Of a stretch of DNA of 64,000 bases, positions 1 to 64,000 are shown in pieces. The position numbers and the translations under genes were made by a program. Positions within the stretch are counted from its first letter, which is position 1. Each line of letters opens with the position of its first letter. The notes beneath the pieces are model-generated. The model searched no databases. It saw only the letters and a list, made by a program, of their open reading frames with translations, and was not told the DNA's origin. The DNA is from Mobula hypostoma (Eukaryota), in NCBI RefSeq assembly GCF_963921235.1, contig NC_086106.1, positions 20,832,001 through 20,896,000 on the forward strand. Reading direction: 5' to 3'.

Positions 1-2150
1 GGAGCAAAATAAGGACATTTGTCGTAAATAGTCTTCTCCATCATTTCATCATGGCTGATCCAATTTTCCTCTTAACCCCAATCTGCTGCCTTCTACTGAT
101 ATCACTTCATGCGCTAACCAATCGAGAATATATCAACCTCTGCCTTAAATATACATAAAGACGACTTGCCTTCCACAACTGCCTGTGGCAAATAATAACA
201 CAACTTCACCACTGTATGGCTGAATAAATTCTTCTTCATCTCCATTCTAAAAGGACGCCCCTCTATTCTAAGGCTGTGTCCTCGGGTTTTAGACTGTCTC
301 ACCACAGGAAACATAGTTTTCAATCCACTCTTTCAAGGCTTTTCGCCATTCCATAGGTTGCAGTGAGGTAACCCTCCATTCTTTTGACTTCGAGTGAATA
401 CAGGGCCAGAGCCATTAAACGGTCTTCAAATAGCAAGCCATTCAGTCCTGGAATTATTTTCCTGAATCCCTTTGGAATGTTCTATGATACATCCTTTCTA
501 TGATGAGCGGCCCATATCTGCTGAGAATACTCTAAGTGAGGCGACACCAGTGCTATATAAGGTTTCAACATTACATCTTTGCTTTTATATGCCGGTACCC
601 TTGAAATGAGTGCCAACATTACATTTACCTTTCTCACCACAGACTCAACCTGCAAATTAAATGTTAAGTAATCCTGCACAGCGAATCTGAAGTCTCTGCC
701 CAAATCGTTTTTTTCGTATTTTCTTTCCATTTAGAAAATAGTTAATCCTTTCATTTCTTCAACCAAATGGCATGACCATACACTTTCCAAGAATATATTC
801 CATCTTTATTTTGTTTTTCCATTTCTTAAAGTCTCCCTGTCCTTCTGTAGCCCCCTACTTTCACAAACTACCTGCTCTTGCACCTATCTGCATATCGTCT
901 GCAAACATTTCAACCAAGGCATCAAATCCATTATCCAAATAATTAACACATAACTTAAATGAATCGGTTCTAGCTCAGATCACGGTGGAATGCCACTAGT
1001 CACCGGCAGCCATCCAGAAATGGCTCACTTTGTTCTACTCCTTGCTTTCTGCCAATCAGCCACTGCTTTATCTATTCTGTAATGTGTCATGCAATACCAC
1101 AAACCTATAGCTGTTAAGCAGCCTAATGTTGTAAAGGACTTGTGAAAATTCAAGTGCACAACATCACCTGGTTCTCTTTTATTTCTCCAACTAAATAATT
1201 CTTCATATATTTCCAAAACATTTGTCAGAAAATATATTTCATTGCGGAAACCATGATGAAAATGTCCTATTTACCATGTGTCTCTCATATCCTCAGAGCT
1301 CATTTATAATCATCGACTCCAACATCGTTTGAAACACTGTGGTGAGACTAACTAGCCTATAGTTTCCTTTCGTCTTCCTCTCTCCCTTCTTGAAGTCTGG
1401 AGTGACACTTGCAGTTTTCTAATCTTCTGGAACCATTGCAGAATCTAATGATTATTGAAATATCATTGCTCAGGCCGCCACAACCTCTTTAGCAGCGACT
1501 TTCAAAACTCGAGTGTACGCCATCTGGTCCATACGATCTATCTACCTTCAGATCTTTCAGTTTCCCAAGAACATTCTCTCTAGTTATGGGAACTTCACAC
1601 ATTTTGTGATCCCTGGCACCTGCAAATTCTACCATACTGGTAGTATCTTCAAAAGCGAAGAATAATAAAAAATGCTTATTCAGTTCGTCCGCCATTTCGT
1701 TCTTCCCAATTACTACCTCTCCAATATTGTTCTCCAACGATTCGACATCCACAATTGCTTTTCTATTACACATTACGTATTCGAAGAAACGTATCTTTTT
1801 TTTTTTATTTTATTGGCTATCTTACTTTCGTATTTCATTTTTACCTGCTTAGTGACTTTTCAGTGGCTTTTGATGGTATTTGAAAGCTTTCCAGTCCTCT
1901 AAACTCCCATTCATTTTTGCGCTATTACATTACTCCACTTTGGAGTTATGTTGGTTTTGACTTCTGTTGTTATTCACAGTTGTGTCATCTTTCCTTTAGA
2001 ACACCTCTTCCTCTTTGGGATAAAAATGTCCCGTGCCTTCCGAATTGCTATTAGAAATTCCAACGACTGCCGCTCTGCCGTCATCCCTGCCAGAGTTCTT
2101 TTTTCCAATCAAACGTCAGCAACATTGCTTGTCAACATTTATGGACAATT
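1..2150 (-). mobile_element. Degenerate CR1-clade LINE fragments (RT and 3' region)
   Basis: Broken ORFs 114..323 (RGHSLRIEGRPFR), 482..730 and 1489..1773 (ENVLGKLKDLKVDRSYGPDG) match the intact RT ORF at 59990..61663. Confidence 0.8.
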
Positions 2151-2380
2151 ACATGCACGATGACGGGCTACATATTGTACTCGTCCTTTGGCAAAACTCC
2201 TTCACAGAGACTTAGCCATAGGATTTGGAGGTGTTGCGTGCCTTAATTACCGGTGCGCCGCGTGGTTTGGCTTTGTGAAGGGTTACCCATGGCAAACAAT
2301 TCAAAGGGTAGAGGCCACATTAAGAGTAGTCCAACGTTCCTTCAGGTTCGCTGTTTCTGCTCAGCACAACAGTCGGTATT
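2150..2380 (-). pseudogene. Candidate decayed Ig C1-set exon (second CH exon of cluster A)
   Basis: One minus frame reads PTVVLSRNSEPEGTLDYS*CGLYPLNCLPW...APVIKARNTSKSYG*VSVKEFCQRTSTIC. This resembles the TLxCxxxGFYP...W...PV...LSVSxEEW..T.Y.C pattern, with stops. It lies after a T-rich tract and has a diverged paralogue near 35050-35250. Confidence 0.4.
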
Positions 2381-2539
2381 AGTAAAAAAAAACGAAATTG
2401 TCCGCAATACCAAGTGCACACTGCAGATGTCCTTGATGGGCTGGGAAAGGACCAGGGAAGTTCTGTTGTGGTAAAAGACAATGAAAATCAAATTAGTTTC
2501 ATCACAATAATTTCGGCAAATACAAAAATGCCGTAGTTC

Positions 2540-2855
2540 CCTGTAATCAGACTGACAGAGTTTGGTCAAAGTCCACTGAGGTGGAGCATTAACTCTTTTC
2601 CTTGATGTACTCTGGCCTACTTATTACTGGCACTGAGGGAGTCATAATAGAGTCAGTCGGTGAAATTTTCAGTCAGAGATCTTTTACATCCCGAAACCAG
2701 TCGGTGACAAGTATTGTTCTCCATTGATCAAATTTTATCTGGATCTTTACAAAACCACCCAACAAACTGACAGCAGGGTACTCGAGTGAAGAGAGGAGCC
2801 GGAGCATGGTATATCTGCAGAGTGCTGGTGTGAAAGGGGGTGGCTGCTGAGCTGG
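2540..2855 (-). pseudogene. Candidate decayed IgW-like CH1 exon (cluster A)
   Basis: Follows a polypyrimidine acceptor-like tract. Reads SADIPCSGSSLHSSTLLSV(TGT), with TGT at the Cys+14 position where C1-set domains have Trp (TGG). Paralogous to 39190-39345 and 35447-35640. Contains frameshifts and stops. Confidence 0.45.
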
Positions 2856-4197
2856 AGAGGAGAACTGGAGCTGGGTTTCTCAGCTCAGAGTAAATTTGCA
2901 ATGAAGTAACACTTGGGTATTTGTTGAAAATGATCGATGGTGTATCAGCAGGACGAGTGAAACTCGGTCTGCGTTTAGTCTGAATTGTAGTAAGTTGTTA
3001 GAACATCGGATGGTATGAACAACAGGTGGGTGATAATATTGTTTACATCATTTGGAATCTGGGCGTTACTGGTAAAGCCATTCAGAAGGTAGAGTATTTG
3101 GAGGCAAACGTATTGATGGTTCAGGGGTCACAAACAGATTCGAGGCGTAGGATTAAGAAATCCCCTTCATTGAGGGACATCAGTAAAACTGAAGGTACAT
3201 CATTTCTAATGACTACATTTTAAGAAAAAAAAACACATTATTAAGATGTTGTATATCTGACCACCGATCCAAATCTTTTGCACAATCATTATTACCTGCG
3301 TTTAAAATTGACAGTTTTGTTGGGGTGGTGTCCATGGAGTGTTCATTCTTCTCTCTGCGATACACAGCTATTTTCAGGAACTGCCCTGGTTTCCCATCTC
3401 TCTGAAACCAACATTGTGTCTGTCCATTCAATAACGATACCCATGTTGTCCTGGCCAATATTTCTCTTTCAATAACATCACCAGAACGGAGTGATTGTTT
3501 TCATCTTCAAATTTGTCGATTCTGTTCTTTGCAGAAAGGCTGCACATTCCCTGCTCTGCAACAGGTTTTACATTGAAACTATTGCATTGCCTGTGAAGTG
3601 CTTGGGGCACCATGAAGTGTGTTCTGTAAATGTCAGCACTTCATCTCACAACCACTTTTACTGATTCGCGCGTTACACTGTTAATAGAAGAAATCACTTG
3701 TTAAACAAACTCAGCTGTGGATGGAGGCAGCCAAAAATTTGGAAGGTTTAATCCTGCGATATCGCCTATACCTCTAATGTTTCCTGTGAACAGACCTTAT
3801 ACTGGAAATTACATGATATGACTGACACCTACTTATGTCCTGGGGGATATCGAGCCATCAAATATTCCCTCAGGTCATGTCTTAATCCGATCATTTTCAA
3901 CGTAAATCCGTGATCCCAATAACTTGACACAGAACACATTCGTTGTTGTCACTGACAGGAAACACGGACAATTGCAATGAAACGCTCAGCCCCTGACCGT
4001 GGGCACATTCAATGCTGAGCGTCATAACCTAAATTTCATCCAAACGGTGTGCTCATTCAACACAATCTTATGGTGTCACGACACAGTCTGGTGACAAGAT
4101 CCGACCCCATTCCCCTGTAGCCTGTTTCCGGTCTGTGGACAATTCACTGGTAGGGTGGTATATGTACCCTTGTACTGTTACTGGCATGTAGAGGAAC

Positions 4198-4275
4198 CCA
4201 GCTATTTCGTGAAGGTTCATTACTTCCTCTAAATGTCTCACTGATATTAGGTGATTCACTGCATTCCTCAAATAA
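4198..4275 (-). pseudogene. Degenerate JH-like segment with decayed 23-RSS (cluster A)
   Basis: Aligns with 41254-41335, where the RSS is recognisable. The 23-nt spacer is largely conserved (GTGATTCAC.GCATTC), but the heptamer here is CTCACTG. No intact WGxG. Confidence 0.35.
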
Positions 4276-4716
4276 ATTAATAAAATACAAACATATGAGG
4301 ATAAAATTCAGAAATTGGAGTTACATGAAATCACTGTCAACGTGGTTTATCCGCTCCAGTTGGTAAGATATTCACACCGCTCAGTGTCTTCACTCAAAGA
4401 ATGTAGTGCCTTCACTCGCCTGTCACATGCAATAATCTCAACACCTGTCAACGTAACACCTGTATGGACCGTCACAACTGCATACTGAATTTATATCCAA
4501 AACTCACAGCTTGGTTCTTCCCGGCGTCTGAATACAAGAGGTACCTTCAGAGTTTTTCTGTCTAATGACACCGGTTTCCACCAGCCCCCAGAAACGCTTT
4601 TATTTGCCCAAAAATGGCCATTTGGCATATCCTCGAGACTGGCTTCTGTGACTTGACTCTGGGAAGCAGCAACGCGGAAGTTGCGTAAAATGACTGCGCT
4701 CCTAGTTTTTCGGGAA

Positions 4717-4780
4717 TATTTCTGTTCAGCTCCCCACTGCCGTGATCCATATTACGGAGATTCACCGCAGGTCACAAACC
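4717..4780 (-). other. DH segment with 12/12 RSS (D2 type), 5' heptamer damaged (cluster A)
   Basis: Minus strand: GGTTTGTGA-12-CTCCGTA | ATATGGAT | CACGGCA-12-ACAGAAATA. Near-identical to 42365-42428. Confidence 0.65.
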
Positions 4781-5008
4781 ACCTTTATCCGATCCAGCCC
4801 AAAGCCGGTTGAATCCCAGAATCTGCCAGCGGACTCATTAACCTCCCACGCCTGACTTCCTTCCCCAGTTGACCCACGCAATGACTCTCAATTTTCGCCA
4901 GTCGAGTACAGACGTGGAGCCGATATGATGAAATGGGATTTTCAATGAGTGTCCACTGACAGCCATTCATCTGTTGTTCCGTTCTCTTCCAACACATCTC
5001 CAGTGGAA

Positions 5009-5084
5009 ATTCTATCTAATCCCTGATTATATACTTGGAATCTGATTCGTATGCTTTCGTCCCAGTGTAGTCGACGTAAGCACC
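5009..5084 (-). other. Possible highly degenerate D1 (12/23) site (cluster A)
   Basis: Conserved GTCCCAGTGTA heptamer-like block and GTAAGCACC nonamer-like block shared with 42660-42731, midway between V and D2. Spacer lengths are imperfect. Confidence 0.25.
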
Positions 5085-5358
5085 TGAAGAGCCTAATTTG
5101 AATAGATCTGTAGATTCGTAGCATTTCAGCACCAGCCCAAGTCTATAGGTGACCCCATTCCCAACGGTGCTTGGCTCCGAGCTGCCCTGTGACATGATAC
5201 CCTCTGTCCATTTATGCAACACTTCTTCTCAGGAATCCTCTCTCCCAGCCTGCCTTCCCTTCCGTGGATGAACGAACCTGTCCAGAAATATCGAGATAGA
5301 GCTGTGGCGATCGCTAGTTCCCTGTCACTCAGCACTCCAATACCTGGTGCTCCTGGTG

Positions 5359-5397
5359 GGTTTTCGTCTCGGTCCAGTCCCGGTCTCTCTCACTGTG
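5359..5397 (-). promoter_or_regulatory. 23-RSS of V1
   Basis: CACAGTG + 23-nt spacer AGAGAGACCGGGACTGGACCGAG + ACGAAAACC, immediately after YYCTTE. Confidence 0.92.
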
Positions 5398-5853
5398 TCT
5401 CTGTCGTACAGTAATAGGTAGCCGTGTCATCCATTCTCAGGTTGTTCATTTGCAGATGAAAGTTGCCGCTGCCCTTGGAAGCGGTGAACCGGCTCCAGAC
5501 TCCAGGCGCGTAAAAAATTGTAACTTTCACTATAATATCTCGCTAACGACTCCAGCCCTTTCCCTGAGACCTGCTTCACCCAATGCATGAAGGAGTCGTC
5601 GATATCGAAACCACTGACTGCACAGGACTGTCTGTGCGAATTTCCAGGACTTACCACTGCTGAGCCCGGCTGTTTTAGCAGAACGTCTGTCCGCACTTCT
5701 GTCAATAAACAAAGTGCAGAAATCAATGCAATGTTGCAGCAGCATAGGCCCCAAAGGCTCCGAAATATCGTTTGCCCTGGGTGGTTGACAGGCTCGAGAC
5801 ATGTTCCCTGCCAGACAAGAGAAGAGAAGACAGACATAAAGAACGACACCCAT
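5398..5853 (-). pseudogene. IGHV: IgW-type immunoglobulin heavy-chain V segment V1 (leader + V exon), disabled
   Basis: Leader 5853-5808 MGVVLYVCLLFSCLAG; 109-nt intron with donor GG instead of GT. V exon 5698-5398 reads DVLLKQPGSAVVSPGNSHRQSCAVSGFDIDDSFMHWVKQVSGKGLESLARYYSESYNF, then a +1 shift in a T6 run, then YAPGVWSRFTASKGSGNFHLQMNNLRMDDTATYYCTTE. The SHRxSC and WVKQV motifs and the short FR3 are IgW-like. Confidence 0.92.
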
Positions 5854-5879
5854 CGTTCTGAGAATTGGATCGGGCATAG

Positions 5880-6290
5880 CCACTTTTGAGATCGGCGCTT
5901 CTGTTCAGACCGGATCTAACGCGAATCACAATGAGCGCTGATGAAATAGCGACATGGACTGTGAGTGAGAGAGGGAGCTGCTGATTAAACAGGCTCTCGT
6001 ACACTGAACTCAACGGCGCAAGCTTCATGTTCCCGCCCCTAGCAGAGATAACAGTTCCCCAAAAGATATTTGCCTCTATGTAGGAGTCAGGTCAGCGGCA
6101 GTGACCAGAACCACATTGAAGCTCTGTCGCTCTCTGTTCAAATGATCAACGTCAGCGTTAGAAAATGTATTTAAACGGAAACACAGATAATCCCAGCGGG
6201 AACCACTGAGAGACACCGTCAGTTGACTTATATCCCGTTAAGAGACAGGGGGTGAGAGACACCAGTTAGTCGACAGAAATCACCCTTGAA
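5880..6290 (-). promoter_or_regulatory. V1 upstream/promoter region conserved among the three V genes
   Basis: Shares CAGCGCTCA (5932-5940) and CAGGTCAGC/GCTGACCTG (6088-6096) blocks with the V2 and V3 upstream regions at similar distances from ATG. Confidence 0.5.
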
Positions 6291-6299
6291 GATAGGAAC

Positions 6300-7075
6300 T
6301 GGGAGAATCCAGTCAGTATACGGATATCCCCCTGACATATGGTCTGAGAGATACTATTCAGGAAATTAGATACAGTTGATAAAGGAGTTGGTCCAAATCG
6401 GTTGTAAGAGAACACCGGCAGAGATGACGGCAGAGCAGCAGTGGCTGGAATTTCTGGAAGCAATTTGGAAGGCACAGGAAGTACAAACCCCAAACAGGAA
6501 GTAGCAATATAAAGGCATGATGACATACCAGCGGATAACAAGAGGTTAATGCCAAAATAAAAACCAAAGAAGGAGCATATCATGAAGCTAACATTTGTGG
6601 GAAGTTAACCAATTGGGGAGCTTCTAACTGTCCACAGAAAGCAACTTAATAGTAATTAAGAAACTGAAAATTGAATACGAATTAGAGTTAGGCAGTAAGA
6701 TTAATGGGGATAGGAAAAGTTTACTCAGGTTCATAACGTGTAAAACAGAGGCGGAATGGATATTGTACGGCTGGCAAACGATGCTGGAGCGGTAGTAATG
6801 GGGGACAAGGACATGGGGGACGATCTAAATAGGTATTTTGCACCAGTTCTCACTGTGCAAGGCACTAGCAGTGTGGTGGAAGTTCCAGCTGTCAGGGGGT
6901 ATAGAGTGCACGGTTACCCTTACAAGAGAGAAGGTTTTTGGGGACCTGAAACAGTTGAAAGTAGCTAAGTTATCTGGACCATATGGTGTCCACCCACCCA
7001 GGGTTCTGAAAGAGTGACTGAGCGAATCTGAAGGCATTAGTAATGATCTTTCAGTCGTCACTGCTCCACCATTCA
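6300..7075 (+). mobile_element. CR1-clade LINE fragment
   Basis: ORF 6756..6968 (GDKDMGDDLNRYFAPVLT) matches the N-terminus of the 557-aa RT ORF. Confidence 0.75.
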
Positions 7076-9236
7076 ATCACGAGCTAATCAAGTTCTTCTA
7101 TTCATTCCCACTCACCTGCCTTCACCCCATCCTCGTTGATGCCACGACAAATCAAGAGCCTATCTATCTTTGCCTTAAACACACTCAAATCCCGTCTATA
7201 TCCCCATCTAAATAATCGTCTGCCAGTTTATTTCTTCCACCAAAGTTCATGACCATACACTTACTAATGTTATATTTCATTCGCCACTTCTTTTTCCTTT
7301 CCACTAAATTATTTAAGTCTCTCTGCAGGCTGACTGTTCCTCAGCAGGCTGCCGGTCATTCTGCAGGCATCCTTAACCCTACCCGCTCCTCCATCTATCT
7401 GTGTATCATCTGAAAGTTTAGCCACACGTCCATTAATTCCATAGTCCAAATCATTGACATACATCGCAGAAGTCAGCCGTCCCAATACCGATCCCTGTGG
7501 AACTCCATTAGCAACCAGGAGCCAGCAAGAATAGGATCCCTTTATTCCCTCTCTATGTTTTCTGCCGACCAGCCAATGCTCCACCCATGCTAGTAACTTC
7601 CCTGTAATTCCTTGGGTTTTTATCTTGCTAAGCAGCCTTATGTGCGGCACCTTGTCAAAGACGTTCTGAATATCAAAGTACACCAGGCCTAAAGCATGTC
7701 CTTTGTCTACCGTGCTTCCCTGCTTGGAATTTCCTCAAATAATTGCAGTAGGCTTCTCAGGCAGGAGTTTCCTTTCAGGAAACCATGCTGGCTTTGGCCT
7801 ATCTTGCCATGTGCCTCCAGGTGCTCCGTAAATGCATGCTTAGCAATCGATTCCAACAACTTCCTATCCACAGATGTGACAGGTCTACATTTCCGTTCTG
7901 CTGCCTTCCACGCTTCTTAAATAGCGCAGTAACATTTGCAAATTTCCAATCATCCAGTACAATGCCAGAATCTATTGATTCTGGAAAAAATATCGTTTAT
8001 GTCCCCGTAATATCTCCAGCTGCTCTTCCAGAACTCGAAATTGCATTCCGTCAGCTTCAGGAGATTCATCCATCCTCAGACCATTAAGCTTCCTGAACAT
8101 CTTCTCCGTCGTAATTTTCACTGCACCTACGTCACTTCCCTGACACCCTTGAATCCCCGGTATACTGCAGACGTCTTCCACTCTGAAGACTGATGCAAAA
8201 TATGCATTTAGTTCCTCTGCCATCCCTTCAACTCTCATTACAATATCTCCTGCGTCTCTTTGCATTGGTCCTATATCTAACCTCGACTCTCTTTCAAAGT
8301 TTATATCTTTTAAAACGCTTTCATTGTCTTCTTTGATATCAGTCGCCAGCTTCATTTCATAACTCACCTCTTCTTTTCTAATGATCTTCTTACTTTCCTT
8401 CTGCAAGTTTCTTTAAAGCTCCCCAATGCTCTATCTTTCACCAGCTCTGGCTTCCTTGTGTGCCTTCTCTTTTGCTTTTATCTTGGCTCTAACTTCACTG
8501 TTCGCCACGGTAGTGTCCTTATTCCCTTTGAAAATTTCTTCTTATTTGGAATATATCTCTCTTGCACTTCCCTCATTTTGCACAGAAATACAAGCCATTG
8601 TTGTTCTGCTGTCCTTCTGAAAATGCCCCTTTCCAGCCAACTTTGACCAGTTCCCCTCTCATATCATTGTAATTTCCTTTATTCCACGGAATACCAACAC
8701 ATTGGATTTTTGTTTCTTTCCGTCTCAAATTTCAGTGTGAACTTGATCATATTCTTGTCACTGTTACCCAACGGTTCCTTAACCCTAAGGTCTGTTATAA
8801 CCTCCGGATTATTGTACAACACCCAATCCAGCACAGCGATTCCCCTGTGGGCTCAACAACAAACAGTCCTAAAAAGACATACCTTATTATTCTTCAAATT
8901 CTCTCCCTTCAGGTCCAGTACTGGCCATATTTTCCCAATGCAATTTCATGTTAAACCCCAAACGATTATCATGACATTTCCTTTCTGAAACACCTTTTCT
9001 ATCTCCTGCTATAATTTGTAATGCACAATCCGGCTGCTGTTTTGAGACCTCTATAAAACTACAATTCGGGTACTTTTAACTGGGCCATTTCCTAACCTAA
9101 ACCATAGAGACTCTTCACCTTCCAATCCTATGTCATCGTTTTCTAATGATTTATTATGATTTCGTATACACAGAGACACACTACTAACTATTCCTATTAA
9201 CCGGTGTTTCCGATACAGCATATATCCTTGGGTTTG
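7076..9236 (-). mobile_element. CR1-clade LINE fragments
   Basis: ORFs 7309..7683 (FDKVPH..GVPQGSVLG..LSDDTQI) and 7972..8406. Confidence 0.8.
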
Positions 9237-10005
9237 GAGAGATTATGAGAAAGGACAAAGAAGGGACAGATGGAATACAGTGTACGGTAGTGCATGACCA
9301 CCTGTTTCCATCCAGGGGGTCAGGGTGGACATGGTGGAGGATTACAAATACCTGGGGATACGAATTGACAATAAACTGGACCGGTCAAAGAACACTGAGG
9401 CTGTCTACAAGAAGGGTCAGAGCCGCTTGTATTTCCTGAGGATACTGAGGTCCTTTAACATCTGTCGGACGATGCTGAGGATGTTCTGCAAGTCTGTGGT
9501 GGCCAGTGCTATCATGTTTGCTGTTGTGTGCTGGGGCAGCAGGCTGAGGGTAGCAGACACCAACAGAATCAACAAACTCATTCATAAGGCCAGTTCCGTT
9601 GTAGGGATGGAACTGGGCTCTCTGACGGTGCTGTCTGAAAAGAGAATGCTGTCCAAGTTGCATGCCATCTTGGACAATGTCTCCCATCCACTACATAATG
9701 TATTGGGTAGGCACAGGAGTACATTCAGTCAGAGACTCATTCCACCGACATGCAACACTGAGCGTCATAGGAAGTCATTCCTGCCTGGGGCCAACAAACT
9801 TTAAAACTCCTCCCTTGGAGGGTCAGACACCCTGAGCCAATAGGCTGGTCCTGGACTTATTTCTTGGCATAGTTTGCCATTTTATTTTTAAATTATTTAT
9901 GGTTTTATATTGCTATATTTATACTCTATTCTTGGTTGGTTCAACTGTAACGAAACCCAATTTCGCACGGGATCAATAAAGTATGACTATGACTATGAGT
10001 ATGAT
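9237..10005 (+). mobile_element. Rex1/Babar-like LINE 3' fragment
   Basis: ORF 9325..9804 (YKYLGIRIDNKL..GQSRLYFLR..HPLH..TERHRKSFLP) followed by AATAAA and a (TATGAC)n tail. Confidence 0.75.
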
Positions 10006-10031
10006 AAAGCACTTTGGTAGAAGAAATGAAA

Positions 10032-13000
10032 TGTCGTGTCAAGTCCGTGAAGTCCGCATTCCAGTTTCCATTCCAGTGTCAGGACTCCGTGTCTTCCAGC
10101 TATCCCTTTTCTCGGTTGGGTTAATCATTCAGCCAGTCCGGCTGTAGGGATCAGGCCGGTTCCGTAGCAGGCCGAGGTTGCTGGCCGTAACTGCGACTCT
10201 GGACAACGCCATTGCAGAGACGGAGCTGTCTGTCGTTCTTCGGTGTTTGTCTCTTCTTCTCCTCGGGCTTCTCAGGCCGTTCTGCCGTTGCCCTGCGTGT
10301 GGATCTGTGTGGTTTTGTCTTTGACTCTGTTGGGTAAGTCCGACCGTTCTGCCGTTACCCGACGGATGGAGCTGTCCCACCTTGGTGTGTAGATAAAGCT
10401 GAGTCCCTGCTTTTCGAAGGATAATTCCCGGCTCTATGTTGGTGTAGAGTTTCCAGTCTGTCTCCGAGCTCCAGCTTTCAAGTTACCAGCCTCCGCATTC
10501 CAAGAACCCAGCCTCCAGCCTGAAGCCTCAGAACTCCAGCCTCCAGCCTCAAGCTTCAAGAGCCCAGCCTCCATCCTCAAGCATCAAGCCACCAGCATCC
10601 AGCCTCACGCCTCAAGACCCCAGCCTGCAACCTCAAGCCTCTACACCAGCCTTCAGCCTCAAGCCTCAAGACCCCCGCCTCAGGCCTCAAATACCAGCCT
10701 CTAGCCTCCAGCCTCAAGCCTCAAGATACTAGCCTCCACTCTCAAGCCTCAAGACCCCAGCATCGAGCCTCAAGCCTCTACATCCCCGCGTCAAGCATCA
10801 ATCCTCAAGCCCTCAGCCTCCAGCCTCCAGCCTCAGGACACCAGCCTCCAGCTTGAACCCTCAAGACACGTTCAGTCCTGCAACCATTTGATATCCTTGC
10901 CTAATTCTGGGGTCCGAGCCCGAGGCATGACCCAGGTTCTGGGTCCTTGTCCAATCTCGGGCTCGGAGTCCAAGCCCAGGCTCCGAGTTCATAGCTGCTT
11001 GTCCGGGTTCCTTGTTTCTTGCCCATATCCTAGCCCAGGTCCTGCATCCTTGTCCTTTTCCGAGTACTTCAGTGTCTGTGTCTTGTATTTGTGTCCCCAC
11101 CAGCGTCCCCTATTGTGAAAGAACGAACCAGCCATTCATGTACCCAGCAATGGAGACACTGTCGTATAACTCCCGTCACCCTGGGTTCCCTCCTGATTAA
11201 ATTCCTGACCGAAACTAATCATAGGCACTTGATTCCCATCTGGGGGCTTGGAATATAAGTGGCCTTGTGGTCGAGTGTCGGGGGCTGGCTCTTCTTATCA
11301 AGACTCCCTGGTAGCAACCTGCCGTTGGAAGGCTGGAGATACCACTTGCCATCTTTATGCCGCGTTGGAGGACCATCGCTTCATGGAGCCTTGCTGCCGG
11401 TACTCGGAGCTGTCTTTGCGGTATGGATTCGGCCGTTTCCTGGGCCAGCTGAGTGGCCGTCAGCAACTCCGAACTAGGTAGGGATCCGGCTGTTTCCGTA
11501 GCCAGCCGAGGTTGCTGGCCGTAACTGCGACTTCGAGTATCCCAGATGCAGAGAAGGAACTGTCTGTCGTTCTGCGGTGTTTGCCTCTTCTTGTCATCGC
11601 CTCCTTGGGTAAGTCAGGCCGTTTTACCGTTACCCTACGTTTGGATCTGTCCCCTCCCCCCCCCCCCGTTCTGCCTTTGATCTGCGTGGGGATCTGCCTT
11701 GTCTTGCCTTTGGCTCTGTTGTTAAAGTCAGGCCGTTCTGCCATTACCCGACGGATGGTCCTGTCCCACCTTGGCGTGGAGATAAAGTTGAGATAAAGTT
11801 GACTGCTCTATGTCTACGTACTGTCGAGTCTCATGTTAGTGTCGTGTTAAAGATGAGTCTTGGATTTTCGAAGGTTAAGTCCCGGCTGTATCTAGGTGTA
11901 CAGTTCCCAGTCTGTCTCGAACTCCAGCCTCCGAGTTATCAGCCTCCGCATTCCAATACCCCAGCCTCCACCCTTAAGCCTCAGTACCACAGCCTCCAGC
12001 CTCAAGCATCAATATCCCACCCTCCAGACTCAAGTCACAAGTCCGCAACATCCAGCCTCAAGCCTCAAGACCACAGCCTCAAGCTTCAATACTCCATCTT
12101 CCAGCCTCAAGACTCAAGACTCCTGTCTCCACTATCAAGCCTCAAGACCCCAGCCTACAACATCAAGTCTCAAGACCCCAGCCTCCAGCCTCGAACCTCA
12201 AGACCCGAGCCTCCAGCCTCAAGCCTCAAGACTCAACCCTCCAGCGTCAAGCCTCAAGACACCAGCCTCCATCCTCAAACTCATGATCCCAGCCTACAGC
12301 CTCAAACCTCAATACCCCTGCCTCAAGCTTCAATACTCCATCTTCCAGCCACAAGCCTCATGACCCCAGCCTTCAGTCTCAAGCCTCAAGACCACAGACT
12401 AGAGCCTCAATCATCAAGAACCCAGCCTCCAGCCTCACGCCTCAAGACCCCAGCCTCCAGCCTCAAGCCTTAAGACTCCAGCCTCAAGCGTCAAAACACC
12501 AGCCTCCAGCCTCAAGCCGCATGAACCCAGCCACGTCCAGTCCCGTAGCCATGCCATGTCCTGGCCTAGTTCTGGTTTCCGAGCCCGAGGCATTACCCAG
12601 GTTCTTGGTCCCTGGCCAGTTTCAGGCTCGAATTCCAAGCCCAGTCCCTAGATCATAGTTCCGTGTCCGGGTTCCCTGTTTCTTGTCCATGTCCTAGCCC
12701 AGGACCTGCATCCTAGCTCCTGTTCCTAGTATTTCAGTGTTTGTGTCTTGCATTTGTGTCCGTCATCAGCGTCCCCCATTGTGACAGAACAACCCAACCA
12801 TTAATAGACCCAGCAACGCAGACACTTTAGTCTAACTCCCTTCACCCTATGTTTCCTCCTATTCAATGCCGCCTCCCCCCCCCCCGCCCCCCACCGAGTC
12901 ATAATTAGTCCTGGAAAATTTCTTCGTTCGCCCGGAGGCTCCCATAGCAGTGGCGAGTTGGGTACTGTCACGGTCCGGTCTGTGAAGTCCCCAATTTGGT

Positions 13001-14385
13001 TCTCGGTCCGGTCCGTGGACACAGGACTCCGGGACTTCCAGCTTTCCCTTCTTTTCTTCTAAGATTCGTTAATCTTAGGCACCTGATTCTCATCTTGGGG
13101 TTTGGAATATAAGTAGCCTTGGGGTTGAGTGTGAGGGTGGGTTCGTCTTGTCAAGATTCCCTGGGAGGAACCTGCCAGTAGAAGGCTGGAGCGGCCACTT
13201 GCCATCTTCAGCCCGCGTTGGAGGACCATCGCTTCATGGAGCCGTGCTATCGGCAGAAGGAACTGTCCTTGCGGCATTTATTTGGCCGTTTCCCGGGCCA
13301 GCTTGGTGGCCGTGAGCACTACGAGCTAGATAGGTATCCGTCTATTTCCGTAGTCAGCCAAGGTTGCTGGCCGTAACTGCGTCTTGGAGCAACCGCTATG
13401 TAGGAATGGAACTGTCTGCCATTCTTCGGCGTTTGTCTGTTGTTGGCCTCGCCTAAGTGGGGTAGGTTAGGCCGTATTACCGTTACCCTACGTTTGTATC
13501 TGTCCCCTCTTGTTCCGCCTCCGTGAGCTATGTCAGGCCGTTCTGCCGTTGCCCTGCGTGTGGATCTGTCTTGTCTTTGACCCTGCTGGGTAAACCAAGC
13601 CGTGATGCTGTTACCCGACAGTTGTACCAGTCCCAACTTTGTGTGGAAATAAAGTTGAATCCCGGCTTGTCTAAGGATAAATTCTGGCTCTCTGTCTACG
13701 TACTGTCCAGTCTCATGTTAGTGTCGTGTAAAAGATGGGTCCCGGCTTTATGAAGGATAATTCCCGGCTCCATGTTGATGTACAGTTCCCAGTCTGTTCT
13801 CGAGCTCCAGCCTCCCGAGTTATCAGCCTCCGCATTCCAAGGTCCCAACCTCCAGCGTCAAGTCTCAAGACTCCAGCCTCCAGCCTCCAGCCTCGACTAC
13901 AGCCTCCAGACTCAAGCTTCAAGACTGCAGCCTCCATCCTCCAGCCTCCAGCCTCAAGAGATCAGCACCCATTCTCAAAACCCCAGCCGCCATCTTCAAG
14001 CCTCAAGACTCCAGCCGCCAGCCTCAAGCCTCATGACCCCAACCATCATCCTCAAGCCTTAAGACCCCAGTCTCCATCCTCAAGCCTCAGGCCTCATGCC
14101 TCAAGACTCCAGCCTCCAGTCTCAAACCTCATGACCCCAGGCACGTCCGGTCCTGCAGCCATGTCATGTTCTGGGATCCGAGCTCGAGGCAAGACCCAAG
14201 TTCTGTGTCCTTGTCCAGGTTCGGGCTCGGAGTCCAAGCCCAGGCTCCTAGTTCATAGGTCCTTGTCCGGGTTCCCTGTTTCTTGTCCATGTCTTAGCCC
14301 AGGTCCTGCATCCTCGTCCTGTTACTAGTACTTCACTGTCTGTGTCTTGCATTTGGGTCCGCCACTAGCGTCCCCCATTGTGATA
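10032..14385 (+). mobile_element. Tandem array of Gypsy-type LTRs with internal CCAGCCTCAAG-like minisatellites
   Basis: Units 10032-11120, 11160-12786, a partial unit from about 12826, and 12966-14385, each bounded by TGTC...TGA(C/A/T)A. About 40-nt stubs between units encode MYPA/(M)DPA. TGAAA is duplicated at 10027-10031 and 14386-14390. Confidence 0.7.
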
Positions 14386-14544
14386 TGAAAGGGTTGAGTA
14401 TTTTCTATATATGGCGTGAAAATAGTGAAAAAAAAATCTGAGGGACAAAGAAACTTCGGAGAGTTTGTGCACGATTCCCTGTAGGTTAATTTGCAATTTG
14501 AGTTTTTGTGTAGGAAGCCAAATGCAACTTTTTTTTAAGATTTT

Positions 14545-15245
14545 GAGAACACTCAGTCCTCTTTATTTGTCATTTAGAAATGCATACATGCATTAAGATA
14601 TGATACAATGCTTCTCCAGAGTGATATCACAGAAAAAAAAACAGGACAAACCAAAGACAAACACTGACAGAACCACATAATTATAACATATAGTTATAGC
14701 AGTGCAAATCAATATCATAATTTGATGAAGAAAAAGCCACGGGCACGGGGAAAAAAAAAAAAAAAAGAAATTCTCAAAGTCCCCGAGTAGATCGTCTCCC
14801 GAGTCCCCGATAGCTGGGGCAAAACGGAGAAACTCTCTGCCTTAAAGCTCCAGACACCGTCAGCTTGCTGATTCCTTGGAAGCAGCCGACCACAGTCGAC
14901 ACTGAGTCCATCCGTCCGAAAACTTTGAGCTTCCGACTAGCCTCTCCGATACAGCCTCCCTAGCGCCATCCTCTGCCGAGCGCCTTTGTCCTCGCCCCGG
15001 CCGCTGCAACAAGCAAAGCCGAGGATTAGTGGCCTTCCGCTCCGGAGATTCCGGTTACCACATAATAGCAGCGGCAGGGAAGCGGGCATTTCAGAAGTTT
15101 CTCCAGATTTTCCTCCGTACTTTCACGTCTGTCTCCATCAAATCAGAATTGTGCACGGAACCCTACTTGACAGATTACAGATATCATTTATATCATTTAC
15201 CGGAGAGGACGCGCGCCTTGCTGTCGCACCGCCATGTTCTCCTCC
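14545..15245 (-). mobile_element. Unclassified interspersed repeat (second copy at 40055-40645)
   Basis: Shares CAGTCCTCTTT..TTGTCATTTAG.AATGCAT..CATTAAG and CGTCTGTCTCCATCAAATCAGAATTGT with the second copy. Confidence 0.6.
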
Positions 15246-15894
15246 TCCCTTTTGCATTCTTTTAAAGCGGACTAGAATATAAAATCAAATATGTAATTTT
15301 GACACTTCATAAAACTTTTCTGAGGCCTCACCTTTTTTTAATTGTAATCCGCTTTTTTTCCAATTGAGTGTGCTGAAACTGTAGCGCATATCAGGGAGAT
15401 CCACGAAGATGTTTCTAGTATTAAACGGCTTGTCATATGAAGAGTTTTGGATGGTTTAGGGCCTGTAGTCACTGGAATTCAGAAGAATGAGTGGTGACCT
15501 AATTGAAATCGATCTAATAGCGATGGGGTATTATACAGTAGATATGGGGAGCATATTCCTTTTAGTGGGAATGTGGTCAAAGACCAGACAAGAACGCCTC
15601 AGAGTGGCGTCCTTTTAGAACGGAGATGAGGATTATTTACTTTAGCCAGGGGGTTGTGAATCTGTGGAATACGTTGCTTCAGGCAACTGTGTAGGTCACA
15701 CCTTTATTTATATTTAAGGAAGAGGTAAATGGCTTGCAGTTTGGTAAATATACGAATGGATACGGTCAGACGGCAAGTGTCTGGGAAGAGAGGGAAAATG
15801 GATAGGCCATGATGAAATGGCGGAGAAAACTCTATTGGCCAAGTGACCTAATTCTGCTGCTCTTTCTCATGGTCCTATGGTCAGTAGCTACATA

Positions 15895-16160
15895 CATCAC
15901 GAAGGGTCAGGGACTAAGAGAAACCAGTCAGTGGACAGATAACCCACTGAGAGACACAGAATAAGACATATTATTCGAAGGACAGATGTCCTACCTCGTA
16001 TACAGTCTGAGAGACAACCGTCTGTGCAGTATTAAGCAACTCAAAGAACTACCATGCAATCTTCTGTCCTCACACATACCACGAGAAACAATATTAAGCA
16101 CAGCTCTCAGGGTGAAAATGGTTGTAATATATACTGATAATAAATGTACTTTTTTCGGAA
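15895..16160 (-). other. Displaced continuation of the V1 upstream region
   Basis: Homologous to 45660-46040 (CAGTCAGTGGACAGAT; TATTAAGCAAC..CATGCAATCTTCTGTCC; AAAATGGTTGTAATAT). Separated from 6290 by about 9.6 kb of insertions. Confidence 0.65.
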
Positions 16161-16325
16161 ATTTTCTCAAGAATCAATGTCGATGGTGTATGTCCGTTAC
16201 CAGAAACTAAAACTGGACATCAATATCTGTAAACTATTATGTGCACAGCGTCTAGATTTACAGAGGCTGTGCCTTTTAGCAATATAATAACCACAATTGT
16301 GACAAAGGCTCTTATAAAATTCTTT

Positions 16326-17594
16326 CAACACACATAAAAGTTGCTGGTGAACGCAGCAGGCCAGGCAGCATCTGTAGGAAGAGGTGCAGTCGACGTTTCA
16401 GGCCGAGACCCTTCGTCAGTACTAACTGAAGGAAGAGTGAGTAAGGGATTTGTAAGTTGGAGGGGGAGGGGGAGATCCAAAATGATAGGAGAAGACAGGA
16501 GGGGGAGGGATAGAGCCAAGAGCTGGACAGGTGATAGGCAAAAGGGGATACGAGAGGATCATGGGACAGGAGGTCCGGGAAGAAAGACAAGGGGGAGGGG
16601 ACCCAGAGGATGGGCAAGAGGTACATTCAGAGGGACAGAGGGAGAAAAAGGAGAGTGAGAGAAAGAATGTGTGCATAAAATAAGTAACAGATGGGGTACG
16701 AGGGGGAGGTGGCGCCTTAGCGGAAGTTAGAGAAGTCGATGTTCATGCCATCAGGTTGGAGGCTACACAGACGAAATATAAGGTGTTGTTCCTCCAACCT
16801 GAGTGTGGCTTCATCTTTACAGTAGTGGAGGCCGTGGATAGACATGTCAGAATGGGAATGGTATGTGGAATTAAAATGTGTGGCCACTGGGAAATCCTGC
16901 TTTCTCTGGCGCACAGAGCATGGATGTTCAGCAAAGCGGTCTCCCAGTCTGCGTCGGGTCTCGCCAATATATAAAATGCCACATCGCGAGCACCGGGCGC
17001 AGTATATCACCCCAGTCGACTCACAGGTGAAGTGTTGCCTCACCTGGAAGGACTGTTTGGGGCCCTGAATGGTGGTAAGGGAGGAAGTGTAAGGGCATGT
17101 GTAGCACTTGTTCCGCTTACACGGATAAGTGCCAGGAGGGAGATCAGTGGGGAGGGGTGGGAGGGACGAATGGACAAAGGCGTTGCGTAGGGAGCGATCC
17201 CTGCGGAATGCACAAAGAGGTGGGGAGGGAAAGATGTGCTTAGTGGTGGGATCCCGTTGGAGGTGGCGGAAGTTACAGAGAATAATATGTTGGACCCGGA
17301 GGCTGATGGGGTGGTAGGTGAGGACCAGGGGAACCCTGTTCCTGGTGGGCGGGAGGATGGAGTGAGAGCAGATGTACGTGAAATGGGGGAGATGCGTTTA
17401 AGAGCAGAGTTGATAGTGGAGGAAGGGAAGCCCCGTTCTTTAAAAATGGAAGACATCTACCTCGTCCTAGAATGAAAAGCCTCATCCTGAGAGCAGATGC
17501 GGCAGAGACGGAGGAATTACGAGAAGGGGATGGCGTTTTTGCAAGAGACGGGGTGAGAAGAGGAATAGTCCAGATAGCTGTGAGAGTCAGTAGG
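16326..17594 (-). mobile_element. Penelope-like element (RT tail + GIY-YIG endonuclease + pLTR) nested in the Gypsy integrase
   Basis: ORF 16717..17043 (GVIYCARCSRCGILYIGETRRRLGDRFAEH..EEQHLIFRL..QPDGMN). Identical 15-mer CTTATAAAATTCTTT at 16311-16325 and 17595-17609. Confidence 0.88.
16387..16424 (-). ncRNA. Minimal hammerhead-ribozyme motif in the Penelope pLTR
   Basis: TAGTA-CTGACGA-AGG(GTCTCGG)CCT-GAAACGTC/GACTG contains the CUGANGA and GAAA cores, stem II and a GUC cleavage triplet. The first stem-I pair is mismatched. Confidence 0.65.
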
Positions 17595-20016
17595 CTTATA
17601 AAATTCTTTATTTATTTTGGGTTGGCTAAAGAAGTAAAATCGGATCAAGACAGTAATTTTATGTCGGGATTGTTTCAGCAGATAGTTTATAAACTGGGAG
17701 CAAAACAGATTATTTCATCAGTCTGTCATCCAGAATCACAAGGAACCTTAGAAATATTCCATTCTAGAAAAAAAAAAGAAACAAATAATGATTAGGACAT
17801 ATTGTGTGGAGAATGAAAAGGACTGGGGTGAAGGTGTGCACTTACCACATTTTGCATTTTTGCACTGAGAGAGGCAATGCAGGAATCATTGTGTTTTAAT
17901 CCCTTAGAACTTCTGTTTGGGTATAGAATTCGAGGACCTTTGGCCTTGTTGAAGGAACAATGGATTAATAAAGAAGTACACACTAATTTGCTAGTTTATG
18001 TTTTAAAATTTAAAGAAAGATTATATAAAGCTTGTCGCTTGGCAAATGAAAATTTAAAATTGGCTCAAGAGAAGAAGAAGACTTGGTATGATACGGAAGC
18101 TAGAATGAAGTTATTTAAGCCAGGGTAGAAGGTGTTGGTTCTTTTCCCACTGCAAACGAACCCATTACAAGGTAAATTTCATGGTCCTTATGAGATTAAA
18201 TCTGAAGTAAATGATGTGGATTACGTGATAAAAATCCCAAATCGAAAGAAGCCAATACAGCTGTGTGATATGAATATGATAAAATCGTATTATCAGAGAG
18301 AAGCTGCTACGATGACTGTTGTGATCAGTAATGAGTCTGATCTTCATAAAAACTTAATGGATGATTCATCTGAAACTCAATTTAAACCCAACATTATTTC
18401 AGCCAGGTTACCAAATTCAAAAACTCTAGAAATTTTGATGAAAAATTAGCGCATTTACAGCCAGATACAGCAGATGAAACAGTGATTTTTTAAATACATA
18501 GAATTATTTCCAGACGTTACGAGAAGAACCACCATAGCGACGCATGATGTAGATGAGAAGATGAAAAACCCATAAAACAACATCCGTATCGAATGAAAAG
18601 GGAAAAATGTGAACTTGCTGAACATGAAATTAAGTATATGTTAGAAGATGATATTATTAGACATTCTAATTCGAATCGGAGTTCACCGTGTGTTGTGGTG
18701 CCTAAGCCAGACAATAGAATTAGGTTTTGTACAGATTACAGGAAGGTGAATGCTGTGACAAAAACTGACGCATATCCAATCCATAGGATAGATGATTGTG
18801 TGGTTAAAGTTGAATAAGCCAAATTCCTAACAGAGATTGATTTGTTAAAAGGTTATTGGTGTGTTGCATTGACCGATAGAGGTAGAGAAATTTCAGCATT
18901 TGTAACCCCATCTGAGTTATATGAATATAATGTTCTTCCATTTGGGATGAAGAATGCACCAGGTACTTTTCAGAGGTTGATTAATAGTGTGATTCATGGG
19001 TTAAAAGATACAGATGCATATATTGAATTATGATAATTGAAATATGAATTAATACGTGGAAAACACATATTACTGCGGTGGAGAAACTGCTTGAGTGACG
19101 TTCAAAAGCTAACATAACTATTAACTTAGCTAAAAGTGAATTTGGTCATGACACAGTGACTTACCTTGGTTATGCTGTGGGTCCAGGAGAATTAGCTCCT
19201 GTTCAAGCAAAAGTTCAGGCAATTTTAGAAGTACCCACTCCAACTGGTAGAAAATTCTTAGATGATTCTTGGGTATGGTAGGATATTACAGAAAATTTTG
19301 TAAGAATGTTGCGAATATTGCTCTTCCATTAACTAATCTCATGAAGAAACATGAAAAGTTTTGTTGCACAGAGTCTTGCCAGGAAGCATTTGCTAAATTG
19401 AAATCTATAATATGTAGTCAGCCTGTACTCAAATCTCCTGACTTTGAAAAAAAAACATTTTCGATAGTTGCAGATGCTAGTGATGAAGCTGCAGGAGCAG
19501 AGTTGCTTCAAAGAGATGATGGTGATGAAGTTGATCGTCCGGTAGTTTATTTTTCAAAGAAATTACTCAACAATAGAAAATGAAATATTATCTCTTGTTT
19601 TGTCTTTACAACATTTTGAAGTGAATGCTGGTACTACTCATAAACCATTCACAGTTTATACCGATCATATTCCGTTAGAGTTTTTGAATAAGTTGAAAAA
19701 GAAAAAAAAAATAGAAGATTACTAAATTGGTATTTAATGTTACAGGAGTACAATATTTTGATCACTTATATTAAGGGTAAAGATAATGTGATCGCTGATA
19801 GTCTATCTAGATGTTAAAAATATAATGATTTTTTTAAAGGAGTGGTATTTTTACATTTCCAACACTCTTACCGTATATAGGTTTGTAAAGTGCTGAAAGA
19901 TTAGACTGCATATATTTTTTTATGTTGTAAATTTTATACCTTTGTATTTTTTATGTAAATTGCGAATTGTTAAAATTTTGTTCCTTAAGAGACCTTTTTT
20001 TTTGTTTGGAGGGAGG

Positions 20017-20857
20017 TGTAACATACCTCAAAGAGATCTTGTGACGTTTTTTGTGAGAATTATGTAATGGTCTTTTGGAGTCCACTGGTGTAATTTTCCC
20101 ACCGATGTGAGGTGACGTGATGACGTGTTCACCACGGGTATAAAGGGAAGACCTCTGGTGACGTAGTTACTTTTCCAGATAGAACGTTAATCAGAGTCTT
20201 CGTTTCCGTTGCGTATTTGTTTTATGACGCAGTTTTATTTTTAAAACGGAGTGTTACGTTCTATTGTAGGGTACAATAGCGCTAGATGGCAGTTTATACT
20301 TCCTCATAGATTTGTTGATGTACGTTTTCAGTAGTATTGGAGAGTGAAGACTTCATCGAAGTACAGGATATGAAGGATTAAGGGAAGTCGGGAATGTTCG
20401 GCAGTTTAATAAAGGATCGACGTAATTGAGACTTCGTTGGCGAAGTAGCGACCTGCATCGGAAATACCTCCGGTCGAATGAGCATGGTAGTTCATGCAAG
20501 GTTTGCTTTCTAGAATAAATTACGGTCAGTTGTTTAAAGCCGTTATTTCCTTCATCGTGAATCCTTTAGACAGAACAGGGATGTCGCGTCTATGAAGAAT
20601 TCCTTCTCCAGAGAAGTCTCTCCCAATTGAATGTATAAATCTGTTGGACTTTCGAATTTACCATTTTAAGAACTGTATTTGACTTTACTGCATGAAGAAC
20701 TAGTACCGAGTGACGATTTTTTTGAACAGCCGCATGGCGTTTAACTTCCGGTTAAAATTTTCGTTTGTTTTTTATTGTTTATCGGTGTTTAATAAATAGT
20801 TGGTCGTTTTTATATACCCTGTCTCGATTGATATTCATTGTTGCCGGTTACGTAACA
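20017..20857 (+). repeat. 3' LTR of the Gmr1-like element
   Basis: Starts TGTAAC directly after the purine tract GGAGGGAGG (20008-20016) and ends GTAACA. Contains a TATAAA and an AATAAA. Confidence 0.75.
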
Positions 20858-23800
20858 CACCCCATAATCTTTCTTAACTACCCTATCTACCTGTGAGGCA
20901 ATTTTCAGGGATCTATGGACACGTAAATCCAGATCCCTCGGCTCCTCCATTCTACCAAGCATCCTGCCATTTACCCTGTACCCTTCAAAGAGTGTGTCCT
21001 TCCCCAAAGTGTACCACCTCACACTTCTCCGGGTTGAACTCCATCTGCCTCTTGTCAGCCCACTTCTGCATTCTATCAATGGGTCTCGGCAATCTTCGAC
21101 AATCCTCTACACTATCCACAACACCACCAACCTTTGTGTCGTCTGCAAACTTGCCAACCCACCTTTCTACCCCCACATCCAGGTAATTAATAAAAAACAC
21201 GAAATCACAAAAGTTCCAGAACCGATCCTTGTGAGACAGCACTCGTTTCAACCCTCCAATCCGAATGTACTCCCTCCACTACGAACCTCTGCTTTCTGCA
21301 GGCGAGCCAATTCTAATCCTCCCGGTCAAACTTCCCTGCATCCCACGCCTTCTGACTTTCTGAATAAGCCTACCGTGTGGAATCTTGTCAAATGCCTTAC
21401 TAAAATCCATGTAGATTTAATCCACTGCACTACCCTAATCTATATGACTGGTCACCGCCTCAAAGAACTATATCAGGCTTGTTAGATACGATCTACCCTT
21501 TAAAAAGCCACGCCGACTATGCCTGATTAGACCATGATTCTTTAAATGCCCATGGATCCTATCTCTAACAATATTTTCCAACAGCTTTCCCACTACAGAC
21601 GAAAAACTCATTTGTCTATAATTACTTGGACTATCCGTACTACCTTTTTAGAACAAGGGGACAACATTCGCCTTCCTCCAATCCTCCGGTACCATTCCTG
21701 TGAACAACAAGGGCATGAGGATCCTGGCCAGAGACTCAGCAATATCTTTCCTCGCCTCGTGGGGCAGACTGGGGAATATTCTAATAAGGCCCTGGGGACT
21801 CATCCGTCCTAATGTATTTTAAAAACTCCAACACCTCCTCCCCTTAATTTTCAACATGCTCCAGAACCTCAACCTCACTCATATTGTCTTCACCTTCATC
21901 AACTCCCCTCTCATTGCTGAATACCGAAGATAAATATTCAGTGAGGACCTCGCTCACTTCCAAAACCTCCAGGCACATCTTCCCACCTTTGACTCTAATC
22001 GGTCCTCCCTTCACTCCTGTCAACATTTTGTTCTTCACAACGTATGAGGTTACTGCTCGAAATGTTGAGGGTTTTTTCCGTCTCCACAGATGCTACCTGA
22101 TCTGTTGAGATAACCTGAATTTTATTCAGGATTTCCAGTGTCTGCAGACTTGCAACATCCACACAAACAGAATTTCTTGTGCTAGTTTTAACCTAGGTTT
22201 ATACTTGTGAGGCTGGAGGTGCTGTAGAATTCCATAAGACCATAAGACGATAACACAAAAGAGCAGAAGTCAACCATTCAGGCCATCGAGTCTCCTCCGC
22301 CATTATATCATGAGCTGATCCATTCTCCTATTTAGTCCCACTCCCCGGCCTTCTCACCATAACCGTTGATGCCCTGGCTACTCAGATACCTACCAATCTC
22401 TGGCTTAAATACACCCAGTGACTTGACCTACACTGCTGCCCGTGGCAACAAATTCCATAGATTCACCACCGTCTGACTAAAAAAAAAAAAAAAAATCTCA
22501 TTTCTGTTCTGAATGGGCGCCCTTCAATCCTTAAGTCATGCCCTCTCGTACTAGACTCCCCCATCATGGGAAACAACTTTGCCAAATCCACTCTGTCCAT
22601 GTCGTTCAACATTCGAAATATTTCTATGAGGTCTCCCCTCATTCTTCTAAACTCCAAGGAATACAGTCCAAGAGCGGACAAACGTTCCTCTTCTGCTAAC
22701 ACTCTCATTCCAGGAATCATTCTAGTGAATATTCTCTGTACCCTCTCCAATGTCAGCACATCCTTTCTTAAATAAAGAGACCAAAACTGCCCACAGCACT
22801 CCAAGTTAGGTCTCACCAGCGCCTTATAGAGCCTCAACATCACATCCCTGCTCCTATACTCTATTCTTCCAGAAATGAATGCCAACATTGCATTCGCCTT
22901 CTTCAGTACCAACACAACCTGGCGGTAAATCTTAAGGGTATCGTGTACGAGGACTCACAAGTCCCGTTGCATCTCAGATCTTTGAATTCTTTCTCCATTT
23001 AAATAATACTATTCCCTTTCAATTCTTCTGCCAAAGTGCATAACCATACACTTTCCAACACTGTATTTCATTTGCCACTTCTTTGCCCATTCTTCCAATC
23101 TATCCAAGGCACTCTGCAGACTCTCTGTTTCCTCAGCACTACCGGCCCCTACCCCTATCTTCGTATCGTTAACAAACCTCGCCACAAAGCCATCTATTCC
23201 ATTATCCAAATCGTTGATGTACAATTTAAAAAAGAAGCGGCACCAACATGGACCACTGCGGAACACCACTGGTAACCGGCAGCCAACCAGAATAGGATCC
23301 CTTTATTCCCACACTTTGTTTCCTACCAATCAGCCAACACCCTATCCACGTATGTAACTTCCCGGTGATTCTATGGACACTTATCTTGTTAGGTAGCCTC
23401 ATGTGTGGCGCCTTGTAAAAGGCCTTCTGAAAATCCAAATATACAACATCCATTACATCTCCCTTGTCTTGCCTACAGGGGATTTCCTAAAAAAAATTGT
23501 GATAGGTTTGTCTGGCAGGATTTTCCTCTAAGGAATCCATGCTGAGTTCTGCCTATCTTGTTATATGCCTCCAGGTACTCTGTAAACTCATCCTTGACAG
23601 TCGACTACAACAACTTCCCAACCACCGTTGACAAGCTAACAGGTCTATAATTTCCTTTTTGCTTCCTTGCTCCCTTCTTAAATACCGGAGTGACTTTTGC
23701 AATTACCCAGTCCTCCGGAACCATGCCAGAATCTATCGACTTTTGAAAGATCATCGCTAATGCCTCAGCAATCTCCACAGCTACTTCCTTCAGAACACGA

Positions 23801-25390
23801 GGGTGCATTCCCTCTGGTCCGGAAGATTTATCTACCTTTAGACTTTGCAGTTTCCTGAGTACTATCTCTGCCGTAATTGTGACTGCGCACACTTCTGTTC
23901 CCTGCCACCCTTGAGTGTCCGGTATACTGCTGATATCTTCCTCAGTGAAGACTGATGCAAAATACTAGTTCAGTTCCTCCACCATCTCCTTATCTCCCAT
24001 TACAATTTCTCCAGGATCATTTTCTATCGGTCGTATATCTACAGTCACATATCTTTTACTCTTTATATCCATGAAAAAGCGTTCAGTATCCTATTTGATA
24101 TTATTTGCTAGCTCCCTTTCATAGTTAATCTTTTCTCTCTTAATCAATTTCTTAGTTTCCTTTTGTAAGGTTTTAAAAACTTCCCAATCCTCTGTATTCC
24201 CACTAATTTTTGTTTCCTTTTGTGCCCTCTCCTTTGCTTGAACTTTGCCTAAACCTTCTCTTGTCAACCACGGTTGCATCCTTTTTACATTCCAAAAATA
24301 TCTTCCTTTTTGGAATATACCTGTCTTGCACTTTCTTCACTTCTCGTATAAACTCCAGCCACTGCTACTTGTCGTCATCCCTGCCAGTGTCCCTTTCCAG
24401 TCAACTTTGGCCAGTTCCTCTCTCATGTCACTGTAATTTCCTTTACTCCACTGAAATACCGACACATCAGATTTCGGGATCACTTTTTCAAATTTCACAG
24501 TGAACTCAATCATGTTATGATCACTGCCTCCTAAGGGTTCCTTCGCGTCAATCTCTCTAATCACCTCCGGTTCTTTACACAATGCCCAGTCCAGTACAGC
24601 CGATCCCCTAGTGGGCTCAACAACAAGCTGTTCTAAAAAATGCCATCTCACAGATATTCTACAAATTCTCTCCCTTGAGCTCCAGTGCCGACCTGATTTT
24701 CCCAATCCACTTGCATGTTAAAATCCATCACAATTATTATAACACTGCCCTTCTGACAAACCTTTTCTATTTCATGTTGTAATTTGTAGTCCACTTCACT
24801 GCGGCTGTTTGGAGGCCGATAAACAACTGCAATCAGGGTCCTTTTGCCCCTACGATTTCTTAGCTCAACCCATAAAGATTCTGCACCTTCCTATCCTATA
24901 TCACCCCTTTCTAATGATTTAATATCATTTCTTACCAATACAGCCACGCCTCCCGCTCTGCCTACGTTTCTCTCCTTCCGATACACCGTGTATCCTTGAC
25001 GTTCACCTCCCAGAAACATGCGCCCTGTAGCCACGTCTCAGTGATGGCCACAATATCATACCGGCCAATCTGTAGCTGGACGACAAGATCATCCACCTTA
25101 TTCCTTATGCTGCGTTGCATTTAAGTATAACACCTTAAGACCAGTTTTTGGTACGTTTCGCTTTGAATTCCCTGCAACATCATTGCACTGCAACTCATCC
25201 CAATGGCTACAAATTTGCCCCATCACCTGTCTGTCTTTCCTGACATCTTTACTGCTCACTATATTAGATTTATTTCTGTTTTCCTCTTCCTTCGTTCTGT
25301 CATCCCGGTTCCCATCCCCCTGCCAAATTAATTTAAACCCCCCCTAACAACTCTACTAAACTTTCCCGCCAAGTCAGTGACAACAAGCTG
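20858..25390 (-). mobile_element. Composite CR1-clade LINE fragments
   Basis: ORFs 20985..21251 (KFADDTKVGG), 22463..22915, 23009..23269, 23605..23892 and 24337..24705 (endonuclease LGGSDHNMIEF). Confidence 0.85.
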
Positions 25391-25399
25391 AATAAGCAC

Positions 25400-27000
25400 G
25401 TCAGGCAGAATAATGAAAGGGAGAGAGTAATGTCTATTGGAATATATTGTATTTTGTTCGATACCTGTGGTGTGTTGAGTAAGATTGGTGAACCTATGTC
25501 TTGTATACTTACACGCCAATGGGATATTATAGCAAATCCGGAAATATGGCGAATGGATGGATATGACTGCCATCTAAGCGTTTCAGGATACGGAGGCTTT
25601 ACGCAGGAGGAGAAAAGAAAGGGTCGGAAATGGAATTTTGATTAACGAGGATGTCCCTATAATAGGTAGCAATTAAATTCCTGATCGATTATCCATTGAG
25701 CATTTCTGAGTAGATCTAAGAAATAACAAGGGTTCGATCGTATTGTGGACTTGTACTCGAGGCCGCCAAATGGACAATGGGAATTAGCTGAACCAATTTC
25801 CGGGGTTAGCAAGGATTTGCAAGAATAATACTTTATCGCAGTCGAGGTTTTAAACCTCCAAGTCACAGCCTGGGTCTGCCAAACTGTAACTTTTTTTTTA
25901 TGGGATATTATTCTTTAAATACGTCGAGGAATTATTGACATGGGAAAGATACAGAGTACCTTACTAGGAAGAGGGCAAACCTTGACTTGTTCTTAGGTAG
26001 TAGTGATGGTGATAATGGTGACCGATATGTCAGTGTGGAAACACTTTGGGACCATTGACCATATGTCTATTAGTTTTCACATAACGATGGCAAGTCATAA
26101 AACCGATCCACTCTTTCAAGTTTTAAATTGGAGTAAGGCGAATTTTGATGCTATGAGAATGGTGCTTGCAAAGATTAATTGTAGCAATGATTAGAATAGT
26201 TTGGTTGCGTATAAAAGGACCACAGTCAATTCGAAAGCCTTCAGAGTGAGATACTGCCAGATTAAGGTATTCATGTTTCTGTAGTAGTGAAGGTTAAGAA
26301 TGATAGGGGGAGGATATCCTACATATCAGGGATATTGATGCCCTAGGATGGAAACGAGGAAGCATCGTTAGGTAGACGCAGCTGGGTTCGAGTGATTATC
26401 TGGAACAATATAGGGGTATGCGGGAATGTAGTGAAGTAACAACGATTAGTGCAAAAATAAGACAGGAGATAGCCTTGGCAAAGGCAATTGAGGAACTCTC
26501 AAAACAAATTTAGGACAAATTAAAGGTATATAAAGACAAAAAAAAAGGAGATTTGGGCTCCTCGAAGACGAATGGAGGTATATTTACATGGAGCTGTAGC
26601 AAATGTACAAAGTTCTTAAGAAGTATTTATTTTCGAATATTATAGCATAGAAAGTCTTGGCCTCCGAGCAAAGAAACGTAAGGTGGGAGTCCATGGCGGA
26701 AGTCGGTATTACAATAGAAGAGGTTCTTTCGGTCTTAAATGCAACTCAATTAGATACAACGCCCGGACTTGACAAGGTACGTATATCTAAGCGTACCGCC
26801 GGAGTCTGAGGAAGAAATTGCTGTAACCTAGGGGATATAGTTGCATCATCGTTTATCAGCGGGTAGAGTGGCGGATAGCAAATGCCGTGCTTTATCTATT
26901 ATTGTTTTCGAAGAATTATCATGGAACTATAAAAAAAAGTGAGTCTAACGTAGGTTTTAAGAAATTTTATTTGAAGATTAGCAGGAATCCTGATGCAACT
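25400..27000 (+). mobile_element. Old, highly degenerate CR1-like LINE
   Basis: Residual motifs such as FGTIDHMSISF and LNWSKANF (ORF 26003..26194). Confidence 0.5.
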
Positions 27001-27479
27001 TGATGACATAATAAAATACTATTCAATAATAAATGAGTTATTCCCAATAAAAAAAAAACTCACTTACTCTGCACAGATGCCAGCTGAGCGCTGGCACCAA
27101 ATATTAGCTTCCTTCTACACAGCAAGAACGAGTTAGGTAAAAAGTTGCTAATTTACGAGAAATCCCGAATACAATAATGTCATTAACGGTCTTTTAGTGA
27201 TGTTTTGTTATCAACATTTGTCAGTGAAATTAAAAACGTTGCACTAACTGATAAGGTAATTGTCAGTTGAAATGCTGTAACTTTGCGCCATAGGTAGAGT
27301 TGTCTTCGGTTGGGAGCAGAAAATGTCTTCAAACATGAACATAGGCAATTGAAGCTTACATACATTTCCGGCGGCATAGTAGACTGCCAATCCTGATCTT
27401 AACAGTCGTGTCAAAGTAAATCCTACAACTACCATCCTTCCAGGAACACCCCAGTGAACCAAAGGAACATTTATAAAAA

Positions 27480-27720
27480 GTGAAAATCTTCAGTTGCTGG
27501 AAATGGAAGAAACACACAAAATGCTGTCATAACTTAGCGGGACAAGCAGCATCGATGGAGAAGTGTGCTGTAGACGTTATGGGGCGAATCTCTTCAGCAG
27601 AAGTGTTGACGACACTCTTTTCCATGGATGCTACTTCGCTTACTGAGTTCCGAAAGCATTCTCTGTGTGTTGGAAAGGAGCATTTATGGTTAATGCTCGG
27701 GCACAGAGTCTGCAATAGTT
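27480..27720. mobile_element. Degenerate Penelope-pLTR-derived imperfect palindrome
   Basis: Imperfect inverted arms (CAGCATCGATGGAGAAG / CTTTTCCATGGATGCT) around a decayed CTGAAGA...ATAACGTC hammerhead-like core on the minus strand. Confidence 0.45.
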
Positions 27721-27799
27721 GCTGTATGCAAAGGAGCTTCAAGGAAAACAATAATGCATCTGTATAGTTTGCTTCTTAAGATATAACTGCAAATTTACG

Positions 27800-28919
27800 T
27801 GTCATGGTTCACGGTCTGGTCTATCGATCTGTATTACAGGATTTCTGGTTTTCCCTTGCCCTGCTGTGTGCTTAATTGAGGTACATGATTCTGATTTTGG
27901 GCTGACTACATAAATAGCTCCTGGGTTCAACTTCATTTGCTTGACTGTTCCTCCTCTCCGCTTCCCTCTGAAGCCCTGCATGCAACCTTCGCCTGAAGCC
28001 CCGACTGCTACCTTTCGCCTCAAGCCTCGCCTGCTGCCTTTCGCCTGAAAGCTTGCCTGCGTCCTCGCCTGTTCTTTCCGACAAGCTCTACAGCCGGAGC
28101 AAGACTGGAGCTTTTCTGTGTCCAGATAAGGAACTGACTTTCCTTGTTTAGAAGTGTCTCTGTGCGTAAGCCTTCGCTAGGTAGGTCCGGCCGTTTGCCG
28201 GTACCCAGTCTTCTGAACCGTCTCTGTGTCCACGCCTTAGCTTGGTAGATCCGGCCGTTTGCCATACCATGTGTTGGGAACCGTCTTGACGCGTTCAGCA
28301 TTTTGTTTATGAGTCCCGCCCTACGTCCTGTTCCCAAGGAGAGGTCCCGGCTCTGTGTTCTGCTTTCCTGTCGTCCAAGACAAAGGCTCTGTGTTCCATG
28401 TTCCCGTTCTCCCTCGACCAAAGCTCTGCGTTCCTGTTCTCCCTTGAGCATGGCTCTGCGTACATGTCACCCTCGACCAAGTCAAGGCTTCGTGTTCTCG
28501 TCCTGTCCATGTGCCTCGCCCCGCAAGGAGCAGCTCGTCCAGCTGCGAGCTGGGGTTACCTCGTCCTGTCCAGGAGTTTCTCGTCCAGTTCTGTGGCCTC
28601 TCCTCGTCCTGTAGCCACATCTTGTACTCGCCTAGTTCCGGGGTCCGAGCCCAACTCAAGACCCAGGTTCCGGGTCTCTGTCCAGTCTCTGGCTCGGTGT
28701 TCTAGTCCAAGTTCCAAGTCCTAGTTGCTGGTCCATCCCACCATCCTAGTCCAGTCCTAGCTCTGGCCTTGTATCCTAGCCTCGTCTAGGGCCTGTGTCT
28801 TGTCCAGCGTCGTTTTGTACCCACTGATCCTTGCTTGCTTGATACACCCAGTCCTGTTCCTAGTACTTCAGTATCTGTGTCTTGCATTTGGGTGCGCCAC
28901 CAGCGCCCTCCTAATGACA
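27800..28919 (+). mobile_element. Solo LTR related to the 10-14 kb array family
   Basis: TGTCA...TGACA ends. The 3' block GTGTCTTGCATTTGGGT..CCAC.AGCG is shared with the array units. No TSD seen. Confidence 0.65.
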
Positions 28920-28924
28920 CCAGG

Positions 28925-30470
28925 AGCCAGTTATGGTGTAATATAATGCAGTGTAAACAATACGCTTCATTGAATCAGAGAAATGTGACACTGCAAAGTC
29001 AGCCTGGATTTGTGAAAGGAAAATCATGTCTGATGAAAGTCATAGAATTTCTTGATGATGTAACTAGTAGAGTGAATAGGGGAGAACCAGTGGATGTGGT
29101 ATATTTGAATTTTCAAAAGGCTTTTGACAAAGTCCCACACATGAGATTAGTGTGCAATTTTAAAGCACACGTTATTGAGGGTAAGGTATTGATGTGGATA
29201 GAGAATTGTTCGGCAGACAGGAAGCAAAGAGTGGGATTAAACGCAGCCTTTTCAGAATGACAGGCAGTGACTCGTGGGGTACCGCAAGGCTCAGTGCTGG
29301 GACCCCAGTTGTTTACAATATATATTAATGACCTAGATAAGGGAATTAAATGCAGCATCTCCATGTTTGCGGATGCCACGAAGCTGGGCAGCAGTGTTAG
29401 CTGTGAGGAGGATGCTAAGAGGATGCAGGGTGACTTGGATAGGTTAGGTGGGTGGGCAAACTCACGGCAGATGCAATTTAATGTGGATAAATGTGAGGTT
29501 TCCACTTTAGTGACAAAAACAGGAAAACAGATTATTATCTGAATGGTGTCCGATTAGGAAAAGGGGAGGTGCAACGAGACCTGGGTGTCCCTATACACCA
29601 GACATTCAAAGTGGGCAACACGCATCAAAGTTGCTGCTGAACGCAGCAGGCCAGGCAGCATCTCTAGGAAGAGGTGCTGCCTGGCCTGCTGCGTTCACCA
29701 GCAACTTTGATGTGTGTTGCTTAAATTTACAGCATCTGCAGTATTCTTGTTGTTTACATATTGAAAGTGGGCATGCAGGTACAGCAGGCGGTGAAAAAGG
29801 CGAATTTTATGCTGGCAGTAATAGCAAGAGAATTCGAGTACAGGAGCAGGGAGGTACTACTGCAGTTCTACAAGACCTTGGTAAGACCACACCTGGAGTA
29901 TTGTGTGCAGTTTTGGTCCCTTAATCTGAGAAAAAATATCTTTGCCATAGAGGCAGTACAAAGAAGGTTCACCAGGTTGATTCCTGGAACGGCAGGACTT
30001 TCATATGATGAAAGACTGGATCAACTAGGCTTATACTCGTTGGACTTTAGAAGATCGGGGGCGGGGGGGATTTTATTGAAACGTATAAAATCCTGAAGGG
30101 ATTGGACAGGCTAGATGCAGGAAGATTGTTCCCGATGTTGGGAAAGTCCAGAAAGAGGAGTCACAGTTTGAGGATAAAGGGGAAGCCTATTATGACCTAG
30201 ATTAGGAAAAAATAAAACTTCATCACACAAAGCGTGGTGAATCTGTGTCGTTTTCTGCCACAAGAAATAGTTGAGGCCAGTTCATTGGCTATATTTAAGA
30301 GGGAGTTAGATATGACCGTTGTGGCTAAAGAGATCGAGGGTACGAAGGGAAGGCTGGTAGAGGGTTCTGAGTTGAATGATCAGCCATGATCGACGGAATA
30401 GCGATGCAGGCTCGAAGGGCCGAATGGCCTACTCCTGCACCTATTTTCTATACTTCTATGCTTCTATGCT
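28925..30470 (+). mobile_element. CR1-clade LINE RT and 3' end
   Basis: ORFs 28835..29260, 29267..29542 and 29761..30096; ends in a CTTCTATG-type tail. Confidence 0.85.
29618..29759. mobile_element. Short Penelope-derived hairpin element inserted in CR1
   Basis: About 38-bp near-perfect inverted arms CATCAAAGTTGCTG.TGAACGCAGCAGGCCAGGCAGCA. Flanked by ATT(C/G)AAAGTGGGCA at 29604-29617 and 29760-29773. Confidence 0.75.
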
Positions 30471-30950
30471 GCTACCGCCCATTTGTCCTTATAACTTTAC
30501 ACTTAGCTATTCAGGGTTATTTATGGCAAAAGCAGGCTCTTCGGCCCTTCTCCTTTATTCTGATAAGTATGTACTTTAAGCCAATCTAATTTGTCTGTCT
30601 TTATCCCATATGCCTCGAAACAATTTCTGTTCAGATACTTGCCAAATGTCTACCCGTGTCGCCTCTTTTAGGGAACTATGCACTTGTATCCCAAGATACT
30701 GTTGTCCAATAACTCCTGAGGGCACTGATATTGATTTCTTAAATCCCTTTGTGTCCCAAAATGAGCATTTTCACAATTTTTCGCATTAAATACCAACTGC
30801 CATTAGAGAAGTTTCTTCGCTCCTGAATACCACACGAATTAGGGCATCACCTGTAACCGTACTTATCATTCCACCAAATTTTCTTTCAGACTCGTTTATT
30901 GGAGAACTAAATAGTGAACTGCGCAGAACATAATTTATTATAGGACTCCA

Positions 30951-30952
30951 GT

Positions 30953-31002
<50 letters not shown>
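30951..31002. repeat. (GT)n microsatellite
   Basis: Direct read. Confidence 0.97.
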
Positions 31003-31004
<2 letters not shown>

Positions 31005-32899
31005 CCTCAAAAACATTATATAATCTATGAGGCACGACCTCCGACAAAAAAGGTCATCATTACTATTTAGATAACTCAGCCTTGGATGAAAATGACTGTG
31101 ATTCGTCACTACATTAACCATCCAGCAATAAGGACAACCCTTGGCCTCCTACAATATCGGCAGATTTAAAAATCGCAACCTATGCAGCTCTTCTTATCAC
31201 TGACACACAACCTCCTCCCTTTTCCCGCACGTATTAGCAGCACAATTTCCAGCATATTGTCTTGTTGAATGAGAAACACATTGGCAATCCGCCAGATTTT
31301 CGATATGTCTAGAGAAACCCCCAATTTCACTCGCCTACTTTGTATTCCCTATGTATTGCAAGTACGTGCTTCATCGCTTCAGTACAATTTTCAACACGAA
31401 ACCCCACATCACTGGAAGGTGCTGGTATGTTTTCCGCATTCCTGAACAGCACACTTTACCGCTATATAAATCCGAAGAATTCTGTTTAGTATTGAGTCCT
31501 TCACGTGCCTCATTACTTTGAACAATATCCTCATGTGGAAACCCAGGATCCTCATATCCTCCTTTATTACTCAGCCTTTTCCCTCCATGTTGGTTCAGCA
31601 TTCATTTCGCATCCTGAGCACTCATTTTGTTTCAATTCTGCAACCCGATTTTCTTTCTGTCTACAATCAATTTGATCTCATAATGAATTGCACTGCCCAT
31701 TTTTATACGCAAGGTCAAATGAACACAAAGCTGTACAGGAACTCAATTTCTTGAACAATTAAATTGACGTTGTCAATAATAATAAAATACTTAGTGGAAA
31801 CATGACACAAATGTTTAATACAATTACACTTTAAAAACAAAGGATAAAATATCTCGAAATGTTCAGCAGAGCAGACAATGTGTAGATATGGAACGAGCCT
31901 TATATCCATTAAGTGAACACAGTTTCTCTTTCAACAGATACTGACCGACCTGATGAGTGTTCCTATTATGTTCTGTTTTTGAATTATTATTTTAAGAGTA
32001 AACCATTTAGCTATAGAATAACAGGCATGTGATATTCCTACCTCGGGGAACACTGTGAAAATCGGTGACAGGGTCATTAATTAAAAAAACAAACAAAAAT
32101 AAAAAACACCGGATAAATCATAGATATTTTTATTTGTGAAAGGCTACATCAGTAAAAACAGAAATAATATATTTCTGTTGAAAATCAGCTGTGGTAACGA
32201 TAGGTTATTTCCATTGTTGAGAATGCAGTGCAGATTCATCAGAATATAGACTGGATGAGAAGAGTTTAATTTCATCACTTCACTTATACTCTATAAATTC
32301 AATGTTCGTCACATGGAACTTGTACCTAGACGAGGTGTGGAATCAGATATAGCGAATTATTTTAATGGGCATTTAGTCAAGGACGTAAGTAGGCAAGCCA
32401 TCGCGAAAACGCAGTCTTTACTGCAGCAAGTTTTATTCATGCAGATTGGTCAATGTATTGGAATGGACTTGGGCAGTAGTAGGTCGATTTCCTGCTGTAC
32501 ACGACTACGACTCTATCCATAGATATTCACGTGTAGTACAAGAGCCAAGGTTTGAAATGTGCAGTATGTGAGCGGGAAACGGAGTGGACTCTTGAAATTG
32601 TTGGAACTGCTCTTGCAATGGAATTGATTGGCCGAATAGACTTTTGTAATATTGTACGAACATGTGAGGAATCGCGAAATAACCCTCAATTGTGAGGTTT
32701 GACAATGAATATCAGACCAATGAATTATATTGAATTGATGCACACTGTTGTTCGCAGTGCCGTACAGCACAACCGTAGTTGTGATTATTGATTTTAACAT
32801 TCACCATGCTGCATTCACACTACCTGTGCCCATCTACTTTGGCCAAGTGATCAGATACAAGTAAAATAACAACATTGAAACTAATATTGATTTACTCAC

Positions 32900-32950
32900 T
32901 CGATTGTACGGTCAATTAAATCCCATCATACAACACATTAACCCAACACT
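32900..32950 (-). pseudogene. J-like 3' end with phase-1 GT donor
   Basis: TTG TAT GAT GGG ATT TAA TTG ACC GTA CAA TCG A|GTGAGT (LYDGI*LTVQS), four substitutions from FGDGIKLTVQS. No convincing RSS. Confidence 0.3.
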
Positions 32951-33271
32951 TAAACAAAATACCCCAAGACCATATTGCAACAACTTTCTTCTTATTGCCA
33001 TACCCCAGGTAGTTGGTCCAGTACAATACCACAGATTCCTTTACCCTTTGAAGAAGTCCAACCTACAAATGCCTGTTTTGCATCGTAAGAAATTCCTCAT
33101 AGTAAACAGTTGTTTTAATGCACTTCATCCTAATTTAAGTGAGAACCAGAGTGGCAACTTCGATCCAAATGAGGCAAACTGTAACTGGCAGATCCACCCC
33201 AACCCACCATTCACGAATTTTTGAATGTAGCCTTCAGCGGAGGCACATCAAATTAACAGCAATAGTCGTAA

Positions 33272-33303
33272 TAGTAGTAGTAGTAGTAGTGGTAGTAGTA
33301 GTA
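33272..33303. repeat. (TAG)n microsatellite
   Basis: Direct read. Confidence 0.9.
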
Positions 33304-34086
33304 TCAGCTGTGCAACATTAATAATCATAGTATTCATTCGAATAGTCCGAAAGTTCCTAGAATCTGATAAATAAGTTTGTTCTGCTCTGCCCAGACCTCA
33401 GTGTATACCAGTCTGAAATGAGAAAAAAAAATGGTGGTGAAGCATCGGAGTCATTCTGAAAGCTCTTCAAGGAATCCTTCTGTCAAATGCTCTCGTATAT
33501 TATGTTAGTTATGACTCAGTAGCAAGCATAATACTCTAAATATAGATTTGTATTTAGTATGAAATGTCAACTTTGTGTCATTGAGATCAAAGTCATGGAT
33601 AACAAAGGATAATAATAAAATGCAAACGTTGTGTACTTATCAACGAGAGCTTATGTTTGGCAAGTTTATCAGCGGGTCTAAACGTACAGAAAGCAAACCC
33701 AGACTTATTGATGAAGGTTTGAGCATTCATGACCTAGGATCTAGTTTCAACGAAGCCTGCAGGGGTATACACAGGTCTCACACACGTATTGTTAAATTGT
33801 TGAAATGTTGCTAAATTACTTCCAATGGTTTTATTTACTGATCAGTGGAACTATGCTCATCAGCACATAGACGAGTCCGTTCTAGATTTGCAGAATTGTT
33901 GAACACATTCTACGTCATTCCTCGAAACATTATCACTTGAAATACTGGATACCAAAATGCAGAACTCGACTGCCCATCACAGTTCTTATCTCTTTCCAAA
34001 CCAAATCGATATTTTTCAATTATCTAATATAATATTCTGCTGGGTTAAGCATACAACTAGAAAAAAAAATAAGTTTGAGCACTTAC

Positions 34087-34152
34087 TCGGTTCATCGATC
34101 AGCATAGTTGGATTTCTAAAAATGTGCTACGCTCCCTTATTGCTACACAATT
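34087..34152 (-). pseudogene. TCR-delta-like pseudo-J segment
   Basis: AATTGTG heptamer (CACAATT on +, 34146-34152), then SNKGA*HIFRNPTMLIDEP and A|GTAAGT. The phase-1 GAA CCx A|gtaagt ending is typical of delta/alpha J segments. Nonamer weak; one in-frame TAG. Confidence 0.5.
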
Positions 34153-34384
34153 ATATTTTGTTGCAATGTCTTTCAGGATTTCCTCCACATATCCAGGTAA
34201 CTAGCTGTCTTGACTGACAAAGCCTGTCAGGAAAGCATGATTGTCACTACTAGTCAGCGATCCATGTATTAGGGTCAAAATTGGAGATACCTAATGGAAT
34301 ATAATGGGGAAAAATGGTTTGTTTGCTAATGGTGCTTGATAGTAATCGATTTGCCCTTCGGACAACGAGGTCCTGAGGCTGAGA

Positions 34385-34460
34385 ATTTAATGTTTGGCCG
34401 AGAATGGCATGTCAACTACTGTGCCTGCTACACACAGTGTTAAGTGGCAATGCAAAAGCT
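34385..34460 (-). other. D segment (Db) with 5' 12-RSS and 3' 23-RSS
   Basis: Minus strand: AGCTTTTGC-12-CACTGTG | TGTAGCAGG | CACAGTA-23-ACATTAAAT. Confidence 0.7.
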
Positions 34461-34762
34461 CTCTGTTCGTTGCTACCCGCAGGGACACGAGACCATAGGC
34501 TCCACAGCACAGCGGATTCAAAAGAGAGAGAGAGAAAAAAAACATTACGAAGCGTATCACATAAACTGTTGAGGTAGTGGGCATGCGATACGGGCCTTTT
34601 CTCTCCAACGGAATGCTTTTCAGTGTTCACAAAACAGGCTGCATGCAGTCATTATAGAACAGTGCAGAATGAGCTCAAGATTATGAGGAAAACCACAAGA
34701 TTTCCGCAGCTAAGCGGCAGTTGAAGCTAAGCAGTGTGGATGTCAATGTATTGCAACTTGGA

Positions 34763-34842
34763 GGTTAATGTACGGCAGCTGATGGCATTTCAATTACTGT
34801 GCATATCGTAGTCCCACAGTGAAATAAGGCAGCACAAAAACC
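34763..34842 (-). other. D segment (Da) with perfect 5' 12-RSS and 3' 23-RSS
   Basis: Minus strand: GGTTTTTGT-12-CACTGTG | GGACTACGATATG | CACAGTA-23-ACATTAACC. Confidence 0.85.
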
Positions 34843-35049
34843 TTTCATTAGTCACATGATCATACACGTAGCGCTTTCAAGGCTGATAACACGTCCTGAA
34901 GAGCTTCATATGACTGTTACGAAATGAAATCAAAACTACAGAAGAGACAGTGAGAGTAGTTGTCCAGAATCGGTGTCAATGACAAGTTCTTTAAGAGACT
35001 ACGCTATCGAATGGTTATAGGCAACACAGCTCTTCATGTGTGCTCCAAT

Positions 35050-35640
35050 GTTCATGATCGATTCAACCCCATTATCCGAACCCCTTTCGGTTTATTAAAT
35101 GTCCAGAGAGTTAGCGAATTCAGCCCTGGCTACTTAATTGCCTGCTAAGGCCTTGCAGTCGAATGGTTGAGCAGAATTTGCAAAATCAACAATGTTCCTA
35201 GGAATGGAATTTCTGCCGATCCCAATACTGCACATCGGAGCCCGAAATCTGAGGCGGTGCCTCGATTTCGAGATTACTCAGCCACAGGAGAATGCTGTCC
35301 TATGGCGAATATTGTCTGCCTTAAAAGAGTAACTGTCCTAATCTCCACTGACGCTTGTTCATTCATACACATCAGTTGATTGGCGATTATTCCTCATGAA
35401 CTGAGCTCAACTACTCACAATAATTCGGATTAAAAAAATATGTGACCTTCACTGCACTATCCTGAATTCAAAGTTCCCTTTGCGGATTGCAGGATATATA
35501 TTCTACTCCATCGTTCTCTTTCCGAAATTGTGTTGCGATTTTCTTCCATTACCATCCATTTATCACAAAGTTGAGAACATACTAATCCTGGCTTACTGGG
35601 CATGTCTTCCCTCTCTGGAGTTGGTGATTGGTAGATTATT
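35050..35640 (-). pseudogene. Displaced 3' part of cluster B constant region (CH1 end plus CH2-like remnant)
   Basis: Patchy identity to 2200-2600 (GACTTTGA; CCGAA(A)TTATTGTGA; CAA.GTTCCT; CAGAGA.TTAGC; CTTAATT.CC). GAAG|GTCACA donor-like site near 35447. Confidence 0.35.
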
Positions 35641-36399
35641 TTTTAAAAAGTTCATTTTTTCGTGTTTTTACTCTCTAACTGTACATATTCACTTTGCTAT
35701 AAGACAACCATTTCTACAGCTTATTTCTACGGTGAACCTGGTTTACTCCATCCCCCACTATCCCATTTATTTTCGCAAATCTTATTTTGACTCGTTCCAA
35801 ATTCTCATGAAGGCTCCTTGAAATAAAACGTTAAAACGCCTTTCGCTTTTGCTATTGATATGTTCTGACCTCGTGAGTATTTCTAGATTTATTTTTGAAA
35901 TTCCAGCAACTACGTTTTGTTTTATGACAACGAGATGTTTCCCGGCGGCGATAAGAACGCAAACATTAAATTCCATGTACAAACCCTTCTGAGCTTAATA
36001 GCCTCATCGTTAGGAAATGAGGTGTAGTTATGTAAACAGAATATAAAACAGTATAGGTAGAAGCATATTCAGCCCCTCCGATACCCGTAGCAATCATGAT
36101 GATATTTTTAAGTAGCATATCTGCTTACATTCCCCCACCATTCCCTGCATGATGAATGATCTATAGTAGTCTCTTAAAATGTGCCATCGTATTCAGTTTC
36201 AGAATTTCTCTGAAATTTCCAGTCACTTTACACTCTCCGCATTTTTAAATGTCTCATGTAACAGCTTTAGTATCCTTCCTCTCATCATACATCTATGTGG
36301 CCGAAGACTTCGTGGTTTCAGCTTGGAATAAACACTCTAAATATCTTCCTTATCATTTTCTCTCATTTTATATATTCTACCAGGTCAGCTCTCAGCCTG

Positions 36400-36840
36400 T
36401 AGTGTTCAAGATAAATAAATCTTAGTGTTTCTAAACTCCGCTGATACACTCCGAACCAGATAACATATCGGTGACCTTCCCTGTGCCATATCGAACGCAT
36501 CACATCCTTACTAAAATGTGACGACGACAACGAGAATGACACAAAATACTCAGAATACAATCGAGGAAACATTTTATATATAAGGCCATAAGTGAGAGGC
36601 ACAGAATTATGCCATTTGGCGCAAATAGGCTGCTCCGCCATTTCGTTATGGCTAATCGAAATTTTCTCTCAGCTACAATCTACTGCCTTCTCCCCTTATC
36701 ACTTCATGCCCTGACAAATCAAGACTTTTTTCAAACTCAGCCTTAAATAGAAACAAAAACGTGACCTCCAGAACTGGCTGTAGCAAACAATTCCACAGAT
36801 TCACCACCACATACTAAGTACTAAATAAATAAATACATAA

Positions 36841-36873
<33 letters not shown>

Positions 36874-39189
36874 CAGATACTGAAGAGATACCTCCTCATT
36901 TCCGTTCTAAAATGACGCCCTTATATTCTGAGGCCGTGCCCTTTGGTCATCAGAGGAAACATCTTCTTCACATTCCTCTACCAAGGTTTTTCTCCATTGT
37001 ATAGTTTCCAACGAGATCATTCCTCATTCGGTTAAATTCGATTGAATACATGGCCAGAACCATCAGACTGTCTACATATGGCAAGACCTTCAGTTCTGTA
37101 ATCATTTTTGTGAATCTCATTTGATTCCTCTATGTTTTCAGCCCATCCTTTCTAAGATAATGGACGCAATTGTGCTCACCGTATTCTAAGAGATGCTTCA
37201 CCAGTGCTTTATAACGTTTCAACTTTACTTCGTTTATTTTATATACTAGTACTCTTGAAATGAATGCTAACATTACATTTGCCTTCCTCACCACAAACTC
37301 AACCTGCAAATTAGTATGTAGCATTCGATCATAGACAGTCATGTGTTTACGCCTCTGGTGGACTGTGTCCTCTACAGGACGCAAGCCTGGACGGGAGGAT
37401 TTGAGGAACCGGCAATGCAGCTGGTTCCCCTCCCCACGTCGCTGATGTCGTCCAAGGGAATTGCAGGCTCTGATATAGTTTGCTCTAATGTCGTCGCAGA
37501 GGTTGAAATTATAAACAGGATCAGACTGCCATAGGGTACCCAGCGCCGGATTTTAAAATCTGAGGCTCCCTCTGCTAAGAGAGATACCGTTCCAAGGTTG
37601 ACGAACCCCACCTGCCTGCAATAATTAATTTTGAGACACAAGTGATCCGCCTTTGCCCCATATTTTTCCCCATATTCTGTCAGTAGAAACAGTTCCGTCG
37701 GGCCTAGTAGCTAAGCCACACGAGGAGGCCGAGAGTTGGACTTGGCTGTCAGAGGCTGTTGGAGTCGCACGTGAATTGGAGCACTTTATCGGAAGTGGGA
37801 ACTTATACCCTCAACCACCCCCGGTTATGACAAACTTCGGAACCTGCAAATCAGATGTTGAGTGCACCTGCTCAGGGAATCACAGGTCCCTTTGCAACTC
37901 GCATTGTTTTTTGTATTTTCTATCTATTTAGAAAATAATCAATCCTTTCATTTCCTCCAGCAAAGTACATGACCATGCGCTTCCCGACACAATATTGCAT
38001 CTGCAATTTCTTTGCCCATTCGCCTAATCTGATTAAGTCCTGCTGCATCCCCTCTGCTTCCTCGTAACACCTGCTCCTCCAGCTACCTTCACATCTACTG
38101 CAGATATTTCAACAACACTATCTATTTCATCATCTAACTTATTGACAGATAACGTTAAAATAACCCATATCAACTCTGATCCCTGTGAAACGACACTAGT
38201 CACCGGCAGCCAGCCGGAAAAGGCTTACTTTATTCCCACTGCTTGCCTCCTGCCAATCAGCCACGGATTTATCAATGCTAATATCTTTCATGTAAAATTT
38301 TGGGCCTATAACTTGTTAACCAGCCTCATGTGCAGCGCCTTGTCAAAGGCCTTCTGAAACTGTAAGTTCACAACGTCAACTGATTCTCTTTTGTCTCTCC
38401 TGCTCAATAATTCTTCAAATACATTCAACAAATTTGTCAGGCAAGATTTTCCCTTAAGTAAACAATGCTGACAAAGTCCTATTTTGTCATGTGCCTTAAA
38501 GTACCCTGAGACCACATCCTTAAAAATCGACTACAACATTTTGCGAACCACTGTGGTCCCAGTAACTGGCCTATCGTATCTCTTCTTTTGCCTCCCTCCC
38601 TTCTTGAAGAGAGGGGTGACATTTGCAATGTTCCACTCTTCCGGAACCATTCCAGGATCTAATGCTTTTTGAAATCTCATTCCAAATGCTTCCAGAATCT
38701 CTTCAGCCTCCTCTTAAAGAACTCTGTGATGTATGCCATCTGGTCCAGGCGATCTAGCAACCTTCTTCCCTTTCTGTATCCCAAGAACCTCTTCTCTGGT
38801 TATGGTAAATTCACACACTTCATGTTCCCTGGAACATCCATCATACAGCCAATATCTTCCACAGACGAGACTGATGCAAAATACTTATCCACTTTGTCCG
38901 CCCTTTCATTTTCCCCAATTACTACCTCTCCAGCATTCTTTTCCAGCTGACGGATCTACATTCTTGCCTGTCTATTACACATTCGTTATCTGAAGAAACG
39001 TTTACTCTTTAATATTTTTGGCTAGCTTAATTTTTTAATTCCATATATAACTGCTTAGTGTTTTTTTAGTTGCCTTCTGCTTGTATTTCAAAGTTTCCAA
39101 TCCTCCAACTTCCCACAAATTTTGCTCTATTGCATGCCTAAACTTTGGTTTTACGTTCGCTGTGACTGCTCTTGCTAGCCACAGTTGTG
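36400..39189 (-). mobile_element. CR1-clade LINE fragments (with a TAAA/TAGA microsatellite at about 36822-36873 and an unclassified repeat at about 37340-37900)
   Basis: ORFs 37130..37384 and 38306..38515 (KGKSCLTNLL..FQKAFDK). Confidence 0.7.
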
Positions 39190-39345
39190 TCATCTGTATG
39201 GATCAGAATAATACTATACAAGACACCTATCAAACTGACTGAAGTGTGCTGGGGTGAAGATTGGAGCTGGCACAAGGCAGATCTGCAGTGTGCCGCTTTG
39301 TTAGCGGCTGTGATTGCAGATATGTGGATTGCGAGGCTGCTGGTG
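39190..39345 (-). pseudogene. 5' half of IgW-like CH1 pseudo-exon (cluster B), cut by CR1
   Basis: TPAASQSTYLQSQPLTKRHTADLPCASSNLHPSTLQSV then TGA at Cys+14 (TGG expected). Paralogous to 2750-2855. Confidence 0.45.
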
Positions 39346-40054
39346 TGGAGAGGAGAACCTGAGCTGAGTGTACCAGCTTAGAGTAAATTTGTAATGAGGT
39401 AGCATTTTGGTATTGTAGAAAATGATCGATTGTCAATCATAAAGTCGGGTGAGACTGTCTGATTTTAGTCTGTGTTGTAGTAAGAAGATAAAATATCGGA
39501 TTGCATGAACAACAGCTGGGTAATATTATTTATGCATAATTTGGCATCTAGTATTTGCTGATAAAGTAGGCTGTGTTGCCATTCAAAGGGTAGGATATTT
39601 GGAGGCAAACGTATTGATGGTGCAGTAGTCGTAAACAGTCTTGCAGGGTAAGATTGAGAGATCTCCTTCCTTGATGGACATCAGTAAAACTGAAAGTTCA
39701 TCATTTCTAATTACTAGATTTTAAGAAAACACAAATTATTTAAATGCTGTACATCGCATCGCAGATCCAAATCTAACGCAGATCACTGTTGACTAAGTAT
39801 AAAAATGATAGTTTTGTTGTGGTGGTATCCGTGGGCTGGTCACTTTATCTCTGCACTAATCATTTATATCCAACCTTGTGTTTGTACATTGGATAACTGT
39901 GACCATAGTGTCTTGACAAATATTTCTCGTTCAGTAACATCACCAGAGCAGATAGTCTGATTGTTCTCACCTTGAAGTTTGTGGATTCTGTTGTGTGCAG
40001 ATTGTCTCCACATTCCCTAACAACAGCAGGGCTGTATATTGATTGGAGCAGATT

Positions 40055-40645
40055 ATGAAGACACGCAGTCCTCTTTTATTGTCATTTAGTAATGCATGCA
40101 TTAAGAAATGATACAATATTTCCTCCGGTGTGATATCACAAAAACACAGGACGGATCAAGACTGAAGAAACTAACAAAAACACATAATTATAACATATAG
40201 TGACAACAGTGCAATAATACCATAACTTGACGAAGAACAGCCCATGAGCACATTAAAAAGTTCAACGTCTCTCAAATGTCCCACATCTCACGCAGAAGGA
40301 AGAAACACTCTCCCTGCCATGCCCTACCACAGTCCGACTCTGAGTCGTCCTAAAACTTCGAGCCTCCGATCAGCTTTCCGAACGATTGGATCTCATTCTC
40401 AGTCGCCAACAGCAGGCAGAACCAAGGATTTTGAGGCCTTCCCTCTGGAAGATTCTTGATCGCGCAGTATCAACAGCAGCGAACCTGCGTTACGGAAATT
40501 TCTCCAGATGTTCCTCGGTGCCTTCACGTCTGTCTCCATCAAATCAGAATTGTCCACGGCCCCTATTTAACGGATACGATATCATTTTCTCCGGAGGGCT
40601 GCGCACGTGCGGGGCGCTGCTATCTCACCTCCCGCCTTATTGCCT
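40055..40645 (-). mobile_element. Unclassified interspersed repeat (copy of 14545-15245)
   Basis: Shares the blocks listed for the first copy. Absent from the orthologous position in cluster A. Confidence 0.6.
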
Positions 40646-41253
40646 GTGATGTGCTCGGGACACCATGAAGTCTGTTATGTATACGTCAACAATTTATCCA
40701 ACAATGACTTTTACTGAATCACCAGGAACTCTGTAAATGAAGGGAAACACTTGTTAAACAAATCCATTAGGTGATGGAGGCGGGCAACACATTAGAGAGT
40801 TTAATCCTGGGATATTGCATATGCCTTTGCTGTATCCTATCAGGGTCCTTAAGCCGGAAATTACATGATGCGACTGACACCTACCTGTGTCCTCGGGATA
40901 TTGAGCCATCAACCATTCCCGCAGATCATGTCTTAATCCGATTATCTTCAACGTGAATGCAGTGGACAGTGAAACCTGATCCCAATAACGTGACACTGTA
41001 GAAATCCATTGCTGTCATTGACATAGATTAAGTGTAACTGTAATGAAAAGCTTCGCCACTAACCATGAGTTCTGTCGGTGCTGAGTATGCAGATTTCAAC
41101 CAAACAGTCAGCTCACGCTGCAAAATCGTCTGGTGTCAATGCGCATCAAGTGACAAGATCCGACATCATTCCCCTGCAGCCTGTCCCTAGTCTGTCGGCA
41201 GTTCACTGGTCAGCTGGGGTATGTATCCTTGTACTGTTCCTGAGCTCTAGCCA

Positions 41254-41335
41254 ACCTCAGTTAGTTCGGGGAGGTTCTTTAATGTGCTCTAAATATCACA
41301 GAGCTTTCATGTGATTCACAGCATTCGCCAACACC
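41254..41335 (-). pseudogene. Degenerate JH-like segment with 23-RSS (cluster B)
   Basis: On +: CACAGAG (41297-41303)-23-GCCAACACC. The 41-nt coding remnant TATTTAGAGCACATTAAAGAACCTCCCCGAACTAACTGAG|GT lacks an intact WGxG. Confidence 0.45.
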
Positions 41336-41754
41336 GTAAATTAATAAAATACAAACGGGTCAGGATAGAATTCTGAATATGGACTTAACTAAGTTCACTT
41401 TGAACGTGTTTTTTCTCTGTCCAATATGCAAGGTAGTTATACCGCTCAGTTTCCCCAGTCAGTTAATGTAGTAACTTCACTTGCCTGTCACATGCAATAA
41501 TCTCAACACGTGTGAACATGATGCCTTTCCGGACCGGCAACAGCTGCAACCTGGATTTCCATCCCATACACCAAGCTTGGCACTTCCCGGCGTGTGGATT
41601 ACAGAGGCTGCTTTAGTGTTTGCCATCCACCAGAAACACAGTCTAATTGTTTTGGGCGTTTCATTCCCTAGAAGTGGCAATATGGCATAGTAGTCGATCA
41701 GGCTTTCTTCCTGACAAAGCTAAAGAAATTTGGACTGTCCCCTAAAACCTTCAC

Positions 41755-42298
41755 TATTTTTTTTAGATGCACCGTAGAAAGCATTCTTCAAGCTGGTATG
41801 GAAGTTGTCCTGTCGAAGACCGAAAGAAGCTGCAGAAGATAATGAACACGGCGTTGCAGATCACACAAACCAATCTTGCGTCCTTGTACTCACTTTACAC
41901 CACACGCTGTCGGAGCAGTGCTGCCAGAATAATCAAGGACACGACCCACTCAGCCAACACAATTTTCGTCCCACTTCCCTCCGGGAGAAGGCTCAGGAGC
42001 TTGAAAACTCGTACGGACAGATTAGGGAACAGCTTCTTTCCAACTGTGATAAGTCTGCTGAAAGGATCCTGACCGGGATCTGGGCCGTGCACTCCAAATA
42101 TCCTGATACGCCTCTAGTATTTTTTTTGCACTACCTTGCTTTCCATTTTCTACTTTCTATTTATGATTGATAATTTTTTTTTAAATATTTACTATCGATT
42201 TGTACTCCAGAGAGCGGGAAGAGCAGAATCAAATATCGCTGTGATGATTGTACTTTTTATTTACATTTGTTTGGCGACAATAAGGTATAAAGTATGAT
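41755..42298 (+). mobile_element. Rex1/Babar-like LINE 3' fragment inserted between D2 and J
   Basis: ORF 41767..42072 (WYGSC..DRKKLQ..LPSGRRLRSLKTRTDRLGNSFFP). Confidence 0.75.
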
Positions 42299-42364
42299 TT
42301 GACTCTGGAAAGCAGTAACGCGGAGATTAAGTAGTCTGCCTCCGCTGCTCGTCTGTCGGGACCC

Positions 42365-42428
42365 AGATTCTGTTCAGCTCCCCACCGCCGTGATCCGTAT
42401 CACGGTGCTTCACCGCAGTTCACAAACC
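42365..42428 (-). other. DH segment with 12/12 RSS (D2 type) (cluster B)
   Basis: Minus strand: GGTTTGTGA-12-CACCGTG | ATACGGAT | CACGGCG-12-ACAGAATCT. Confidence 0.72.
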
Positions 42429-42659
42429 GCCTTTATCCCATCCAGCCCGAAACAAGTTGAATCCCAGAGTCAGTCAGCTGACACCTGAAACTTCCGGCCC
42501 CTCACTTTTGTGCCTGGATGTCCCACGCAATGACTCTCGATCTTGGCCATCCTTGTCCTGTCATGGAGTGGATATGATCAAACGGGACATTTCACTGGGC
42601 TTCCATTGAGAGCTGTTCCTTGGTTGTACCGTTCGCTTCCAAACAGATCGTCAGTGGAA

Positions 42660-42731
42660 CCTTTATCTCTTCCTAGATTATGCACTCAAAACTGATTGAT
42701 GGGTCCCAGTGTAACGTCCGGCGTAAACACC
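42660..42731 (-). other. Possible degenerate D1 (12/23) site (cluster B)
   Basis: CCCAGTG-11-GTAAACACC on +; the opposite-side heptamer is poor. Conserved with 5009-5084. Confidence 0.25.
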
Positions 42732-43003
42732 CGAGTAGCTCAATTTAGATATTTTTGTTGTTTCGTAGCATCTGGGCGATGGCTGGCACCAAAACAAGTA
42801 TGCAGGTGTCACCATACCCAAGGACACTTGGCTCCGAACTGCAGTATGATGTAATCCCGTGAACCCCTCGGTCCATCCATCCAGCACTTCCTTTCTCACA
42901 ACATGCCTTCCCTTGCGTGGACGACCGACCCTGTCCAGAAATATTGGGATCGAGCTCTGGCGATCACTCTTGCCCTTTCCCTCAAGGGCAAGTTCTCTCT
43001 GTG

Positions 43004-43042
43004 GGTTTTTGTCTCGGCCCAGTCCCAGTTTCTTTTACTGTG
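43004..43042 (-). promoter_or_regulatory. 23-RSS of V2
   Basis: CACAGTA + 23-nt AAAGAAACTGGGACTGGGCCGAG + ACAAAAACC (consensus nonamer). Confidence 0.92.
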
Positions 43043-43494
43043 CCTCTCGCACAGTAATAGGTGCCCCTGTCGTCTAGTCTCAGGTTGCTCATTTGTAGAT
43101 AAAAGTTGCTGTTTCTCTTGGAAGCAGTGAACCGGCTCTCGACTCCAGGCGCGTAATTCTAGTTATATTGATCATAATAACATACCAACGATTCAGGCCC
43201 TATCCTAGAGACCTGTTTCACCCAGCACATGTAGTAGTCGTTGATATTGAAACCACTAACTGCACAGGACAGTCTGTGCGACTCTCCGAGCTTTGCCACT
43301 TCTGACTCGAGTTGTTTCAGCTGGACGTCGGACCGCACGTCTGACAATAAATAGAGAGTAGAAATTAATAAAATGTTGCGGCAACATAGTTTCCAATGCT
43401 CAGAAAAGCCGCCTAACCCAGATGGGTAGCAGGCCGCTGGACACGTTCCTGCCAGACAAGACAAGAGAAGGCAGACATAAAGAACGACATCCAT
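43043..43494 (-). pseudogene. IGHV: IgW-type heavy-chain V segment V2, disabled
   Basis: Leader 43494-43449 MDVVLYVCLLLSCLAG; 108-nt intron with donor GA. V exon 43340-43043 reads [95 protein letters not shown] (TAG at 43161-43159). Confidence 0.93.
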
Positions 43495-43499
43495 CGTAC

Positions 43500-43930
43500 T
43501 GAGCACTGATTCGGACTTCTGAAAATGGCGTTTCAGCTCAGGCCGGATTTACCGCGAATAGAAGTGAGCGCTGATTAAATAGAGAGATTGATTGCGAGTG
43601 AGAGAAGAAGCCGCAGCTTGAACAGGCTGTCACCAACTGACACCAAAGGCGCAACTTCCTGTCCCCGCCCCAGCAGAGATATCATGTCTCTAAAAGATAT
43701 TTGTCTCTGTACAAGAGTCAGGTCAGCAGCAGTGACAGACCCGGAATGCGGATCTGTCACTCTCTGTTGAAATGATGAATTCCAGCGTTCGGAAATATAT
43801 TTAAACTGAAATGTAAAGAATTCCAGCGGGAACGAATGAGAGGCACCGTTAGCTGACAAATATCCCACTGGGAGACAGAGACAGGGGGACACCAGTCAGT
43901 GGACAGATATCCCCCAGAGACAGGGACTGA
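43500..43930 (-). promoter_or_regulatory. V2 upstream/promoter region
   Basis: Conserved motifs at 43565-43573 and 43719-43727. The region continues at 45660-46420 after a CR1 insert. Confidence 0.5.
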
Positions 43931-43934
43931 AAGA

Positions 43935-45655
43935 CACTACTCAAGAAGTTGCAGATGGGTGAAAGAGGCATTGGCTGGAATTGACTGGAGGAGAATAGTG
44001 GCAGGGCTGGCGGCAGAGCAGCAATGGTTGGAATTTCTGGAAACAATTTGGAAGGTACAGGATGCACAGACCGCAAACAGGAAGAAGCATTACAAAGGGA
44101 AGATAACACATTCGTGAATAACAAGACGTCAAAGACAACATAAGAGCCTAAGAAGGAGGATATCAAGGAGCATATTGTGGTAAATTTACAGATTGGGAAT
44201 CATTAAAATACCAACAGGAGGCAACTAAATGCCATTAAGAATGTAAAGATGGGACAATTTACTCCACTCTACAAGAACGAAGAGAAGCAGAAGCAAATAG
44301 TAACCATTTAGTCTGGCCTAAGCGGTTGGAAAAAATGTTGGTGCCGATTGTTCATGCTGTGATTTTAAACTATTTAGAAGCACATGCTAAAATAGGTCGT
44401 AGGTAGCGTGATTTCTTTAAGGGAAATTCCTGTCAGACAAATGTGTTGCAATTCTTGAAAAAAATAACATGCAGGATTGACAAAGAAAAATTGTTTGATG
44501 TTGTGCACATAGCATTTTAGAAGGCCTATGACAAGGTGCTACACATGGGCTGCTTAGCAACGTTCGAACACATACTATTACAGGAAAGTTTCAAGCATGG
44601 ATAAAGCAGTAGCAGGTTGGCAGGATGGAAACAATCAGAATAAAGGGACCCTTTGCTGGTTGCCTGCCGCTAATTAGTGGTCTTCACAGGGGTCTGCGTT
44701 GGGGCCGATAATTATAAGGTAAACTATGAATGATGTGGATGGACTTGTCCCAAAGTTTGTAGACGATACTTAGGTAAGCGGAGGGGCAGGTAGTTTTGAG
44801 GAAATAGACAGTCTGCAGAAGAAATTGGAGAGATTCTCAGAATGGTCAAACAAGTAGCAGTTGGAATAAAGTGTGGGGAAGTGCATGGTCAAGCACTTTG
44901 GTAGAAGAAATGAAAGGGTTGACTATTTTCTGAATGGAGAAAAGAAAAACAGAAAGATCTCAGGCGCAAAATGATTGCGAAACCCTGTGCACGATTCAGT
45001 AAAAGTTACTTTGCAAGTTGAATCTTTGGTGAGGAAGTAAAATGCATTCTTATCAAATGGAATAGATCATAGAAGCACGGCTGCTATTTTCAGTCTTTAT
45101 AAAGCATTGCTAAGGCCGCACGCGGAATATTCTGATTCCCCCTGATTTTCGATTGGGTATGCTGAAACTGGAGGTGGTACCGCGGAGATACACGAATATA
45201 ATTCCAATATTGAACGCCATGTCATATGCAGTGCTTTGGCTTGCTCTGGGCCTGTATTCACTGGAGTTCAGAAGAATGAAGGTTGACCTCTTAGAAAGCT
45301 TTCGAATGGTGGTGGGTGATGACAGCGTAGATGCAGAGAGGATGTTTCTTTGAATGCCTCAGAACAGAGGAGCAACCCTCAGATTGGCATCCTTTTAGAA
45401 AGGAGATGAGGAGGATTTACTTTTGCCAGAGAGTTGTGAATCTGTGAAGTAAATTGTCCCAGGTAACTGTGGATTCCACGTCTTTGTGTATATTTAAGAA
45501 AGAGATTAATAGATTCTAGATTGGTAAGGAGATGAAGGGATACCGGGAAAAGGCAGGGGATTGGGGCAGAGAGGGAAAACCGATATGTCATGATGAAATA
45601 ACGGAACAGATCCGGTGGCTTATATGAGCTAATTCTCCTCCACTATCTCATGGTC
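43935..45655 (+). mobile_element. Degenerate CR1-clade LINE
   Basis: RT-like remnants (KGNSCQTN; LGLYSLEFRRMK in ORF 45153..45353) and a CR1 3' end. Confidence 0.75.
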
Positions 45656-46769
45656 TTATGATCAGTACATAGATATCACCCGAAGAGACAAGGACTGAGC
45701 GGGACCAGTCCTTAAACGGATATCCAACTGAGAGACAGGAACCAAGAAAGTTAGCAATGGACACATATCTCCCAGATATACGGAGACGTAGACAGCAGTC
45801 AGTGGACAGATATGCCTCTGATAGACAGGGGAAAACACACAAATGTCAAAGGGCAGATGGCCTCCTTAGGGGCATGGTCTAAGAGACAGCGGTCTGTGCC
45901 GGAAAAAAAATGTATTAAGCAACAAAAAGAATTAACATGCAATCTTCTGTCCTTACCCATATTAGGCGAAGCAAAATTAAGCACAGGTCCCTAGGTAAAA
46001 ATGGTTGTAATATAGACAGATAAGAAATGTTCTTTTTCAGAGACCTGACAGCATTTGGGTGGGGTTCTGAGTTGGATGATCAGCCATGATCATAATAAAT
46101 GGCGGTGCAGGCTCGAAGGGCCTAATGGCCTACTCCTGCACCTATTTTCTATGTTTCTATTATTTTCACCGCCAAACACTATGCACGTAAACCCTAAACA
46201 GTGTTCGAAATCTCTTTGATATATTTCAGCCGGTGAGAGAAGCAGAACGTTTGATGTATGGGGATCAGGAGCCAAATATGAGATGTAGTTGTTGCTGGTA
46301 ACAGTACACTTCTCAGATGATTTGCAGACAAGCTAGGCTTCTCCGTTGTTGAAAGGAAACTCACTTTAGAGGGCATTCAAGTTGTAGATCAGTAGTGGGC
46401 GGGGGGGGTAATTTTGTTTATCCAGCCTGCTGATGGCAGTACAGCGAGTACAGATCTTGTATTCGTAGTCAAATATAAACTGCAATGATAGATTTAATAG
46501 TCGAACCAACGCTCAACAGTGACTCAGTAGCTTTTATGACTTAATGACAAACTGTAGTCACGGATGGAAGGTGCCACCCACATTACAAATAGCATATTCT
46601 CTTAAACAACAGTGAAATATAGGCACACAGTGCTGCTGACTGAGGGGTCAATGCTCTACTGATGGTGGAAATTCTGCAAATCTTTAACATCCAGTTGACA
46701 CACGAACCCATCATGACAGGAATCAAGCTAGTGAACATTATACTTTCCTCCAAAAGGACGATAAATTTA

Positions 46770-47275
46770 TCAAGGGATTGGAGGCTTAGGTCCTGGCTGG
46801 AGTCACGACAGAGTGCCTTGTCTCTTATTCGGGTCACCCATGCCAGACAGGTCAAAGGGCAAAGGCCATATTAAGAGTCGTCCTCTGATTTTCTAGATTC
46901 GGAGGTTCAGCCCAAGGCTAAGAACCCTGAATGGTCAGAAACAAATTGTTCCGGAAACAGCAAGGAGGAATCCTTCTATACCTCTGTCCTTATCCACCAG
47001 GGATTTGCATGACTGACAAGAGTGAAAAAGGAGAGGAACCTACTGGCGAAACGAAGGAAGCCCTGGCCAACACGAAGATGAGGAACAAAATTGTTTTTTT
47101 CGCAGTGTAGAAAACAGTAGCCTCCGGAAAATCGCAGTGCCGTAGGGACAGTAATGAGGACCCTGTATGTCACTTGGGGCATTATAGATAATTTGGACAA
47201 GGACCGAAAAAGATAGAGCACCTTCATTGCTGACATAAACGACAGCAGCGCAACAGGTAGTAATTAACTGAATTT
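46770..47275 (+). mobile_element. Possible RTE-type LINE-derived element
   Basis: The 3' end ACCTTCATTGCTG...CAGCAGCGCAACAGGTAGTAAT resembles RTE 3' ends as I recall them. No ORF support. Confidence 0.35.
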
Positions 47276-47700
47276 CACTCAATGCATACCTGTATTATTA
47301 TTTCTGTTGAGAATCGTACATAGCGTCTATATTTCTGCCGTTTATCGCAGACTTTTCTTTTACATTTGCTGTTATAAGAGTGCGCCTCGTGCTTGTCCGG
47401 ATTAAAACCTCATTTCCTACATCTCCACTCAAGTGATCCATGTCTTGTGGAGTCCTTGTGACATTATTCGTCGTTAATCAAAACTCTGCAATATGTTTCT
47501 GCAATGTGCAAACCTAATCAGCTACCGTATATTTTTGTGCAAAAAGATTTCATATACAGTGCCTATAAAACGTATTCTTCCTCCTTGGAACTTTCCGTGT
47601 ATTATTGCTTTGAAACATTGAATCAGAATGAATTTAGTTTGGCTTTTTTATTTGGCGGGGAGGGGGGACTGATCAACAGAACAAAAAAAAATATTTTGTT

Positions 47701-49265
47701 CAGTGCAATACAAAAGTTTGGGCACCCCTGGTCAAAATTTCAATTACTGTGAATAGTTAAGCGAGTAGAAGATGAACTGATCACCAAAAGTCATAAAGTT
47801 AAAGATGTAACATCATTTTCAATATTTTAAATAAGATTAGTGTATTAGATTTATTTTCTACAATTTTAGCGTGAAAAATAGGAAAGGGGTACCATGCAAA
47901 AATGTTGGCTCCCCAAGAGATTTGAGCCCTCAGATAACTTTTACCAAGCTCTCAGACCTTCATTAGCTTGTTAGGGCTATGACATGTCCACAATCATCGA
48001 TAGGACAGGCCAGGTGATGCAGATTTGAGAACTTTATAAATACCCTGACTTCTCAACCCTTGCCCCAACAATCAGCAGCCATGGGCTTCTCTAAGCAGCT
48101 GCGTAGCACTGTGAAAAACACAGTAATTGATGCCCACAAAGCAGGAGAAGGCTGTAAGTAGATAACAAAGCTGTTTCAGGTAGCCGTTTCATCAGTTCGT
48201 AATGTAATTGAACAATTGCAGTTAACAGGAATGGTTGAGGTCAAGTTGAGGTCTGGAAGGCCAAGAAATCTTTCTCAGAGAACTGCTCGTAAGATTGTTA
48301 GAAAGGCAAATCAAAACCCCTGTTTGACTGCAAAAGTCCTTCAGCAAGATTTAGCAGACGCTAGAGTGGTAGTGCACTGTTCTGCTGTGCAGCGACACCT
48401 GCACAAATATGACCTTCATAGAAGAGTCAATGGAAGAAAACCTTTCCTGCATCCTCACTACAAAATTCAGCGTCAAAAGTTTGCAAAGGACCTCTAAGCA
48501 AGCCTGATACATTTTGATAAGAAGTCCTGTGGACTGATGAAGCTAAAATAGAACTTTTTGGCAGCAATGAACAAAGGGATGTTTGGAGCAAAAATGGTTT
48601 AGAATTTCATGGCAGGAACAACTTTCCAACTGTTAAGCACGGGGGTGGATCGATCATGCTTTGCATTTCACTAGTAGAGGGAAGAAGGAATTCAATAAAA
48701 TACCAGCAGATTCTAGAAGGAAACATCACACCGTCTGTAAAAAAGCCGAAGATGAGCAGAGGATGACTTCTGCAACAGGATAATGATCCTAAAAACACCT
48801 CAAAATCCAGAATGGACTACCTGAAGAGACGCAAGCTGAAGGTTTTGTCATGGCCCTCACTCTCTCACGAGCTAAACATTATCGAAAATCGGATAGATCT
48901 CAAAAAAGTAATGCATGCAAGATAGCCCAAGAATCTCACAGAACTGGAAGTCTTTTGCAAGGAAGTATGGACAAAAATCCCCCAAACAAGAATTGAAAGA
49001 CTCTTATTTGGCTACAAAAAGTGTCTACAAGCTGTGAGAGTTGCCAAAGGGGATGGTACAACGTACTGCAAATGAAGGGTGCCCAAACTTTTGCTTCAGG
49101 CCTTTTTGCTTTCTGGCTATTTTGAAACTGTAAAAGATGGAAATTAAAAAAATAATAATAAATAAATAATCCTGCTTAAATTTTAAAGAAATGCGTCATC
49201 TTTAACTGTATGCACTTTGGAAATCAGGTCATCTTTTACTTGTTTAGCTATTCACAGTAGCAAAC
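47701..49265 (+). mobile_element. Tc1-like DNA transposon, degenerate transposase at about 48081-49065
   Basis: Left end CAGTGC..CAAAAGTTTGGGCACCC with inverted GGGTGCCCAAACTTTTG at about 49078 and about 200-bp inverted arms. HTH region RSGRPR (ORF 48216..48497). Catalytic remnants WTDEAKIELF, QQDNDP and LNIIEN. Confidence 0.85.
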
Positions 49266-49274
49266 ACGAAATAA

Positions 49275-51910
49275 TTGACTGCATAAGTATTCACACCCTT
49301 CCGGTCACTGTATTGTAGATGCTACTTTGGCTGCAATTACAGCTTTGAGTCTGTGTTCATAGGATTCTATCAGCTTTGCAAAACTGGACACCGCAATTCT
49401 GCCCATTCTTCCTGACAAAACTGCGCAAGCTCTGTCAGATTAAATGGGGATATTGACTGCACAGCACGTTTCAAATTGAGTCACAAATTCTGAATAGGGC
49501 TGAGGTTTGGACTCTGACTTGGCCACTCCAATACATTAACATTGTTGATTTCTATGTGATTCCTTTGTACCTTTGGCTTTATTCTTAAGGTCATTGTCAT
49601 GCTTAAAACAAATCTCCCAAGTCGCATTGCTCTTGTGTAATAAATCAGGTAGTTCGTTCTATTTTACTCCACTAATTTTACGTGCAACCTAAACAAGCCA
49701 TGCAGGGCCTGCTGCAGTGAAGCATCCACACAACATGATGAGCCAGTCCCATGCTTCTGTCAAAATGAGGTGCTGGGAACGGACCCAAATGCAAGACACA
49801 GACACTGCAGTACAAGTCCAGGACTTGACTAGAGTAGGGACTTGACAGGATGCAGCCAAGGAGAAGGGACAAGAACGGAGACTAGGGCTTTGACCACAAG
49901 CCAGATACTGGACAAAGACCCAGGACCTGGGTCTTGCCTCGGGCTTGGCCTCCTGAGCCAAGCATGGACAAGACATGACTGCAGGACTGGAGGCTGGGGT
50001 CTTGAGGCTTGAGGCTTGAAGATAGGCTTGTGGTCTTGAGGCTTGAAGCTTGGAGGCAGGCTTGGGGTCTTGGTTTTAAGGTTTGAGCTTGGAGATAGGC
50101 TGGGGTATTGGTCTTGAGGCTTGAGCTTGGAGACTGGCTAGGGTCTTGGTGTTGAAGCTTAGCTTGGAGATAGGCTGGGGTCTTGGTCTTGAGGCTTGAG
50201 CTTGGAGACAGGCTGCGGTCTTGGTCTTGGGGCTTGAGCTTTGAGACAGGCTGCGGTCTTGGTCTTGAGGCTTGAGCTTGGAGACAGGCTGGGGTCTTGG
50301 TCTTGAGGCCTGCAGGCTGGGTTCTTGGTCATGAGTCCTGCAGGGTGGGGTCTTGGTCTTGAGGCTTGAGGTTAGGGTCTTGGTCTAGCGGCTTGAGGCT
50401 GGGGTCTTGGTCTTCTAGCTTGAGGATGGGGTCTTGGTCTTCAGGCTTGAGTTTGGAGACAGGTTGAGGGTCCTTGAGGCTTGGGTCTAGATTACTTCGA
50501 GACTTGCGTATGGACTCTGAGCCAGAGACTGGCCAAGGAACCAGAACCTGGGACTTGACTCGGGCTCGGACTCCAGAACTAAGAGAGGACAAGACGAGGC
50601 TACTGGACTGGACATGGCTTGGGTGTGGAACTCCTGGGTAGGGCGAGTCAAGAGGACTGGCAAAGGCACATGGACAGGACTCGGATAAGACTGGACTAGG
50701 CGCGGACTTGACGAGGGCCTTCAGGAGCACGAAGCCTTGGAATAGAAGAGACAGGAGCACGGAACACAGAGTCTGAACCCCTCCTTTGGAACAAGACGTA
50801 GGGCCGGGACTCATACACAGAACACTGAACATGAAAAGACGGATCCCAACCCCAAGGTGGAGGGAAAAGGCCGGACCCACCTAGCCAAGTCGTGGACACA
50901 GAGACAGATGCCAACACTAGATAGCGGCAAACGGCCGGACCTATCTAGCGAAGGCGTGGATACCGAGAGTCAATTCCACACAACGAAAGACAGTTCCTTA
51001 TCTTGACCTTACAAGGCTCCGGTCTTGATCCCGCGGTAAACCTCAGCGGTACAGGCGGGGTATCCAGGGTAGGTGAGCAAGCAGAGTGTCGGGTGAGGGG
51101 AGAAAAGACAGGGAGGGGAAAAGGAAAATCCAGCAGGGAATCCCTGTTTTGCAGAGGTATGGATGTCTCAGCCCCAGTAGGATAAAAATGTGCCCACAAC
51201 AGAAACTGGCGAAATCCAGAAACCCCGAAACAAGGATCCAACGACCGGACCGTGAAGCCCCAACACGGAATTCACGGACCGGACTATGACATCTTCATTG
51301 TAGTGCTGATGTGTTTTAAGTGATGTACGATATTTGGCTTACGATTAAGCATAGCGTTTCGAATGATGATCATAAAGCTCAATTATGGTTTCATCAGACC
51401 ATAGAGAACTCTTCCTGCTGCCTCCAGAGTATGCCTCATGCGTTCTGACAAATTCTAGTCAAGATTGCTTTCGATCGTTTGTTTATAACAGTGGCTTTCC
51501 CTTTGCCATTCACCCGTAAAGGTGAGACTGGTCAAGCATCCAAGCAACAGTTCTTGTTTGTGCAGTCTCCCCATCTCAGCTATTGAAGCTTGTCACTCCT
51601 CCAGATTTGCCATAGGTCTCTTGGTGGCAACACTCACTCGTTCTTCTTCGTACACGGTCTTTGCGGACGTACTGATCCAGACAGATTTACAACTTTGCAA
51701 TATTATTTCTATCTCTTGATAATTGACTTAATTCATGGACTTGGAAATTTTCTGGTATCTATCTGCTGAATTGTGGTTTTCAATAACCTTTTCGTGAAGT
51801 TACTTATAGTGGTCTTTTCTGCATGGTGTACTTTGTCCCAGGATACGAACTCACCAGAGTTGAACCTTCAAATACCGGTGCATAATGGCATGCAAATGTT
51901 TGGGCATCCC
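49275..51910 (-). mobile_element. Second Tc1-like transposon, split by an LTR insertion
   Basis: Minus strand reads HDND..VLEWPSQSPNLSPIQNL (49330-49620). The N-terminal half resumes at 51292. Confidence 0.75.
49758..51291 (-). mobile_element. Solo LTR of the CCAGCCTCAAG-minisatellite family
   Basis: TGTCA...TGACA termini; flanks GCTTC / TCTTC (5-bp TSD with one mismatch). Internal G-rich array at about 49985-50480. Confidence 0.78.
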
Positions 51911-54340
51911 TTGTCAAAACTTCTGTTATTGAGTTAAAAGATGACCTGATTTCCAAAAGGCATAACGTTCTTGAACAGTCCCCCATGCGGGACATTGTCA
52001 AATGCCTGACTAAAGTCCTTGTAGATAACATACTCCGCCTTGCCTTCATCTACTTACCTGGTAACATCTTCGAAAAGCTCCATAAGATTGGTTGGACATA
52101 ATCTACAACGCACACGATGAGCTGACTATTGTTGATCAATCGATGTCTATCAAATTATTTATTACTCTGATCCCTTGACATACCTTCCAGTACCTTTTCC
52201 ACAAATGATATCAGACTCACTGGGCTACAACTTCGGAAACTTCGGAAACGGCAGAACAATATTATGTACCCTCTAATCCTCTGGTACCCCCCCCCCCCCC
52301 CAGTCGCTAAAAATTATTATAATACCTCCAGAAGGGCCCCGGCAGTTTTTACGCTTGACATCCATAGGCTCCGAGGGAGCATCTTGCCAGGCCTTGGGGA
52401 TCTATGGACCCTAACATGCCTCAGGATTGCAATAACTTCCACCTCTGTAATCTACAAAGGTTCATGGCCTTTATGGGTTGAGCTAAGAAATCGCAGAAGT
52501 AAAAGTACCCTGATGGCAGTTATATACAGGACTCCAAACAGCTGCAGTGATGTGGACTACAAATTACAACAGAGAATAGAAAAGGCTTGTCAGAACTTCA
52601 GTATTATGATAATTTTGGGGGATTATAACATGCGAGTAGATTGGAAAAATCAGATCGGCACTGGATCTCAAGGGAGAATTTGTAGAATATCTGCAAGATG
52701 GCTTTTAAGAGCAGCTTGTTTTATAGCCCACTAGGGGATCGGCTATACTAGATTGGGTATTGTGTAATGAACCGGAGGTGATTAGGGAGACTGAGGTGAA
52801 GGAACCCTTAGGAGGCAGTGATCATAACATGATTGAGTTCACTGTGAAAGTCGGAAAAAAAAGGCCGAAATCCGATGTGTCGGCATTTCAGTGGAGTAAA
52901 GGAAATTATAGTGGCATGAGAGAGGAACTGGCCAAGATGACTGGAAAGAGACACTGGCGGGAAGGACAGCAGAGCAGCAGTGGCTGGAGTTTATGCGAGA
53001 AGTGTGGAAGGTGCAAGACAGATATATTCCAAAAAAGACGAAATTTTCGAACAGAAAAAGGATGCAACAGTGGCAGACAAGAGAAATGAAAGCCAGAGTT
53101 AAAGCAAAGTACAGGGCATACAAGGAAACAAAAATTACTGGGAAGACAGAAGATTGGGACGTTTCTAAAAGCTTACAAAAGGAAACTAAGAAGGTCATTA
53201 AGAGGGAAAAGATGAAGTATGAAAGTAAGATCAGAGCACATGGAATTACGGGGAAGTTGCATAGGTGGATAGGATGTTGGCTAATTGGCAGGAACAGAGA
53301 GTGGGAATAAAGGGATCCTATTCTGGTTGGCTGCTGGTTACCAGGGGTGTTCCACAGGTGTCTGTGTTGGGGCCTCTTCTTTTTACTTTGTACATCAACA
53401 ATTTGGATTATAAAATAGATTGCTTGCTGATGATACAAAGATAGGAGGAGGGGCCGGTAGTGCTGAGGAAACAGAGAGTCTGCAGAGAGACTTGGATAGA
53501 TTGGAAGAATGGGCAAATAAGTGGCAAATGAAATGCAATGTTGGAAAGTGTATGGTTATGCACTTTGGCAGAAGAAATAAAACGGCAGAATATTATTTAA
53601 GTGGGGAGATAATTGAAAGTTCTGAGATGCAACGGGACCTGCGGGACGTCGTACAGTCTACCTTTAAGGTGAACCTCCAGGTTGAGTCATTTCTAATGTT
53701 GGCATTCATTTCTAGGGGAATACAGTATAGAAACAGGGATGTGATGTTGAGGCTCTTTAAGGAGCAGTTGAAACCTCACTTGGAGTATTGTGGGCAGCTT
53801 TCGTCTCCTTATTTAAGAAAGGATGTGCTGACGTTGGAGAGGGTACAGAGAAGATTCACAAGAATGATTCCAGGAATGAGAGAGATAACATACGAGGAAT
53901 GTTTGTCCGGTCTTGGACTGTATTCCTTGGAGTTTAGAAGAATGAAGGGGGACTTCATAGAAACAATTCGAATGTAAAGAGGCATGGACAGAGAGGATGT
54001 GGCAAAGCTGTTTCCCATGATTGGGGAGGCTAGTACGAGAGGGATGACTTAAGCATTGAAGGGCGCCCATTCCGGAACAGAGTGCAAAGACGATTTATTT
54101 TAGCCAGAGGGTGGTGAATCTATGGAAATTGTTGCCACGGGTGGCAGGGGAGGCAAATTCATTGGGCGCATTTAAGGCAGAGATTGATAGGTATCTGAGG
54201 AGCCAAGTTATGGTGAGAAGGTGGTGGAATGGGACTAAATGGGAGAATGGATCAACTCATGATAAAATGGTGGAGCAGACTCTATGGGACAAATGGCCGA
54301 CTTCTACTCCAGGGTCTTATGGTCTCATGGTCTTATGAAT
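51900..54340. mobile_element. CR1-clade LINE fragments (minus 51900-52450, plus 52450-54340 with internal deletion)
   Basis: ORFs 52264..52734, 52760..53089 (GGSDHNMIEF) and 53420..53977 (LADDTKIGG..LGLYSLEFRR). Confidence 0.8.
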
Positions 54341-56759
54341 TTGATGCCTCAGTGCTTCACTTCTACTGACCCTGACCTGTCTCCTGGGTAAATCCACACG
54401 CGAAGCATTCATTTAAGCACTATGCTATATGGTTTGACTCCACACAAGTGAATTATCCTTCTGGTGTTAAAGGAAGACTGATTTTGCTCTTCACATATAT
54501 GTAGACTCCCCTATGATTTTCCTTCACTCAGTTTTCCAGAGCTCTTTCGCGCCTTCTTTCCGACTTCTGATTTATTTTTAAATTGTTCCCTTGTATTTCA
54601 TATACTCTATAAACACCCCATTTGATCCTACTAGCCTATAACTGTTGTGCATTTCCTTTTCTCTCTTAACTAGTTCCTCATTAACTCCTTAGCACCAAAG
54701 TTCCCTGCACTTGTAATCTTTACCTTTTATTCTCACAGGGAGACACAAACTTAGCACTCTCAAAATTTCGTTTCTCAAGCCCTCCCACTGATTAATTACA
54801 CCTTTACATGAAAAAAAAATGCCTGTCCCAACCTCTCATTTCTCAGACCATTTCTGGTATCCGCAGAACTGAATTTGTCCAATTCTCAACCGGAGGACCA
54901 GACCTATCTATTTTCATTTTTAGTTAGAAACGAATGGTATTGTGGTCAGTGGATACAAACTGTTACCCACACTAATTCTGTCACGTACCGAATCTACTTA
55001 CTGATGAAGGGAAGTTTCCTGAACAAATTTGGAAGACATCAGCACATCTAATCGTTTTATAGAATGAGATTCCCAAACAATATCTGGAAAGTTAAAAACC
55101 ACTTACTATAAAAACGGAAATTTCTTGCACGTCTGCGACCTATCGCGACGATATTATGTCCACCTTCAGTTCAGGTGCAAAAAGTCCCTTCTGTGCATGT
55201 CCTCCATTCACAGGAAACGAGCTAAGAAACCGAAAATTCTTATGACCACCCTCCTATACCAACCCCTTAATGACATTGAAAATGTATAATCTTCCTATAT
55301 TTGACTTAGCTGCGTGTGGCATGGGTAGAAATCCTCAGATCACAAACATGAATACCTTGCACTTTATCGTAGCACCCGTCTCTTTTAAATCCCTGTGCAG
55401 AACCTCGTCACTCGTTCTACACATGTCATTTGTAACTAAGTGGACCATGAACCCTGGCTGTTCACGCCTCGACTGAAGAACACTCAGGGCTTGATCGCAG
55501 ATATCCCGGCCCTGCTACCAGGGAGGCAACATACCATCCGGGAATTTCGTTATCGCCAACAGAACCGCATTTCCGTTACCCTAACTAACGAATCCCCTAT
55601 TATCACAGCACGCCTCTTCTCTCCCCTTCGCTCCCGTGGCACAGAGCCAGAAGCACTCCTGGAGAACCACCAACTCTCAGTATAGCCTCAATCATTTGAC
55701 CTGTTTGGGAAGGGTGACACAACTAAGAGCCAAACCACAATGTCGTTACTTCAGCAAATGTAGATCTCCGGATCATTGACGGAGGCAACCCCCCAAACCC
55801 TACCGCAAGTTTGTCTTCCTTTTGGACGAAGAATAATGTTGAACATTTGATTCATGAAATGTTGCGGTTGATGCTTCAGCTGGACATAAAAAGTTTGAAA
55901 AGCAGTTTCCAGGTCAAGAAAGCATTGCGTGTGCTTTACAACGAACCGAGTACTTACGATCGCAGTATATATAATTTGTCCCAATGACCCGCAAATTAAT
56001 TCCTATTTTTATTGGGGGTGGGTTACTCATGATGACTATTGCTGACCACTTGCCACCATTATTACCACAATAAACGTACAATGGAGAGTTGGGGGGCGGG
56101 GGGGGGGGAGTATGATCACTGATTTGACACGTTAGGTTGAAATCTTTCAGTGCGCAGAGGATACCTTGCAAGAGAATCGGAGAATTGTGCAGCACAGAAA
56201 CCGAATTTTTCGGCAGCGAACGATGGCCGTACACATTATGACATTTCTCTCTATTTGACACTATCACTCTCTGCCTTTCCTCTTCTAACACCTACACGAA
56301 TGTTAATTGAACATCATATTGTACCAGCTGCACCGCCTTGTCCGGAAACCATGTGCAGAAAACCGCAGCCCATTGTGGGGGATAATATAACTTAAATTTT
56401 GTTTATTCACTCCCTAAGAACCATGCATTCTTGCCACTGGTTCTTACGTTCCAAGCCAAGGAAAAAAAGGCTGCAGCTCTAACTACTCAGCTCAAAAATG
56501 TGCGAACTTTTCCAACGTTAGAGTTTGCCTTCATTGTTAGAGTGAAAATAAATACAGTATATTTAACAACTCAATGTAACTAAAGCCTCCCACTTTAGGA
56601 AGCAGGTGAAACCTGTTCTCCATTCCATGCAACGCCAGAATCATTCAAGATCCATTTCATATCTCTGGATCCATGATAACTGTACACTCATAGTTGATCG
56701 CCGTAACTCGAACTTTTGAATAACCCCCTGCAAGTACAAACACATCCAAATATCAGCTG

Positions 56760-56899
56760 CAATCAACAGGAATTCTGCAGATGCTGGAAATCAAGCTACA
56801 CACATCAAAGTTGCTGGTGAACGCAGCAGGCCAAGCAGCATCTGTAGGAAGAGGTGCAGTCGACGTTTCAGGCCGAGACCCCTCGTAGGAACGGCAGAT
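56760..56899 (-). mobile_element. Short Penelope-pLTR-derived insertion with damaged hammerhead core
   Basis: Near-identical to 16326-16420, with core CT-ACGA instead of CTGACGA. Flanked by AAATATCA(G/C)CTG at 56748-56759 and 56900-56911. Confidence 0.7.
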
Positions 56900-57719
56900 A
56901 AATATCACCTGTATGTGTCATGCTTTCGTGATACAACATGTAATTCTCAACATTGGTACCAATAAAGCGACAACGAAGTGGTATTACTAGCATCATGCTA
57001 TCTGCACACTCTTGTGATTTTCAAAACTTACACCATTTGACCACCAAAGCATGACCATTGATTCCACCCATTCTGACCTGCGGTGCCCCCCCCTTGAATT
57101 GGCTGCGCTATTGAACATATTGATTTCGGCCCGGAAGGATATAAAAATGGAATAATAGCTCTTGAACATGCCCGCTTCCTCGGGGACAATCGTTTTATTC
57201 CGCGTATAGGTTGACATTCGGTCGTATGTTAGGAAATGTACCATTTCCCCAAGTACAAAATGAGAGGACGTTGAATCCGTGAATTCTTGCGAGCCATCAG
57301 CTCCTCTCTTCTGTGATCTTATTATATCTTCCACACAATCACCCGCCGGTACCCCAGGAGGTTTCCAACAGAACTGGGAAAACTGTAAACAGGAACAACA
57401 CTCGAGGTCATGAACGAAAGCTGCTTGTTAGAGCTCTGGGATAACCATGTTACAAGCTGCACTATTCGGCGGTCTAATTAATTTTATCCTCGAGATAAGT
57501 ACTCACAGGATCAGTGAAAGTTTTTAGCACTGATCGAATCCAATTGCCTGAACCGGTACCGATATAAGAAAGATGTATCTTTCCCCACTGATGGATATAG
57601 TCCTTATGGAGTGTGCCCCATTAGGGTTGATCAGTTAGGATTTATGCAGTGGAGGACGTGCCTTTTAAAAGAAAATACGATTTAGAATTATGACAGAGAT
57701 CTGTGGTGTGAGTGTACTA

Positions 57720-58980
57720 TAATTGATTATGGGTGAATTGATTATGGGGAGCAAGCACATGGCAGATAAATTGAATAATTACTTTGGTTCTGTCTTCGCT
57801 AAGGAGGACATAAATAATCTTCCAGAAATAGTAGGGGACAGAGGGTTCAGTGAGATGGAGGAACTGAGCGAAATACATGTTAGTAGGGACGTGGGGTTAG
57901 GTAAATTGAAGGGATTAAATGCAGATAAATCCCCAGGGCCAGATGGTCTGCATCCCAGGGTGCTTAAGGAAGTAACCCAAGCAATAGTGGATGCAGTAGT
58001 GATCAATTTTCAAAACTCGTTAGATTCTGGACTAGTTCCTGAGGATTGGAGGGTGGCTAATGTAACTCCACTTTTTAAAAAAGGAGGGAGAGAGAAACCG
58101 GGGAATTATAGACCGGTTAGCCTAACGTCGGTGGTGGGGAAACTGCTGGAGTCAGTTATCAAAGATGTGATAAAGCACATTTGGAATAGCGGTGATATCA
58201 TCGGACAAACTCAGTATGGATTTGTGAAAGGAAAATCATGTCTGACTAATCTGATAGAATTTTTTTGAGGATGTAGCTGGTAGAGTGGATAGGGGAGAAC
58301 CAGGGGATGTGGTATATTTGGATTTTCAAAAGGCTTTTGACAAGGTCCCACACAGCAGATTAGTGTGCAAACTTAAAGCACACGGTATTGGGGGTAAGGT
58401 ATTGATGTGGATAGAGAATTGGTTAGCAGACAGGAAGCAAAGAGTGGGAATAAACGGGACCTTTTCAGAATGGCAGACAGTGACTAGTGGAGTACCGCAA
58501 GGCTCAGTGCTGGGACCCCAGTTGTTTACCAATATATATTAATGACTTGGATGAGGGAATTAAATGCAGCATCTCCATGTTTGCGGATGACACGAAGCTG
58601 GGCGGCAGTGTTAGCTGTGAGGAGGATGCTAAGAGGATGCAGGGTGACTTGGATATGTTGGGTGAGTGGGCAAATTCATGGCAGATGCAATTTAATGTGG
58701 ATAAATGTGAAGTTATCCAATTTGGTGGCAAAAATAAGAAAACAGATTATTATCTGAATCGTGGCCGATTAGGAAAAGGGGAGGTGCAACGCGACCTGGA
58801 TGTCATTATACACCAGTCATTGAAAGTGGGCATGCAGGTACAGCAGGCGGTGAAAAAGGCGAATGGTATGCTGGCATTAATAGCAAGAGGATTCAAGTGC
58901 GGGAGCAGGGAGGTGCAGGCTCGAAGGGCCGAATGGCCTACTCCTGCACCTTTTTTCTATGTTTTCTATGTTTTCTATAA
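57720..58980 (+). mobile_element. Young CR1-clade LINE copy with frameshifts and a 3' internal deletion
   Basis: ORFs 57723..58268, 58285..58542 and 58487..59029 are highly similar to the 557-aa ORF. Ends in a (TTTTCTATG)n tail. Confidence 0.9.
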
Positions 58981-59889
58981 TAAATCCGACACGATCATTG
59001 TTGGTAGACTGACCCGTAAGATCCACTGAAACTTGATAGATTGGATGTAAAGATGGTTTGAGTATGGAAGGAGGAGTGTAGTGATTAGGTTTGCAAACAA
59101 CACAAGTATTGCGTAGTTTTGAGTAATGAAGGCGGTGTCAAATGGACTCAATTGGACGTAGACCACTTGGGCCGAGAACTTAGAGACGATATTTTAATAT
59201 GGACAAGCGAGGGGCTTTGCGCTTGTGACGGCAACTGCAAGACTGAAGTCTATCATGAGGGTCAGCCACATTGGCACCGTTGAGGTGCTGAGTGTCTGTC
59301 CCTGACCATCTTCATTATTGCATCCCATGTGTGGTCCGGGCCCTGATTTCTGCCTCATATTTGAGGACAGCTACACCAGACATGTTCCCATCTTAGTCTT
59401 GATCATGGCGCGGTTCATGGCTTACTTCAAGGTGCCCGCAGCTTTCTTTCGAATCTCAATATTGTCAGACATTCAAATCCTAGGTGGAGGCTCCGAAATC
59501 CCATCGTAGACAGATATACAGTTCAATGACTCCTCATTGCTGTTTCTTTTTTTTTTTTGATCAGACAGGGATCTTAGCCCTACGCAGAACCCCCGAGGCT
59601 ATAGGACTATTCTTAATCTGGCCTCTTTCGTTTGAACTCTCTGGAATGCTTGACCCTACTAAGAATTAGAACACAATGTCCTGACTCTACCCTTCATCGA
59701 TCTCCGAGACATGAGAGAACGGAAGCCTCCAAACCGTACGACGATATTGTTGTCCTTTTGGAGGAAAAAAAATCATGCTTTCCATTTGCTTCCGACATGG
59801 TGGTGTTGATGTTCCAGGTCGGTATAAACGGTTTGGAACATTCTCCAGTATCTATCCAATTATTGATCCCTCAACCAGTACCACAGGAT

Positions 59890-61887
59890 ACATAGAAACA
59901 TAGAAACATAGAAAATAGGTGCAGGAGTAGGCCATTCGGCCCTTCGAGCCTGCACCGCCATTTATTATGATCATGGCTGATCATCCAACTCAGAACCCAG
60001 CCTTCCCTCCATACCCCCTGACCCCTGTAGCCACAAGGGCCATATCTAACTTCCTTTTAAACATAGCTAATGAACTGGCCTCAACAGTTTGCTGTGGCAG
60101 AGAATTCCACAGATTCACCACTCTCTGTGTGAAGAAGTTTTTCCTAACCTCGGTCCTAAAAGGCTTCCCCTCTATCCTCAAACTGTGACCCCTCGTTCTA
60201 GACCTCCCCAACATCGGGAACAATCTTCCTGCATCTAGCCTGTCCAATCCCTTTAGGATCTTATACGTTTCAATCAGATCCCCCCTCAATCTTCTAAATT
60301 CCAACGAGTACAAGCCCAGTTCATCCAGTCTTTCTTCATATGAAAGACCTGCCATCCCAGGAATCAATCTGGTGAACCTTCTTTGTACTCCCTCTATGGC
60401 AAAGATGTCTTTCCTCAGATTAGGGGACCAAAACTGCACACAATACTCCAGGTGTGGTCTCACCAAGGCCTTGTACAACTGCAGTAGTACCTCCCTGCTC
60501 CTGTACTCGAATCCTCTCGCTATAAATGCCAGCATACCGTTCGCCTTTTTCACCGCCTGCTGTACCTGCATGCCCACTTTCAATGACTGGTGTATAATGA
60601 CACCCAGGTCTCGTTGCACCTCCCCTTTTCCTAATCGGCCACCATTCAGATAATAATCTGTTTTCCTATTTTTGCCACCAAAGTGGATAACTTCACATTT
60701 ATCCACATTAAATTGCATCTGCCATGAGTTTGCCCACTCACCCAACCTATCCAAGTCACCCTGCATCCTCTTAGCATCCTCCTCACTGCTAACACTGCCA
60801 CCCAGCTTCGTGTCATCCGCAAACTTGGAGATGCTGCATTTAATTCCCTCATCCAAGTCATTAATATATATTGTAAACAACTGGGGTCCCAGCACTGAGC
60901 CTTGCGGTACACCACTAGTCACCGCCTGCCATTCTGAAAAGGTCCCGTTTATTCCCACTCTTTGCTTCCTGTCTGCTAACCAATTCTCCACCCACACCAA
61001 TACCTTACCCCCAATACCGTGTGCTTTAAGTTTGCACACTAATCTCCTATGTGGGACCTTGTCAAAAGCCTTTTGAAAATCCAAATATACCACATCCACT
61101 GGTTCTCCCCTATCCACTCTACTAGTTACATCCTCAAAAAATTCTATGAGATTCGTCAGACATGATTTTCCTTTCACAAATCCATGCTGACTTTGTCCGA
61201 TCATTTCACCGCTTTCCAAATGTGCTGTTATCACATCCTTGATAACTGACTCCAGCAGTTTCCCCACCACCGACGTTAGGCTAACCGGCCTATAATTCCC
61301 CGGTTTCTCTCTCCCTCCTTTTTTAAAAAGTGGGGTTACATTAGCCACCCTCCAATCCTCAGGAACTAGTCCAGAATCTAACGAGTTTTGAAAAATTATC
61401 ACTAATGCATCCACTATTTCTTGGGCCACTTCCTTAAGCACTCTGGGATGCAGACCATCTGGCCCTGGGGATTTATCTGCCTTCAATCCCTTCAATTTAC
61501 CTAACACCACTTCCCTACTAACATGTATTTCGCTCAGTTCCTCCATCTCACTGGACCCTCTGTCCCTTACTATTTCTGGAAGATTATTTATGTCCTCCTT
61601 AGTGAAGACAGAACCAAAGTAATTATTCAATTGGTCTGCCATGTCCTTGCTCCCCATAATCAATTCACCTGTTTCTGTTTGCAGGGGACCTACATTTGTC
61701 TTTATCAGTCTTTTCCTTTTTACATATCTATAAAAGCTTTTACAGTCCGTTTTTATGTTCTCTGCCAGTTTTGTCTCATAATCTTTTTTCCCCTTCCTAA
61801 TTAAGCCCTTTGTCCTCCTCTGCTGAACTCTGAATTTCTCCCAGTCCTCAGGTGAGCCACTTTCTCTGGCTAATTTGTATGCTACCT
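59890..61887 (-). mobile_element. Young 5'-truncated CR1-clade LINE
   Basis: Contains an uninterrupted RT ORF. (TAGAAACA)n tail at about 59890-59915 on +. Confidence 0.92.
59990..61663 (-). CDS. LINE ORF2 reverse-transcriptase portion (557 aa, lacks endonuclease)
   Basis: KSPGPDG, NYRPVSLTS, QHGFVKGKSCLTNL, YLDFQKAFDKVPH, GVPQGSVLGP and FADDTKL motifs. Confidence 0.9.
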   Translation of the reverse strand: MIMGSKDMADQLNNYFGSVFTKEDINNLPEIVRDRGSSEMEELSEIHVSREVVLGKLKGLKADKSPGPDGLHPRVLKEVAQEIVDALVIIFQNSLDSGLVPEDWRVANVTPLFKKGGREKPGNYRPVSLTSVVGKLLESVIKDVITAHLESGEMIGQSQHGFVKGKSCLTNLIEFFEDVTSRVDRGEPVDVVYLDFQKAFDKVPHRRLVCKLKAHGIGGKVLVWVENWLADRKQRVGINGTFSEWQAVTSGVPQGSVLGPQLFTIYINDLDEGIKCSISKFADDTKLGGSVSSEEDAKRMQGDLDRLGEWANSWQMQFNVDKCEVIHFGGKNRKTDYYLNGGRLGKGEVQRDLGVIIHQSLKVGMQVQQAVKKANGMLAFIARGFEYRSREVLLQLYKALVRPHLEYCVQFWSPNLRKDIFAIEGVQRRFTRLIPGMAGLSYEERLDELGLYSLEFRRLRGDLIETYKILKGLDRLDAGRLFPMLGRSRTRGHSLRIEGKPFRTEVRKNFFTQRVVNLWNSLPQQTVEASSLAMFKRKLDMALVATGVRGYGGKAGF

Positions 61888-62149
61888 AATGTATTTATGC
61901 GCCATTTCTGTATAAGAAAGGTTTCTTTTTGCAATTTCGGCCCATTTTACCTGCATGAAAACAGTGAGTAAACTTCAGAAAGTTCTACATTTTTTGCAGA
62001 AACCGTTCTGCTTTGACCTAAAGGCATAAACCTGCTGGCTGACTGACGTAAATCACTTTCTGAGAGGAGAGATTTGGTTTGATTAGTAATTCTGTCAAAG
62101 CAGTTATTATTTGCGTGAGGATACAATATTTAGTGCACTCAGTACTGCC

Positions 62150-63217
62150 ATCATTAGGGTAGCTAAACACAATCGCCCACCATACTGATCAGCGCATTGG
62201 ATGCCCACCACCGTGAGTTTGCTTTCATTATCGACCGGTTGTCTCCCAACTTACCTGGGGCAAAATTTTATTCCAGTAACCACGGCTTATCCTGCTCTTT
62301 GAATTCAGCTTCTGATCTCCATGCATCAGCCGCCCTGTTCCTTTCACGGTCTGCAGTAGGTCAAAGAGTTATCTATCCCTGGGTTCAGTAGATGTGTCAA
62401 GGGTTTGGCCTTTAAATTGATCTGTTATATCTCTTATCAAAAACATATCTCATCAATATAAATTCCACCCATTTCCCCCGGGGTTTTGTGTTTAATATTG
62501 ATTCTCCTAGTATGGGTACAGACAGACGATTGTGTACTCATTCTTTTTGTTGCTTGGTGCGTTTTCCTACAGAGACTGGTGTCCCTCAAACGTTTCCCTC
62601 AGGCGTATATCTGGTCATTGCCTTGTTTTTCTTAGTCCCTGTCTCTCTGCCGGATACCTGGCCACATATTAGAGTGTTTCTGTTCTCGACTCTCAGTAGA
62701 TACCTGTCCACTGATTGGTGTCGTTCAGCCCCTGTCTCACAGGGGGATATTTGTACACTGACAGTAGTCTCCAATTTCCTCTCTCAGAGGATGACATTTG
62801 TCTACAGACTGATGGTCTTTTAGTTCCTGTGTCTCACGGGAATACCTGTACACATACTGGTGTCGGTCATTCGGTCCTCCTGGAATTCACTGTGTTTCTG
62901 TTTACACGTCCTGTTGCACGCAGGAATTGATGAATTGGATAGAGCGTGAAAGATCTTCATTTTGGATCTGGTCTTTGCCGCTGACCTGCCTCCTGTATAG
63001 AGACGAGCAGCTTTTGGGGATTTGAAATCTCTGCTGGGGTTGTGAAGAGGAAGCTATGCCTCTGGTTTCAGTGTGTGACAGCCTGTTCAAGCTGCGATGC
63101 CTTCATTCACTCAGAGCCATGTCTCTTTTGAAACAGCGCTCACTGCGTCACCCGACAAAGCCGGCCTGAACTGAAGCGCCGATCTCAAAGGTGTCAAGCT
63201 TGTCAGTGCTCAGAGAG
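62150..63217 (+). promoter_or_regulatory. V3 upstream region, homologous to the V1/V2 upstream regions
   Basis: GCTGACCTG at 62980-62988, CAGCGCTCA at 63134-63142, a degenerate repeat zone at 62560-62860, and 62150-62400 matching 46190-46420 in reverse. Confidence 0.55.
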
Positions 63218-64000
63218 ATGAATGTTATTTCCTATATCTGCCTAATCCTGTCCTGCATGGCAGGTAGTGATAACGCGGCCTGTCGCACACCCGGCGTCAC
63301 GGTCCTGATCGGTTATTCCCTGGGTCTCTGGAAATTTACTTTGTGGCACGATCGAAACTGTTCATTCCTTGTTTTCCTTAATTCATTGTCTCCCCCTAAT
63401 TCATTGTTTCCCCGTGTTTCTTGGGCTCTGTAATTAATGGCACTTGCTTCTAAGATGAACGAGCAGTAATTAGTCTCGGGCTTACAGCTACTCCGGGCTA
63501 GATCGGCATCATACGTCACCGAAGCAAATGCGAGCAAGTCACATTCCCGGAACGAGCCGAGTTACAATGCTAGAGCTACTCAAGTCTTTTCCCCGATGAG
63601 TTCGGAGTTCGAATTTCAGAGTTCAGAGTTCAGAGTTCGGAGTTCGGAGTTCCGCTTATTCCCGCTTCTGCTTTACACACTCCTTGATTTCCCTCTGAAC
63701 ATTTATTTCCTGCTTTGTTATCTAATGTACGTGGAACATTTTATTAATCTCTGCTCTTTGTTTTATTTACAGACCTGCGATCCGACATTGTGTTGACACA
63801 GCCCGAGTCAGCGGTGGTAAATCCCGCACAGTCTCACAGACTTGTGTGTGCATTCAGTGGGTTCAGCCTCAGCAGCTATGACATGCATTGGATGAAACAG
63901 GTCTCCGGGAAAGGGATGGACTGGGTGGCGATTTAACGGGTTAGCGCTTGTAAGACATACGCGCCCGGAGTCCAAGGCCGATTTAAGGTTTCCAAGGACA
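63218..64000 (+). pseudogene. IGHV: IgW-type heavy-chain V segment V3, disabled, runs off the window end
   Basis: Leader 63218-63263 MNVISYICLILSCMAG with intact GT; 509-nt intron; acceptor at 63772. Reads DIVLTQPESAVVNPAQSHRLVCAFSGFSLSSYDMHWMKQVSGKGMDWVAI*RVSACKTYAPGVQGRFKVSKD (TAA at 63934-63936). Confidence 0.92.
63281..63680. mobile_element. About 400-bp insertion in the V3 leader intron, possibly LTR-derived
   Basis: The intron is 509 nt versus 108-109 nt in V1/V2. The extra sequence starts TGTC and contains (GAGTTCA/G)n repeats. No TSD found. Confidence 0.4.

Follow-up and report, generated by a model that had tools for sequence, protein, structure and literature searches.

A probable decayed duplicate joining half of an IgW-like cluster to a TCR-delta D-D-J block in the TCR alpha/delta locus of Mobula hypostoma

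Antibody-heavy-chain-type V genes with a 23-RSS have been described inside the TCR alpha/delta locus, where they lie upstream of D-delta segments and are RSS-compatible with them (TAILV genes; PMC12227049). In nurse shark, 'trans-rearrangements' of Ig V to TCR-delta have been reported, in which IgM/IgW-type V segments are joined to TCR-delta D-J-C (Criscitiello et al. 2010, as cited in PMC12227049 and PMC5931798). Comparable elements are combined elsewhere: TCR-mu of marsupials and monotremes and the second TCR-delta locus of galliform birds pair VH-like V with D and J of delta-like type in repeated, expressed clusters, each with a constant gene, and TCR-beta carries tandemly duplicated D-J(-C) blocks that have their own C and stay functional. 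The NAR-TCR cassette consists of a NAR-type V (without CDR2), a D and a J, closely followed by a leaderless supporting V-delta.

Here we analysed 64,000 nucleotides of Mobula hypostoma (the window; NC_086106.1, 20,832,001–20,896,000, contig label C40), in which an antibody-type V gene, V2, lies upstream of a D-D-J cassette. All of these segments were read directly on the minus strand, and feature coordinates are window positions. The unit is very probably a decayed module, one of a tandemly duplicated set in which half of an IgW-like cluster is combined with a TCR-delta D-D-J unit, and lies among the V genes of the TCR alpha/delta locus. Its anatomy, paralogy, location and lesions can be read from the DNA directly.

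Like the TAILV genes, V2 is an IgH-like V within the TCR-delta locus, with a 23-RSS that is compatible with a downstream D-delta. It differs from them in keeping remains of an Ig cluster (a 12/12 D and intron homology) and in being a pseudogene. TAILV genes are marked by a lineage distinct from bona fide IgH-cluster V genes and by expression with TCR-delta C only; V2 is most similar to V genes from the linked IgW-like clusters and may not stand clearly apart as a lineage. The nurse shark rearrangements, as the citing papers present them, combine the same kinds of segment, whereas the window arrangement is in cis on one strand and is known here from DNA alone; because the segments lie in cis, a V2–Da joint would be an ordinary deletion. 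As in TCR-beta, a D-J block has been tandemly duplicated within a TCR locus, but the copies here lack a C, are scattered in the V region, each come with an antibody-type V, and their J segments have decayed. The modules also resemble the TCR-mu and galliform clusters, but have no constant gene. The finding is another case of the known mixing of antibody V and TCR-delta segments and not a new kind of receptor gene.

Position in the TCR alpha/delta locus and paralogous modules

Judged by its sequence, the D-D-J cassette is of TCR-delta type. A genome-wide scan for the J pattern FGxGTxLxVxP gave 49 minus-strand matches, every one on this contig (reversed control patterns gave 4 and 5 matches). 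Of these, 43 fall within 20,204,161–20,302,155, four lie at 20,380–20,402k and two in cluster A. The 43 define a J-alpha-type array of at least that many segments, on the same strand as the cassette and 560–660 kb downstream of it. The best-preserved copy of the cassette, at 20.40 Mb, lies about 100 kb upstream of this array; beyond it come further delta-type J segments (20.38–20.40 Mb, minus strand) and then the array. We call this copy the main block, on the basis of its intact J segments and its position beside the J array.

Since this paralogue adjoins the J-alpha-type array on the same contig and strand, we place the window among the V genes of the TCR alpha/delta locus, with the main D-J block some 465 kb farther downstream; the assignment is made from J segments and position, the C-delta and C-alpha exons lying outside the sequence read. 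The Pfam model of the TCR-alpha constant region (DUF1968) had no match anywhere in the genome, and DAD1, which adjoins TRAC in mammals, sits on another contig. The preliminary description had offered membership of the TCR-delta locus as one option, and the position of the array bears this out; its other option of a relic second VH-delta locus is replaced by a single TCR-delta locus whose proximal end was duplicated in tandem several times long ago, the unit being one of the duplicates.

The D-D-J block has five further copies on this contig, all on the same strand and with 67–75% identity (20,402.7k, 20,692.5k, 20,708k, 20,759k and 20,826k), and this recurrence argues that the matches to the block are not due to chance. 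Divergence among the cassettes is K2P 0.25–0.39, with a star-like tree. By alignment, each module, with its antibody-type V followed by D-D-J1-J2-J3, arose by tandem duplication long ago; with 22–30% divergence among the cassettes, duplication by assembly is unlikely. The window copy belongs to the decayed kind of module.

D and J segments of the window cassette

The cassette and the stretch upstream of it contain the following features (asterisks, stop codons):

34843–36807, minus strand: non-coding stretch upstream of Da, common to the cassettes (alignment of copies)
34763–34842, minus strand: Da with 5′ 12-RSS and 3′ 23-RSS (direct reading, copy comparison)
34385–34460, minus strand: Db with 5′ 12-RSS and 3′ 23-RSS (direct reading, copy comparison)
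34081–34171 (J 34087–34145), minus strand: pseudo-J1, a damaged 12-RSS, SNKGA*HIFRNPTMLIDEP and a GTAAGT donor (direct reading, paralogues)
32894–32933, minus strand: pseudo-J2, LYDGI*LTVQS followed by GTGAGT, with a 21-base deletion (homologue comparison)
27062–27122, minus strand: pseudo-J3, RKLIFGASAQLASVQ followed by GTAAGT (homologue comparison)

Two D segments with 12/23 signals had been proposed, and both are present with clean signals. The Da core, GGACTACGATATG (34802–34814), is flanked by GGTTTTTGT-12-CACTGTG (34815–34842) and CACAGTA-23-ACATTAACC (34763–34801), and the Db core, TGTAGCAGG (34424–34432), by AGCTTTTGC-12-CACTGTG (34433–34460) and CACAGTA-23-ACATTAAAT (34385–34423), all on the minus strand. 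Short cores (here 9–13 bases), a 5′ 12-RSS, a 3′ 23-RSS and CAC/GTG heptamer ends are the marks of TCR-delta D segments, and the placement of Da and Db agrees, upstream of J-delta-type segments and the J-alpha-type array in the same orientation. Their nonamers are those of the main block, whose D cores read GGGACTGGGGTAC and TACGGGACG. The 12/23 D signals, together with paralogues beside a J-alpha-type array, uphold the earlier view that the D-D-J follows TCR-delta logic.

The J segments have fared worse. The J described as ending in EP followed by GTAAGT lies at 34087–34145, and this end and the donor are all that J1 retains of the alpha/delta-type J features (an FGxG motif, an open frame, a VxP end and a phase-1 GT donor): its frame is interrupted by a stop, its signal is damaged and the FGNG of its paralogues (FANG in the main block) is replaced by FRNP. 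The 12-RSS claimed for it is clear in the paralogues (GGATTTTGT-12-CTCTGTG in the 20.40 Mb copy), whereas in the window the heptamer is two bases short and the nonamer agrees at 4 of 9 positions. Through these paralogues, which read KLIFANGTTLIVEP, KLILGNATTLIVEP and KLTFGNGTTLIVEP, the window J1 is assigned to an alpha/delta-type FGxGTxLxVxP family. J2 and J3 have homologues in every module, where they are decayed, and in the main block; J2 reads QKLIFGGGTQLTVQP in the main copy, and J3 reads FGAGTQLRVVP in cluster A. In the window, the FGxG motif is lost in J1, J2 and J3, and J1 and J2 have stop codons. A JH-like WTTTLTVSS at about 34,930 is a chance match peculiar to the window copy.

V2 and the remains of an antibody cluster

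Upstream of the cassette lie V2 and the elements behind it:

43449–43494, minus strand: V2 leader exon MDVVLYVCLLLSCLAG (comparison with intact paralogues c772 and c715)
43043–43340, minus strand: V2 V exon, a VH-type pseudogene (translation, V-set matches)
43004–43042, minus strand: intact V2 23-RSS, CACAGTA-23-ACAAAAACC (direct reading)
42365–42428, minus strand: D0, a relic Ig-type D, ATACGGAT (conserved in the region's V units)
41704–42295, no strand assigned: insertion behind D0 of a high-copy repeat, about 600 bp long (repeat search, read depth)
40641–41650, minus strand: stretch collinear with the V-to-C intron region of IgW-like clusters, covering D, J and the first part of the J-C intron (73–75% identity)
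40050–40640, no strand assigned: second high-copy repeat insertion (repeat search)
39205–40040, minus strand: further IgW-cluster-like J-C intron homology (68–73% identical to the stretch that follows in those clusters)

The V2 leader begins with an ATG at 43494 (minus strand) and has lost its donor, reading CAG-GAACGT (GA for GT) where c772 and c715 have CAG-GTATGT. V-set matches cover both halves of the V exon, which has an in-frame TAG at 43159–43161, in CDR2; a 267-base contig from an independent run (X9) is identical to 43051–43317, stop included. The coding end YYCARG directly precedes the 23-RSS, about 8.2 kb upstream of the cassette. As the preliminary description proposed, joining of this 23-RSS to Da would be permitted by the 12/23 rule, and the signal is intact.

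The 60 best PDB matches of an intact sister V are all antibody VH domains. Module V genes share 67–72% amino-acid identity with V genes beside C1-set exon runs at 18.9–19.6 Mb and 54–61% with full-length antibody-type V genes at 20.41–20.64 Mb, in line with the IgW-like V that had been described next to the cassette; the name IgW for the reference clusters is inferred from the long C1-set exon runs behind each cluster V. D0 follows the V2 23-RSS by 0.6 kb, the order of an IgW-type cluster (VH 23-RSS, then Ig-type D within about 1 kb), and both of its signals are 12-spacer (GGTTTGTGA-12-CACCGTG and CACGGCG-12-ACAGAATCT). Overall, identity to the sequence behind IgW-like cluster V genes is 72–75%. 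It is conserved behind eight antibody-type V genes of the region, and in a DNA contig from a relative the last base of V2 (43043) is fused to D0 (42396) with three letters added.

Farther on, 40641–41650 matches sites 1.1–3.5 kb behind the V of clusters at 18.39, 18.56, 18.63, 18.93, 19.06, 19.35, 19.58 and 19.70 Mb; it may contain a decayed JH near 40890–40960, a candidate in which WGxGT is kept in no copy. The stretch at 39205–40040 also matches 20,413,459-800 and 20,405,824-6,193, between the proximal V and the D-delta of the main block. The two repeats have 5166 (41704–42295, very high depth in all runs) and 7221 (40050–40640) first-look candidates genome-wide, with 86–88% and 81–88% identity, respectively, among the 39 copies listed for each. 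Judged by these alignments, collinearity with the 5′ half of IgW-like clusters takes in V2 and extends for about 4 kb behind it, and an antibody-type V with a TCR-delta-type cassette in the TCR alpha/delta locus agrees with the hybrid Ig/TCR region first proposed. The 'C remnants' placed about 200 bp upstream of Da are instead a stretch conserved in every cassette and without Ig-domain ORFs; its final 420 bp before Da align in all six copies, the main TCR-delta copy included.

Possible roles of the module and alternative origins

In the reading we favour, one half of the module would be the 5′ half of an IgW-like cluster (leader, V2, a relic D with 12/12 signals and some of the J-C intron) that lost its constant exons, and the other half would derive from the TCR-delta D-D-J1-J2-J3 block by copying; upstream of the best-preserved copy, at 20.40 Mb, there are at least five cassettes of this kind. 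A working cassette, as had been envisaged, does not fit the stop and lost leader donor of V2 or the decay of all three local J segments; with every ORF- or splice-dependent part broken, the module cannot make a chain alone. We infer from the 12/23 rule that the D segments could still take part in joining. The 5′ 12-RSS of a D would be open to the 23-RSS of a V upstream, and its 3′ 23-RSS to the 12-RSS of a D or J in the main block, the latter joint deleting about 465 kb. In that case the most the module could contribute is D sequence, to TCR-delta chains built with the main J and C.

Within the window module, the D segments alone still look usable. It is possible, though we consider it doubtful, that Da and Db are still active as extra distal D-delta segments that diversify and lengthen CDR3-delta, leaving the local J dispensable and free to decay. 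Each joining step is permitted by the 12/23 rule, the four D signals keep their heptamer ends and main-block nonamers, and the D-signal cores are 89–94% identical across copies compared with 63–72% for the flanks. In the window lineage, J segments changed at 12 of 59 sites and RSS cores at 3 of 64, but the comparison of these cores with the flanks (61 of 526) falls short of significance (p = 0.06). Moreover, the D-D segment is entirely lost from cluster A, the Da 3′ heptamer of the 20,692k copy is broken (TACAGCA), and neutral decay spares short elements more readily than coding segments. The RSS-core data fit relaxed selection and retained function equally. The fuller proposal, that an IgW 5′ half fused to a TCR-delta D-J block was amplified at least fivefold and that its D-D cassettes still serve as distal D-delta donors, giving delta chains with three or four D, seems to us a little less likely again.

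A self-contained second TCR-delta-like V-D-D-J-C cluster, with constant exons farther downstream or missed, would suit the tandemly repeated V-D-D-J order on one strand, but is very improbable given that every local J is decayed and that the stretches read show no constant exons. The 28 kb from J1 to the next V hold J2, J3, transposon debris and satellite-like repeats, with no Ig-domain ORF found; better-preserved sister modules showed no C exons within 9 kb, and there was none between J3 and the next V in the sequence read for three modules. Pfam detected no Ig domain in 20 ORFs around the unit, none of the 150 best C1-set profile matches fell between 19.82 and 21.85 Mb, and the module lacks the downstream C1-set exons of an IgW-type cluster.

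Slimmer still is the chance of a NAR-TCR-like doubly rearranging cassette, an option raised earlier, in which a first V-D-J would be spliced onto a leaderless supporting V-delta. As in those cassettes, a V accompanied by its own D and J occurs among the V genes of a shark/ray TCR-delta locus, and J1 retains its GTAAGT donor, but the module has two D rather than one, a J of alpha/delta type and, in V2, a full VH with CDR2. No leaderless V with a splice acceptor was seen within a few kb of the J segments: V1, the next V downstream, is 28 kb from them and has its own leader, and the one further V-like piece seen close to a cassette, at 20,687k, lacks an RSS and is a pseudogene interrupted by a stop codon. 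With neither a NAR-type V nor a leaderless supporting V, the unit is not NAR-TCR-like.

That the cassette D and J belong to an Ig class (IgW, IgM or IgNAR) is barely credible and refuted as far as sequence allows: the V gene and D0 are Ig-derived and the contig is rich in IgH clusters, but Ig J segments have a 23-RSS and end in VTV whereas this J family is FGxGTxLxVxP with a 12-RSS, the best cassette copy heads a J-alpha array, and the unit's Ig-type D is D0, a separate 12/12 element. The outcomes named beforehand as telling against a TCR-delta cassette (Ig- or NAR-like J and D, a contig without TCR genes, no paralogues) were not what we found, as TCR genes and paralogous cassettes are present on the contig.

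Antibody-type V inside the TCR-delta locus, and IgH clusters linked to TCR alpha/delta, have already been described for sharks and rays. The new structural detail is that antibody-derived V units still reveal their origin through a relic Ig D and intron homology, and that these units were copied several times together with a delta D-D-J-J-J block. If the D donors are active, local cluster-like V-to-D joining would take place within a translocon locus, giving a living link between two layouts of antigen-receptor genes, 'cluster' and 'translocon'. Decay of the module is uneven: its J and V segments are dead, whereas the D signals survive. Should the spare D segments be in use, the junctional diversity of TCR-delta in this animal would draw on D segments spread across half a megabase; if they are not, the modules would be dated fossils of the shuffling of Ig and TCR segments.

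Cassette copies and the TCR alpha/delta locus

Comparing the D-D-J kilobase of the cassette (Da, Db and J1) with the whole assembly, we found five further copies with 67–75% identity, all on the minus strand of contig NC_086106.1, to which positions in k or Mb refer.

Further cassette copies
20,402.7k, minus strand: main block, the best-preserved cassette
20,692.5k, minus strand: truncated cassette
20,708k, minus strand: cassette
20,759k, minus strand: cassette
20,826k, minus strand: cassette of cluster A, the next module, left of the window

When the copies are aligned, their J1 segments read KLIFANGTTLIVEP, KLILGNATTLIVEP and KLTFGNGTTLIVEP, with a 12-RSS in the best copy; this FGxGTxLxVxP pattern is that of TCR alpha/delta J segments, and as far as the sequence goes an Ig D-J identity for the cassette is refuted. 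A scan of the whole 3.5-Gb genome for this pattern returned 49 minus-strand matches, every one on the same contig, against 4–5 matches for reversed-pattern controls. Forty-three of them form a J-alpha-type array at 20,204,161–20,302,155; the others lie at 20,380–20,402k (four) and in the cassette of cluster A (two). Because the 20.40 Mb cassette retains intact J1 and J2 segments and stands at the head of the series, we take it to be the working D-delta/J-delta block, and C-delta itself we infer. This would put the window about 465 kb upstream, within the V region of that locus and oriented the same way. A further pair of delta-type J segments is present at 20,653,8xx (YKLTFGGGTQVTVLP, which has a good donor plus a 12-RSS) and 20,654,4xx (MIFGGGIRLTVLP), about 38 kb downstream of the truncated cassette at 20,692k, and no D segments were observed beside them.

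The preliminary description had offered three readings of the region. Membership of a TCR-delta locus is borne out by the minus-strand J-alpha-type array and the paralogous cassettes on the same contig. The relic second VH-delta locus, in the sense of a delta-like cluster standing alone with a C of its own, is rejected, as constant-region remains were not found in the unit: the supposed C remnants are 420 bp just 5' of Da that are common to all cassettes, including the main one, and 20 ORFs of the unit were without a Pfam Ig match. The NAR-TCR-like cassette is likewise rejected. Two smaller candidates were discarded: a sequence resembling a V, 5 kb behind the 20,692k cassette and considered as a supporting V, is a pseudogene that contains a stop codon and lacks an RSS, and a JH-like 'WTTTLTVSS' just 5' of Da is a chance resemblance, conserved in no paralogue. 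In mammals DAD1 is the neighbour of TRAC; here it lies on contig C1, and the J-alpha array on NC_086106.1, so it was of no use as a synteny marker. The Pfam model DUF1968 (TCR-alpha C) had no match in the genome; the model is probably mammal-centred, and we do not conclude absence. In sharks and rays, IgM, IgW and IgNAR clusters show linkage to TCR alpha/delta, and VH genes occur inside the delta locus, and the placement of the window fits this linkage (PMC12227049).

Segments of the window's module

Direct reading of the minus strand confirmed that Da, Db, J1 and V2, the V gene of the window's module, are real and lie where they were first placed.

Segments of the module (window coordinates)
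43,449–43,494, minus strand: V2 leader exon (direct reading)
43,043–43,340, minus strand: V2 V exon, ending YYCARG (direct reading)
43,004–43,042, minus strand: V2 23-RSS, consensus-like (direct reading)
42,365–42,428, minus strand: D0, short D-like element 0.6 kb past V2, with 12-base-spacer signals on both sides
41,704–42,295 and 40,050–40,640: young high-copy repeats inside the V2-downstream homology
34,802–34,814, minus strand: Da; 5' signal GGTTTTTGT-12-CACTGTG, 3' signal CACAGTA-23-ACATTAACC
34,424–34,432, minus strand: Db; 12/23 signals
34,087–34,145, minus strand: J1, ending GAA CCG A|GTAAGT
32,894–32,933, minus strand: J2 relic of the same block, with a stop codon and a 21-base deletion
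27,062–27,122, minus strand: J3 relic of the same block, with FGAS and other changes

V2 is a pseudogene, with an in-frame TAG at 43,159–43,161 and a leader donor of CAG|GA instead of the CAG|GT of intact sister genes. The stop codon was seen again in a contig from an independent run; the stretch itself is present in DNA runs of the source species, and a related species carries it at roughly 95% identity. Among the five V genes of the module family that we read, two (20,772k and 20,638k) are intact and one (20,715k) lacks the conserved Trp; V1 (of cluster A) and V2 are broken. For all its lesions, V2 may still be transcribed: X9, a run guessed to be RNA and taken from another sample of the source species, yielded a 267-base contig identical to V2 exon positions 43051–43317. 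This single low-depth contig covers the V2 exon alone, leaving the intron, RSS, D-J region and downstream DNA uncovered, and does not suffice for a claim of rearranged transcripts.

Da lies about 7.5 kb beyond D0, and the module-specific D cores of Da and Db are GGACTACGATATG and TGTAGCAGG. J1 reads SNKGA*HIFRNPTMLIDEP, with a stop codon and FRNP where FGxG belongs; its heptamer has a 2-base deletion and its nonamer is poor. The D segments do not depend on a reading frame and are the only parts that look intact.

Elsewhere in the window, V1 (5403–5853, minus strand) is frameshifted between FR2 and CDR2 and has a GG leader donor and an intact 23-RSS (CACAGTG-23-ACGAAAACC), and an antibody-type V oriented opposite to every other one (63781–64000, plus strand, and beyond) carries one TAA and has 50% identity to module V genes. 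Long low-complexity tandem repeats at 10100–14300 and 49700–50900, with Pro/Ser/Gln/Ala-rich translations (…PQASRPQPPASSLKT…) in several frames, look satellite-like rather than like genes. The minus strand also holds a 631-aa open reverse-transcriptase ORF, LINE-like by eye (59993–61885), a broken LINE-like element (20800–24900) and a possibly Penelope-like 226-aa ORF (16720–17397) whose weak GIY-YIG match falls just under the Pfam cut-off (E 2.6e-4; 21.6 versus 22.6 bits).

The antibody-derived half

The sister V at 20,772k, which is intact, encodes a V-set domain, and its best 60 PDB matches are antibody VH domains or nanobodies throughout; a protein database search with it gave no candidates. 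Its nearest non-module relatives in the genome are the V genes at 18.94, 19.06 and 19.58 Mb (67–72% amino-acid identity), and the other full-length antibody-type V genes, at 20.41–20.64 Mb, have only 54–61% identity to it. The long runs of C1-set exons downstream of the three relatives lead us to infer that their clusters are of IgW type. With the two repeats set aside, the DNA downstream of V2 is collinear with these IgW-like clusters over about 4 kb. The main block, too, contains this Ig-cluster relic, with the proximal V on one side of it and the D-delta segments on the other.

D0 is kept, with 12/12 signals, behind eight V genes of the region; this is the form of an Ig cluster's last D. 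In X5, a DNA run from a related species, a contig fuses the last V2-type coding base (43043) to the interior of D0 (42396), with four D bases trimmed and three letters added, and is thus a V-D coding joint. Its depth is about 58, compared with about 10–12 in single-copy flanks, and contigs without the joint occur too; the joint probably represents one or more VD copies joined in the germline of that species.

Duplication, decay and possible use of the D segments

When the whole module was blasted against 264 kb of the locus, the order V, Ig relic, D-D-J1, J2, J3 recurred in the 20.71/20.708 Mb and 20.77/20.759 Mb modules and, in part, in cluster A. The cassette tree is star-like (K2P 0.25–0.39), its only close pair being 20.708 and 20.759 Mb (0.105). 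The shared order and the divergent, star-like tree indicate that a composite unit was tandemly duplicated long ago. Every module J has since decayed, through loss of FGxG, stop codons or, in cluster A, GT donors changed to GG or CT; both cluster A J segments keep FGxG. The cluster A cassette (20,826,300–20,826,360, to the left of the window by about 5.65 kb) lacks the Da-Db segment: the Da 5' signal, GGTTTTTGT-12-CACCGTG, adjoins, heptamer to heptamer, a remnant of the Db 3' signal, CACAGCC-12-ACATTAACT. Judging by this arrangement, the junction has the appearance of a chromosomal signal joint, formed when RAG excised the D-D piece in the germline, with a later loss of 11 bases from the spacer.

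The window's module copy is of the decayed kind. Across the four D signals, the heptamer and nonamer cores of the window copy have 89–94% identity to the others, compared with 63–72% in the flanks. Along the window module's lineage, changes fell at 3 of 64 core sites versus 61 of 526 flank sites (Fisher p=0.06), and along the main-block lineage at 1 of 64 core sites (p=0.006); for the window's signal cores this is no more than suggestive of selection. Under the 12/23 rule, an upstream V could join Da or Db, and deletion could join either of these to a main-block D or J. Continued use of the window's D segments by this route seems rather unlikely.

The locus is one more case of an established theme, antibody V genes that serve TCR-delta, as in TAILV, VH-delta and Ig-TCR chimeras. 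Less familiar is a delta D-D-J-J-J block that has been copied repeatedly, along with an antibody-derived V unit, through the V array.
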